Origin: Paragordius varius
Taxonomy: Eukaryota > Animalia > Nematomorpha
Direction of reading: 5' to 3'
Assembly: GCA_964247055.1 (NCBI GenBank)
Contig: OZ176051.1
Location: 5,270,001-5,334,000 of the forward strand
Length of the DNA: 64,000 nt
In this document: positions 1-64,000 of the stretch, in pieces
Position numbering within the stretch: position 1 is the stretch's first letter
Layout of the letters: each line of letters begins with the position of its first letter
Notes under the pieces: model-generated
What the model was told of the DNA's origin: nothing
Database searches by the model: none
What the model saw: the letters and a program-made list of their open reading frames with translations, nothing else
Translations under genes and position numbers: made by a program

Positions 1-1031
1 ATGGTTGTTTCCCGTTTTTTGTAGCTTAGCGCTTTTTTATCAAATGTACTTGCTTGATTATTAGTTTTATTGTTTGAAGTGATATTATCCTTTACAGGAC
101 TTTGCGGTGTATCATCGGGAGCAATTTTGACATGAAAAGCTTGTGTATTATGCATACCATTCTGACGGAGGGCAGAAACAGTTATCGTATTCTTTGCGTT
201 CTTTTTACCAAAAGTTGTAGAAGAACGTTGTTTTTCAAGGTTTTTATTAACATCTACATCAATAACTTTAATAGGTGCGGGTGGTGTTGCAGAGGTAGAT
301 TTAGTTGATCTGATATCTATTAATCGTTTCCTGTGATTTCTAAGGTAAGTACCTATAATGAGGTATATGCAAAGCATAGCTGTTATGTTACCTAACTCCC
401 ACACAATATGTAATGTGAATACGGGTGTTTGAAATCGATGATAATTGACAAAGCATCCCAACAAGATACCCGTTAATTCAACACGTCCTACCTCGACATG
501 AACTATACGAACGACAAAACAAAGAATCCAAAGACAAGCTATGAGGATGCAAAAAATGCGGGGAGTTAAAAGTTTTTTGATCCAACCCTTAACCCTTTGG
601 GATTTTATAGGGTCACATACTATGTAGTATCGATCCAGTGCCAAAAGAAACAAGTGGAAAGAATGACTGATGAAAAATATTTCATTCAAATATCCAAACC
701 CATAACAAAGCTTGGGATACGCTTTAAACAGATTCAAGTAAGGGGTGTTTGGGTTCGGAGATCTCCATAACACTGCTAACATAATGTTAAGAAGGTACAA
801 CAGGCATCCTAAAAAATCGCAAATCGTCAAGCTAAGTATGAGTAAGTATTGAGAATTACAACGGAATTTACGATATTTCAGTATGACGACAATCAATACA
901 AAATTTATGATGGAGCCTATGACATATGAAACCGTGAATATGGCCAATAATATGGGTGTTAGATGGGGTGTAGTTCGTATCAAATAAAATGGATCGGATG
1001 ATCCTTGAATTTTTTCCAACGTAGTATTCAT
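1..1031 (-). CDS. Class A (rhodopsin-like) GPCR, TM1-TM5 plus long ICL3; 3' part lies beyond the left edge of the window
   Basis: Manual translation of the minus strand from ATG at 1031 is open for 343 codons to base 1. It shows an N-terminal sequon (MNTT), TM1 GSIINFVLIVVI, TM2 LSLTICDFL, TM3 Cys exactly 25 residues before R of LALDRYYIVCDP, TM4 ACLWIL, an ECL2 Cys (LLGCFV), TM5 ending MLCIYLII, a ~110-aa Ser/Thr/Lys/Asn-rich ICL3, and KKRE at the edge (start of TM6). Absent from the ORF track because the stop codon is outside the window. Confidence 0.9.
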   Translation of the reverse strand, partial: MNTTLEKIQGSSDPFYLIRTTPHLTPILLAIFTVSYVIGSIINFVLIVVILKYRKFRCNSQYLLILSLTICDFLGCLLYLLNIMLAVLWRSPNPNTPYLNLFKAYPKLCYGFGYLNEIFFISHSFHLFLLALDRYYIVCDPIKSQRVKGWIKKLLTPRIFCILIACLWILCFVVRIVHVEVGRVELTGILLGCFVNYHRFQTPVFTLHIVWELGNITAMLCIYLIIGTYLRNHRKRLIDIRSTKSTSATPPAPIKVIDVDVNKNLEKQRSSTTFGKKNAKNTITVSALRQNGMHNTQAFHVKIAPDDTPQSPVKDNITSNNKTNNQASTFDKKALSYKKRETT

Positions 1032-3348
1032 AAAAATTAATAATTACGTAAATCACTAAATATATCCTTCAAAATTTTATGATGAAATTTTAAATACAAA
1101 TTAATTTAAAACGGAGCTTTGCTCCAAATTCTTTATGTAAATATAGAATCTGTAAAATGTGCCAAAATTAGGAGTGTACCCTTGGATAATATTAATTAAA
1201 AAATGATGGATTTTCAAATTTTTATTTTTAAAATAAATAAATTTTTTACATGGATCGATATGATAATTTAATTTTTGGATATTTATGTAAATGATGAATA
1301 TTTTATAAAATCTATTAAAAGGTTTTGTTACTTTACATTATTTATTTTGTACATTTATTTATTCATGTTATTTTTACAATAATTCTAGAAATTGTCAAAA
1401 TTCATATAAATATCCTAACAAAAGATAAAAATAATTGTATTACACTTTATTTACATACCATGTTACATATATTATAACATAAAAGAATTCTATCACAGTA
1501 ATTAGTTAGTTATAAGCGCCAAAAACAATTTATTTAAAATTGTTTTTTTTTTCAAAAATAAAATTATAAAACAGAAGGTAATTTTTACAATTTCAATAAC
1601 GGAGCTATTATTGGCCATTTTTGTTTTCAAATTGGCTAAAAAGTGATTTATTTTATATGACTTTCGAAAGTACGATTTCCTATTTTATTATTTACATATT
1701 CAATTCAAATTGTAGGGAACAAATATAAAATGGCACCTCTCCATAATAAATTATCATGTTGGCGATACGAATAAATGTAAAACAATAGACATGTACATTA
1801 AATCCCTTTTAGACCAATTAAAATACTAAGATGGTCAATAATAAATCTCGGTATATCTCATCATTTTTGACATAGTTGTTGTTAATTCCATAAATTTGGA
1901 AAAATTTTATCTGGATGAAATATTTTAAAAGAAAAAAAACCATTTGTATCAATTATGTTTCCTGTCCAAATTGTACATGTATATTTCATAACAGAGCGGT
2001 CATAATATACGAATTTCCTAAAAGTTGTGCTTACATTTGTACTATATTTAATCCTATAGCTATACAACTTTAATTCATTTTAAGTGTTGTTTTTGATAGC
2101 ACAGGGGATTTTTTACAATATAATCTGATGGCTAAAATGTATAGGTTTTTTTTAATTATACAAGGGGATCATTTGTTTTTAAATTTAATATGGGATGGAC
2201 AAGTTCGGCATGAAATCTGTTAATTTTAGTGAGCCTTGATTCTAAGATGTGTCAGAAACAAAATATTTACCAGATAAGGTCCACAATTTTGAAGCAAATA
2301 TTATTCCAATACCGTTAAAAGACATGTTTAGTCAATTAAACACATCTTCAATCGTATTTATATTATTAAAAATAAGATATTTCCTTAATAATTGGCGTAA
2401 TTATATAATAAAAAACAATTTCCTATCGTTTATATTTAAAAAAATTGGTTTTTTTATTTATTTTATAAAGTAGCGACCAAAAAAAGCAGTTAATGTACAC
2501 GGAATTTCATTCGCTTTTTTGTGGAATCGTATAAGTACAAAAAATGATACCAAAAAATTAACCTAGAATCGAAATTACTTTAACAAAAGTTGGAACCAAT
2601 TGGAACAATTGGGTTAAAAACCATTTTTTCCCATAAATACTGGGCGAAAACTCTGACTTTGCTTTTTTGATGTAGGTGTAGTAAAGCATGTCACAAATGA
2701 AATCATATTCAAAAAAATGTCCACCATAATAGGTTGGCATGTGGAATCAAATAAAAACGAAATACAATATTAAAATGACATGATATGCAAAATGAATAAT
2801 ATTATTTTTCAAATTCATTTCAAACTAAAGAATGAGAAGAGAGATATTAAGACTTTAATAAATTTGTAGCTATTGTTATTTCTTCCCTAAAAAACCTGTC
2901 CTGAAGTTTTAACTGCTAATTATTAATTTTTGCAAATTCTTTAAAATCACAAACGTAGAGGTATTATGTTAATTAAATACTTAATTATCATAATTTGAGA
3001 AAAATGCATATAAAAGTGTTTTATAAAACACACGCATAAACATATATACATATAATTCAAGGGCTGAAATAGAACCAGAACCGAATTTTTTAATGGGTAA
3101 GAACCATGGCTCCTGACCTTTCCTTGTTTTTGAGCACAAAATTTCTAAATTTTATTTGGAAGAGTGGTTCCGGATCCATGCTGCAAATATATAGGGGCAC
3201 ATATATGAGCCCAATGAACCGAATGAAGTGGCTTCCATATTTTGCCTCCTATTTTTTGTATCGTAAGGTTTAGAATTTTCTTAAAAAATATGGTGGCTTA
3301 AAACTTTCTCTCACATATTTTGAGTTATAAGATATTCATTATTAAAAT

Positions 3349-3533
3349 GGGTGGTACTTAAACCGCGACCCACAGGCCGCATGTAAAAGTTCTTTTTTAT
3401 AGCCTTAAATTATTTTTAATTTTTTTAATATACTTCTTTTGCGTAAATCTGCAAAAATATCAAACAGCTATAAATTTTTATCGGTATTATATGGTGCGTG
3501 CGTGGCCCTTAAATTTTTTGGTGAGTACCACTG
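3349..3533. mobile_element. hAT (Buster/SPIN-like) MITE, internal deletion derivative of the family at 44601 and 62627
   Basis: The left end gtggtacttaaaccgcg matches 44601 cagtggtactcaaaccgcg. The right end ggtgagtaccactg is the inverse of the family TIR. Flanks attaaaat/attcaagt resemble a decayed 8-bp TSD. Confidence 0.65.
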
Positions 3534-5217
3534 ATTCAAGTCATTCGGCTCATCCGAAGCCCTAATGGTCGTTTACATGGGTCATAATATTACGAAGTAT
3601 ATAGGAAATGTGGAAAAACTAAAAACGTTTGCTAAGTTTTCGTATAATAATATTAATGTGCTAATATTACCCCTCAAAAACCACGCCTTTATATACCGAT
3701 AATATACATCTATGGTCAGTGGATTTTGACCTAATTAATACTATAATAGTTTAGAGTAAACCATTTCAGGTATAACAGAAAATATGAAATTGTGGGTCAT
3801 TATTCAAAAATAAATTGTTTCAAAAATGTCGAAATTAACGGAAAAAACAGAGGTCTTTATTCATTACGAAAGCCCCAACTTCCTAAAAACGATTCTTTAT
3901 CTATTGTCCTATTTATTAATAATTCTGCTGCTCAGATTGGATTGGAATAATATTAATTTAAAATTATTATTTAATCACCAAACTTAAAATTTTTTAATAT
4001 AAAAAAATTATCAATTCCGTAATTTACCACATTATAGATGTTTAGTTTTTTTATTTATTTATATTATAAAATAAATTAATAAACATATCAATCCCCTAAC
4101 AAGCACATAACTAATTTGCGATTACTAATGGCCGCTTTATAGATTTTTAATAATTTTTATTTTACATTAAAAGATAAATAATTGATAAACCACATAAAAA
4201 TTTATTGCGCTCGATACTCGATTACGATCACTAATGGTGTATGTTTTTTAATATATTAATCTAAATTTTAATCTATAAGGTAATTATATAAATTTGATAA
4301 TATATGGCTATTTATATTTCATTATTACTACTTACGCAGGCAGCGCCATTTTAAAAGCACAATTTTAATATAGAGTTAAATAAATATTCTGATGAAATTC
4401 CGATAAAAAAGTGAATTGCTATTTGTATAGTTTTAATGCCAATTAAGTATAATTTAAAAAAATAAATCGATGCACAACAATTTCTGTCGGGTTTTTTTAA
4501 ATTTCATGACAATTATATAATATACTTATAATTAATTAAAAACGAAATCTCAAAAATATAATATTTTATCCCTTTTATTGGTTTATATGGCTTTTTATTT
4601 GTTAACACTTTATAGCCTTTTCATATTTTGTTGACGATTACATTTTGGACTAGTTTTAAGCTTAAACTTGTAAATCAACTGCTGTTTTGAAAATTGGTTA
4701 GGTTAATTTTAATTGTCAAAATTCTTCGAAGATTATATTTCAACAGATTTTTTACTTCTGGAACAGAAGTGTTTATCATCCCCCAGCGACTCTTCCTTTG
4801 TCCCGTGAAAAAGTTTTTTTAAGACATATTTTTATAACCTAAATAAATAGATATTTAAAATATTTTTTTATATTTTTTTCACACATTCATTTTCTTTTCT
4901 TTGTGGATAAATTATTATTTACTATGTAAATAATTTTAAAAATTTTATATACAAACAATGGCAATTTAATAACCCCATTGATTGCGCGTAACAATGTTAT
5001 ATAAATTATTTGTCTTTGAGAAATTACAGTATAAATAAGTATACATTCTAGAAAGTTATTAATTATCGCCAAATAGCATATACAACAAAGGGCAGTATTA
5101 GTAGCTTATTTTTATGAGCCAATAATAATTCTCTTTATTGCATAATTCTATTTGGAAATAATTAATAACTTTCTAGCAATATATACTTAGACATACTGTA
5201 TATGCATAGATTAAACG

Positions 5218-7468
5218 CAGTGTGCACAAAAAATATAATAATGCATCCGGATTCTTATGATTTTTTGGTTTTGGGCCTTACGAGTCTTATACTATAAATA
5301 TATACACTTTTGTGGGTAAACTATATTTTAAAAGAAAAACAATATCTTTATAAAATTATTATTTGATGTGGGATCCAAAAGTCTCAAAATTTTGGCCCCC
5401 TAAATTAGCTGGTTTATTTATAAACGCAAAAAAGCCGAATTTTAGTGATAATAGGTGATAATATCTGCTACGTTATGCCTCCAAAATCGGAGGGTGTATA
5501 AAAAATAAGCTGATAATATATATATTCTGATGGGAAAATGTATCAGGATTATCATGGTGCTTTAGTGATTTGAGAAAATTATTTATACTTTTATGGTAAG
5601 TGCTCCATATCAGAAAATGGCAAAATTTGCGCACATTTATTTATATAAAATTTAATTGGTGAAAACTAGAGGCTTCATTCCAAAAAACCACTAAAATATA
5701 TAAACTGCATATAAAAAGCTACACAATATTTTCAAAAAACATATTTTTTCGATGTGTCCGAAAGTCCTAAATATTTTCGCTCTTCTAAAATTAGTTCTCT
5801 AAAAACGCAAAAATGCCGATGGCCGATAGAAATTTAATATATGTTAAATTTTGATATTACTAATTTTTTGATGAATAAATGCATACTTTTTGAAGCTTGT
5901 TTACTATTTTGAGTCATGATGGAAACGTTTTAACCCTTTAAGATATTGTTAAAACACCTTTTCTAAATAATTCGATGATATTGAACATATCTATTGCTTA
6001 ATTTAAATGTTGAATTGTCAAGATATTTTGGTGAATTTAGAAATATCTAGCACACTTGAATTTTTCATAATGTCTTAAAGCGTTTTTATACCGTTTCCAT
6101 TATGCCTAAAAATAGTTTGATGCACGCTTGATCAAAATTTTGTTAAAAATTAAATTTGAAACATGTATGCATTTTTGTTAAAATATATTTGTTAAATTTA
6201 GCATATAAAATTTTTACCGCGTAATTCCGACATTTTTGCGTTTATTTTAATAGGACCTACCTATTTTGGAAGAGAAAAAATATTTGGGACTTTCGGAGCC
6301 CACATCTAAAATTATATTTTTTGAAAATATCGTTTTGCTTTTTATACGTAGTTATTGATATATTTTAGTGATATTTGAAATGATGCCTCAGCTTTTACCA
6401 AAAATATTTTATTTAAAAAAGGTGAGGAAATTTTGAAATTATTCTCATATGGACCACTCACAAGTGTAAATAACTTTCTTAAATTGCTCGTAAGGGCCAA
6501 TACCAAAAGCACCTTGACAATCTGAACATTTTCTTATCAGAACATTATTTTTTCCTGTATGACGACAAAAACTTTTTAATAAAACGCATACTTTGCATTA
6601 AAATTATTTTCGTCAAATTTTCGTGAAGTGCACCTCATGGTATCATAATGGAAACGGTATTAAAACGCTTTAAATTAAAACACTTTTCTACTTAAATCGA
6701 GGATGCTGAACATTGCTACTCCATCAGAATTTTTTTAATTCGTTTGCTTCCAAATTTGGGTGATTTTTCTAAAAAACAATTTATTTTTAACATAAATTTA
6801 AAAAAAAGCAAATTTTTTAATTAAAATTCTGAGGTTGTAAAAATGTTCATTATCGATTTGTTTAAAAAAAGGTTTTATAATAACATAAGATGTTTTTAGA
6901 CCCTTTCCAACCTGATTAAAAAAGACCCACTTCAAAAATTTTTTGCAAAAAATAAAATTATAAGCAAAATATGTATTTTTTCATAAATAACTTTTTAGAT
7001 GTCATAATCTAGCATAACTTAAATATTGTTTTCGCGCAATCTGATTTTTGCGTTTATTCAAAAAAACTAGCCCATTTAAAAATGTCCAAAAATTTGTAAC
7101 TTTTGGAACCTACATCTAAAAATTAATTTTTAGATATAAAGTGTTTTGCAATTTTTAATATAGTTTATTTGTAATATTTTTAAAACGCACATAATATATT
7201 TTATTTAGCATCATGTGCGCAAATTTTGGTTTTTTTGATATGGAACAATTATCATAATAATGTAAATAAGATTCCAAAACAACTTGTAAAGCAAAAGCAT
7301 TGTATATTAAACATTTTTCTATCAAATAGCGCTAATTTTGCGTTTTTTGATATGCTGCGTTATCATAGTCGAATTTAATTAAATAACTTTCACAACCGAA
7401 ATCAAATTCGCCATAAGAATCTTGGAATTTTTTTCGATCAGAATATATGAAAAATTTTCACTGTAACT
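5218..7468. repeat. Degenerate non-autonomous DNA element with internal inverted repeats; related fragments at ~22010-22600 and ~35000-35600
   Basis: 5370-5440 is inverted against 7030-7120, and 5700-5820 against 6230-6350. Ends are cagtg.../...cactgta. Shared motifs gatgtgggt..aaagtc and aagtgtaaata..ttcttaaat recur at 22.3 kb and 35.05 kb. Confidence 0.5.
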
Positions 7469-9403
7469 AGTGTTAATATACCATTTACAATTCAACACCC
7501 TTAAAATTCGAATTCACCCTCGACAAATTCACCCTTAAAATATATTGTGTTTCGTAATATATTATTAATAAGAAAAAATTGTTATGGTATAGTTTATTAT
7601 TTTTTCAGATTATTTTAATTTTAACCAAATTCCATTTTTTAAAAATATATAATATTTAGGTAATAATTAATCTTATATAACACATAATTTATTTTAGAGT
7701 GATGAAGTGTAAATGGTATATTTATATATTAAATAAATGCCAGAATTATTAACAAATACTTATTACTAAAATTATTAACTTAAGGGGCTAATACTCGCCA
7801 AAAAATGTTGACGGGCCGAACAACTATTTTTTGGATCAAGAGCTTGAATTATGTAATAATACCGAAAAATATTGGTTTTAACTGTTTAACACCAATGCAG
7901 TATTTTACTCTATACGCTACACCGATATCTGCTAGGTAGCATATAAATCGCAACTAAAAGGCCCCATGCCCATTTATAAAAAATAAGGATATTTTGTTAA
8001 AAAATAAGTGATTAACAAATCTGTTGTAATATCAGTAAGGTCATGCTAAATATTTACTTTTGAATACGACTCGCATATTTATGCTGAGGGGAAAAATAGT
8101 TAGGATAGTTGGAGGACATTTTATTATATTTTTATATTTATTTGGCCTATCTTGCTAAAACTATATATACCTTTTTTCTTTGCGAGTTTCTTTAAACACA
8201 TTTCCTAAATTTGAATCATTGTTGAATCGGTGAATTTTCAACAAATGCAGATGATCAAAACCAAACCTGAAGTTCTTTCATAAATTAATACTTTATAATA
8301 GGTAAAAATAGAATACCAAAAAAAATAATATCAAAACCGTATACTTTTAATATTTAAATATCCAATAGGCATTTTTAATAAATCATTCAATTTAGGTCAT
8401 GAAAAGCACTAGGGCTAGATGCGGCCAATTGATTTAACGCATAGATTAAAAATATTTCATTACCTTTTAAGGTAAAAAAAATAACAGTAATTATATTGGG
8501 CTAAATAAAAATATATGCCTTTTCTAGTCTTTTAAGCGCAAGTTTTAAAAAATATTTTTTTTAAAAAGTAAAATTGTTATTAAATATCAATTCAAACTTT
8601 TTCGTCGCCATTTCTCAATAACTTTTTAACATTTCCTTATCTTTTCACTTTTTTATCTAGTTAACATATTGGGGTAGTTATATCCAGAGCTCAATTTTGT
8701 AAAGAAACTGCAGTTTTGAGTTTAGTTAAAATTTAATTATCAAACATTGTTCTCATGTATTAGATAAAAACTTATATTTTTTACATTATGGCCTCTAGAG
8801 TCTAAAATTGTGCTCCAAAACACGATTGAACTGAACAGCTGATATTAAGATTATCAATGCTGGAATGTAGCCTGAAAGATTTTTAAATTCAATTTACATT
8901 TTATAACCATACATTTATTTGCCTGTTGCATTAGCGATTTAAAATTCATAGAAAAAATGGCGACAAAAAAGTTTGAGATGAGGATTATTTTACAATCCTA
9001 CATATTTTAAAAAAAAATTTATAATGCGCCCACTAACATATGTTATTTGGCTAATTAACATAAATATTTTTTAAATATTCAAATTAGCGCTCTGGGATAT
9101 AAAACACCCCAAAAGGTAACGGAGTATTAATTCGCAACAACATGCAAATAAATGTATATTATGGTCTAAATTATTATATATAAAACTTTAGAAAGCTTTA
9201 AATTACCTACCAGCTATATTTATTGTTAATTTCAGCTGTTTGGTTCAATCGTGTTTTGAGCTACAATGGCGTAGCTAAAATTCCAAAATAAATGTTGTGT
9301 ATTTTTTTTCCATATTTAGTATGCCGTGCTTTTTTATTTTCCTTTTTTGTTATCATTATAACCATTTTGCTGCTCAATTGCAACTTTGCTCTTTTCTACT
9401 AGA

Positions 9404-9404
9404 A

Positions 9405-9440
<36 letters not shown>
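9404..9440. repeat. (TA)n microsatellite
   Basis: Uninterrupted TA run seen directly. Confidence 0.95.
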
Positions 9441-9442
<2 letters not shown>

Positions 9443-9957
9443 GAAAAGTGGTGGCATCGTTTTTAAAGTAATGGGGTAGAATGTGCATGTTTTTTTCACT
9501 AACCTTAGATATGGGTCTATTAAAATCTATCTTAAATTGAAGCAATACTCTTAGTTATAACGCAATACTTGAAGTTGTTTTCCACCAACAAAACCGTTGG
9601 CATTATATAAGCATTTATTAACGTTTGGAAAAACAACAAGAAACTTTTGTAGACAGTAGCGGGTCTGTTTCACCCTTTTGTTGACACACCTTGATAAGCG
9701 AAGTGGAAAAACGGTTGCTTATGCCACTTTATTATACACTGCTCTTAATTAATTGAAAAAGCTTTGTTAAATAGTGTTTTTTATGTACTGATATTTTTTA
9801 TGTTTAGGCATTAAGAATTTTGTAACAATTTGTTTTTGATCATATGTATAACTTTGTATGTCTTTAATGCCAATTTTTATCAGGTACAAAAGTTTTAAAA
9901 TTTTAGATTTTTGATAATACAAGTAATGCAAAAAGATCCAGGCTGATATTTTTAATT

Positions 9958-11601
9958 ATGAATACAATTCTTATTAGCTATGACTGGTCCTTGTATGGTG
10001 AAAACAGTGGCTTTAGTTTATTGAAACACGAACTTTTAGATACCACTATACTTGATGATCAATTAAATTTTTATAGTAACAATATCATTAGTGTTTCTGA
10101 AGATGTTAACCGTGATAATGGTGGAAAAGATTTTTCTAAAAAAATTACAAAACATCCTCAATTACCAGGGTCTTATATTTCCAAAAACGAAAACAAATAT
10201 GATAAAAAGAATTATATGATTGCCAAAAAAATTGTTAACAATTGTTTAAGGCATTTGCGCTCATCCAAACGTAATCTATTACAGCTCAATCATAGAAAAT
10301 CACATATATTTTATATGAAACCGGTAAATTTTTCAAGAAAGCTTGCTTCAATTACACCATATAATCCCAAATATTTTTTGGACACTCAAACATCAAACAC
10401 CAAAAAATCTTACAAGCTTAAACGATTCAATAAATTAATACGTCTTCCCATATTTGACCATCAACATCTCAATAAAAACAAATTTACTATTAGCAATGCA
10501 AAATCACCCTTACCCTTCATCAAACCAAGGTATAATTTACATTTTACCAAAAGTCTAAATGTAAACACAATCGTAAATAACACTCACAAACTAAATTACA
10601 TTGCTTTTACCAGGAACGGGAAATCATGTAAAAATTATTTGGCATTAAATGATAAAAAACCATCTCTTGCAATTAATGATGTTGATATTGAAAGCCAAAA
10701 ATTAATACGAAAACAAAGGCAGTGTAATAATGATGGACAATATAAATTAATCGATAATATTTGTTGCTTTAGCGAACAAGGCAAGCTAAAGAGTTGCCAA
10801 ATAATTTCTGAAACGCAAAAAAATCTTTATAACAACCATGATATTATTGATAGCGATGATGAAACAACACAAGAGAGCAATAAAATTAATTTACATACAA
10901 GTAACGTTAACAATAATGGTACCACACCACACTATTTGGCCAATGGTCATGAAACGCCACCTTGTTTTTTGGTCCCTGGCCAAAACAATAAGACAAAGTT
11001 GCCTCAAATGTTGCTGTTAAAAAATGGCAATCGCATTACACGACCGTGCCAACAACAAGACGAATCAATTATTGCGTTCGCTCGGCATAAAACTCGGCAC
11101 ACTCCAACGGCATCATGCAACAAAATTATTCAAGGTAGGAAAAGGGGAAGGTTTAAACTCAATATATCCATCAAAGATTGTGAAGAAGATCGCAACGAAG
11201 CAAGTCGTAAAGAAAGCACTCCAAGTCCTACATTAGTTACTCCTGATTCAAATATAATTTCTCTTCATGCTACACCGCAACTCCAAGAAGGTGACAATAC
11301 CTTTATTGCACATAATTTGGCTCTTAATTCACCCCTAGCTGAAAATTTTTTAGCATCAAATGTTACAGTTGCTAAACATTCCAACACTGAGAAATCCGTT
11401 ATCCATAAAGAAGAAACTATCAACAACGTTTTGTCTGTCGGTTCTTCTTATTTACCACCCTTAGCTGAAGTTCGTATAAATGATTTCCCGGTTTATACAT
11501 TAGTCCTTGATCTGGATGAAACATTGGTACATTGTGCTCTTACACCAATCTCTGATGCTCATATGCAATTTCCAGTCCATTTTCAGGGAATCGATTATCA
11601 G
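9958..11601 (+). CDS. CTDSPL2: CTDSPL2/SCP4-like CTD small phosphatase, coding exon 1 of 5; model join(9958..11601,12816..12958,13044..13170,13733..13828,14188..14244), 688 aa
   Basis: Long Asn/Lys-rich N-terminus, then YTLVLDLDETLVHC (HAD motif DxDxT of FCP/SCP phosphatases) and FPVHFQGIDYQ, ending at cag|gt (phase 0). The last 35 aa of the ORF track entry are intron read-through. Confidence 0.92.
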
Positions 11602-12815
11602 GTTTTTTCTCGTTTCTATATTTGTATATATGCATTTATATCAATGATCCCTAGAATAATATGCATATATACTGTCGATTTTGCGCTAAATTTCAATAAC
11701 TGTAAATAAATTTTAAGTTTTTTTCTATAGTGTATATAAGTATGTAAATCAGTTAAATATGTAATCGTAATTGTTTTTGCATTCATAAGTTTTTGTTGTG
11801 TTAACTGATAATCCCCCTCTTTCTTTGTTCATCTTCTTATCCACCTATAAAACGCATAAATTCTTATACATATACATTTTTATTGTTTGGAAAATTAATT
11901 ATTTTTTGATTAACTTATTTTATTTGCAAGTAGTTTTTTTCCATAAAGTTTGGTTAATTAAAATACATGTTATAACTTTAATTCTCTGCTATGAAAAAAA
12001 AACGTTGCGAGGGGAGGGATTTTTCTTGAAACTGCGCAAAAATTTAATTTAACTCAAAAGGGAATTAATTATACATTTTTAAATATTATCTTCTTGTAAA
12101 CGTTTGCTGTTTTTTAGTTAACTGTAATTTTATTTTTGCTATTACAAAAATAGTAATGTTGTTTGTTTGTTTTGTCTTGGTATCATTTTGACAACTTAAC
12201 TTTTTTAAATACCTTTCTTTCCATATGAAGAGGAGAGATTATAATGTGAAAAGAAAAATGATTAATTATATAATATAGAAAAATATGTATAAATAAATTA
12301 AAATCTATAAATTAGCATTGAATGATTTAGATAAAAAAATTACATAACCAAAGATGACTTGCTTTATATATATTAGTTGTTTTGCGATTCGGATAATATA
12401 TATATACCTTTTCTGCACATTTATATCGTTATTAACTTTTTCCTCTTTATTTATAACACAATAAATATTTTTTGAGGGAATAACTCGAAAATTTATTGCA
12501 ACTAAAAAAATTAATTCAACATTTGAATATATCGTAATATCAGTGAAGAGGGGAATTTATTTATTTTAGTAAATACAGGTGTCATGGATAGAGGTTTATT
12601 AATATATATTATCAAAATAAAATCATTTGATTTTAATTTATTTAAATTAAAAACAACAATATTTCAATTGATTTTACACAATGAGGTAGTTATTTTAAAA
12701 TAGAATTTTAATAGTTTATTTTGAAAGTGTAATTAAATATAAGTTAAAAAGATCTGATAATGTTAACCGGCTTTTCAGTTAATTATAGCATGACTAAAAT
12801 TTTGTTGATGTTTAG

Positions 12816-12958
12816 GTTTATGTCAAATTACGACCATACTTTCACGAATTCCTTGAGACAGTTTCCCAATTATATGAAGTCATCTTGTTTACGGCTTCGA
12901 AGCGAATTTACGCAGAAAAATTGTTGGATTTATTAGATCCTGAACGCAAATTGATTAA
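12816..12958 (+). CDS. CTDSPL2: CTDSPL2 exon 2
   Basis: tttag|[47 protein letters not shown]|gtaat; contains the FTAS motif of the NIF/FCP1 domain; 143 nt, ends phase 2. Confidence 0.95.
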
Positions 12959-13043
12959 GTAATGATTTTATTAATATAAGACCCCTTTTTGTAAATTTTA
13001 TAAATAGTTTATTTTTATACTCAATTAATTATGTATTTGATAG

Positions 13044-13170
13044 ACATCGATTATTTCGTGAACATTGCGTAAGCGTACAGGGTAATTACATCAAAGATTT
13101 AAGCATGTTGGGACGTGATCTCAGTAAAACTGTGCTCATTGATAACTCACCTATTGCTTTTATTTGTCAG
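13044..13170 (+). CDS. CTDSPL2: CTDSPL2 exon 3
   Basis: tag|(K)[42 protein letters not shown]|gtatt; carries the KDL and IDNSP motifs. Confidence 0.95.
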
Positions 13171-13340
13171 GTATTTTTTACAGTTACAATTCTCTCTAAA
13201 AGTTTTGGAAGCACATTTTTTGCAAAATTAAAGCTACTTAGTGTAAACAATGCGCAATATATTAATTTATATTTTTCCAGCCATCTTTATAACTTTTTTA
13301 AATCGGAAAATATTATTTTTTAATAAAAAATCAGACTATA

Positions 13341-13342
<2 letters not shown>

Positions 13343-13371
<29 letters not shown>
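13343..13371. repeat. (TA)n microsatellite in CTDSPL2 intron 3
   Basis: TA run seen directly. Confidence 0.9.
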
Positions 13372-13376
<5 letters not shown>

Positions 13377-13732
13377 CAAATATATCATTTTTTTTAAAAA
13401 CTTAATTACCTAATATTTAAAAACAAACACGTTTCAAAAATAGAGCTTTTCAGATAACATTACATTCTTGATCGTTATTAAAACGTATTTTCTGAAAACA
13501 ATCTTACTATACTTGTTAAAAAGTGTAAAAAAATATAACGTTTAATCCAAAATTTAATTTTTCAATACATCAAAACAATATTTTATAAATGTGATTTTAG
13601 CGCACCTTAATAATATAATATTTGGTTTTTTGAGGTATCTACTTAATATCAAATAAAGTGAATACGCGGTTATTTTTATCACACATATCATAGATATATA
13701 GATTATCAAAAGATATTAATATATATGTTTAG

Positions 13733-13828
13733 CCTGACAATGGCATTTTAATTGAATCTTGGTTCGATGATGAAAATGATTGTGAGCTTCTCAAGCTTAT
13801 ACCTATTTTACGATCAGTCGCCAAAAAA
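13733..13828 (+). CDS. CTDSPL2: CTDSPL2 exon 4
   Basis: tttag|[32 protein letters not shown]|gtatt; 96 nt, phase 0 at both ends. Confidence 0.93.
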
Positions 13829-13879
13829 GTATTATTGTTTTATTTTTTGTTTTTATAAATATATAGATTTTACATATTA

Positions 13880-14056
13880 CAGTACGCATTTTAATGGTTG
13901 CTTATTTCACATTTATAGTTGGGTAATTTAATTTGCAACACGGTAGTCTACGGAAAAATCAACAAAATGTTGAATAAACATTTTTTTTCAATAAACTACT
14001 GTGTTGCGAATTGCCCAAATATATTGTGAAATAAGCAATCATTAAAATGCACACTG
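13880..14056. mobile_element. Tc1/mariner-type MITE in CTDSPL2 intron 4
   Basis: TIRs cagtacgcattttaatggttgcttatttcaca / tgtgaaataagcaatcattaaaatgcacactg, with TA on both flanks. A one-ended relative lies at ~52950-53030. Confidence 0.85.
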
Positions 14057-14187
14057 TATTTTGGGTCCAATTTGTCAAAAATTTATGGCTTTATATGAGT
14101 TTATAGTATAATAAAAAATTTAAATTTTGGGATTGTAAAAATATTCATAACATCATATAAAGTGAATTCTTTTTGAATGATTTTTAG

Positions 14188-14244
14188 GATATGGATATAC
14201 GAGATATGGTACGCAAATACAAATCACATGGCCATTATCCATAA
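14188..14244 (+). CDS. CTDSPL2: CTDSPL2 exon 5 (terminal)
   Basis: tttttag|DMDIRDMVRKYKSHGHYP*; matches the D-[VI]-R C-terminal segment of SCP phosphatases; aataaa overlaps the stop. Confidence 0.85.
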   Translation, partial: DMDIRDMVRKYKSHGHYP

Positions 14245-15799
14245 TAAATACATGGGGCCTGTTAAATTCTTTACAAAAATTTTAATTATATTATCATAAT
14301 ATTTTTTATGCGCGCCGTTGCCAAACTGGTTTCCCCTTCCACTCCTCATCTCTACCTTTTCCAATAGTTATCTATCATCGTATATCATTAATTAAAAATA
14401 ATGCAAATATATGTAGATTTTTAAATAATTTTTGTATTAAGTATATAACATATATATAATTTTTAACCTATATACTATGTTAATTAATTTATTTATAGTT
14501 AATGATACTACTATTATATAGGAAGTATATATATTTATCTAACTAATTTATTGACAATTTCTTATATGCATATATGTGTGTAAATAATTTTGATACCTTC
14601 TTACACTATGACTTATCAAAAATTCAGTATTAAATAATTAATTAATTTATGAAACATGACACACGAAAAAAAGACGAAGAAAATCCTTACATAATTGCAA
14701 AATCTTAAACCAATCACAATTCTCTACAATACATTTGTTTTATACCCACTATTTATTTAACAATATACACAATTTTTATATTTATTATTGGACATTCGCT
14801 GCTCGCATTTTAATTTTGTAAATTTTTTATTTTTAATCCTAAATTATCTTAGCGAAATTTATTTTAGTAGTCATACTAGTCATTCATTATCCATTTTTAA
14901 TTAAAATTAACTAATTACTTATAATAAAAAAAATACTAATAACTTTTGTAATGATAGCCAAAATTTATGTCACAAAATCGAATTTAAAATAGATTTAATT
15001 CTTTAGTTTCTTTATTACTTTGTTTAATTTATTTAGTATATTTTACAAAAATTAAATTTATATCTTATATTTTTTATTATTATGTTTTTATATCCCAAAT
15101 TTTTGCGCTCTTAAATATAATTGATCTAAATTTTCACCTCATGAAGACTATTTTATACCTAATTATACGACAATATTTTTATAACCATTAATTAAATTAT
15201 ATAAATATTATAATGCAGACACACTACGAATGATATGATACCCTTATGGTAATCTTTGTACGTTTATATTTTTTATAATAGCGTATTAATATTTAATTAA
15301 TTTATAATAAAGAATTGAATATTAAAATTGATGAATTTAAAAATTATATTTACATATTTTATTTCAATAATATGGAAGGTTTGATCAATGAAGTATGGTA
15401 TACTTTGATGTTTAGTATATTGCTCTCAATAGTTAATTCTTTTTAAAATTTATTTAACTTAATACTGTTAAATCTCAGTGGTGTTGACTGTATCTTTGGC
15501 GAACAGCAGAGGCCAATTACGGAGTAAATAACATTTCTATAGTTAGAACATTAAAAAGTACGAAAGCCCCCTGGCCGTAAAATATAAATCAAGTTTTTAT
15601 TAAAATATTGAACAATTGATTTTTTACATACTTTATGCAGGACCTTAAGTTTTTTGACCTGGAATCAACCAACCACCGGTTTCTTGGATTTAAGCACCAA
15701 ACAATTTAAATAAGTTGATAACTTGGTCTTATACCATTTAAGCAACGAGTTTGAATATATAATCTATCAAATAATAATAATATATCCCATAACCCATCC

Positions 15800-16284
15800 A
15801 TAGTAAACAATACTTTCGCTAATTACATACAAACAACTTTAAATCAACACAATCGCACAAACTTCCCTTGTGTTCCTACTGTATCCAAATGCAGTGAATA
15901 CATCGACGATATGAACCGTGATTGTATTGCCAAACTAAAAAATGAAAAAACGCCAGGCTTATCTGAACTAACGGTTCACATGTTAAAAGCCAGTGACATT
16001 ATTTCCTCCTACTTAACCAACTGTTCAATCTTATCATTTTCTCTGTAACCATCCCTAAAGACTGGTAAAACTGCATCATAATACCTAATAATAAGGGTAA
16101 AGGCGATGTCCTTCTTCCAGAATACTGCCCTATTAAAATCTTAGAATAAACTTTCAAACTTTTTGAACTTATACTGTACGATAAAATAAGATTTAAAGTT
16201 TAGCCGGACGATATGCGATTCAACTTTCCTTCCGGCAAAACTTAGACTGATGAAATATTTATTATACGTCAAATCAGCGCATCT
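15800..16284 (+). mobile_element. Decayed RTE-type LINE reverse transcriptase fragment, cut off by a hAT insertion
   Basis: Frames give CIAKLKNEKTPGLSELTVHMLKA / LFNLII..IPKDW*NCIIIPNNKGKGD / FKLFELIL..IR..RFNFPSGKT*TDEIFIIRQ, the N-terminal RT domains of non-LTR elements. Confidence 0.8.
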
Positions 16285-16985
16285 CAGTGGCGGAACTATA
16301 AATCCCCCCCCGCAAGATTTAAATACTGCTTCCTTACCCCCCCCCCCCCCCCCCAAAAAAAAATCGTTTGAAGATCTTTTCACTTAGCGCATCACTTAGA
16401 TTCGTAAAGAAATATTATACATGACTTGGCATCCTGAGTCTAAAAGTTTTGTGTTCCTGGTATTTTTATATATGATAGTTAGTACCCACCCGCCCACCTT
16501 AATCACCGCCAGTTTCCTAATCTTAACGTTCATTTTTATAGTTTAAAATAATTAAATAACTTGTTAAGAGCATGTATCAGAAAATCATGTTTTAAAATTT
16601 CGTTTTCTCTATTTTGCGTGAGTAAATTTTCTAATTATATTTTTTTATCCATTTGATTCGCCATCTCCACTTGAATTGCTAATAACGATAAATTGCTCAA
16701 CCTTTTTTCAGCCATCGTGCTTCTAATATAAATTTTTATTATTTTTAACTTTGAGAATGAACGTTTCGCTCTAGCAACCGTAACTGGTAAAGTCAAAAAC
16801 AATAATTATGTTTTAACTTCATCACAACTAAACTGTTGTTTACTCAATATTTAATAGCTCTGCGAATTGACTGACATTGTTAATTTGAGCGATTTCATCC
16901 TTAACCGAATTAGGAAACTGACACTATTCGAATCGGAAAAAATTGACTCAAATTGTTTGGATAACTAATTATTAAATTTTTAGCT
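16285..16985 (-). mobile_element. hAT (ZMYM1-like transposase) 3' end fragment
   Basis: Starts cagtggcggaacta followed by a C homopolymer. Paralog of 25761-26460. The minus strand encodes a decayed hAT dimerisation segment (LPVTVARAKRSFSKLK). Confidence 0.8.
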
Positions 16986-16999
16986 GAATTGTAATCATA

Positions 17000-19900
17000 T
17001 ATATATGGGTTGATAGAATTTAATATATACCTATATCACAATATGATTTTTTTAATTTCATTAGCTGGCCCTGTGAGGCTTCGTTGTGACGTAGTCTCAT
17101 CAATTATTATTAATAATTTGCAATAAATAGAGGTAATGGAGATAAATAAATTATAAAAAACATATTAAATAAAAAATATCTTTATTTTTTAGGGGTTTTT
17201 GCATAGGCTTAAATATTGTTTAATCTATATTGACCATATTTAAACTGTCCCTTATCAAAGTTAATATTCAACTATCATTGGATTTAATTTAAGATTTTCG
17301 TTTTACGAAATTATGGTTAAAAATTTTATTTTAAAATTTTACACAGCTGGGATCAAGGGATATAAAAAGTAACTCATATTTGGTCCATTTTTTAAGGAAA
17401 GAATGATAATTCACCAAAAAGGTGTTTAACTGAACTCGTATGTCTTCTTAAGTTTTTTAATCAGCTCTAAAACCACGCCATTTTTGTATGGCGTCTCAGT
17501 TTAAAACCGGTAGACCTACGCATAGACCTGTATGGAAAAGCGAGTTAAATTATTTGCCTTTATAGAGCAAATATTTGGAATTATCTTTGATACCATCGTA
17601 TCATGGGTTATTCAAAATACCCCAACACTAAATAACACTAGACAACAAATTTTAACTTTTTACTGCCATTCTTGTAAATTTAAAATTTATTTCATTAAAG
17701 TACATGATTAGTAGATCTGAAAAGAAAATTGGTCTAGCATGGAAGAATTTTTTTATATTAGAGTTTATCGATAATTTTTGGCCCCGATTTAACATTAAAC
17801 TCGAAATTTCGAAAATTAAAAGTTTTAGATATGAAACCATGTATTTTATATCATTCGAAAGAGCGTAAAAAACTGCATCTTTTAACTGGTAATAAGTCAT
17901 TTAAATCAATCAGATGTAAAAGTTATTTGGATTTAAATGGTCGAAATTTTAAATCCTTAAAGAAGTCAAGAATTTTCACAGATAAACTAATTTGAAAATC
18001 ATATAAATTATTTTAATATAATTATTAGGGTTATATTAGTATTTAATTTAAAAAAAATGTTTGAAAAGCTTTTGGTTTGCTTTTTTAATAAAAATTATTA
18101 TAATCATAAATATTTTACCCAGTGGATACTAAAATGCATAGTTATAACTGTAAAATTATTACATAGCTATAAAAGATCAAAAATACCTTAAATTTTGTTT
18201 TTATTTTCAAAATTTCGAAATTATCACCCTCGTAAAGAAAATAAATTAATATTGATGAGATTGTAATTTATAAAAAATAAAAAACTTAAAAATGGCCGTT
18301 TTTAGTGACATAAAAGCAATTAAAAATGTTTTAATCAAAAAAACTTTCTTGTGTTATCTTTTTTGGACATTCATCACCATCTAAACAAAGTTTGAGCTAT
18401 TTTCATCCATTAGTTTTAAAAATATAATAATTAAAAAAAATGCTCTCGCTTCGCGCGTTTGTCGCTCTTTGTGTCCAATATTAACTGACGATGTCATACT
18501 TATTAGTATGCATTTTATAGAGTTTTTATTACTCTTTCGAATTATATATTACAAATGGGCATTACTTGTATATTTTCAAAGGTAAACATTTTTTAGTAAA
18601 ATTTTGATAAAGAGGGTGTTAATCAAAAAAAATCAAATTATACAAAATTCTTCCATAGAGTTAGAATTTTATTTCAGATTTACTTTTAAAATGATACTAA
18701 ATATCAGAAAATGCCAAAAACTCGAATGACAGAAAAATTTGTTGCCAGTGTAATCGTTATATGATGACGTATTTTTAGGGGCATAAAGGCCCCAAATTAA
18801 CGGCTGATTAAAAAAGCCTGACCTTTTGTATCTAGTTACGGGTATTATTTCAAGATTTTAATGGACTCATATGGCTTCGTAATGTTCTGTAAATTAGCTC
18901 CAAGTAATTTCTATAGGTGCAGTTTTTCGGGTAGCCCCTTATCCAGGGGCAGGTAAAAGCGTTTAGCATAATTTTGCCTTTATATGGGGAATATCTGGAT
19001 TTATCATGGATTCCGTATGTTCCTATAAGTCTCATAGGTTTTTTGAAATTTGGCTCAAAGGCAGGCTGTATCGATATGGTAACGCATCGCGGGTAGCTCC
19101 CTAACCAGGGGCGAAACAAAAAGACGCTTGATTAAAATTTTTGCCTTAATTCAGGAAATACCTGGAACCATGATTGATTCCATATGCTCTCGTGGGATTT
19201 CGAAAAAAGGATTCAAAAAAAGTTATTCTATGGTAGCGCATTTTTTAGGGCGTAAAGAGCCTTTTTAAACCACTAATTTAAAAAACCGCTCGACGGTAAT
19301 ACTTCAAGCCCTTATTGAACTCATATGGCCCAATTAGTTTTTTGAAAATTAAATCCTAAATAACGGAATTTCGATATGGGGCGCAGTTTTAGGCGGGTAG
19401 CTCCCTACCCAGAGACTGATACCAAAAAAAGGCTTGATTAAATTTTTTTCCTTTTTACGGAGAATACCTGGAATCATGATTTCATATGCTCTAATTATTT
19501 TTGGAAAAAATACCTCAAAACTAAAAAAATCATTATGGTGGCGCATTTTTCAGGGCGTAAAGGGCCTAATTAACAGCTAATTTAAAAAAACCCACATGAT
19601 CTGAATTTTCACCATGTTACGGGTAATATTTTAAGCCCCTATTGAACTCATATGGCCTGATATTCTGAATAGCTCCTAAGGCATGCTTTTTCGATATGCC
19701 GGGACAGTTTTTAGCGGGTAGCTCCTTACCCAGCAGCCAATATAAAAAAACACAACTAAAATTTTTGCCGTTTAACTGGAAAAACCTGCAATCCTCTATT
19801 GAATCTTTACGGTCTCATACTTTGGGCGAAAAATAGATTCAAAAAATTATCTTTGTGAACTTTGTTTTTTTGAAAAAATGGCATTTTACGGGGGGATCGG

Positions 19901-22007
19901 GTAAAAAGAGGGCTTAAATTAAAAAAGCGAGCCGACTATGTTCGGTGCAATCGAAAAGAACTAAACAAAAATCATATTTGAAATTGAATGGTCCATAAAC
20001 GTTCTCCGGAAAATTGTCTCGAAGACATGATTTCTGTGGAGTTCGTTTTCAAAAATTCCGTTTTTTAGACGAGATGGGCCCTAACTGGCGCTTAATTCAA
20101 GAAAGGGAGAAGCTATTGTCAAGCATTCAATAGTGTTTATATTCTTTCGACATTTGATGAATAGGTCTACCGGTTTTCCGGAAACAGATCACAAAGCCAG
20201 CATTTTCCTATTATAAATATATAGATTATACAGACAAATAAATATCTTAAGTTGTATCGCACTATATATTATAAAAAAACTTTTTTGGTCTGTATAATTG
20301 TTTAAGGGAATTACAAGTTAGTGTCTATATTTTTGCGAAAAAAAATGCATTTTACATCCTTTTTACGATATTATATATTGGTAAAAAACATAATTTTATT
20401 TGAAGCCTTAAACCGCTGATGCGCATTTTATGGACGCAAAAATCCAGCACTCCATGAAAACAATGTAGTCAATCAGAATCAACACCATAAAAAAGATTTT
20501 ACCGCCATGAATATAAAAATCCACAAAAAAATTCGTATCGAAGCGAATCAATAAATTCAGTAGAATTATATTGTTTTAAGCTGATGTTTATCTGACACAA
20601 CCATACAGTTTTTAATAATTATTAATGTCTTTGTGGGATCCTATTTAATTATGTAAAGAATATTAAAAAATATAAATTTTGTAGATGATTTAATAAATAT
20701 TATAAAAAGTTTGTTTAGAAAAAATAGAAAAAATTGTTTAGCAAGAAAATAACTGGATCGCCTCCATTGTAATACAAATTTTGATGCAAATTTTGCTGTC
20801 CTTAACATAAACATCTCTTCTCACTCCATACCATGTTTGGGCGCCATTGTTTGAGGGGCCCACAAAAGAATTGCTAACACCGCGACATGTGTCCTGACTT
20901 TCAATGACTAATTGATATGCCAAAAAATAAATATTTTTTTCTTCCCTTATAGTCAAATAATTTGGCGTTAAAGGCCTTAACTGACAGATAACATGGTTTA
21001 ATTGCAGCCCGGTAGTTTATATTAATGTTAAACCCCATATCTGCTGGATTAATGTATATAAACTTTGATTTTTATATCACTCCTTGGAAATGAGTTATGA
21101 TTAATGTTGTGGATTGATCTCTATGTGTATGACACGAGCTTTATTTACCTTTGCAAACAGCAAGACACAACTCCGACGGGATTACCTGTCAATCATGTAA
21201 GACAAAGACGTCCCGGGAAGTAAGGTCGGAATCGCTGATGCAGGGCTGGTTACCAATCTTTGGCATCTCCTTCCGAAGTTGTGAGTTGGTTCAAGAAGAA
21301 TCGTCGGTTATTTAACGCGCGTTAGAATCCTAGTCGGAAGTATAGCTGAAAAAATGTCGCACGAAAGAGTACCATCAACACTGATGTCCAATATCTCCAA
21401 AATTGGTCTACCTAAAAGGCCACACTCATTTAGAAGCAAATGATGTCCCCTTTTACACCAAAGATAAAATCCTGAAATAAAGTCTATGACTCAACATAGA
21501 CCTTTGTTACTTTGAGGAGTATGGACCTAATTCGTTCGTACGGTTATTTAATATCAAATATTGCTTTTACACACCTAACGCGGTTAAATTAACATTTCCT
21601 TTATTATATATATATATATATAGCTTATAAACCATACTAACTTACATTAACACACCTATAAAGGCATTTATTTATGTATATAGATACTAACTTCAAACCC
21701 AAGTTCCGATGGTTCCCGCTGTGAAGCTCCATGCGTTACGGGTGGGGTGACAGCAGGTGGACGACGATCTTTCGACGCTAGCTTTACTTGTTTGTGCAAA
21801 AAATTCATCGGGAATCTTTTCATCGCATTTTTTTCAATGAATTTTTAACAACTAATACTACAAGGTAATTAATGAATAATGTGGTTAGAAACATCAAATT
21901 ACATGGAGCTTTTTTATAATTATTAATCTAAAAATGATCTGTTTGTAGTTCCATCATTTTTAGACCTATTACACTGCGTACAAAATTAGGGCGGTGGTTA
22001 TAATAGC
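17000..22007 (+). mobile_element. Composite repeat with Helentron/DINE-like core (copy 1); paralog of 39670-43170
   Basis: Colinear with the 39.7-43.2 kb copy. It has a 5' (ac)tagctggccctgtgaggcttcg hairpin-type start, internal degenerate tandem units (~160/310 bp), and a ttt..(ta)n-tag end at ~21623. No Rep/helicase ORF was seen, so the family call is tentative. Confidence 0.6.
17636..18750. mobile_element. Non-autonomous CACT-terminal (CMC/CACTA-like) DNA transposon with 3-bp TAA TSD
   Basis: TIRs cactagacaacaaattt / aaatttgttgccagtg flanked by taa on both sides. The paralogous copy shows the empty site ctaaataatcg at ~40285. Confidence 0.85.
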
Positions 22008-22875
22008 CTGATGAAATAGGCAACCGTGTCCATAAAAAATAACCAGATGAAATATATATTTGATAGGAAAATATATCATGATTATCATGGTGCCTTTGGT
22101 TCTCGCACTTACATGATTTAATATTTACAGGTTTAATATAAGTGCTTCATATAAGAAAAATGGAAAATTTTGCGAACATTTTTTTAAATATAATTTTTTT
22201 TAAAAGCGAAATGCTTCATTCCAAAAAATATCACTAAAATATATAAATATATATTAGCTACATGTAAAAAGCAAAACAATATATTTAAATTTTGGTTTTA
22301 AGATGTGGGTTCAAAAGTCGCAATTTTTTTCGCTCTTATAAAATGGTCAGTTTTCTTTAAATAAAAACAAAAATGCCAATATTGCCCTATAATAAGGTTA
22401 AATATAAGCTAAATTATGATATCAATCAAAAATATTTTCAAAAAGGTATATTTCTAAAATATATTTTTTAGCAAAATTTTGTTGAAACCTCATACTATTT
22501 TGAAGGATGATGCAAAACGGTATAAAACCGCTTAAAGACATTATAAAAACAGTTTTGTCTTCATTATATTAAATGTAAATTGCGACGAATATTATGAGCA
22601 AATTAATTAAATTAGATTAAATTTTAAAGCGATAGAAATGCTTAGCATCATCGAGTAATATAATTTTGACCAACAAAAAAAATGGAAATTTTGCTTAAAA
22701 GTTAAATTTATAGCAAACTATTTAAATTTATTTAAAATTAAAGTTAAATAATCAAATTTAGTTTAGATGTTCTTTTAACTAACTTTGATTTTGATTGTTA
22801 ACTTATTGTTTAGCCTTATTATTATTATACAACAATCATAAACAATATTCTAAAAATTTACAAATCATTATAAAT

Positions 22876-24264
22876 ATGTTTATTGATTCTCACACATTGT
22901 GTAAGAACAAAAACGATTTAATTTCAAATCCGCTCAATGCAAAATACTACTTTTCACCAATTCATGATTTCATAAAGGAATTGCAGTTGAAGAATTCTAC
23001 AAATATCTTTCCAAATCAAAGAATAAAAGAAGTTAAACTCTGGGCTGATAGTCATTTGCATCCATCGAAGATAAACCCAGTGATTGGTAAAACATTAAGA
23101 CTGAGTGATTTTACAAATATCATTTCAAATCAAATTATAAAAGAGGTATACAAGGCTGATTTGCATCCATTGGACTTAAATCCAGTGATCAGTAAAACAC
23201 TAAGGCTGAGGGAATTGGCAAACCTCATTATAAATCAAATTATAAAAGATGTCAACAAAGCTGAAAGTCATTTGCATCCATCGAAGATAAACCCAGTGAT
23301 TGCTAAAACATTAAGGCTGAGTGATCATTTAAATATCATTACAAATCAAATAATAAAAGAGGTATTCAAGGCTGATAGCTATTCTACATCGGAGATAAAC
23401 CCAGTGATTGCAAAAATAATAAGGTTGACAGATTTTACAAATATCATTGCAAATCAAATAATAAAAGAGGTCAACAAGACTGATAGTTTTTGGCATCCAT
23501 CGGACATAAACACAGTGATCGCTAAAACATTAAGGCTGAGGGATTTTACAAACATCATTGCAGAACAAATAATAAAAGAGGTCAAACTCAAAGCTCATTG
23601 TTATTTGCATCCGTCAGATCTAAATCCAATAATTTCTAAAACATTAAGGCTGAGTGATTTTACAAATATGATTGCAAGTCAAATAATAAAAGAGGCCAAC
23701 AAGGGTGATGGTAATCACTCATCGGATCTAAACCTAGTGATGGCTCAAACATTAAGGCTGAGGGATTTTACAAATATCATTGCAAATGAAATAATAAAAG
23801 AAGTCAACAAGGCTGATAGTCCTTTACATCCTACCGAGACAAACCCAGTGATTGTTAAAATATTAAGGCTGAGGGAATTTACAAATATCATTGCAAAACA
23901 AATAATAAAAGAGGTCAACAAGGCTGGTAGCCAATTGCCTCCATCGGACATAAAAGTGATTGCCAAACCATTAAAATTAAAAGTTTATACAAATACTAAA
24001 GCAAATCATATGTTAAAAGACGCTATAATTATGGATCATCCCCATAATCAAACACAAAAAAGTTTTCATAAAAGTTTGAATATATCTAAACCGGAGAATA
24101 CTTCCGATTATAAAAGTAATGAAAGCCTAATTCTCTCCAATACTGCATCAATATTAAGAAAGAAAGTAAGATGGATAGATGATATAACACCAAATGAGGA
24201 AATGGTGGCAGCTAGAGAATACAAGCTGATAACCACTTGTCAAAATGGCAGATTTAAGAGATAG
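22876..24264 (+). CDS. Orphan tandem-repeat protein (462 aa from first ATG): 8 full plus 2 partial 35-38-aa repeats and a C-terminal SILRKKVRW motif
   Basis: Long open frame in 25% GC DNA. Repeat consensus TLRLxDFTNIIANQIIKEVNKADSxLHPSDINPVIAK; all length differences between units are whole codons. The ORF track starts at an upstream TTG (22795). Confidence 0.7.
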   Translation: MFIDSHTLCKNKNDLISNPLNAKYYFSPIHDFIKELQLKNSTNIFPNQRIKEVKLWADSHLHPSKINPVIGKTLRLSDFTNIISNQIIKEVYKADLHPLDLNPVISKTLRLRELANLIINQIIKDVNKAESHLHPSKINPVIAKTLRLSDHLNIITNQIIKEVFKADSYSTSEINPVIAKIIRLTDFTNIIANQIIKEVNKTDSFWHPSDINTVIAKTLRLRDFTNIIAEQIIKEVKLKAHCYLHPSDLNPIISKTLRLSDFTNMIASQIIKEANKGDGNHSSDLNLVMAQTLRLRDFTNIIANEIIKEVNKADSPLHPTETNPVIVKILRLREFTNIIAKQIIKEVNKAGSQLPPSDIKVIAKPLKLKVYTNTKANHMLKDAIIMDHPHNQTQKSFHKSLNISKPENTSDYKSNESLILSNTASILRKKVRWIDDITPNEEMVAAREYKLITTCQNGRFKR

Positions 24265-25760
24265 ATCGATGCAATTGTTTGATGATTCCACACAAATTAA
24301 CAAGTATAATTTTATTCAATTTTACAAGAAAATTCTCTTTTTATAAAATTTAAATCGTTTTTTTTTGTTATTTATTTTAGAAGGCGGCCAGCTCCAAGTA
24401 TTTCCTCTCATGGCAAGGGTAATAGCGTAAACAATACAACATCACAGGCACCGCTTAAAAGCATTTTGCGTAACAATCAAGGCTCTTTAAGCAAACTCAA
24501 TTTTTTGAATGAAAAAATATGGATATAATAATAAACATCAACTGAAAATGAGAGTTTAAGACATAAGTTTTCCAATTGCAGAAATCAAAGAAGAAAACAC
24601 TTAAACATTGGTATTAAAGCAAATTTCGTTCAAATTTGAGGAAAGATATTAATGAATATTCCAATCAATAATGGATCCAACAATCATATAAATCAGTATT
24701 TTGCTTGTTCATCCGCTTATAAACAAGATAAAATATCCCTCTATGATGAACCTTAGAGATGACGTGAACAATGAAAAAAATAATAACAATTTAGCTTTGG
24801 TAGTGACGGTGTGACTTTACCTATTAATTTGTCGGCTTTCGTGATGCGTTTAAGGATTGAGGATCAAAAAAATGTATTGAAAATTGAAAATATAAATAAA
24901 TAATAAAAATATATTGTATTTTTGATTCTCTGTGTGAAAAGGCAAATTTTTTTAAAAATAGATTGAGTTTTATGCTTTTTTGTTTGTATCTGCTTGACCC
25001 GTTGATTGCCCTATCCCAGTAAATAATGTTGGCTAAACAAATTAGTTATGAATAAGGTATGTGGCATTTGTCGTATTTTAATTATTGTAATGAGCCTTTT
25101 CCATACGATACTTTGTGTTCATTTTTATCATGGCTGATAGATCAGATTATGCTGTTAATGTTATATCAATAAGTTATCGATAGCTAATCATTAAGTTTTT
25201 TTGTATAAAATTTATTATCCCTAAAATATAATATTTAAAGATTATATTTAGAGATGTAAAAAACTAGTTTTTAGTATTTTTTTCCATGTTCGTTAAAGAT
25301 AATGTTATATTGTTAAATTGAAACCAAGATTTGTCCCATTTTCAACATTAATCATAAGATTATTTTTTATGTACACAATCATTTCCATTCAATAAAATTT
25401 AACATCCTATAATTTTTGTAATTATTGTCATTGTTAAAGATCCCATGTCTAGTACACGAATCAACAGTTGGTCTATAATACAAAAATCCGAAGCAGGACA
25501 AATACTCATACTGCATTTTTGTAACTGACATTTATCGTTTTATTCTGTTGATAATCATCCATAAATGAATATAATCCTTGATTTGAGTTAAACTAAACTA
25601 TATATATATATATGTGGGAATATAAAATTAAATGCGCTTCTCTATGGGGTTTCATAAGTTTTAAAACCGTAATAAAGGTAGCACGGTTAAGCATGACTAA
25701 TAAGTTGTTCGGTGCCCAGGACTGGGATTGTACCACTTTTTAAAATACAGTAGCGTATGG

Positions 25761-26850
25761 CAGTTGCGGAACTAGAAATTGTGTGCCACCCGCAAGATTT
25801 AAATACTGCCCCCCCTTCCCCCCAAAAAAATCGTTTGTAATTATCTTTTTATCTGGCGCATCACTTAGATTCGTAAAGAAATATTATATTTAAAAATGAT
25901 AATATTTACATGACTTGGTATCCTAAGTCTAAAAGTTTTGCGTTCCTGGTAGGGTTAGTACCCACCCGCTCACCCTAACCATTGCCAATTTCTTAATCTT
26001 AACTTTCATTTTTATAGTTAAAAATAATTAAATAACTTTTTAGGAGCATGTATTAACCAGAAAATCTTTTAAAATTTCGTTTTCTCGATTTTGCATGAGC
26101 AAATTTTTATTATATCTTTTTTATCCATTTGATCCGCCGTCTCCGCTTCAATTACTAATAACGATAAATTGCTCAACCTGTTTTCAGCCATCGTGCTTCT
26201 AATATATTTTTTAATTATTTTTAACTTTGATAATGAATCCGCTGTGGCAACCGTAGCTGGTAAAGTCTTAAACAATAAAAATGCTGTTATAACTTCATCT
26301 CAACTGGTTGAAACTGTTGGGTACTTAATAATTAATAGCTCTGCAAATTGCCTGGCATTATTAATTTAAGCGATTGCATCCTTAAGCGAATCAGAAACTC
26401 ACTATTTGAATCGAAAAATATTCACTCAAATCGTTTGGATAATTAATTATTAAATTTGCTGACCTGATAATTTCTACTTCACTCATTTTGGTTAATTTGA
26501 TGGAAGCAGAAATGAAAACATATCCGCTACGCTATAAAAACTGCCGAAACTGTTTTTTAACTCAAAAATTACAATATCTAAAATTTTATAAAAAGCTCAC
26601 TCTAAACTTATCATCTAAATTAGAAAATCTATAGTCATAGGCAAGTTCATCAATATGTCTTTTAATAATTTTATGGCTCTTATCAGTAAAAACAGGTTTA
26701 ATGCCCCATTTTATTGCCATTTCCATGGCACCTTTTTATCGGTTATAGAGTCACTGCTATATTTTAATAAGTTTTTATTTGAATTTTTGAACTCGGTATT
26801 TGTTTTTATAAGTCTATATGATTTGATTGTAATGTTGTAAAGACTTTATG
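25761..26850 (-). mobile_element. hAT (ZMYM1-like) transposase pseudogene, C-terminal half
   Basis: ORF 26069-26275 reads TLPATVATA..SKLKIIKKYIRSTMAENRLSNLSLLVIE (hAT dimerisation domain). Upstream decayed KRHIDELAYDYRF..FRV. Terminus cagttgcggaacta. Confidence 0.88.
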
Positions 26851-27137
26851 TACTTTATCTAATATATGATATAAAAATATGCAAAGATATATAATTTCAA
26901 AATTACTTATTTTTTAATTAACATAGAATATTCGTTTATCACATAAACACATTGTCAACATGTGCGCGAATATAGGGGCTTATCTATAAATAGTAGCGGG
27001 AAAACTGCTTAAATATAAACTAATTGCTAAATGTTATATTTTCGGAATTCGGTTCGGATAAATAAAATTTTGACAGCTGTTTAGTCAGAATAAGAAAATA
27101 TTTTTCATGGTAGTATGGCTTTTTGAAATTTTAATAA

Positions 27138-27235
27138 CGGGCTTCGAAGCCGTCCCAAAAATTGAAACCAAAACAGAACTCTAATGTAATGGAACAGAAT
27201 CGGAAACAGGAACCAGGTTCCGGTTCGAAGCCCTG
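27138..27235. repeat. Short palindromic MITE-like element rich in GGAACC/GGTTCC; related pieces at ~3060-3180 and ~62165-62200
   Basis: gggcttcgaa...ttcgaagccctg inverted ends; no TSD found. Confidence 0.5.
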
Positions 27236-27989
27236 ATAAATCTGTATAAATGTACTAAATTAATGGAATATAAATGAGCGGACCGCCAAGATTTTTAAAT
27301 TTTGAGAATGGCCCGCTGAAAATTGCCGACTCCTGTTTTAGTGTGTGGTGAAAGTTTATCGAAAATTTTTTGTTTTAGAACTAAAAATAAATTTGAAAAT
27401 AACATGCATCAAAGGTTAAAAACATTAGGAAAATAATGCACATTTGCTAACAAATGTTGGCCTTCACTTTACAGTAAAGTATATGAAATAACATCATTCT
27501 GTAAAATTTAATAAATTTCATTCACAATGTATGCACTAAAAAAACATTTTTTAAAAATTATTGTTATTTCTCATGATTTGCTGTAATATGAATTGGCCAA
27601 CATTAATGTGAGTTGGCCTGCATTAAACTGCATATTGTATAATCAAAATTAATAATTTGAGATTACTTGTTAGAGAATATTGTTAGGATGAATGTTTTTC
27701 TTTTTTTGTTCACTATTAAAACTGCCAGAAATTAACATTCAAATTGGGGTATCTAAATACCCCAGACTAAATTTTACTTAGGATTTTTAAATAACTACTG
27801 AAGGAAACGGTCCCAATTTATATGCTTCTATCCTAATAAAAATTATATAAATATTCCAAAATATCAAATAAAATTTTGTTTTAAAAAAAAGTTTCATGTC
27901 AAACTACTTCGACGCCATTTTTATTTTATTAAATTTTGCAAATATTTACCGGGCCACCTAATATTTACCGACATAAGCGATCTTTGCGC

Positions 27990-28120
27990 ACTAAAAGCTT
28001 GAGACCAGGACGTCTCTTTAAAACCTAGTTTTCCACAGCAATCTCAGATGATCTAAACTTGCTAAACATAAAAGTTGAAGATGCGGGTAGAACCTCTGGG
28101 AAAGACATAATTAAATTCTA
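27990..28120 (+). mobile_element. LINE (RTE-like) 3' fragment
   Basis: RPGRL..T*FSTAISDDLNLLNI resembles the RGRP..W...I..DL C-terminal motif of RTE ORF2. Confidence 0.5.
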
Positions 28121-29029
28121 CCTTAACTCAACTACCTTCGTCTTAAAGAAAGGCGTTGACGGAATATCCCACTGTATGTTAATTTAGAGTCTCGTTATGG
28201 TAACTCTTTATATAGCAACTAGGTTCTAATTATAGGGGCCATATATTTAATCCGGTTTGAATACACTAATGAGCACTAAAGAGTATACAGCTCTATTAGC
28301 AGGAATAAAATATTTCTATTTTATTAGTTACATATTTGATTGATGTTGTAAAGGAAAAAAAACCATGTCCCCATTTCATCATAAAAAATTTGTATTTTAT
28401 AAGTGGTCCGCAACGATTTTAATTTTAATTGAAGGACTGAAATGAATGTAATGTATCCTTCCAAGTGTTCAAAAATCAAAAATAAATGGGCTCTGATACC
28501 AAATTTTTGGATCCGTTCTATAAGCAAGTTCTCTTGAAAGCCAAAATTTGCGCGGATAAGAATTTTTAATACATGATAGATTATGGTATTATCAAGATTA
28601 TTGTTGCAGATTTTTTGCATGTGATTTTCAGCTCGTTAGCCTATCATAGTCTGCTGCTGTTAAAGTCCACGTTTCTGTAGCGTATCATGGCTGGTCTTTT
28701 CCCATTTTGTAAATTTTTATCTTATCATTCGATTGATGTTTTCATTAGTTGAATTATATTTTAATGGATGGAACTTAGCCGATCCTTTGATAATATAAGA
28801 AATGGCATCCCTCAATGAACCATCAGATGCTATGTAACGGTCAAGATTTGGAAAGAACATTACATTTTGTAGTTTGTCTCCATAGTTAATAGTACGAGGA
28901 TTATCTATTGGCGGTGGTATCGATATACCCACATGGTGGGCAGAAAAAATATTAAAATATTAACTAATACTTTAATATTGCAGCATATTTTATGGTTACA
29001 ATTTTTATATATTGTACAGCAAAGTAAGC

Positions 29030-29345
29030 TTAGTTTTACCTCTGCGGCGGACACTCGGCATGAGAACGTAATAGTTTTGTGTTAATTTCCTGTGATTAAG
29101 ATTTAGGTTTTCTTTGTATTGATATTAAGACGGTGTTTTTGTAATTGATTCACATTTATTTGTTTTCGAGTATTGAAATGGTTTCCGTAGTTATATGAGA
29201 TCGTCTGCATAGAGAATTTATCCTTCTCTAATGTCTTTTGCATTGTAGTCAAAGTATGTATATGAAAGGAAGAGGGCTTAAGAGAGCCCCCTGATGCAGC
29301 CCGGAACTAATATTAAAATACTCTGAATCCCAGCAGGTGTAAGAT
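29030..29345 (-). mobile_element. RTE-type LINE RT core fragment
   Basis: The minus strand gives SGLHQGALLSPL and ILYADDLI (RT domains 4 and 5). Confidence 0.85.
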
Positions 29346-29378
29346 CACAGCTGATTGAGTTGGTGTTCAACTATTAAT

Positions 29379-30600
29379 TAACACAACGATTCAAATTGGG
29401 GTATCTAAATACCCCAGACCTTTTTCAAATTAGTATTCTTAAAAAACTACCCAATAGAATGGCCCTAATTTAAATTTATGCTTCTTTCTTTAATAAAATT
29501 ATATAATTAAACCAAATAACTTAATAAAATTTAGTTTTGAAAAAAAATTCTCATCTCGAATTGGTTGGCGCCAGAATTATTTTTGAGTTTTTTTACCAGA
29601 ATACATATTATTTTTAAAGATTCCACAATCCCACCTCCTGCAAACATATCATTTAAAGTATTTTCCGTTACGAAGCATTTATTTTGTTGTTATGAAAGAT
29701 TTTTCAGATAATTTTGATAGTAGCAGAGATTATAATTTAGATGAATCCTCATCTTCGAAGTCAGGTATACAATTATTTTATTTAGATTTTAATATAATTG
29801 AAAATCTAGCAATCCAATATAATTCGTTTTATCCCCGGGCTTAAATCAATTATCCAGGACCCCCTCTATCATAACCTATGATGTAAAAAATTTGATTATG
29901 AAAATCGGGAAACTAGATTAATTTAAACATAGAAGAATTTGATGCCTTTTTAGGTATATTATCTATAAACAAATTTACGTATCTTGATTGCTATGGGCTT
30001 GCGCAAATCATACATGGTCCCTTAAATAATCTTTTCGGCTTTAGAACGGTTTGCAATAATATAAATGTGCCAAAAAGGTATATATACTTATATATTCTAC
30101 AAGGTGCTATTTGCGTCGAAGATCTGTTCACAAAAAATCCATAATATTTTGCCAAGCATGTCAACAAACCATCATGTATTGCGATCCTCTTAAATTGTTT
30201 GCACAAACTATGAAAATAATCTAATTAAATTAATTGGAAAAAAATATTTTATTTACTATATTTATCGATCCATGCTAAATCAGAATCCATTGTGATTATC
30301 CATCGAACAACTCTAAATACTCACCAAAATTAACGGGCCGAATACAATATATTTTTATGGCCACAATATAATGCCGATAAATATTACATATATTGAGAAT
30401 ATAATATACCAATTATTTATAAACCAATTTTGACAAATCTGATTATCATAACAGGCTAATCTAACATCATACCTTTATGTGTTTTAAAATGATTTTTATT
30501 TTAATGCCTTGATGCAAGCTGAGAAACAACAAGATCGCTTTAGGAAATTAAATATTTGAATCGAATTTAACGAAATACCTATTAAACCAGATAAATTTTG
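29379..30600 (+). mobile_element. Highly decayed piggyBac-like element; related end fragments at ~27735-27960 (+) and ~34440-34510 (-)
   Basis: ttaacac...ggggtatctaaatacccc subterminal hairpin, acidic N-terminal MKDFSDNFDSS, and IEEFDAFLGIL / LERFAII fragments resembling PGBD transposase. Confidence 0.45.
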
Positions 30601-31889
30601 AAGGGTTTAAAAATGAGATATTAGCATTATTTTTTAAACAGTCACAAAAAAATAATCTAATAATTGGCATTAAAATAGAGGTGCCCGGGCCGCGGTAAGT
30701 TTCAATGATCTAATAATAAACGATTTACTTCTAGAAGGCAGAAAGCAAGTTTTTATTTATTTTGAGATCGTAGAATAAATAAAAATACATTTTTAGATAA
30801 AAAGGATCAAATATAAGATTATTGGGTAGAATTATTCTGGAAGATCAAGATTATTTTTGATGACCTGTTGACAAAACCATCTTGGTGTATATGATTCTGT
30901 TTCATGATATTAATACTATTTTATAGTAAACCTAAATGTAAAATTTACTTCAGAAAGTACGTGGATTGTTTTCAATTTAAGAAAGTCTCTTTACAAAATT
31001 TATTAGACTAATTTTATAGTTGCTTCTCAAGTTTAATAACTGTCCAATATCTTACATAAGGATATACAAGTATATGTCTTTATAAGCCTATAAATTAGAA
31101 AAACATACTTTTAAAGATTTTTTCTCTCTGTTATGGCGATGCTAAACATAAATAACACTGTGCAACAAAATATGGGGTCAATTTTCTGGTCTCGATTTTC
31201 TAAATATTTTCTGATTCCTTATAGTATTGTGATCAGATTTGCGTGAAAAATTTTTTTACTTACCCAGCTCGTTTTCGAGATATGGGACTTTTTCCATATT
31301 TGGACATATCCAAAATTTTCTTGTTTGTAAATATTTTTCGCTATGTAAACAAATAATATGTGGCTTACATAAGTATTTTTACAAGAAATTACCAATTTAT
31401 CTTCAAAATAAAAAAAAATTAACTCAAAATATCCAATACTTTTTGTTTTAGGGGGCAAAAACCCTCAAAAATTGGGTAACTTAACATTTTTTCACACAAA
31501 TATTTTTTATCAATTTATTAAATCAAAACAAACTTTATTATATGTTCTTGGATGTTAATAATGTTTGTTTAAGTATAAAAATCACTTTGTAATAGCTTTG
31601 TGGACTTTAATTTTTAAAAATAAATTTAATTTTTACAGCTTTTTTGCTGTTTTTTTATGTAAAAAATGATTTAATTTACTCAGCTGTAAATACTAATTTC
31701 ATTTTTTCATCTGAAATTTTTAAATATTTACCATATATGATGTGTTCAACAATACTATTATGCCTTAAAATATAATCCTAACCAAGTAATTGTTTATTTT
31801 AAAATTTAGGATGACTGACGGGTTGTTATGTTTAAATTGACCTTATATTAGTTAGCTTATGAAAATATAATATCCTTCTCTCTTACCTT

Positions 31890-32110
31890 TGGCCGATGAC
31901 AGATTTAATTGAGAAAAAACTAATGAACATAGAAAAGCGGATGCAAAATTTATTCCACCCCAATAAGTTACACTACATCTCAAAGGTAACAATAACAGGG
32001 GTAGACCAACATCTAACTGTGAAAAAACAATAAATAATGATATAAATGTTGCCAATATTGATGATAACGCCTGGCAGGATCGCAAATATTACAGACAGCT
32101 TCTATACTGA
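31890..32110 (+). mobile_element. RTE-like LINE 3' fragment inside the foldback spacer
   Basis: KGNNNRGRPTSNCEKTINNDIN..AWQDRKYYRQ matches the RGRP...D...A.DR..WR motif. Confidence 0.7.
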
Positions 32111-32375
32111 TACAATGGCTAGCCATTACACAAAGACGATACGATACGAAAAGCATTTTTTGCATATTCACCGTCTCTATGAGTGCTTCCTACTCGAACG
32201 GCCCAAAAACGCCCCCCTCTAAATAGTTTACATAGATTTTTGCTGTGAGATACAATATTTTTACCCGTGTAATAAGCGAAAAAAAGAATTTATTATAGCA
32301 TAAAAAATTATATATATCGTGTATAAAATATATTGCATTATATATAGTTTTAAAGCAATGTTGCATTAATATTTA

Positions 32376-33487
32376 GGACCATGTAAATGAGCCAATTTTC
32401 AACCTCATTCACCTGGATTATGAGGAAGCATATGTTTGAGGGAGGTGATTGAGTTTTTGAGGTGGGAGTTTTGAAAATTTTTATCAGTATGATGGATAAC
32501 AGGTCTACACACGATTTAGGTTATTTTGTTCAAATAATTTATAGCATCCATCTTTACGAATACCGTAAATAAATTTAGCAATGGCGCAGGCTTTTTTTGT
32601 ATTTTTATCAATATGATGAAAACAGTTACACGCGATTTATATGCGGGAAAAGTTTTGTTTAAATAATTTCTAGATATATGGATCCGTAAATTTAGCAATA
32701 ACGAAAAGCTTAAGGTCTGGGAGGCTTTAGCCGAAGAAATGATCAATATTTAAATATTTATAAAATATATTCATTTATTGTGTAAAAATAAATTATTAAT
32801 AAAATTATGTCAAATTAAATCGTTTCTCTGATCTACTCCTGTCTGATGGCTATTCAATATAGGTGTTGTCTGATCTTCTGATATAAAGTTTGCTAACTCA
32901 TTTTCGTCAATGTTACCTATCGCTTTTATGGAAATATGTATTACCGAATACTCCGATTATAATTAGTAAGTAGCAGAGTTTCATGTCTAAAATAAACCAA
33001 ATTTAAAAATACTCGATAGTATTCCTGATAATTTTACCATTTAGAATGGTTTCAAGTGAGGAAAAAATTATATGATGAATATTCTAAATTCTTGAAAAAA
33101 CATATCAGTAGTTATACAATGATTTTCTAAATATTCTGTTGAACTTGTATAAACTTCAACTAACTACCATTTCTTGCCTAAATATATAAAAATAAAGCAC
33201 TAAAACATTATAACCTTTAGTAAGCATCTGCCCGAAAAATATTTATTGATACATGTCCAAAATTTCCATAACCTACCATATACATATATTAAATTTACTT
33301 TATTTAGGCTAATAGAGTTTTCAGATTCCAAAAATTCTTCCTAGTTCGAGATATCGGCTTTTGTAATAACCTTAACCCTGAACCAGGATTAAAAATTCTT
33401 CCATCTCAACAGGATGAGTAAGGCTCATTCACTCGGATTATTAAAAGTGGTAAATGAGCCGGCTCAACTGGCCCATTCACATGGCCC
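32376..33487. mobile_element. PIF/Harbinger-type non-autonomous element
   Basis: TIRs ggaccatgtaaatgagcc / ggcccattcacatggccc, with TTA on both flanks. Confidence 0.8.
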
Positions 33488-34559
33488 TTAGATAAAAGCA
33501 TTCACAACCAAGATACTATACATTTTTAGCGTAACAAGGACAAAGGTGTATTATGCACTAAGGTAAGAGAGAAGGATAATATTATATTTACATAAGCTAA
33601 CTAAAATAAGGTAAATTATTAAACATAACAACCCGACTATCATCCTACTTGGTTAGGATTATATTTTAAGGCATAAAATTTAGTATTCTTGAACACAGAA
33701 TCCAGGTATCCAGAAAAGGGTGTGACAGGCTTGCTCCTTACCGTCACTGTATATGATAAATATTTAAAAATTTCAGATGAAAAAATGAAATTAGTACTTA
33801 CAGCTGAGTAAAATAAATCATTTTTTACATAAAAAAACAGCAAAAAAGCTGTAAAAATTAAATTTATTTTTAAAAATTAAAGTCCAAAAGCTATTACAAA
33901 GTGATATTTATACTTAAACAAACATTATTAACATCCAAGAACATATAATAAAGTTTGTTTTGATTTAATAAATTGATAAAAAATATTTGTGTGTAAAAAT
34001 GTTTAGTTACGCAATTTTTGAGGGTTTTTGCCCCCTAAAACAAAAAGTATTGAATATTTTGAGTAAATTTTTTTTTTATTTTGAAGATAAATTGGTAATT
34101 TCTTGTAAAAATACTTATGTAAGCCACATAATATTTGTTTACATAGCGAAAAATATTTACAAACAAGAAAATTTTGGATATGTCCAAATATGGAAAAAGT
34201 CCCATATCTCGAAAACGAGCTGGGTAAGTAAAGAAATTTTTTACGCAAATCTGATCACAATACTATAAGGAATCAGAAAATATTTAGAAAATCGAGTCCA
34301 GAAAAAGTTGTGTCACAGAGTAATAGATATTTGTAAATCGATTGTCTGAAGCATGTAGAGACTTGAATTAAAATGGAAATTTCCTGTTGTATTTAATTAA
34401 TTAGGCATTAATAAATATAAAATAAGCGATAGAACCTAAAAACAATAGGTATTTAGTAAATTATTTGCTTTACAAAAGCCTGGGGTATCCAAATACCCCA
34501 ATTTGAATCGGAGGACTAAAATGAATGTGTTGAATCCAAGTGTTAATTGTATACTCATC

Positions 34560-34880
34560 TTGTTGTAGCGCAGTTACTGAGTCGTAAGCCTTTTCCAAGT
34601 CGACAAAGAGGTGGTTTGGTTTAAGATTTTTTGCACCGTATTTCTCTTCAGTTATCTGAGGAGGAATGTGTAATCTATTGTGGTTTTACCCGCTGAAATG
34701 ATTGGATAATTGATATGAGATGCTGTGTTGAATATCTCCTTTATTTTTGAAGACTGTGTATATTTTCATTTCACCCATTATTGAGTTAAATAAATTTGTT
34801 AAAAGCATGGATATATTGGGTATTAGTTTTGTGATAAAACTTCACTGCTTAAAGTTCGTGGCTTAAAAATTTCGGCTTGT
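34560..34880 (-). mobile_element. RTE-type LINE RT fragment
   Basis: The minus strand gives LTNLFNSIM..TVFKNKGDIQ, GKTTIDYTFLLR and EKY...HLFVDLEKAYDSV. Confidence 0.85.
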
Positions 34881-36489
34881 GTAAAATACAAAATATTTTC
34901 AAGGCAAATTTTTTTTCGAAAATATTGTTTTACTTGTTTATGTAGTTTATGTTATATTGGATATATTTTACAATGAAGCTTCTACTCTCACCAAAAATAT
35001 TATTAAAACTGTGCGTTTTTCTCATTTTCTGATATTAAGCACTTACCACAAAAGTGTAAATAAGGTTCTTAAATCACTGGTAAGAGCGCAAAACCAAAAG
35101 AACCATGATAACTTTAATACATTTTCCTACCAGAATATATATCTATATATATATTTGATCAAATTTTTCTTGTAGTATTTCATCACATATTTATTATACC
35201 CCCGATTTTAGTATGTATAGAGAAGTTACCATAAAAGTTAAATATCTTTTTTAAATCACTAGTAAGTTAAGGCCAAAAGATAGGAATCGTGATGCATTCT
35301 TAATTTGCTATATGGGAATTTCTATTACTATTGATTATATGCAGTGTGTTTTATGCGGTATATTCAAAATTATTAGAATTTATTTTATATTTGTAAACTT
35401 GGCTCATGACCCGTAATGGCCAAAGCCAAAAGCACCCTATTACATATTTCTACCCGAAAATATATCAAAATTATTTTTTTTCGCGCCAAAATTTATTTTT
35501 AATGTCTGAAATCCGTAAAAATAAACAAAATGCGATTTTTTGCACAGAAAACACACCATTGCATTTTTAAATAAAGCTAAAACCTGTCTATCCCGAATAA
35601 ATATATTTTTAAACTCTTTTGTTTATAAAATTATATGACAAAATATGGTATTTACGTTTATATTATTGTCGCAAAATCTATAATTCCTTTTACAGTTTAA
35701 TATTGTTATTCATGCATGTAATCCACATGATGGTTGTTTCAAATGGGCGGTAAATTAAAAAACCTGGCCATGTACAATGTATAAATACAAAACTTGAAAA
35801 GATTATAGATGATGCAGCTTATCAATTAAATCTAAATTTATCCCACTGTCATTTACTATTCTATCCTAAAGTTGATGAATCTCAATATGACCTATCGGAT
35901 ACAATTAGCATAGGTATGGTTTATTTAGTTTATATCTTTTATGATTGTTTATTAGAGCTTCTATTTTACCGTGTATATACAATTTAATACAAGCTACTTA
36001 TAGTTTTTTAAAGTTTTATTTTTATTAGATTTTTTTTAACTTTGTTTATGCATTGTTCAGTTATTCAATAGAGAATGAACTTTTTTCTAAGTTGTATTTT
36101 GGCATTAAGAATACTTTCTACCCTTGCATAAATAAATTTTAGTATAACAAAATATGGTTCTATAATAACAGTTGTTTAAAATCCGTAAGATAACGATAAA
36201 AGAAAATTATATAGAATTAAATGAAAGTATAATTAGAAATTATAAACGATATGTGAAACCCTTCGTTAATAGCAATCTCAGACTAGTTTCGTGCTTGTTA
36301 GCACTCATATTTATACTTTCATTTAATTCCAAATTTTTCTTTATCGTTATCTTACAGATTTTAACAACTGTTTTTACAAAACATAACCAATCCGTTATTT
36401 ACCATTAAAATATGGTTCTGTTTTTAAAAAAGCGTAAAGAAAAATTCTTACTCATCTTATAACTTTTGCACCAAACTACAATATACGGT

Positions 36490-37401
36490 GACATGAGAAC
36501 GGCTACATATAGATATTGCTGGCCCAATCGACGGTTATTACTGGTTGGTAACTATCGATAGCGCTACTCGCTGGGTGGAGGTGGATATGCTCAAAGTGAT
36601 TTCGACTCAGACCATTCTAAATTGCCTAGAAAAGCATATTGCCCGATTTGGATTTCCTCGACAAATCGTAACTGACAATGCCAGCTATTTCGCATCAAAA
36701 GAATTCGAATTGGTGTTACAAAAATTCAAGATTAAACACATCCGAGCCACACCCTATCACCCAAAGACCAACGGGTTGGTAGAAAAAGTGATAAAAACCT
36801 TGAAAAAAACAAATACTACTGCACTAAAGGCGAGTCAATGCATGCCTATGAAGCCATGAACGGTGTTTTATATTCCTACAGAACAAGCTTCCACGCGTCG
36901 ATAAAAAAACCCCTCCGCTTTGTTCCTAAAACGTCAAGTACACAGCCCTATCTCCTGGGTAAATCGACCCCATCTGAATTTATAGAGCATAAATCAGAAC
37001 CACGCCGCGAATTTCAGCCCAATCAACCTATCTACATAAAGAATGAGTTGAATAAGGGGTGGAGGCAGGGGCATATCATAAAAAGAAGGGGGTTCCTATC
37101 TGCGCCAACGATTAGAACATCTTGATAGAGACACTGATCCAGCATCGGGGGAAGATAACATTCCCTCTATTCTTGTCGGCCAGCCTTTACAGCGGTCTCA
37201 AACCACAGAATCTACCGTGGACACCACCTTCACAGAAACCTCGGAAACCAGAACGCAATCTCGCCTATCACCGGAGGAAAGTACCCTTAATCAGAGGGTT
37301 GTAAGAGAAAACCCAAACCCGGAAAGAAGATACCCGTTGCGCAAGTGTCAACCCCCCGATAGGCTAATCTTAGAAGGAAAGTAATGTAAGGGATTTTATT
37401 G
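36490..37401 (+). mobile_element. Ty3/gypsy LTR retrotransposon 3' end: integrase core and C-terminus, PPT and first 17 nt of the 3' LTR
   Basis: ERLHIDIAGP...VTDNASYF...PYHPKTNGLVEK (complete D-D-E, rve) followed by frameshifts; then RRYPLRKCQPPDRLILEGK*, PPT agaaggaaag, and LTR start TGTAAGGG at 37385. Confidence 0.92.
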
Positions 37402-37437
<36 letters not shown>

Positions 37438-37440
37438 ATA
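37402..37440. repeat. Interrupted (TA)n tract at the LTR/EVE junction
   Basis: (TA)n-TTT-(TA)n; the same interruption is present at 43575-43621. Confidence 0.9.
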
Positions 37441-38941
37441 TTTTGGATAGACATATTGTGTTACTGTCTTTTATTATTATCTGCAATAGAGGACAAGTGA
37501 CAACATGTCTCTTACATGAGTTTCCATCTTGGGCGGTATCCTTATCATAATTCAGTAACTGTCTTTTCATATCTTCGATTCAATTCATTTGAAAACCTCT
37601 CTCCCTTTGAAGCTGGAGATTCCCTTGGCTAGATCTCTCAAACATAGATTGTAAATTTAATTAAGTAATTTTTTCAATCTTTGTCAGGCAAATAAAAACT
37701 CTTCCTCTGTTAACAAATAAGCAAAATTTTTATAGAGTTTATCCCAGTAGTTGGGAAAACATCTACTAGTTTCTCACAAATTACATGATCCATTGATGAT
37801 GTAATAAATCGTCTCATTGAGCTTGTATTATAAGCGTCCCAAGTATTGTTTACCTCAGATATAATCTAGGAAAATTACTGATTTGGACGTCATGTTCCTG
37901 GGACTTTATCATCCCTATATATGGTTTTCATTCTATTTTTTTACTTGCTTCATACAATTTACTCAATTCTACCTTCCAAACATGCCCTGCTGATCTTAAA
38001 AATTCATCTCCTAGCCCTAATATTGAACAGGTAAAAGTTACGCTCTGTATGTGGTAATGCTTTTAAACAAACAATTGTTGAGTGACCAACACTTTAGCCG
38101 AATCCCAATAATAAAAAATCCTCCACAATGGAAATGAAGAATACTCACTCCCAGGCATTATGTCTTCCTCCCGTATAATCCTAGAATATGTACCTGCTCT
38201 ATTTCTCAAAAATACCCATCCTACAATTTCAGCTATTATTGAATTTCCAATTAAGCCTCCCTCTCCCAAAGCTTTCATTCCATTTTTAGCTGGGAGTTGT
38301 GCGCCACTCAGTGTAACAGCACTTGAAAACCTCTTTGCTATTTGTCTGTATGCTGTTTCTTTAACTGTGTATGCAGGTGCTAGTGTGCATATGGCAGTTG
38401 CCACCAAAAAATCTCTCAATGAATCTTGATTGGATCCAGTATATTTGTTTCTTCTTGTAATGCAGCTTCTTTCAATCTCTATAGGTGTATAGTATTGGTT
38501 CACTTGTGCCCAAATGTGAGGATATATCAAAAGCAAAACTGTCAATGCTTTCTTGTGATTAATAGACCACTAATAGAACAATTTCATAATTAGTTAAAAT
38601 ATAATGTTCTGTTGACACATTGGTTACTCTTGTTGATGCTGATTCAGTTCCCCCTGTGAGAAAAACTCCATTAATGCCTCTGTTAAGATGTCCAAACACC
38701 TTGCCAATACAAATTGTTGAGTGGAAATTGAGAATTCCACTCCCAACTTAAATATTACTTTGTTCATTCTGTAATGAAACACTCTGTTAAAAATTTGACA
38801 TTCTTATTAATGATTCCAGGAATATTTCATTATAAAGATAAACAAATTTGTAGCGATAGCACACTCCTTAACCCTGCTGGAAAATTGAAAAAAACTTTCG
38901 ATTGTTTGCTAATACTTATTGTAGACCCAAATGCTATCATA
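37441..38941 (-). pseudogene. Endogenous viral element copy A: decayed Mononegavirales-like nucleoprotein gene, putative ATG at 38801
   Basis: Joining frames gives ~470 aa: MSNF*QSV...DSLRDFLVATAICTLAPAY...FPLWRIFYY...SILGLGDEFLRSAGHVWK..LSKLYEA..KPYIGMIKSQE.D.QISNFPRL...LALQMASS. The PY..I..L..FP.L..G spacing matches the conserved central N motif of paramyxo-, filo- and pneumoviruses (recognised by eye). No introns; G-rich coding strand. Confidence 0.7.
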
Positions 38942-39654
38942 TCAATTTCCACTCAACAATTTGTATTGGCAAGGTGTTTGGACATCTTAACAGAGTCATT
39001 AATGGAGTTTTTCTCAACAGGGGGAACTGAATCAGCATCAACAAGAGTAACCAATGTGTCAACTGAACATTATATTTTAACTAATTATGAAATTGTTCTA
39101 TTAGTGGTCTATTACTCACAAGAAAGCATTGTTTGTAAAGCATTGACAGTTTTGCTCTTGATATCCTCACATTTGCGCACAAGTGAACCAATATTGTACA
39201 CCTATAGAGATTGAAATAAGATGCATTACAAGAAGAAACAAATATACTGGATCCAATCAAGATTCATTGAGAGATTTTTTGGTGGCAACTGCCATATGCA
39301 CACTAGCACCTGCATACACAGTTAAAGAAACAGCATACCAATAGCAAAGAGGTGTTCAAGTGCTGTTACACTGAGTGGCGCGTAACTCCCAGCTGAATCA
39401 GCTTTTGAAAATGGAATGAAAGCTTTGGGAGACGAAGGCTTAATTGAAAATTTAACAATAGTTGAAATTGTAGGATGGGTATTTTTGAGAAAGAGAGAAT
39501 GTTCATATTCTAGGACTATACGGGAGGAAGACATAATGCCTGGGAGTGAGTATTCTTCATTTCCATTGTGGAGGATTTTTTTTACTGGGCTAAAGCGTTG
39601 GTCACTCAACAATTGTTGATTTACAAACATTACCACACACAGAGTGTAACTTTT
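38942..39654 (+). pseudogene. Endogenous viral element copy B: inverted duplicate of 38033-38731
   Basis: Reverse-complement match from tcaatttccactc to gtaacttttg; peptides in ORFs 39416-39619(+) and 38063-38545(-) are near identical. Confidence 0.85.
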
Positions 39655-39669
39655 GATATATATATATAT

Positions 39670-42600
39670 ATATATATGGGTTGATAGAATTTAACATATA
39701 CCTATATCACAATATTATTTTTATAATTTCACTAGCTGGCCCTGTCAGGCTTCGCTGTGACGGAGTTTCATCAATTACTATTAATAATTTGCAAAAAATA
39801 GAGGAATAGAATAAATAAATATAAAAAACATTAAATAATGTCATTAATTATTCTTTTACGGGTTTTTGCATAGGCTCATTACTCTAAATTGACCATATTT
39901 AAACTGTTTCTTATGAAAGTTAATATTCAACTATCATTGGATTTATTTTAAGATTTTCATTTTACGAAATTATGGTTAAAAGTTTTATTTTAAAATTGTT
40001 AAGGGATATAAAAAGTAACTCATTTTTGGTTTCTTTTTTAAAGGAAAGAATGATATACAAATACGCCAGAAATGTGTTTAACTGAACTCGTATGTCTTCT
40101 TAAGTTTTTGTAATCAGTTCCAAAACCAATTTTTGTATGGCTTCTCAGTTTTTAAACCGGTAGACCCCTACCCATAGACCTATATGGAAAAGCGTTGAGT
40201 TAAATTATTGCCTTTACAGGGCAAATATGTATAATCATCTTTGATACCATCGTCTCATGGGTTATTTAAAAAATACCTCAACACTAAATAATCGTTATAT
40301 GATGGCGTATTTTTAGGGGCATAAAGGCCCCAAATTAACGGCTGATTAAAAACGCCTCACCTTTTGTTTCTAGTTAGGGGTAATATTTCAAGCTTTTAAG
40401 GAACTCATATGGCTTCATAATGTTCTCTATTAGCTCCAAAACAACGCAGTTTCTATATAGGGGGGCGCAGTTTTTTGGATAACCCCTTACCCAGGGTCAG
40501 GTATAAAAAAGCGTTGAGCATAATTTTGCCTTTATGTGGGGAATATCTAGATTTATCATGGATTCCATATGTTCCTATAAGTCTCAGGTTTTCTGAAATT
40601 TAGCTCAAAGGCAGGCTGTATCGATATTGTGACGCAGTTTTTAACCCTCTAAGCAGGGACGAAACAAAAAACGCTCGTTGCCTTAATTCGGGAAATACCT
40701 GGAATCATGATTGATTCCATATGCTCTAATTAGTTTTTGCAAAAATTGCCTCAAAACTAAAAAATCATTATGGTGGCGCATTTTTCAGGGCGTAAAGGGC
40801 TTAATTAACAGCTAATTTAAAAAACCACACGATCTGAATTTTTGCCATGTTACGGGTAATATTTTAAGCCCCTATTCAACTCATATGGCCTGATTATATG
40901 GAATTTAGCCCAAAGGCACGCTTTTTCGATATGACGGGGCAGTTTTTCGCGGGTAGGTCCTTACCCTACAGCCAATATAAAAAACGCACAACTAAAATTT
41001 TTGGCTTTTAACAGGGAAAACCTGGAACCCTCATTGAATCTCTAAGGTCTCATACTTTGGCCGAAAAATAGATTCAAAAAATTATTTTTGTAAACTTTCT
41101 TTTTTTAAAAATGGCATTTTAAAAGAGGGCCTAAATTAAAAAAAGCGAGGCGACTATGTTCGGTGCAATTGAAAAAAAGTAAAAGAAAATCATATTTAAA
41201 ATTGAATAGTTTAACACGTTTTCCGGAAAATTGTTTGTGGACTTCGTTTTCAAGAAAACCCGTTTTTTACACGAGGTGGGCCCTAACTGGCGCTTAATAT
41301 CAAAGAAAGAAGCTATTGTCGGGGCATTTAGTGTTTGACATTTGGATTTGAATAGGTGTACCGGTTTTCCAGAAACAGATCACAAAGCCAGCATTTTCAA
41401 TTTTTATAAAGATATAGATTATACAGACAAATAAAAAACTTTAGTTGTATAGCACTAGATATTATAGAAATAGTCTGTTTAAATTGATTAAGGGCATTAC
41501 AAGTTAGTGTCTTTTTTTCGAAAAAAAATGCATTTTACATCCTTTTTACGATATTATATATAAAAAAACATAATTTTATTTGAAAGCCTTAAACCGCTGA
41601 TGCGCATTTTATAGACGCAAAAATCCAGCACTCCATAAGAACAATGTAATTCAATCAGAATCAACACCATAAAAAAGATTTTTTGCCATGGATATTAAAA
41701 TCCACTAAAAATTTCCTATCGAAGCGAATCAATAAATTCAGTATAATTATAATATTGTTTTAAGCTGATGTTTATCTGACACAACCATACACTTTTTAAC
41801 AATTATTAATGTGTTTGTGGGATCCTATTTAATGTAAAGCATATTAAAAAATATAAATTTTGTAGATGATTTACTAGATTTTATAAAAAGTATATATTTG
41901 TTTAGCAAGAATATTGGATCGCCTCCATTGTAATACAAATTTTGATGCAAATTCGATTGCTGTCCTCAATAAAAACATCTCTTCTCATTGCGTACCATGT
42001 TTGGCCGCCATTGTTTGAGGAACCAACAAAAGAGCCTTTGCTAACACCGCGACATGTGTCCTGACTTTTAATGACTAATTAAAATGCCAAAAAAATAAAT
42101 ATTTTTTTCCTCCCTTATAGTCAAATAATTTAGCGTTAAAGGCCTTAACTAACAGATAAAATGGTTTAATTGCTGCCCTAGTTTATTTAAATGTAAAACC
42201 CCATATCTGCTGGATTAAAGTATGTAAACTTTAATTTTTATATCACTCTTTGGAAATGGGTTATGATTAATTTTGAGGATTGATCTCTATGTGTGTGACA
42301 CGAGCTTTATTTACCGTTGCAAACAGCAAGACCCGACTCTGACATGATTACCTGTCAATCATGTAAGACAATGACGTCCCGGGAAGCAACGGAATCGCTG
42401 ATTGAGCAGGGCTGGTTACCAATCTTTGGCATCTCCTTCTGAAGTTGAGAGTTGGTTCAAAGGAAGAATCATCGGTTATTTAACGCGGGTTAGAATCCTA
42501 GTCGGAGGTATGAAACATGGTCGCACAAAGGAGGAACGTCAACACTGATGTCCAATATCTCCAAAATTGGTCTACCTTAAAGGCCACACTCATTTAGAAG

Positions 42601-43170
42601 CAAATGATGTCCCCTTTTGAACCAAAGATGAAATCCTAAAATAAAGTCTATGATACATAGACCTTTGTTACTTTGAGGAGTATGGACCTAATTCTGTTTG
42701 TACGGTTATTTAATATCAAACATTGCTTTTACACACCCAACACGGTAAAATTAACATTTTATTTAATATATATATATATATATATATGTATATAGCTTAT
42801 AAACCATACTAACTTACATTAAACCTATAAAGGCATTTATTTATGTATATAGATAATAACATCAAACCCAAGTTCCGATGTGTCCCGCTGTAAAGCTCCA
42901 TGTGTTACGGGTGGGTAGGGACCTTGACGGCAGGTGGACGACGATCTTTCGACGCTAGCTTTACTTGTTTTTGTAAAAAAATCACCGGGAACCTTTTTAT
43001 CACATTTTTTTGTATGAATTTTTAACAAAATTAATGAATAATGTTGTTAGAAACACCAAATTACATGGAGCTTTTTGATAATTATTGATCCAAAAATGAT
43101 CTGTTTGTAGTTCTATCATATTTATAAGCTCCTATTACACTGCATAAAAAATTGGGGCGGGGGTTATAAT
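39670..43170 (+). mobile_element. Composite Helentron/DINE-like repeat (copy 2)
   Basis: Colinear with 17000-22007 but lacks the 1115-bp CACT insertion and one ~305-bp internal tandem unit. Confidence 0.6.
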
Positions 43171-43195
43171 TAGGGTTGTGCTGATGCAGGTCAGT

Positions 43196-43574
43196 CAGGG
43201 GCATATCATAAAAAGAAAGGGGTTCCTATCTTATGAAGTCCAAGACGAGGAGGGAATTAGCCGAAAACACGCGGATCAGCTACGCCAACGCATCTTGATA
43301 GAGACACTGATACAGCATCGGGGGAAGATAACATTCCCTCTATTCTTGTCGGCCAGCCTTTACAGCGGTCTCAAACCACAGAATCTACCGTGGACACCAC
43401 CTTCACAGAAACCTCGGAAACCAGAACGCAATCTCGCCTATCACCGGAGGAAAGTACCCTTAATCAGAGGGTTGTAGTAGAAGACCCAAACCCGGAAAGA
43501 AGATACCCGTTGCGCAAGTGTCAACCCCCCGATAGGCTAATATTAGAAGGAAAGTAATGTAAGGGATTTTATTG
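43196..43574 (+). mobile_element. Second Ty3/gypsy 3' fragment (SH3-like integrase tail, PPT, LTR start at 43558)
   Basis: GHIIKRKGFLSYEVQDEEGISRKHADQLRQR. Near identical to 37067-37401 but retains ~50 bp deleted there. Preceded at 43171 by a ~25-bp hAT TIR remnant (tagggttgtgctga). Confidence 0.9.
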
Positions 43575-43612
<38 letters not shown>

Positions 43613-43621
43613 ATATATATA

Positions 43622-44599
43622 TTTTGGATAGACATATTGTGATACTGTCTTTCATTATTATCTGCAATAGAGGAAGCCATTTGCAATGCAAGTGACAACA
43701 TGTCTCTTACATGAGTTTCCATCTTGGGCAGTATCCTTATCATATATTCAGAAACTGTCTTTTCATATCTTTGATTCAATTCATTTGTAAACCACTTTCC
43801 CTTTGAAGCTGGAGACGCTCCCTTGGCTAGATCTTTCAAACATAGATTGTAAATTCTATTAAGTAATTTTTCCTTGTTAACATCTTTGTCAGGCAAACTT
43901 AATAAGAACTCTTCCTCTGTTAAAAAATAGGCAAAATTTTTATAGAGTTTATCCCAGTAGTTGGGAAAACATCTACTAGTTTCTCACAAGTTACTTGATC
44001 CATTGATGATGTAATAAATCGTCTCATTGAACTTGTATTTTAAGCATCCCAAGTATTGTTCTTAGAGGACGACCATTTTTTGAAATAGTGTATACCTAGC
44101 AGACATAATCTAGGAAAATTACTGATTTGCAGGTCTTGTTCCTGGGACTTTATCATCCCTATATATGGTTTTTCTTCTATTGCTTCATACAATTTACTCA
44201 ATTCTTCTTTTCAAACATGCCCTGCTGATCTTAAAAAGTCATCTCCTAACCCTAATATTGAACAGGCAAAAGTTACACTCTGTATGTAATGTTTGTAACC
44301 AACAATAGTTGAGTGACCAACGCTTTAGACCATTCATAATAATAAAAAATCCTCCACAATGGAAATGAAGAATACTCACTCCCAGCATTATGTCTTTCTC
44401 CCGTATAGTTCCTAGAATATAAACCTTCTCTATTTCTCAAAAATACCCATCCTATAATTTCAGCTATTGTTGAATTTTCTATTAAGCCTCCCTCTCCCAA
44501 AGCTTTTATTCCATTTTCAAAAGCTGATTCAGCTGGGAGTTGTGCGCCACTCGGTGTAATAGCACTTGAACACCTCTTTGCTATAGTTTCACTTTAACA
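43622..44599 (-). pseudogene. Endogenous viral element copy C: C-terminal two-thirds of the N-like gene, 5' part cut by a hAT insertion
   Basis: Best-preserved motif region: EELSKLYEAIEEKPYIGMIKSQEQDLQISNFPRLCLLGIHYFKK. ORF 43543-43896 gives the helical C-terminus. Same junction with the LTR as copy A. Confidence 0.75.
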
Positions 44600-44600
44600 T

Positions 44601-46926
44601 CAGTGGTACTCAAACCGCGGGCCGCATGCGGCCCTAAGAGTGCTTTAAAATTGCCCTATTACCATATTGATAATCTTATTTTTTTATTGGTGAATTTTTA
44701 AATACACATAATCGAATTTTTGATTATTTTAAAATTAATTTATTTTAAATTTAATTTTTAATAATTTTTCTTTTTTACCCAATTTTAAATGTTTCCCTAC
44801 ATTAAATTGGTTCAAAATTTTGGCACACGTTGTTTCTGTTTCTATTTTCTTATCTATTTTGAAATTTTTATTGCATTCCTTTTTTGTATTCAAAAGCCTT
44901 TCACCCAAACTTGCATATACATATTCTTTTCATTATCCTGCATCATTTTTTATAACTCATTGCCATAAAATATTTTTCAAATCAACATCATTGAATTTCT
45001 ACCTGTTTTTTCCATAATATAAATTATATTCCTATTTTTTGATAAATTTACATAATATTTAAACATAAATTCAAAGGATGACATCTAATGCTAAAAAAAT
45101 AAATTATCCGATTCGCTTCTTTAAAAAAGAATGGAAAGAAAAAGTTTGTCGTTTTAAATAAAAATGTTGCTACCTGCCTTCTTATATGTAAGTACAACAT
45201 AATTATAAAAAAAATAAAATATGACATTTTACAATTCATCATTCTAATAAATTACCGAAAAATGATGATGTAAGAAAGGAAAAATATTAAAAGATTAAGG
45301 AATTATACCAGAAAGAAAAATCTATTATGTCCATAGCTTTCTCCCAGGAAAAAGCTGTAACATTAGCTTCGTATGAAATTATATTTTAGGAAAAAATATG
45401 AAACCGTTTACTCATTCCCAACTATAAAAGAATGTCTAATAAATGGTTGCACTTTTTTATTTGATAAATTCCATAATAATTCAACTCGACGCATTAAAGA
45501 TATGTCTAAATATATTTTAACAAAACATTATTGGCTCTAAAAAACTAATATTTAAGTTGCTATTGATTCTAGCACTGTTAGTTCAACACCCCAATGTGCG
45601 CTCTTCGTGAAATTTTCCAACGACAACATAATAAAAATAAACGAGGATATATATTTTTACCAATGAAATACCACGAAAGGAAGTTATTTTCTCGAAATAA
45701 TTAGCCCTTTTTTCGATAATAATGGTATATCTATGAAATAATTGGTTTCACAGATGGCTGTCTCTCTATGATTGAAATAAACAAAGGATTTATTACTCTT
45801 TTGAAAAAATATAAATTGCAAAATATTTTATCCTTTCACTGCTTTATTCATCAAAACTTGGTTTCGCGTATAAAGATAAATTTAGTAATTAAAACGGTTG
45901 TGAATATAGTTAACCACATCCGTGGCAGAGAATTCAACCGCCGTAAATTTAAAAACCTTCTGAAATATACAGAGTGAGTTTAATGATATTCTTTTGTACA
46001 CCGCTGTAAGATGGCTAAGCATTAGTTATTAAATAGATTTTTTGTTTTAAGACATGAAATCTATTATTTATAAAAGATAACAGAAACTTTGAAGAGGAAA
46101 TTAATAGTTACAAATAATGGGTATTAGCCTAACTTTGCGACATTATTTATAAACTTAGTATTTTTATTACAGGACTTCAAGTGAGCAAAAATAACCTAAT
46201 TAGCTAATCAAATATTTGTTTTGAAGAAAAATTAATTATATGTAAACAAGATTTTATAAAACACTCCTTTCCCACACTTAAAACAATTCATGAAGAAATT
46301 TACCGCGGAGATCAATTTAATAATAGACAATCATTTAATATATTAGTCTGATTCTTAAAACTCGTTGAAAATCCATGGCATATGGATATATCCAATATTA
46401 AGCAACTTGAGCATTTCGGGCAGGCGCATATATTAAAGAATTCGTAGATTTTAAAAATGATTCAGTTTGGAGGCTATATTCGAGGAGAACCGTAGAGAAA
46501 AAGATGTGTAGAGTTTTGGCAAGTATAAAAGAGCTCAAGTTATCCTAACTGTTTTTTCCTCAACTTACACGTGTGAGACGGCATAATCAAAAATTATGTC
46601 AATACATACAGAAATCGTCTAACCGATGATCATTGGACGACGTATTAAGATTGGCCTGTCATGAGGCTAAACCAAATTTGTTAAAAAATTGGTTATATCA
46701 AAATAAATGTTGTTATCAAAATATTTTAATTTTTTAAAATAAAAGGTGCAAAACATTTTGGCTGGATTTACATGCGATCCGCAAAAAATTTATTGTGCTG
46801 ATTTAGATTATAGTTATATGCATATGTGTCAAATAACTATGTAAAAATTGCCATTATAGGTTCATGGCCCTCGAAAAAAATCTATATTTTATTTGGCCCG
46901 TCAAATACTTTTGGCGAGTGTCACTG
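44601..46926 (+). mobile_element. hAT Buster/SPIN-like (GTF2IRD2-like transposase) decayed element, both ends present
   Basis: Ends cagtggtactc / gagtgtcactg. ORF 45768-45977 reads SFHCFIHQ..VIKTVVNIVNHIRGREFNRRKF, followed by VRWLS and FSSTYTCE remnants. No matching TSD. Confidence 0.88.
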
Positions 46927-48880
46927 ATCTATATATATATATATATATATATTGTTTATTGTTACTTATTGTAACTTTAAATTCTTTTAAATGGATAAAA
47001 GCTGCTTTCAAAAAAGTCAAAAGTTAAAACGGGAATAATAACCCAAATAAGGGGGAACTATTTTAATCGTTGGTTTAAAGAAATATGTTACCTGTTCCGT
47101 TTGTTAAATTTAGTTTCAGAACGGATTTTGTGGAAAATCAACTGGCAATGCCGGTTTAGTTGATCTTTTAACTTTAATATAAATTTATAATTAGTTTATG
47201 TCTTAATATAACCGATTGACGAAAATTCAGAAATGATTTGTTTATTAACGCATAAATTTTGTCTTACTACAAAATATTACGGTCTCGAATCGAATTACAT
47301 TCTGGGTAATCGATCGATAGCTCTTGAACTAGTCAAAAACTGGAACACTACCTTCTGATTTGCATTATCCAAAAAAATGTTAACTAATATATAACACAAT
47401 TATTAAATCGCCTTATAACTTTTCTGAAATTTGCCTTAGCATATGATATTTATGGAATTGAATCCGGTTGCATATAGTGATAATAAATACACACTGGTTT
47501 GGTGGAACTAACGTTGAAACCTATTTTAAAGATCAGGAAAGAACAAATTTCGGTACCATTAACTTTTAAGTAAAACCCGCCGGTTCCAAAATTTTAGGTA
47601 TCAACCCGCTTATTTAGTTTAGTTTTTTAACAACGAACGCTCAATTCGGTTACAACAGTCCAGAACTCAGTTTTTCAACCTTCAACAAAACCCTGCTACC
47701 AATAAATTTGTCAGTATGTTTGTTACACTAAACTAATAAAGCTAATACATGTTTGTCACAATCATTATATTTTTGGTAAACCGAGGTTCTTTATTTTTAA
47801 GACATGTTGGCATGGGATGGTGTCCTTTATACCAACCCTGAAAAGGAATTGAGCGATCATTTAATATACAATAAATTACTACATCAATAAAAAATATTTG
47901 ATTTATGCCATAGATAGCCTAAAGAATAACAAACTAGCATTTTGGTACTGTAAATTTTTAGCATACATCAAATTAAAAAAAACATTTTTTAAATATCATA
48001 AAAACACTCATACATTCGTTGTCGGTAAAGATTTTATATAACACAATATATCATCCTGTTATCCGAGTATTCTTATATTTTCACATTGTACATTCAAAAT
48101 GAAACATATTAATATAGATTGTATATGAATTTTAACAAACTATGCTTAATCTAAAACTTCCGATTCTGATAATTTCTTAATTGGATGAAATTATCGCGAA
48201 TCCCCTGTTTTTGCGTTTGTATGGTCTTAAATCTATCTATTCCAAATTTATTATTAAATAAAGGCTTGAAACAACCATACCGGTTAATTTTATTAAATTT
48301 AATTAATTGATATTTAATTTCTACTACACTGTTATTAATAGTGAGTTTTACCCGACGCTAGTGACAAGATAATTTCTAACAGTCTAGGGCGATTATAATA
48401 GTTCCTAACTCCTCTCATTTGTGTATCATTAATTTCGTTTTTTAACTCTGCTTTGTATAGAGTTGTTTTAAATTCTAGCATAATTTTAAAGCCTTATTAA
48501 AATGGTTAAATATTTAAAAATCTAACTTGTTAACAATATATAGACAATAATTTATACGATTTCATCCCCAAAAAACGCAGGTAATTTGTGCTATTCAATT
48601 CTTTATCGTCTACAGTTGGTTAACACAAATGGTTGTGAGCTGCATTTATGCGTCGAAAAATCCGACGGACCGCTTTCGCAAAATATATGGGAATCAACAT
48701 ATATATTAGATTCCATAAGACTGTAAAAACCACCATACATTTAAACAATTTTGCTAGTTCATTGCAAAAATTCGAAAAAACTTTTTTAGAGAACTTGTTT
48801 AAAATTAATTTTTTTTAGATTTTGTAAAACTTTTTGATTAAAACTTTTTCGCGAACCGCAGAAATATTGAGAGCTGCATA

Positions 48881-49562
48881 TAGGGTTGTGCATTTGACTG
48901 CTTTTTTTAAAAAGTCCGGTCAGACCCAGTCAGACCACGGTCATTACCACTTTTTACTTAAGTAAATATCATGCGATACTGGACTTTGAAAATAATGTTC
49001 GTACGAACTTGCGTTTCACTAATAATGTCAAGTTTTTTCTAAAATTTATATTTTTTAATATTTATTATTTACAAATATTTTAAATAAATTTAATCAAGAA
49101 GTTTGCTTTCAAATAATTTTACCACATTTTGTGGCCTTTTGAATCTTAAAATACAGAGCTTTTAATACTGGATATTTCAAATAAAATTTATCTAGTTTGT
49201 TTTAAACTTTCTTTCATCATTGAAATATCCAATTATAAAATGTTTATTCAAAATATTGGTTCACATATATGGAATAATTGCATATTTTGCAAAGTGGATT
49301 GTTTTGTTTTTCGAAGTAACTGGAATGCTAATGTTATAACATGTTTAACAATTTTATATTGTTAAATAAGCATTTTTAAAAATTAATTTTTTTAAAAAAA
49401 AACATTTAAAAAAACAATAAGATTTTTTCTCTTCCAAAAAAAATACCAGCAAGTTTTCTAAATACAACTGTTTTAAATGACTGTGGTCAAAAATCAAATA
49501 GTCACTGACCCGGTCATGACCCGGTCAATTGACCGGGTCATGACTTGGTCAGCACAACCCTA
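48881..49562. mobile_element. hAT-type MITE with perfect 8-bp TSD
   Basis: gctgcata|tagggttgtgc ... gcacaacccta|gctgcata, with subterminal gacc(c)ggtc palindromes. Confidence 0.92.
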
Positions 49563-52500
49563 GCTGCATACCATCCCAGTGGTTAACCCCCTAACCTACA
49601 CTATAATAAAATATAATTTTTTAAATAGTATTGTTTGATAGAAAAGGTGTTAGATAAACGCAAACTGTTAAAGCATAAACTAAAAATTTTAAGATTAAAA
49701 CGTTATTATGAAGTTGTCCTCCTTCTAATCAAATAAAATAGCTTATAAACACATAGATTAAATTACATTATATTTTATAAATTACCCATTTTATAAAAAT
49801 GTTACTGTAATTTCACAAGATTTAAATTGTAAAATTAAAATTGGATATTTGCCAAAATCAGTATTATTTGTTGTTGACAAAATATTTGGTTTTTATCATA
49901 TTGCATCAAGTATATAACTGATCAAATCATAACTGAGCTAAACCAAAAAGATTAAGTATATATAAAAAAATAGCTAGCTTTTACCATTCCTAATCAAACA
50001 TCTTGTGTCTAATTAATTATCTAAAATAATTAAACCAGATTTAATATATATTAATCATTGTTCGAGACTAATAAATATGTAAAACATCTTGTAATTCGTT
50101 CAGAGGGGCGATAACTTTTAAGTGAAACCATTTAAGTTAATTATAAACATTTGATTTAAATAATAACACTAATTGCGTTGTAACTCCAAATATTTTACTT
50201 TTCAGCTTGGGTTTAAAAGACTAGTGTCCTGAACTTTTTGAAGTTATTTTATTGTTTGTTACTTTTAATATAATAAATAGTTAATTGTTGATATTATTTA
50301 TAAAATTTAAGCCCAATATTCTTTTTTCAATTCGTATACAAGTATAATTTTATAATGTAATTATTTTTAATTCGTATCAAAATAAATACGTTAGTATATT
50401 AAACTTCGATACTTTTAAACAGCCAAAATATAGCTTAGTCTTAAACAAGCGTTTTATCTAACCTATTTTTGTTATACATAAAGGAAGCTGTAGATATTGC
50501 AAATGTTTTGGATATTTGACTTTTCAGCCACTTTTAAAATTTTCAAAAAATTCTGTTAATACATGAACAATTAGTCGTTATCCTAAGAATTTTTTTATAA
50601 AAGTTTTTAAAATTCTACCCTTAAAAAGTAGATAAACTATTTATCGTATTAAAAGTTTTCATGAGTGTTATATATAATATATGTAATTTATAAGACTCAA
50701 AAAAATTATTAAAAGTTGTGTAATGAGCCTTGCGTTTTTATTTATGCTACTAAATTATAAAATAAACATTATGAATTGTATTGATTGGGACAAGACAAAT
50801 TGATAATAACATTTCACTTTGAAAATAGCCTTAATGAGTAAAGATTATTCCTCTAAAGTAAGGTATGATGTGCAATCCAATAGCTATTGATATCAAATAA
50901 AATATTCTTATATATGTACAGAGGAGCGGTTTTACACGAATGGCTTCACTGGCCGCATTTAAATTATAATATATATTTAATTATTTTCAAACATAAGACT
51001 GTAAATTCAAACACAATATCATTTTTTTGTACGTTGGCAATTGGATAGACTTATGCGAAAAATTTCTTTAAGAAATATCAATTTTACTAAAATTTTGTAA
51101 GCATTTTATTTCAAGCTAACCGCGAAAACCGCATGTTGGATACCACCGTTCTAAACATTAGTTTGACCAATGTACGGTTCCTTCGTAGAAACATCTTCAA
51201 AAAATCATAAAGCTAGAAGCTATTTCGTATGTTCGGATATAAAGCGTTTTTGTATTTTAAGATTGTGTAATGATAGGGATAATGGCTTATGTATTTTCCC
51301 TGACTGGGGTCACACAGCAGCAGTACACTGTATTCAGGTATAAAAATTTATTAAAATACAGTTTATATCCCATTTGCACTTACTTGATCCGCATCCTTTA
51401 ACAGTTCAAGTTTTCCTTAAACAAAACTTTGCCAAACACTCATAACCACTTAAATTATGATTTACTTATCTTACAGAATTTTGATTTGAATAATATATTT
51501 AATCATCATCCCTATGAAATATAAATTATTTATGTATAAATGTAGTTGGGTTTTTTAACAATCAAAAATTTATAACATTACTGAAAACAACTATCATTCA
51601 TTGAATATTTTATAAAATATTCTTATAGGAGATGTTTGAACACAATCAAAGACATAAAAATTCTTTGTTATTTATGTAAGCTTATTTAGCTGCATTTTTA
51701 ATCATTTTTAGCCCAAAATCTGATATTCTATCAGCATTAAAGACCAATTTTATTAGAGAGATATATAATTTAAATTACCCCAAACAAATATTCATATCTG
51801 TTATTGTTTGTTAAAATATCTATAATCATAAAATTTAAAGTAACATTAATAATATAAATAGTTTAATATTTATAACAATAAAATTATATTGATAAAAATA
51901 CAAATTGCAAACAAAAAATTTGGACTACCAATCGTTAGGAAAAATAATAATCAATCGGTTTTAGACTTGATGTCTAATTTGAAGTGAAATTATAAATCAA
52001 AGTGGAAACTCTACGCCTTAAAGAAAACTAAAAATATAACCATTTTTCAGTCAAACGCAGCATTTTTTCAAACAAATATAACAACTTTCCAAGCAATCGG
52101 CAGAAAAAAATGTTGCGCTTAATAATTATTAATTTTACTGAAAAATTATATTTGATAAATAGAATATATTATCATAAATTTTTGCAATATGGTGTTAAAA
52201 GTCGCATTTTATTGTGACATATTGTTCCGAGCACAGATTTATGATGGCTAATATGGTTTAAGGTTTTCTAAGAATTACAAATATGTTTTGATTTTTATAC
52301 ATATCAAATAGTTTACTAAAAGTAACAAATATTTTGCACTGAATATGTTTTATTTTAGGAATACCATTTTTAAAATCTAACTATTCGAGCAAAAAACAGA
52401 TTATAACATATCATACAACTCTAGCTCCGCAAAAGTGACTATAGGCATAATTACATAACCAAATGCAAAATTATAATCTCAAAAAAGATATGGGCCTGTT

Positions 52501-54329
52501 TTCACATTTCGCAAAGTAAAAAATTCAATGTGGCTTATACATTCATTGGTTTAAAATAAATTTATATCGGGTAAACAGTTGAAATTTTATTTTATTATAT
52601 AAAATGCATAAAACATTTACGATGCCAAATATATTCAATCCTTAATTTTATCTCCAGAATTAAAGTTCATAAAGACTTAATTTTAAAACGGAGTTTGGAC
52701 GTTAATTTTGTTAAAAAGCAGACTAATCGATTTTTTAATCCTATTAAAACTAACAATACAGATCCAACCATACAGATTTCGAAAAGCATATTAATTCCTA
52801 GCAGTCCAGGATATTAATTAGAATCACATTTTCAACTCAACAATTCCGTCGGGCAGCATTCAAGAAAGATTAACGTATAGATAATATATTGTTTAATTTT
52901 TACATAGACTATAAAAAATACAAACACAATATAACCACCATTTACATTACAGTATGTATTTTAATGGTTGCTTATTTCACACTATAGTTGAACATTTAGC
53001 AACACAGTAGGGTATGGAAACAACAACAAATTGATGCCAAACACACCTTAAAATGATAATTACTCTGCCAATAATATTTTCAATCTATCCAACTAAAAAA
53101 ACAATTTAAAAAAGAAAAATAAATTGCATTTAGCATTTTTGCTAAGATTTTTGAAATAAAATATTTTTCCAAATTATAAAATTGATTTTATTTTGTTTTC
53201 TTAACTGCTTAAGAAATCACGGAGGGCGGCATGTTGTACACCTCTATTATAACATAAAATTATTGGATTCCAAACATTAGTGTAGCTATTCCTGAAAATT
53301 GCAATCCTTGTATTTAATTATACATATATATTAACACTTTATTTTTATTTTTTTTTGAAATTTTCCTCCTTAAACCAGTAAACAAACTAGTGATCTGAAA
53401 GTTGTTTTGGTAAAATCCACTTTTCCTGTATTAGAAAATAAACCTATAATCACAGTTTTATAACCTCTAGATTCTGTAATTCAGATAGTTCACACAATGA
53501 AAACCAGCAGCTTATATTAAAATGGGCTGGTGCAATATAAAAGCTTTCCAAATATTATTGATAATTTCCAACCATAAATACATGTATTTTGTCTGTTGTA
53601 TTCACGATATAAAAAATTAAGGAAAAAATGGCGGCGGAAAAGTTTGAGATGAAGATTTTTCCACTTTTATTTAAAAAAATATATATGCGCCTTAAAAGCC
53701 AAAGAAAGCACATTTTTAAATTTGGCCCAATGCCAAAACTATTTTAATATATTTTAAATTATAATTGGCCCTGGGATATAAAACTACCAAAGTTCATGAA
53801 ATATTGTATCAAATATTGATTCATACAACAAAAAGTTTTTTTTGTATTTCAATATCAATTTGTTTGAAATGAAGACCATTTTTATGTTAGGTGGATAGAT
53901 ATAATACAATTTGAAAACAGTTTGCTTTGGACCTTGAAAATTCACGCACAGTCCATAACTTAAAAATATTGACTTAACCGAATTTATCATGATAAAAATT
54001 GAGCATTTGCAATAAAATACTAGTTTTTACATACTACGTCTTTTATAAAACAAATAAAAAATATTGACTTTGGCAAAAATCCAAATGTCAAGAACATTTT
54101 TGACCGTAAAAATCAAATTATGTCAAATTTAATATTAAATTTGTATAATTTGTTAAATTTTTTTAATACAGCCAAAAATGAAAGAAAATTTTCAGCCTTG
54201 TAAAAACTAAAACCCTTAAATAAACAAAAATATTTTGAACAAATTAAACAAATTTACCAAGTTAATAATTTCTATATAAGGAGGCACATTTTTAATGATT
54301 TATAATTCACTTTTTTCTGATAAAATATC

Positions 54330-54630
54330 ATGAACCACATACTTGTTCTTGCTTCTCTGCTCATTGCTAATGTGCATTTGGTCGATTGTATGATAACAAA
54401 AAACATAGAGATTCAGGTGGGTACATCTGTATATGAAAGAGTTGTCAGTAAATTCAATGGGATGTCCAATGTCACCCTTCGGTTTTCTGGTAAAACTTTC
54501 GAATACACCAACATCACTTATTCAAGCCTGTTAGAAAAAAGTTTTACCGCTAAATATGCTTTGGTTGATGGGATGTATACAGTCCTAATAAATGGAACAA
54601 CAATTACTACCGGGAATATTGCTTTAATAC
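54330..54630 (+). CDS. Secreted orphan glycoprotein, exon 1 of 3; model join(54330..54630,54955..55458,56977..57194), 340 aa
   Basis: Signal-peptide-like MNHILVLASLLIANVHLVDC, beta-strand-like periodicity, donor c|gtaagt (phase 1). Confidence 0.78.
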
Positions 54631-54954
54631 GTAAGTTTATAAAAAACAAATTTATTTTATATAAGATAAGTGTTACAATTTTCCGCGATATTTGTTGGAG
54701 TAAATACAGCAGCTAATCACTTATTTCCCAAATCTTGTTTAAAAAGTGTATATAGAATATATATTCAAATTTTTTTTATATTTATTTATATCCTTTTATT
54801 GCCAAAATGCATATTCAAATTAAATTGGCACATCTTTCAAAAAATCGAATTGGCTTTAAAAATTTGAGCTTGTTTAAAATTGTGTGCTATATGACTAAAA
54901 ATACAACTACTTGACTAAAAATTATATAAAACTTTTAATTTTTTCTCATATTAG

Positions 54955-55458
54955 CTGTAACTGAAAGATACTCTATGTCGCCAGGTGGTAACGTTGATAT
55001 CTCATTCAAGCCTTTTGAATATTATTACTCTGATTGGATAATACAGGCAAAGTATATGGCTAAAGTTATCAACAAAAGTAATAATAAAACCAAAACATAT
55101 GAGCTATCAGCATTTGGATGGGTAATCCCAAGACTATACGGCCTTGATAATTTGGGAACATATGAATTTTACATCAATGGTTCCCTTATAAAAAATATCA
55201 TTTTTTCTTTAAGTCCCGTCACAGCATCTACTTATAATTCTTACAATAAACGCTTCGTTTATAATGACAACTGCTTCGCTCATTTTGAGGACCAATTATT
55301 AATAAACTCATGTCGGTTAGACTTAATCAACGAATTAAATCAAACTGTGCAAACGGGTATCGGAGGAATACAAATTAATCGCACCCTCGCTAAGAGTGAG
55401 AAATTCAGATTATACGCAAACAATGTGTTAATCCGTGAATGGAATATTAATCAAAAAG
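54955..55458 (+). CDS. Secreted orphan glycoprotein, exon 2
   Basis: attag|ct gta act gaa aga tac tct ATG joins exon 1 in frame; ends aaag|gtaagg (phase 1). Confidence 0.78.
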
Positions 55459-56976
55459 GTAAGGAAATATAACTTAATATTTAAATTTAATACATTCCAT
55501 AATTTATATTTTCTCCTCCTAATATTTCCATCAGTCATAAAATCAATTTTATTACATATATCCTTTTATCTAAATTTATTATTTTCATTTTTATTAACAT
55601 TATCGCTTAGATTTAGTCATAACAACCAACCCAAAGGATATGGCCCGAAGCAATGCCAATACTCAATTCGTAAGATTAAGTAAGAAAGCTTTTTCTTACA
55701 AAAATATATATAGCCCACCACGTTTTACTTGATAATTTTTTTGAGCTTTATACAAAATAAGTTTAATTTATCCACATGCAAATAACTTTTAGCGAAAAGT
55801 ACCATAAAATACTATCAATGTGATAGACCTACAAGCTTTTATACCCTCGGTTGGCAAAAGGACAAAACTGAAATCTTGAATTCCCTTTATGAATATGCTA
55901 CCGATATAAGGTCCTTTATGGAAGATAAAAGATTGGTATTAAGCGATCCCTTCTGGTCTATTTCGCACAAAATATTATATTTAATAAAAGGAGACTCCAT
56001 GCACGAAATCACATTACAACCACAAACTTGCCCAAACAGAACGCAAGGTATTATAAAATAAAATATAATAAAATATTTTTTATGCCGGTGGTAACTTAAA
56101 TCTGTTTAAGCTCTCACTCCTAACCTTATTAGACGCCACGGGTGTCTATAAAACGGATGTTTCAACTATTTATTACCGACATTTTGGGCATACACCCTTA
56201 CTCTAGGCGCTTTAGAGAGCTCTTATCCGATTTAATAGAAATTATTTTGTCGGGTTCTTGTCTTTTTTTCAACTAAATATGCGATTCCTGCGGATTAAAA
56301 ACTTTCGTGGAAATATTTCCGGTAAATATATGAGTATAAGTCGATATTTCTAGGTATCTGCTGCAAATTGTTAATAATGATTCAAATATAAATAATTTAT
56401 TTGGATTCGGTCATTTTAGGACACCTTTCGAGATTTAATTTACAAAGCCAAATATGTATAAGTTTTTTTAAGAAAGTGTCAAAGTAGTTTGTTTATTCCA
56501 TATAATTAACATGAAGTTGTTGGCTTTATAGAGCATTTACGTATAGGCCCATTTAAAAATAGAATGGATGTTTTTGCATTTAGTTCGGTGAAAACTATTG
56601 AGCCATCTAGCCCCTGTGTTCAGCGCCATTTAGCGTTTTTAACTTACTTGAATCGATTTTCATAAAAATATAACTTGTTGGACCAAATTATCTAATCTTT
56701 GGAATTAGATATGTGATAAGAAGAGAATGCTTTTAAAATATTGACTTTTGGGTACAGTTCGACCTTATGTATAAACGCTTCCGAAAAATCGAGTTAAGAT
56801 GGGAAAATTGTATCCCCTTTTAATTCATTAAAAACCATCAACTTTTATGACATAGTTAAAAACTATTTAAAAATATAATTCCAAAATCATTTTTTTGATC
56901 ATAAAAATTTTCTTTCCTTGCATATTCTTGCCTAAAATATATTGTTCATTTTAAAGTAAAAAAATTATTTTTCTAG

Positions 56977-57194
56977 ATATTACCTGGGACAATAGGAAAA
57001 GCATCTGGGAACAAATCAAAGGATATCTTCTACCAACTCAGCAAACGACACAAGTTACAATAATTAAACCATCTTTTGGCAAAGGATTTTCTTGTGCACC
57101 TCATCGTTGTATAGGAGATTACTTGAAAGTTGGCGATAAGATACACATTATAAACAACTCATTGCGATTCAATGTGATTAAAGTCATAAATTAG
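56977..57194 (+). CDS. Secreted orphan glycoprotein, exon 3 (terminal)
   Basis: ttctag|(D)ITWDNRKSIWEQIKGYLLP...FSCAPHRCIGDYLKVGDKIHIINNSLRFNVIKVIN*; phase compatible; not in the ORF track. Confidence 0.7.
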
Positions 57195-57270
57195 TTTATT
57201 ATATTACGGTAACAAATAAATCATACAATATATTTATTTATGGATAACTACTTGTGTATCATAGGTGTGA

Positions 57271-57536
57271 AATTATACGGACAAAATATACAAATATAAG
57301 GACAAATATTTTTTTCTAAAAGACAACCCTACTATTTGAAACCTAAATTTTTTTCAACATAAACAACTTCATTACATTTTCAAATGATATAATTGAGTGT
57401 ATTAATAATTTTTATAACCAATACCTACTTTGTATCCAAAACAATAGGTAATATCTAAACAAATTTCATTTGTAAAAATATGATTTTCCATTAGAAAAAA
57501 ATATTAGTCTTTTTTTAACTTTTTGTCCGTATAATT
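57271..57536. mobile_element. Small MITE
   Basis: TIRs aattatacggacaaaa / ttttgtccgtataatt. Confidence 0.65.
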
Positions 57537-58387
57537 ATTTTTACTGTACTTGTGTATCATAGGTGTGAAATTGGGCGGTATCTGTTCGGTTTTCGGTCAT
57601 ATAACTTTAAAGGGTCGATGGTGAGCTTTTAGATATATGAATTAGGCTTAGTCGATATATACATGCAAAATAAAGGAATAAACGGGATAAATCAACTAGC
57701 TCACTATCAATTTTTTTACACTTAATTCTCATAAATCAAAATGGCTAAAGTTTTTAGTTAACAATTAAAGGAAAAAATGGAAGGCACATTTACATCTATT
57801 TGACATATCCTTAACATTTTTTATTTTTAAAAACGTATTTCAGAGTTTACTTCAAAAACTAAGTTTTTGACAAATTTATATATGTAATAATTTTTTATAT
57901 TAGTTCTATTTTTGAGAAAACCGGCAGTGTGCATTCAAAACTATACGGGCTTTTATAAATATTTTATAATATACAGGTTGTAAAAAAATACGGGGACTAT
58001 ATAACTACCACCAATTTTTGCTAGTTAGTTTCCAAAATTCAATAAGAATTAAAAAAAAATTTCTCGTATTGTCCATTTTACTGGGAAAATTTAAGCTTTA
58101 GATTTTAATTCATGATATTCAGGTTTTTCACGGCCATACATATATCCATGCGGACCACCGTCTGCGCTTTGGACTCTGTTCTAAATGTTTAACATGTTTC
58201 AAAGCAAGCCGAAAAACGCTTTATATAAAAAAAGTTTGTTTTTGAAGATCGTTGGCTATAATCCTTCGTATTACATAAAATATATATACATGTATATAAC
58301 CGTAAAAATAGTTGGCTATCATAAAATATTTTTTTAAAAAAAATGGTAAAAGCAGGTTTATTTCAGCCCAAGATTATTGTATTAAAG

Positions 58388-58640
58388 CAGGAGTGGCCAA
58401 CACGCAAATCGCGGTGCGCGGCCCTCCGTGAGTTTATATTCGACCCGCGAAAAATTTGAAATTCATAAATTATAAAAATATGCTCACAAAATCTTTTTAA
58501 ATAGGTCTATCCATTTGGCAAGAACTAAAAAATTGCTATATATTTTTACTTTTTTACGTTTAAAATCTAATAAATTCCTTATGAATACCCATATACATTT
58601 CGATTGCGGCCCGCGAAGCCATTTGTGTTGGACACCCCTA
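58388..58640. mobile_element. hAT-type MITE
   Basis: TIRs caggagtggccaacac / gtgttggacaccccta; flanks tattaaag / atttaaag resemble a decayed 8-bp TSD. Confidence 0.75.
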
Positions 58641-60450
58641 ATTTAAAGACTTAATAATTTTAGAATAATTTGGTAAAAATAACTCTAAAAGATAATGAAG
58701 TATTTAAAAAAAAATTATTATTTATATTAAGATTTGTAAATTGGGCTATTGTATTTTAATTAATATATTTTTTAGTATAGAAAAATTAGCGGCACCAAAT
58801 TATGGAAAAAAATCTTTTTTTAATTATGTTTTTCAAAATCAACTGTTCTTTTATGTTTAGTAGTTGTGACTTTGGTATTATTTTCATTTACTGATAACCC
58901 TATTTGTATGAGCCAGGAATTATATAAACAGTATTTTATGTGCCATTTTTCAAAATAAGATACTATCAAAATAATGTTAACATAAATTAAATAATTTAAA
59001 TAATATTTGGTGTTTTAGTTCCAGAAAAGTCAGAATGATTGTGTCGTTATGTCTGACATACTTTCACGAAAACAATCCTGTTGACTCATTGAATATTTAT
59101 AGGTTATAGTTCAACAGCTTTTATTTCTATTTTAAAATATTTATTAATATATAGATGAATAAATTGTTATTTGTCCTTGTCTAACGGGGAAGCTTTCGGA
59201 TATTACATGGGTAAAGTTGAAATATTTAATTAATACAAAATAAATATGATTGGTGATTTTTTAAATTATCAAGCAAATATATAATTAGGTGTAATTTTAA
59301 AACTTTGTGCGATTTTCAGTTAGTTATTAATTTGTGATTGATAGATTTATCCACAGCTAATTATAATTAATCGATAGGGTTTTTGCCCTGTGAAAAGATA
59401 ATTTAAAAAAAGCTTAAATCCTCCTACTAAAAACATAAAAATATTTCTTGTAAATGTTTTATAATTTTTTGTCACTTAAAATTGAATTATCTGAAATAAG
59501 GCAATTTTCTTTATATAATTAAATAAGTGAGAAGTTACATACCTTTCTGATAAATGTTGAACAAAAGAATAAGTGGGGAAAGTCAAATCATCGGTGGGAA
59601 TGAAATGTAAAAAATATTTCAAATTTATCTAATTTTATGCTTAGATAGGCAAAAAAAGCTACTAATATAATTATATGCTTACAATTGATTTGATTATGAT
59701 TAAATTCAAAATTCGGCGAAATAAGGTTGTTTTGAATACTTATATAACTCATTTTATTTACTGCTCTCTCATTAATAAAAATATATTTTTGCTTATATTT
59801 TCGTTCAATGAATTGCATTAATAGTTAATGTAGTGTATGTTTACTATTCGTTGTTTTTCAGTATCTACCTTTAAAATAAGGCTGTAAAAATGATATCAGT
59901 ATTTTTATAAGACTTTTTTAGGGTTCCGAAATTCATGTTTTTTAACGTTATTTAGATCCCGGCTCAATCCAAAAAGGGGATTTTAAGAGAAATAGTGATG
60001 GTTTCAAACATCCTTTTTTGTTGCACACATTTTAGGTCCGCCGTGTATTTTGAAAAGCTTTTGATTCCAATTTGGCTCCAATAATTATAATTTTTTAGTT
60101 TCTCAAACGTAATTAATAGTATAATATATAAAATTAATAAAATAATAGGCTATTCCCGCATTCTAAAAATATAGTTGATAAAAACAATATTAATGCGTAG
60201 TGTAATGTTATTACATTTAAATTTAAACTCTACATGTATTACTTAAAATTAGAAATCTAATATTAAATGCGGATATCCCTCCTACCCCTGATTCAAATTA
60301 CCATAATTTATTGCAATGAATATGTTAAATTTATATGTTACGGAGGTTGCCAAATTTCATAAAAAAAAGTAAATAATACTAATACCAATTTATTCGATTT
60401 ATAATATTCCTTACGAGCCCAATAAAGAATTATATAGTCTATTAGGTTTA

Positions 60451-60690
60451 TTACATATTATGTTTTTTTGCAATGGAACTAACTTCACTGGATGTTAGTG
60501 AATAACGGTTACAATATATAACATTGCTATTGGCATCAATATGCATAGCTTTGCATCCAATATCATCATTGCAGTAATATGGAGAGCAATCAACGTTATC
60601 GTACCCAGGGCAATGGTGAAGGGCACACGGATCGCATATCATTTTATAACCACGTCCTGGCCCACAACTTATGGCGTCCGAAACGTTAAA
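60451..60690 (-). CDS. Probable terminal exon of a small Cys-rich (8 Cys) extracellular protein; upstream exon(s) not identified
   Basis: ttatttgttag|FNVSDAISCGPGRGYKMICDPCALHHCPGYDNVDCSPYYCNDDIGCKAMHIDANSNVIYCNRY...*; locally higher GC than the flanks. Confidence 0.5.
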   Translation of the reverse strand, partial: FNVSDAISCGPGRGYKMICDPCALHHCPGYDNVDCSPYYCNDDIGCKAMHIDANSNVIYCNRYSLTSSEVSSIAKKHNM

Positions 60691-62626
60691 CTAACAAATA
60701 AGATTGTGAAATGTTTGTTGTATGGACAAAATGTAATAACTTAAGGACACAACAATGTTTGTCAACTTTGATTTTTTGAAATATATAACCTATGGTTTTA
60801 GGTTGTCGCAAAATAACGAAAAGATGTGTAAATTAGTAACACTCACAAAATTACATATTCCAAAAATGTAAAAATATAGTTTATGTGGGAAATACCAAAA
60901 TTTAAAAAGCAACGTTGGTTCAAAAATATTTGTAAAGTATTTTTTACATTTTGTCTGCTTAATTTCAATTTTTACTAAATATGATGTATGTACATGATAC
61001 CTTATAAATATAAAATAGTAAAAAATAGTTGATATGGGACCGACCTGTTTTTCAGACGGCCTTGCGTGGTTACTATATGCACTAAAAGATGATAATTATT
61101 ATTGTTACTTTAAATAGCCATTACATATATAATTTTATATATACAGTAAAAATTGAAATTACACAGACAAAACATAAAAATCAAAAGTTAAATATAAATT
61201 TTTAAAAACCATATATCTTGAACTGTAGTTTTTTTTAATATAACTCATTTTTTAAGGTTGCAAAAGTGAATTTAAAGAAGTAAATTGTTTATATACTAAC
61301 TTATCCGATATTGTATTTAATTTAAATACGTGTGGGAAAGTATAAAAAAAGCAACGGTCTCATGAAAAAATATATTTGTCTTTATGGTTTTACGAGTTGT
61401 CTGTATAATTTTAATTTTTAATATATAATCGATTTAAATTACCATATAATCATTAGGATACAAGATATGAATAACGGTTGAGACATTATGATAAACTTAA
61501 AATTGATAAAAAATACTAAAAATCGGTTATATGGGGGGTTAAGATTTTTACAACAGTATATCAAATATAAATTTTATGGTCCGTATACAAAAAAGGGATA
61601 AGATCAATATTGACATATGAACGAAGCGTTATAAGTCCCAAATGCAATCTTTTATCATTTATAAAAAAATATCGGAGGCAATTAATAAAATGAGTATTAT
61701 TATATATAGCTCTTAACATTATACCCACGATATGCATATTACGTCCTTAACCTATTTAAACAAGTTAGATACTCTACGTTTTTTGTGTGTTTAATGCTTT
61801 TTACTTTCAGCAGTTGTTTTCTAATCGAATACTTACTTATGTAACATTTTATTACAATTTTTAGGACAAGAAATCTAAACTTAGAAATTTAAATGTTAAA
61901 ATATAATTTTTTTATCTGTTTTTCGTTACCACATAATAAAATATTGAGTGAAATGATTGAAAAATCTCAAATTTTTACTATTTTTTACGCATTTTTTAAA
62001 TCAATAGTTTTAAGTGAATAAAAATATTTTTTAATATTGATATATTGAGACCATTTTTTGACCATATTTTAGAAAAGAAAAACAAGTTAGCATATCATCA
62101 ATTCTTTTTAAAAATTGAAATTTTGTTTGGAAAAAATAAAACTATATAAAAATAACTTATTTTGGAGGTGGAACCGGAATCGAACCGGTTCCCAAACGAT
62201 TGGAAAAGGAGCCTAGCTAGTTTAAAAAAATTAAAAAATTGAGCTTTGTTGGTTTAGTTCATGTTCGACCCTGAGTTTGTACATGCGAACATACGAAAAA
62301 TTAAAGACAGAAATATACAAATATGTGATACAGAGATTATGTGAAATCCAAATATGTTGAGATTTTTAGCACGTGTCATTCAGATTATCATCAGTCGTAA
62401 TGGACATGAGTTAACAAAGTAGTTGGGACACTCTAAGTCCGGGATGAACAACTAATTTTAACAAATTTTGATTAAATATTGTAACGCCTTATAATGCTTA
62501 AGGATTAGTTTTAAAATATAATGCGAATCTAAACATTTTAAAAAGCAAGGTTCATCTCTTTATAAGTTAGATATCTGATAAGAGGAAAAAAGTGAATATG
62601 TATTTGAGGTCAAATTCAAGGTGTAA

Positions 62627-64000
62627 AATTGGTACTCACCAAAAAAATTTGACGGGCCAAATAAAATATATTTTTTTTGGAGAGCCATGAACCTTATAAT
62701 GGTAAATATTTCATAGCTATTTGACACATATGCACATATTTATACTCTAAATCGGCACAATGAATTCGTAATCCCATGTAAATCCAGCTAAAACTCGTTT
62801 TGCACCATTTAGTTAAAAATAAAAAATATTTTGATAACAATTTATTTTGATATTAACCAATAAATTTGGTTTTGCCTTATGAAAAGTCAATCTTAATACC
62901 TCGACTATATGATCATCGGTTAAGCGATTCTATATGTATTCTTGGCATACTTCATTTTTAAATATGCCGTCCCACACATGTAAATTGAGGAAACAGTTAG
63001 GATAGAGCCGATTTTTTTATATTTTCATATTATTTGGCACATCTTGCCAAAACTCTACATATCTTTCTTCTCTACGATTCTAATTTAAAGCCTCTAAATT
63101 GAAATCATTTTTAAAATCTACAAATTCTTCAATGATATGCGCCTGATCAAAACCGAAATGCTCAAGTTACTTGATATTGGATATATCCATATGCCATGGA
63201 TTTTCAACGAGTTTTAAGCAATTTTTAATATTTCTTAATTCTTGAAATATAAATTTCATTTCATTAGATAAAAATGTTGAATGATTGTCTATTATTCTCC
63301 GCGATAAATTCCATATTTTCTTCATGAATCGTTTTAAGTGTTGGAAAATATAGGACTGTTTTATTTATAAAATCCTGTTTGTTATATTATAAATTTTCTT
63401 TAAAAGCAATTATTTGATTAGTAAATTGGGTTATTATTTTACCTTGACTTGCATAAAAAATAAGTTCATAAGTAATGACGCAAAGGTAGGCTAATACCCA
63501 CCATTTATCGTTATTAATTTCCTCGTCAAACTTTCTGTTATAATTTATAATTAATAGAATTTCATGTCTTAAAACAAAAAATCTATTTAATACTTTGCTA
63601 AGCTTAACCAACTCACAGCGGTGTACAAAAGAATATATTAAACTCACTTTGGATATCTTTCAGAAAGTTTTTGAATTCACGACAGTTGAATTCTCTGCCA
63701 CGGATGTGGTTAACTATATCCACAACCGTTTTAATTACTGAATTGGGTGATTCATCTTTTACACGCGAAACCAAGTTTTGCTGATTTATAAAGCAGTTAA
63801 AGGATAAAATATTTTTCAAATTATATTTGTTTTTCAAAAGAGAAATAAATTCTTTGTTTATTCGAATCATAGAAGCCATCTGTGTAGATCGAAACCAATT
63901 TTTTCATAGATATACCATTATTATCGAAAAAAGTACTAATTATTGAGAAAATCACTTCCTTTCGTGGTATTTCATTGGTAAAAATTTTCAATATTCCTCC
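62627..64000 (-). mobile_element. Second Buster/SPIN-like hAT copy, running off the right edge
   Basis: Reverse-complement paralog of ~45650-46920. ORF 63613-63879 reads VIKTVVDIVNHIRGREFN. End ggtactcaccaaaaaaatttgacgggcc. Confidence 0.88.

Follow-up and report, generated by a model that had tools for sequence, protein, structure and literature searches.

Organization of the locus

The window, that is, the whole 64,000-nucleotide stretch of DNA analysed, contains three copies (A, B and C) of a broken gene, which were located by self-BLAST of the window and pairwise alignments. They are homologous, intronless and decayed, and lie where an earlier note had recognized them.

36497-37384, plus strand: decayed 3' end of an LTR-retrotransposon pol, with the integrase core followed by a C-terminal frame (stop at 37382-37384)
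37370-37384, plus strand: purine-rich tract, a likely polypurine tract as judged from its site between the ORF end and the TG start
37385-37441, plus strand: likely 3' LTR start, 17 nt from TGTAAGGG on, then (AT)n at 37402-37441
37442-38941, minus strand: copy A, the longest fossil copy, with a family match at 38548-37725, two in-frame stops and several indels
38732-38941: loop of the A/B inverted repeat, 210 nt, the 5' extreme of the viral or unassigned sequence, occurring once in the window
38942-39654, plus strand: copy B, a fold-back inverted duplicate of 38033-38731, its 3' end truncated by a repeat block
39656-43170: repeat block separating B from C, with a second occurrence at 16997-22004 and its own AT run at the start
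43193-43557, plus strand: second retrotransposon 3' end with a purine tract (43543-43557), 278/283 identical to the one before A
43558-43622, plus strand: second likely LTR start and (AT)n run, recognized from the sequence
43623-44598, minus strand: copy C, the 3' two thirds of the gene, with a family match at 44285-43941 and two in-frame stops

The likeness among the copies is 92-95%, pairwise alignment giving 653 matches and 33 mismatches with 7 indels for A versus B, 829 and 59 with 13 indels for A versus C, and 299 and 25 with 6 indels for B versus C. The terminus of copy C abuts another repeat, starting at 44602, and a sequence search for a terminal inverted partner of the repeat 3' of copy C found none. 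No homology was found for the loop at 38732-38941, and Rfam gave 0 matches over positions 1-44600. The fossils are embedded in host DNA, being flanked by an integrase remnant and host repeats, and the window also harbors a host NIF-domain gene (9907-13900). A host exon was assigned through the ESM Atlas to a eukaryotic NIF phosphatase.

Sequencing runs from three studies contain pieces of the copies, those from two of the studies at low depth. Contig depth on the copies is far below that on the neighbouring repeats (the block at 39656-43170 is covered by very many contigs), depth here being no measure of copy number. No RNA run is among the listed runs that match the copies, which has no bearing on expression.

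Protein family of the copies

A phmmer search with one frame of copy C against 1,835,955,588 representatives returned seven matches (best E 8e-9), five of which form one unnamed protein family (pairwise E 1e-19 to 1e-34); the other two were rejected as leucine-rich-repeat false matches. When the profile of this family was run against six frames of the whole window, all five matches obtained fell within the copies (best 1.8e-21 and 5.1e-21), and hhalign of the family against the fossil frame gave 98.6% over 115 columns at 30% identity. The copies belong to this unnamed family, with 24-30% identity to their relatives. The alignment extends beyond the query, residues 226-407 of relative P0005 aligning with copy A at 38410-37862 (tblastn E 6e-18 including the next piece). 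The peptide quoted in the earlier note, ELSKLYEAIEEKPY...FPRLCLLG, is present unaltered in copy C. P0005 is encoded on a contig of 11,491 nt, near the artovirus genome size of ~12 kb, and P0008 on one of 508,908 nt, so some relatives are genomic.

Other searches were negative or at chance level. Pfam gave one DUF at E 0.093 with four frames of the copies, and no N family at E<=1 with either the copies or the relatives. PDB sequences yielded three chance matches (E 0.44-0.84), and a profile search of them two. A word-indexed homologue search recovered 0/278 candidates at near lengths, 0/1950 at longer lengths and, with the profile, 1/7995, namely the query itself. A related-locus search of viral and metagenome contigs gave no match, and an ESM Atlas search with P0005 gave no usable one.

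Reading frames and decay

The main frame of copy A carries its own stops at 38065 and 37930, and copy C has copy-specific stops at 44213 and 44042, the two that had been named earlier. A stop-free run of 168 codons in copy A was equalled by 2 of 2000 mononucleotide shuffles. None of four comparisons between copies revealed a synonymous excess (p 0.75-0.97), and the copies have diverged evenly and in a neutral-looking way. The stops, the indels and the lack of synonymous excess indicate decay after integration; the locus is now without capacity for a whole protein, in agreement with the earlier view that it no longer codes for one.

Two frameshifts had been regarded as shared between copies. 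The change of frame after ...INSIK is indeed common to A and C, and the family match stops there in both; this supports a break common to both provided that the tail frame belongs to the same protein, a link that the sequence weakly suggests, the tail frame having weak homology at most to the relatives (one of 36 pair tests against relatives gave 0/300, but the frame concerned was not that of the tail). The TYRD* break in A and B proved unneeded: the two copies differ at this place by a small indel, the main frame of A is open across it and weakly resembles a relative (16/2000 shuffles, best of nine tests), and the TYRD frame showed no resemblance to the relatives (1247-1983 of 2000 shuffles).

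The MSNF start and the length of ~470 aa proposed earlier were unsupported, as 0/6 tests of 38540-38945 against the N-terminal third of the two long relatives were above chance and the full-length relatives have 605-691 aa (628 and 691 aa in the two long ones). Some 450-500 codons separate the likely start from the AT run, and the fossil gene is probably not full length.

Structural link to artoviruses and the nucleoprotein fold

Artoviridae have an unsegmented genome of ~12 kb with five ORFs, U1-U2-U3-G-L. When the model of P0005 was compared with BFVD by Foldseek, five matches at E<=0.001 were obtained (5e-17 to 2.5e-13), all of them artovirus or artovirus-related proteins of first-ORF size: those of Lepeophtheirus virus LS24 (661 aa), PpNSRV-1 (620 aa), Beihai rhabdo-like viruses 1 and 2, and Beihai barnacle virus 8. 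The sixth match had E 1.7e-3. Identity of P0005 to the five named viruses is 16-21%, with TM-scores of 0.32-0.34. The lengths of 661 and 620 aa are those given for ORF I of LsNSRV-1 and PpNSRV-1 in passages of PMC6394706 and PMC5344506. Chuvirus origin, which had one weak match (E 0.054), was dropped, as was, after the artovirus structural matches, a qinvirus/yuevirus lead (sections of PMC10496375 and PMC6932829).

The P0005 model is of mediocre quality (mean pLDDT 51, pTM 0.35) and confident only at about 345-570; most of residues 1-343 have pLDDT <50, leaving the N-lobe without a confident model. In VIA-align, six of the 50 listed matches cover model residues 337-471, and five of these six are N proteins: mumps (7ozr; Z 6.9, rmsd 3.6, 108 aligned), PIV5 (5wkn; Z 6.0, rmsd 3.7, 103 aligned), Ebola (6c54/5z9w; Z 5.4, rmsd 4.3, 118 aligned, and Z 4.7, rmsd 4.8, 109 aligned) and Marburg (5f5m; Z 5.3, rmsd 4.3, 113 aligned). 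The C-lobe region of the relative thus aligns with these solved proteins in one register, at Z of only 4.7-6.9, a range called common for helical folds, in which cyclin D1-CDK4 also falls (Z 4.7, residues 337-471). Compared with solved N proteins, the relatives have an extra N-terminal part of ~200 residues and a long helical tail. When the model was searched against the PDB with Foldseek, nothing reached E<=0.001 (Lloviu N was at E 0.56 and Ebola N at E 0.69). In a wide VIA search the 50 listed matches, all other than N, were taken up by the helical tail (508-620), so that this result is no exclusion. A single-sequence fold of a copy A frame reached pLDDT 32.7, at which its Foldseek result is meaningless.

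Altogether, the models lend moderate support to a Mononegavirales nucleoprotein fold in the C-lobe of the relative, and the family is predicted to be the artovirus U1 family with such a C-lobe. The fossil gene is, with high confidence, viral and N-like, and its donor was very probably artovirus-like, being linked transitively via the relatives and not by direct comparison with a named artovirus. The earlier note's proposal of a divergent mononega- or chu-like N fossil is upheld for a mononegavirus and narrowed to an artovirus-like one, the chu-like part falling away. The core claim also withstands the refuting condition set in that note, since the family matches artovirus first-ORF proteins as well as, in its C-lobe, solved N proteins of Mononegavirales, and no cellular or transposon protein accounts for it.

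The first ORF of artoviruses, U1, is itself a predicted nucleoprotein. It has been presumed to be N by position (part of PMC5344506), its function is listed as unknown in the ICTV profile (PMC7011699), and a passage of PMC6394706 states that it has no characteristics of known nucleoproteins; neither PMC7011699 nor PMC6394706, in the sections consulted, contains a demonstration of RNA encapsidation or oligomerisation. The gene-start and gene-end words of LsNSRV-1 are absent from both ends of copy A, with a single match in its interior; such signals vary between members, and the ends of the fossil may have been lost.

The retrotransposon junction and probable capture of the viral gene

The element beside copy A has a Pfam rve match on 36497-36856 (E 2.4e-13), and we take it to be Gypsy-like by its C-terminal motif. 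Copies A and C both start past a purine tract, after 17 nt and an (AT)n run, with polarity opposite to that of the element. The likely LTR start TGTAAGGG occurs twice in the window, each time preceding a fossil copy; the window holds no second LTR to confirm it as such. The flanks of A and C differ at 5/283 positions and the viral parts at 59/888 (Fisher p 8e-4), and since the flanks are more alike than the viral parts, a single simple duplication is no sufficient explanation. By computed folding, 38340-39340 could form a hairpin of -678 kcal/mol. The earlier note had overlooked both the junction with the retrotransposon and the fact that B is a fold-back.

The locus is best explained, with a probability of about 0.78, as a U1-derived endogenous viral element from an unsampled artovirus-like mononegavirus, which the Gypsy-like element next to it probably captured with its reverse transcriptase. 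Capture by this particular element is, taken separately, fairly likely. While synthesizing plus-strand DNA, the enzyme would have abandoned its template at the AT run just within the 3' LTR and resumed synthesis on the viral N mRNA toward the mRNA 5' end, giving copy A antisense to the element. The new strand may then have folded back on itself to prime copy B, the two sides of the joint having 2 nt in common; that this happened at the time of capture has slightly less than an even chance. The element-plus-virus unit would later have been duplicated 6.2 kb away, giving copy C, and later repeat insertions would have truncated B and C. Transcription of A+B from the LTR or by read-through could yield a ~700-bp hairpin, a possible source of small RNAs.

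Alternatively, the viral cDNA may stem from a different reverse transcriptase and have patched an AT-rich break in an already resident retrotransposon, B and C being ordinary later rearrangements. The junction does lie within an (AT)n run, a fragile type of site of which the window has 10 runs of 16+ nt, and its polarity is contrary to the common copy-choice pattern; moreover, divergence between A and B (33/686) is not above that between A and C, so that B is not demonstrably the oldest event. This account is nevertheless rather unlikely, as the junction is <60 nt from the purine tract, the start site of plus-strand synthesis, and the far side has no LTR remainder, the AT run past B being that of a different repeat block.

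It is improbable that the donor N gene came from another family of Monjiviricetes (nyami-, xinmo-, lispi- or chu-like) and merely found artovirus U1 nearest in the library. The low identity at each step (24-30% from copies to relatives, 16-21% from P0005 to named viruses), weak BFVD matches to mivirus, anphevirus and xinmovirus proteins (E 0.054-0.13) and a fossil span shorter than 605-691 aa would fit this; however, the five artovirus-type matches are ahead of all others by ten orders of magnitude, and the two long relatives have artovirus-like lengths.

A non-viral origin, as a processed host pseudogene or an accessory retrotransposon ORF, is already largely refuted and very improbable. The attachment of the fossil to a retrotransposon, the 508,908-nt contig of P0008 and the lack of a Pfam N family match would agree with it, but no cellular family was matched, the strong structural matches are solely RNA-virus proteins, the ORF is antisense to the element, and genome-borne relatives are expected if they are fossils too; host-annotated look-alikes of ORF I are known from Daphnia and Dendroctonus (passage of PMC6394706). 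Finally, virus reads or a collapsed repeat mis-joined to host DNA during assembly can hardly account for the locus, for even though none of the listed contigs spans the whole stretch and the contig at the A/B joint extends 30 letters beyond it on the shorter side, one below the threshold, the copies have separate stops and indels with no synonymous excess, and exact contigs from the runs of three studies lie on the copies, one of which, from a second study (39552-39760), runs from the end of B into the flanking repeat without a difference.

Comparison with known systems

Among known systems, artovirus ORF I/U1 is the closest, the strong structural matches of the copies' family lying solely there and the two long relatives being similar in length. 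It differs in being intact (605-661 aa), whereas the fossils are broken, with a span of some 450-500 codons; its identity to the copies, via the relatives, is 16-30%, and artovirus genomes carry other genes, while the locus has one viral gene only and the window contains no L.

Fossils of this kind are already published for Hymenoptera and Lepidoptera, which makes the present one less new than had been implied. Wasp genomes contain 39 Artoviridae-derived elements, 19/39 of them U2 (part of 10.1101/2022.11.16.515002), and RdRp-like elements near Artoviridae occur in Lepidoptera (part of PMC12548735). These are the same kind of object, but mostly derive from U2 or L; here the gene is probably U1 and the donor far more distant.

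LTR-virus recombinants are documented in portions of PMC6797480 and 10.1101/127498, which also describe, in Aedes aegypti, part of a viral N gene attached to a Ty3/gypsy-type element amid dense repeats, as here. The same portions give 543/614 LTRs in Aedes with the same polarity as the nearest fossil, the opposite being the minority. Unlike the piRNA-cluster fossils of Aedes aegypti, the present locus combines opposite polarity, a junction behind a purine tract and a fold-back copy of ~700 bp.

Implications

The locus is a record of a past mononegavirus infection, the nearest sampled relatives of which are just 24-30% identical. Because this distance is beyond the reach of Pfam, PDB sequence and word-indexed searches, standard fossil screens are likely to miss such a fossil. 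The structural comparison adds model-based support of moderate strength for artovirus U1 as a nucleoprotein. A more far-reaching version, in which the donor was a deep artovirus sister in an animal group without a recorded mononegavirus, the locus is a frozen reverse-transcription intermediate kept as an LTR-driven antiviral hairpin-RNA locus, and U1 is shown to have the N fold, is speculative and unlikely as a whole. Because the junction past the purine tract is preserved together with the fold-back copy, the mechanism of capture can be tested directly, as can a small-RNA function that the hairpin may have. If the host is not an arthropod, the known host range of the artovirus-like group would be widened.

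Three decayed copies of one probably viral gene

Self-BLAST recovered three mutually related stretches in the window which, together with pairwise alignment, bear out the three homologous copies described in the earlier note. By pairwise alignment they are placed as follows:

37442-38941, - strand, copy A
38942-39654, + strand, copy B, an inverted duplicate of 38033-38731
43623-44598, - strand, copy C

The same alignments gave 95.2% identity with 7 indels for A-B, 93.4% with 13 for A-C, and 92.3% with 6 for B-C. Copy A retains a stop-free run of 168 codons (equalled in 2 of 2000 shuffles); in the frames matching outside proteins, stops stand at 38065 and 37930 in A and at 44213 and 44042 in C, and most breaks are private to a single copy. 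Substitutions between copies are spread evenly over codon positions, with a synonymous excess in none of four comparisons (A-B: 7 synonymous vs 24 non-synonymous, expected fraction 0.26). The copies have therefore drifted apart as non-coding DNA and do not represent independent captures from different viral strains.

Protein family and structural evidence

No match for the copies was found in Pfam, among PDB sequences or in two word-indexed homologue searches. Exhaustive phmmer with one 123-residue frame of C gave seven matches among 1,835,955,588 representatives, two of which, leucine-rich-repeat proteins, were dropped as false. The remaining five (P0005, P0007, P0008, P0009 and P0011) bear no informative names and match each other at E 1e-19 to 1e-34. 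Copy A (38410-37862) aligns with P0005 residues 226-407, beyond the query frame of C, and a profile of the five relatives gave five matches over six frames of the window, all inside the copies; the profile match to C is partly circular, as its frame had selected the relatives. P0005 sits on an 11,491-nt contig, near artovirus genome size; P0008, whose contig measures 508,908 nt, may be a fossil too, lodged in the genome of another eukaryote.

P0005, folded with the other four relatives as alignment, gave a model whose mean pLDDT is 51 and whose confident part spans about residues 345-570. With this model, Foldseek found no PDB match at E<=0.001; in BFVD five structures passed that threshold (E 5e-17 to 2.5e-13), each an artovirus or artovirus-related protein of first-ORF size. 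From the protein length we infer that one of the five viruses, Lepeophtheirus virus LS24, is LsNSRV-1, and we take Beihai rhabdo-like virus 1, another of them, to be an artovirus. Among the 50 VIA-align rows shown, most lie on the helical tail and six cover residues 337-471, the part matching the fossil best. Five of the six are N proteins (mumps, PIV5, Marburg and two from Ebola; Z 4.7-6.9, 103-118 residues, rmsd 3.6-4.8); the other row is cyclin D1-CDK4 (Z 4.7). Because three virus families agree in one register, the model, with middling scores, supports reading residues 337-471 as an N C-lobe.

The observation in the earlier note is real and its reading right in outline: the locus works like an endogenous N-gene fossil, probably an artovirus-like one of U1 (the first artovirus ORF) derived from a remote virus that is so far unsampled. 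Assignment to Artoviridae proper depends on the L phylogeny; the donor is called artovirus-like here.

Reading frames and gene ends

Some details of that proposal changed. The frame does change after ...INSIK in A as well as in C, and in each copy the family match stops at that point; the break counts as shared if the tail frame belongs to the same protein, for which support is weak (profile E 0.0018 against 15 frames; nothing from hhalign). A second shared break (TYRD*, A and B) is unneeded, since the main frame of A is open at that place and it is this frame that shows similarity to a relative (equalled in 16 of 2000 shuffles for the best of 9 tests). Outside support for a start at MSNF was not found. 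The relatives have about 185-205 residues ahead of the first recognisable motif, and in copy A about 90 codons lead from the same motif back to the MSNF ATG and about 135 to the A/B joint. The tail match stops at the AT run (profile position 531 of 593). Given this short 5' span and early end, the fossil was probably cut at its 3' end and perhaps at its 5' end as well, or the donor had a shorter protein.

Retrotransposon junction and origin of the copies

An integrase remnant on the + strand (Pfam rve, E 2.4e-13) extends through a purine-rich tract to a stop at 37384 and into TGTAAGGG..., after which come an (AT)n run and the viral gene in antisense. The 17 nt starting TGTAAGGG are found at two places in the window, both ahead of a copy. 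The tract would be a polypurine tract and the TG after it the start of a 3' LTR of a presumably Gypsy-like retrotransposon. In the simplest account, reverse transcriptase would have jumped onto viral mRNA during plus-strand synthesis; alternatively, a minus-strand jump may have reached genome-sense RNA, or viral DNA may have been repaired into the AT run. In Aedes, fossils are reported to cluster at Ty3/gypsy elements and to arise through recombination during reverse transcription (10.1101/127498, PMC6797480); 543 of 614 LTRs there share the polarity of the nearest fossil, whereas the Paragordius varius locus has the opposite polarity.

The retrotransposon flanks of A and C (37118-37400 vs 43291-43580) are 98% identical without indels (5 of 283 sites differ), whereas their viral parts are 93% identical with 13 indels (59 of 888 sites; Fisher p 8e-4), a difference for which gene conversion in the flank might conceivably account. 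A stretch of 210 nt separates the start of copy B from its mirror arm, and the joint shows 2 shared nt, a spacing and overlap that fold-back priming would be expected to give. A transcript over 38340-39340 is predicted as one long stem (-678 kcal/mol, an energy without shuffle control). The repeat block ending B starts identically at 16997 and C ends at another repeat, starting at 44602; because both end at repeats, B and C were likely cut after formation.

Independent sequencing evidence

Part of the stretch is present in four runs from three studies, of which the best-covered may be the source sample and hence not independent. All three copies carry exact contigs; one from a second study links B to the flanking repeat, and at the A/B joint a contig matches exactly but falls one letter under the bridging threshold. 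The runs also depart at 43731, 43735, 43884 and 44124 from the base common to A and C, and a form lacking 92 nt of C was seen in three runs; there is thus at least one further allele or copy. Over 43679-44373, three runs (X1-X3) contain a fossil version that matches neither A nor C. Two runs labelled as two other organisms (X3, X4) hold exact pieces of 36300-44650 at depth 2-4, from co-sampled DNA or close relatives.

Other features of the window

A spliced NIF-domain phosphatase gene with a very long first exon, presumably CTDSPL2-like, lies at 9907-13900 (+). The 489-codon open frame at 22795-24264 (+) holds about nine tandem repeats of ~37 residues (111-nt period) and gave sub-threshold Pfam rows only. 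A large duplicated repeat block with ~150-bp internal subrepeats (16276-22004 and 39668-43170) has very many matching contigs and includes a hAT dimerisation remnant (16635-16805). At 45653-46919 and 62634-63985 two transposase-like stretches, both decayed and 77% alike, lie in inverted orientation; we take them to be hAT-like, and Pfam support for this was not found. Two open frames at 54324-55472 (+) have no Pfam match, the first looking secreted from its hydrophobic N-terminus.

Comparison with known fossils

Reports describe 39 artovirus-like fossils in Hymenoptera genomes, mostly U2 (10.1101/2022.11.16.515002), artovirus-like RdRp-like fossils in Lepidoptera (PMC12548735) and ORF I look-alikes annotated as host in Daphnia and Dendroctonus (PMC6394706); Artoviridae, a growing family, is given as two genera (PMC12451637). 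In the openly accessible literature we came across no report of an N fold for artovirus U1; one RdRp paper turned up on artovirus nucleoprotein structure and one review on hairpin-type fossils, and 'arto' is absent from the main text of a structure survey of negative-strand nucleoproteins (PMC10888975). The locus is a new example of a known fossil type, in which the junction with the retrotransposon is well preserved and one copy is folded back; its significance would be heightened if the host proved to lie outside the known host groups and the hairpin to yield small RNAs.

What the first reader, a model, noticed from the sequence alone, without database searches (positions are those of the whole stretch)
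38033..39654. Fold-back of the viral gene: a ~700-bp-stem hairpin template, candidate heritable antiviral siRNA source
Seen: arms 38033-38731 and 38942-39654 are reverse complements, roughly 90% identical by eye, around a 210-nt loop. The turn uses the short inverted motif gagtggaaattga/tcaatttccactc, as expected for a template switch. A transcript in either direction folds into long dsRNA made entirely of viral N sequence, and the gypsy 3' end sits 650 bp upstream. Known: long hairpin RNAs are Dicer substrates for endogenous siRNAs, and EVE-derived piRNAs can restrict the cognate virus in Aedes. Inference: retrotransposon capture, then inverted duplication, then cassette duplication gives an RNA-only viral memory. 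I know of EVE silencing mainly through single-stranded piRNA precursors, so a hairpin EVE would be a distinct route. Function is not shown by sequence alone.
Basis: partly seen in the sequence, partly recalled or inferred. Interest (0 to 1): 0.86.

Follow-up and report, generated by a model that had tools for sequence, protein, structure and literature searches.

The report
Inverted duplicate of an orphan ORF
A real 0.7-kb inverted repeat that could fold into a long RNA hairpin sits beside a decayed retrotransposon, but it matches no known virus protein and shows no sign of being kept by selection, so it looks like an ordinary rearrangement in repeat-rich DNA.

Summary
Arms 38033-38731 and 38942-39654 are reverse complements, 94.9% identical at aligned bases and 89.7% with gaps counted, around a 210-nt spacer. 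Either transcript is predicted to fold into a duplex of about 660 arm-arm pairs. A third, direct, partial copy (44267-44584) shares arm A's outer flank, and an integrase-bearing retroelement remnant ends 649 bp upstream.

The interpretation does not hold where it matters. The arms carry a decayed reading frame: open stretches of 168 and 160 codons, among the seven longest of 9101 in the window. That frame matches nothing. An exhaustive HMMER search of 1.84 billion proteins, Pfam, PHROGs, PDB sequences and Foldseek on weak models returned no nucleoprotein and no viral protein.

Differences between the copies look neutral: 3 synonymous against 25 non-synonymous codon changes. In the part shared with the third copy, the arms are no more alike than either arm is to that unpaired copy. 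The window holds at least six other inverted pairs.

Best reading: a neutral head-to-head partial duplication of an unidentified pseudogene, made by a template switch at a short palindrome. It could yield siRNAs if transcribed, but nothing in the sequence shows this. Interest is low to moderate.

The parts
38033..38731 (-). Arm A. Inverted copy of the 3' about 700 nt of an unidentified reading frame (sense on the - strand), cut short at its 5' side by the fold-back junction and broken. Its outer flank continues into shared segment X.
   Evidence: Longest open stretch 168 codons. No homologue.
38732..38941 (+). Spacer ('loop'), 210 nt, unique in the window. It is open for all 70 codons and in frame with arm B, so it is probably more of the same frame rather than foreign DNA.
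   Evidence: no similarity to arm B's start or to anything else in the window.
38942..39654 (+). Arm B. Copy of the same frame, sense on the + strand, broken. Its outer end abuts a (TA)n run and repeat Y.
   Evidence: No homologue for its open stretch.
38716..38747 (.). A 32-nt near-palindrome at the arm A / spacer junction. The first 16 nt of the spacer mirror arm A's inner end. The same roughly 15-nt motif recurs as a direct repeat at arm B's inner end (38943-38957).
   Evidence: read; reasoning in the full report.
36497..37384 (+). Remnant of an LTR-type retroelement pol gene: integrase catalytic core (about 36530-36765) plus a C-terminal tail. It is 5'-truncated and lies in three overlapping open stretches in alternating frames, so at least two frameshifts. 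No RT, RNase H, protease or LTR pair was found.
37063..38032 (+). Segment X, the outer flank shared by arm A and copy C. It holds the end of the pol frame, a purine-rich tract, a (TA)n run at 37394-37449, then about 580 bp of AT-rich DNA.
43193..44266 (+). Segment X', a direct duplicate of X. It holds a 146-codon open stretch on the - strand, downstream of and on the same strand as the arm frame. No Pfam, PDB or PHROGs match.
44267..44584 (-). Copy C, a direct partial copy of the outer roughly 320 bp of arm A. Homology stops abruptly at 44584.
39655..43170 (+). (TA)n run followed by non-coding repeat Y, a second copy of 16997-22004 at about 85%. Y separates arm B from X'.

Best explanation
This is a genuine, moderately old, head-to-head partial duplication of an unidentified and already decaying reading frame. 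It lies just downstream of a degenerate integrase-bearing retroelement in a repeat-dense stretch of an AT-rich, animal-like genome. Inferred origin: a replication or repair template switch at a short palindromic motif copied the frame back on itself, and the same flank-plus-frame segment was also duplicated in direct orientation 6 kb away. Since then the copies have drifted neutrally. If the locus is transcribed through both arms, for example by read-through from neighbouring repeats, the RNA would fold into about 0.7 kb of imperfect dsRNA and could feed an endogenous siRNA pathway, as inverted transposon copies do elsewhere. That step is inferred. Nothing in the sequence shows the locus is used, and nothing shows the frame is viral.
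For: Shown. The inverted repeat is real and diverged: 35 substitutions and 6 indel events, which rules out a zero-spacer read chimera. Predicted fold is -1131 and -1148 kcal/mol, with 661 and 662 arm-arm pairs, z = -60 and -83 against shuffles. There are 9 perfect runs of 21 bp or more, the longest 115 bp. Coding ancestry: open stretches of 168 and 160 codons are among the 7 longest of 9101 in the window. GC by codon position is 0.40 / 0.44 / 0.30. Neutral decay: 3 synonymous against 25 non-synonymous codon differences between A and B, and 1 against 19 between A and C, where 22% synonymous is expected by chance. Transitions to transversions are 18:17, and G:U-compatible mismatches number 8 against 10 for the two transcript orientations. 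No excess pairing: in the 320 bp shared by all three copies, A-B is 91.7%, A-C 91.8% and B-C 93.2%, with 13, 11 and 9 private changes. Context: integrase remnant, duplicated flank X/X', repeat Y and at least six other inverted pairs in 64 kb. Junction: a 32-nt near-palindrome plus a roughly 15-nt direct repeat around the spacer.
Against: The loop-proximal 400 columns of the arms are 97.6% identical against 91.5% for the distal part (Fisher p = 0.0013). This could mean gene conversion, or selection for pairing in the inner stem. Two long open stretches survive, which is more than old junk usually keeps. The frame has no homologue, so a viral or other foreign source cannot be excluded. Host proteins from this window also found no relatives at the thresholds used, so the databases cover this lineage poorly. 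Expression is unknown.
Confidence: 0.6

Rival explanations
1. The arms are a fragment of an RNA-virus nucleoprotein gene captured by a retrotransposon, then inverted. The hairpin transcript is diced into antiviral siRNAs and acts as a heritable RNA-only memory.
For: The hairpin potential is real. The locus abuts a retroelement pol remnant. On the - strand the arm frame is followed by a second open stretch of 146 codons in X' and then by the pol end. That layout is compatible with capture of a two-gene RNA in antisense to pol, but it would fit any two-ORF unit. Arm GC is 0.36-0.44 against about 0.28 for the window, which fits foreign origin.
Against: No likeness to any nucleoprotein or viral protein. 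Exhaustive phmmer of the 160-residue piece against 1.84e9 proteins gave two hits, both artefacts of tandem-repeat proteins. Pfam and PHROGs gave nothing. PDB sequences, which include many solved viral nucleoproteins, gave nothing. The word-based search of the other piece gave nothing. Foldseek against BFVD and PDB gave nothing at E <= 0.001, although the models were weak (pLDDT 35 and 55). There is no selection signal on pairing in the shared part.
Confidence: 0.07
2. A working hairpin-RNA (hpRNA) locus of non-viral origin. The inverted duplicate of a host, selfish or transposon gene yields endo-siRNAs that silence the remaining copies in trans, as in Drosophila hpRNA-target pairs.
For: The architecture matches young hpRNAs: an inverted gene fragment, a short spacer, a nearby related copy and transposon debris in the transcript unit (PMC10317233). 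The inner stem is 97.6% identical with perfect runs up to 115 bp.
Against: No intact target copy in the window. The outer stem is no better paired than the unpaired paralogue. No orientation bias in G:U-tolerated changes. Expression is untested, and the host's small-RNA pathways are unknown because the host is unidentified.
Confidence: 0.15
3. The two arms are the long terminal inverted repeats of a fold-back or long-TIR DNA transposon.
For: The window holds a palindromic repeat family of about 1 kb (5512-6554, with partial copies near 22.0-22.5 kb and 34.9-35.1 kb) and other inverted pairs.
Against: Arm A's outer end is not an element end: homology with copy C runs on for about 970 bp into X. 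No target-site duplication flanks 38033 and 39654. The arms carry one continuous reading frame rather than subrepeats. No other copy of the unit exists in the window.
Confidence: 0.03
4. Assembly artefact: a chimeric fold-back read, or a misjoin of two paralogous copies.
For: Inverted joins are a known failure of long-read libraries (own knowledge). The junction sits on a short palindrome.
Against: The arms differ by 35 substitutions and 6 indel events and are separated by 210 nt of unique sequence in frame with one arm. Read chimeras give identical arms with no spacer.
Confidence: 0.04

Closest known systems
Drosophila hairpin-RNA (hpRNA) loci, e.g. Nmy/Tmy, hp-ODox and Dsim-hp58 (PMC10317233)
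   Same: An inverted duplicate of part of a gene with a short spacer, born close to related copies and mixed with transposon fragments. A single transcript would give a long imperfect duplex.
   Different: Those loci are defined by Dcr-2-dependent siRNAs, precursor transcripts and identified targets. Here none of the three is known, the source gene is unidentifiable and the host is unknown.
Inverted-repeat endogenous pararetrovirus loci in Solanaceae that give hairpin siRNAs (PMC9868043)
   Different: There the viral identity is demonstrable by homology and the siRNAs were measured. Here viral identity failed every test, and the host looks like an animal.
EVE-derived piRNAs in Aedes, with EVEs embedded among LTR-retroelement fragments (Suzuki et al. 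2020, PMC7522710, and Tassetto et al. 2019, PMC6797480, as cited)
   Same: The locus sits next to a retroelement remnant in a repeat-dense stretch.
   Different: Those EVEs are recognised by similarity to viral proteins and act through single-stranded piRNA precursors. Here there is no viral similarity and the geometry is a hairpin.
Palindromic repeats and inverted transposon copies that give dsRNA in C. elegans (PMC7084138)
   Same: Expressed inverted repeats form hairpins that become Dicer substrates unless ADARs edit them. This is the generic fate expected for a locus like this one if it is transcribed.
   Different: Those are mostly non-coding transposon repeats inside genes. Here the repeat is a duplicated reading frame of unknown origin.
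Fold-back inversions by microhomology-mediated template switching (own knowledge of replication-based rearrangement models; not tested against a paper here)
   Same: Head-to-head duplication with a short palindrome or microhomology at the turn and an asymmetric spacer.
   Different: The mechanism is inferred from the junction sequence only. The intermediate states are not observable.

Membership tests
Non-retroviral endogenous viral element (nucleoprotein-derived) | Significant sequence or fold similarity of the encoded frame to a viral protein | tested here: not met
   Exhaustive phmmer gave two spurious repeat hits only. Pfam, PHROGs and PDB sequences gave none. The word-based search gave none. 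Foldseek BFVD and PDB gave none at E <= 0.001, on weak models.
Non-retroviral endogenous viral element (nucleoprotein-derived) | Integrated in host DNA and flanked by host or transposon sequence | tested here: met
   Flanked by a pol remnant, repeat Y and host genes (a GPCR and a CTD-phosphatase-like gene) in the same window.
Non-retroviral endogenous viral element (nucleoprotein-derived) | Phylogenetic nesting within a clade of exogenous viruses | not testable with these tools
No relatives were found.
hpRNA / endo-siRNA locus | Long inverted repeat able to form a duplex of hundreds of base pairs within one transcript | tested here: met
   661-662 arm-arm pairs, z = -60 and -83. 9 perfect runs of 21 bp or more.
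hpRNA / endo-siRNA locus | A single precursor transcript across both arms, and Dicer-dependent 20-23-nt small RNAs from the arms | not testable with these tools
   No expression data are reachable and the host is unidentified.
hpRNA / endo-siRNA locus | An expressed target gene homologous to the arms | tested here: inconclusive
   Only the truncated copy C is present in the window. The rest of the genome is not available.
Fold-back / long-TIR DNA transposon | Both outer arm ends are element termini flanked by a target-site duplication | tested here: not met
   Arm A's outer flank stays homologous to copy C's flank for about 970 bp. No duplication at 38033 and 39654.
Ty3/gypsy LTR retrotransposon (the upstream neighbour) | Retroviral-type integrase core | tested here: met
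   Pfam rve E = 2.4e-13. PDB integrase cores down to E = 1.8e-9.
Ty3/gypsy LTR retrotransposon (the upstream neighbour) | RT, RNase H and protease domains in gypsy order, plus an LTR pair | tested here: not met
   No such domain in open stretches of the 3.5 kb upstream. No direct repeat pair bracketing the remnant. The clade is therefore undetermined.
Read-chimera assembly artefact | Identical arms with no unique spacer | tested here: not met
   5.1% substitutions, 6 indel events and a 210-nt unique spacer.

The most novel reading that the evidence does not exclude
The arm frame and the open stretch that follows it on the same strand are the first two genes of an unknown virus or selfish element with no sequenced relative. 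They were captured antisense next to a retroelement. The later fold-back turned the capture into a hairpin whose siRNAs silence that element. This would be an animal counterpart of the plant pararetrovirus hairpin loci.
Probability: 0.07. Interest if true: 0.7.

Novelty: new member of a known kind. Interest (0 to 1): 0.25.

Why it matters
If the locus were shown to make siRNAs against a virus or a selfish gene, it would be an animal example of immunity or conflict control born from a simple inverted duplication, and a datable one because an unpaired sister copy lies 6 kb away. As it stands it mainly serves as a caution. A long, well-paired inverted repeat next to a retroelement is not evidence of viral origin or of function.

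Tried and rejected
1. Viral nucleoprotein identity was searched piece by piece, never across a stop or a frameshift. Pfam, PHROGs, PDB sequences, exhaustive phmmer, the word-based search, and AlphaFold2 single-sequence models (pLDDT 35 and 55) with Foldseek against BFVD and PDB gave no named relative. The proteins I had in mind were nucleoproteins of rhabdo-, chu-, bunya- and orthomyxo-like viruses. None came back.

2. The Pfam 'viral movement protein' hit to a 52-residue antisense piece at the spacer (E = 0.11, below the cut-off) is rejected as chance.

3. A tandem-duplication origin of the spacer is rejected: there is no similarity between the spacer and arm B's first 210 nt.

4. The long-TIR transposon and read-chimera explanations are rejected (see rivals).

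5. The host could not be identified. There were no exact-product records for four window ORFs, no relatives for the phosphatase exon or the GPCR at the thresholds I set (the 1e-10 cut-off for the GPCR was too strict and used my last search), and no Rfam or tRNA gene.

6. An LTR pair around the integrase remnant was not found.

Full report
1. THE OBSERVATION

The repeat finder returns six collinear inverted segments that tile 38033-38731 against 38942-39654 at 84-98% complementarity. As a single blastn alignment they give 89.9% over 726 columns, E = 0. A global alignment gives 651 matches, 35 substitutions (18 transitions, 17 transversions) and 6 indel events covering 40 columns. That is 94.9% at aligned bases and 89.7% with gaps counted. 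The spacer is 210 nt. The short inverted motif it names is just the inner 13 nt of each arm.

As RNA, the 1622-nt stretch is predicted to fold at -1131 kcal/mol on the + strand and -1148 on the - strand, with 661 and 662 arm-to-arm pairs. Shuffled sequences give about -350, so z is -60 and -83 (12 mononucleotide shuffles each). The stem holds 9 perfect runs of 21 bp or more, covering 434 nt, the longest 115 bp.

2. ANATOMY OF THE NEIGHBOURHOOD

The window is 24-37% GC, about 28% on average. It carries animal-type genes:
- A single-exon rhodopsin-family GPCR at 3-1043 on the - strand (Pfam 7tm_1).
- A CTD-small-phosphatase-like gene with introns.

Nothing suggests a human contig. I could not identify the host.

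Upstream of arm A lies a pol remnant of an LTR-type retroelement (36497-37384, + strand):
- It has an integrase core with Pfam rve E = 2.4e-13 and retroviral integrase cores as its best PDB matches.
- It is 5'-truncated. No RT, RNase H or protease was found in the 3.5 kb upstream.
- It lies in three overlapping open stretches in alternating frames, so it has at least two frameshifts.
- It has no LTR pair.
'Gypsy' is not established.

From 37063 the sequence (segment X), together with the outer roughly 310 bp of arm A, is duplicated in direct orientation at 43193-44584 (X' plus copy C). Identity is 86-98% depending on the bin. Arm B's outer end instead abuts a (TA)n run and repeat Y (39655-43170). 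Y has a second copy at 16997-22004, and its ends are the same in both copies. Y has no Pfam-detectable ORF.

3. WHAT THE ARMS ARE

The arms carry a reading frame whose sense is the - strand in arm A and copy C and the + strand in arm B. The two copies therefore lie head to head.

- The longest open stretches are 168 codons (arm A) and 160 codons (spacer plus arm B). They are among the 7 longest of 9101 stop-to-stop stretches in the window. Coding ancestry is hard to doubt.
- The frame's own stop lies about 30 nt inside the outer end of the arms.
- The spacer is exactly 70 codons, open and in frame with arm B. It is probably more of the same frame, which would make the ancestral product at least about 300 residues, cut at its 5' side by the junction.

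- Between arms A and B there are 6 indel events. Five are not multiples of three and one is.
- Read against the other arm's open stretch, arm B shows 4 frameshifting indels, 1 in-frame indel and 1 stop.
- Read the same way, arm A shows 3 frameshifting indels and 1 stop.
- Copy C is truncated to about 320 bp, with 2 frameshifting and 2 in-frame indels.
- These counts overlap and cannot be polarised without an outgroup.

4. IS IT VIRAL?

Every piece was searched separately, never across a stop or a frame change.
- Pfam gave nothing at E <= 1, apart from a sub-threshold chance hit of an antisense 52-residue piece.
- PHROGs gave nothing.
- PDB sequences gave nothing relevant at E <= 10.
- Exhaustive phmmer of the 160-residue arm A piece against 1.84 billion representatives gave two hits. 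Both are short motifs repeated in tandem-repeat proteins with no family assignment.
- The word-based search of the 146-residue piece gave nothing. That tool only sees proteins of 80-255 residues for a query of this length.
- AlphaFold2 without an alignment gave pLDDT 35 for the arm A piece and 55 for the other piece. For the latter, only one of five models reached that score, and it is a helical bundle.
- Foldseek of that model against BFVD and PDB gave no match at E <= 0.001 and no nucleoprotein. With such a model this is weak evidence.

No named relative came back, so the likeness to a viral nucleoprotein is not supported. It is not excluded either: the frame is an orphan, and host proteins of this window also found nothing at my thresholds.

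On the - strand the arm frame is followed by a second open stretch of 146 codons (in X') and then by the end of pol. That is the order a two-gene RNA captured antisense to pol would give. Any two-ORF unit would fit equally, and that second stretch also has no Pfam, PDB or PHROGs match.

5. SELECTION TESTS THAT SEQUENCE ALONE ALLOWS

a. Coding constraint since duplication. A against B gives 3 synonymous and 25 non-synonymous codon differences. A against C gives 1 and 19. Random changes would give 22% synonymous. There is no constraint: the copies decayed as pseudogenes.

b. In the 320 bp shared by all three copies, A-B is 91.7%, A-C 91.8% and B-C 93.2%, with 13, 11 and 9 private changes. The arms are no better matched than an arm and the unpaired copy.

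c. Mismatches that remain G:U pairs number 8 for the + transcript and 10 for the - transcript, out of 35. There is no orientation bias and no compensatory pattern.

d. One thing is unexplained. The loop-proximal 400 columns are 97.6% identical and the distal part is 91.5% (Fisher p = 0.0013). The step falls about where copy C's homology ends. Arm-to-arm gene conversion near the spacer, regional differences in mutation rate (the X/X' bin next to the arm end is only 86% identical), or selection on the inner stem could each explain it.

6. HOW IT AROSE (INFERENCE)

At the arm A / spacer junction, the first 16 nt of the spacer mirror arm A's inner end, giving a 32-nt near-palindrome at 38716-38747. 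The same roughly 15-nt motif recurs as a direct repeat at arm B's inner end. Two readings fit.
- The motif occurred twice in the frame and served as microhomology for a fold-back template switch, or for a centre-asymmetric deletion in a first, perfect palindrome. This reading explains why the spacer is open and in frame, which would happen by chance about 0.2% of the time.
- A 195-nt insertion with a 14-16-nt target duplication entered a spacer-less palindrome. The spacer has no other copy in the window.

Arm A and copy C share flank X, so the - strand orientation is ancestral and arm B with the spacer is the inverted copy. Overall divergence of the inversion (5.1%) and of the cassette duplication (about 6%) is similar.

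7. BASE RATE

The same 64 kb holds at least six other inverted pairs or palindromes:
- 31182-31889 against 33560-34305 (87%, 767 bp).
- 45653-46919 against 62634-63985 (77%).
- A palindromic repeat family of about 1 kb.
- Three smaller palindromes.

Long inverted repeats are common here. This one is the best preserved and has the shortest spacer.

8. COMPARISON WITH WHAT IS KNOWN

In architecture the locus resembles young Drosophila hpRNA loci, which are inverted gene fragments born near related copies and mixed with transposon debris (PMC10317233). Membership of that class needs a precursor transcript, Dicer-dependent siRNAs and a target, and none of these is testable here.

Hairpins made from integrated viral DNA are already described in plants (PMC9868043). 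Expressed palindromic repeats are known Dicer and ADAR substrates in C. elegans (PMC7084138).

9. VERDICT

The inverted repeat is real and the hairpin potential is real. The viral identity is unsupported and function is unknown. My probabilities are:
- Neutral rearrangement of an orphan pseudogene in repeat-rich DNA: 0.6.
- Working non-viral hpRNA: 0.15.
- Long-TIR transposon: 0.03.
- Assembly artefact: 0.04.

10. STEPS LEFT OUT, AND A POSSIBLE SLIP

I did not look up the arm frame or arm DNA in the viral or metagenome contig collections.

All alignments across frame changes printed counts only.

Possible slip, flagged and not deleted: the outputs of my scripts and notebook entries 1 and 2 carry coordinates of open stretches in and around the arms. 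I needed these as references for the search tools. The ends of such stretches lie next to stops, so they could be read as places of breaks.

Noticed in passing
window 31182-31889 and 33560-34305: A second long inverted pair (767 aligned bp, 87% identical, about 1.7-kb spacer). It could be a transposon with long terminal inverted repeats or two opposed copies of one repeat.
   Followed up: no
window 5512-6554, with partial copies at 22032-22549 and 34912-35142: A self-complementary (palindromic) repeat family of about 1 kb, 68-72% identical between copies, reminiscent of fold-back or MITE-like elements.
   Followed up: no
window 16997-22004 and 39668-43170: Non-coding repeat Y, two copies at about 85% with identical ends. 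The first copy has an extra 1.1 kb (17635-18751). It contains internal sub-repeats of about 300-480 bp. No Pfam domain in any open stretch.
   Followed up: partly
window 22795-24261 (+): A 489-codon open frame built of tandem repeats of about 111 bp (22986-24020, 74-79% identical). It has only sub-threshold Pfam hits.
   Followed up: no
window 37213-37513 against 43340-43650: Within the duplicated flank X/X', the GC-rich end of the pol frame and the (TA)n region are 97-98% identical, while neighbouring bins are 86-95%. Divergence along the duplication is patchy.
   Followed up: partly
window 43193-44266 (- strand): A 146-codon open stretch inside X', on the same strand as and downstream of the arm frame. 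It is disrupted in the other copy (X). No Pfam, PDB or PHROGs match, and it was not searched in the large protein databases.
   Followed up: partly
window 3-1043 (-), 9958-11706 and 12955-13320 (+): Host genes: a single-exon rhodopsin-family GPCR that runs off the window, and a CTD-small-phosphatase-like (NIF) gene whose long first exon has no detectable relatives outside the domain.
   Followed up: partly
window 45653-46919 and 62634-63985: A distant inverted pair (about 1.4 kb, 77% identical, 15.7 kb apart). Strongly negative GC skew at 44-46 kb.
   Followed up: no
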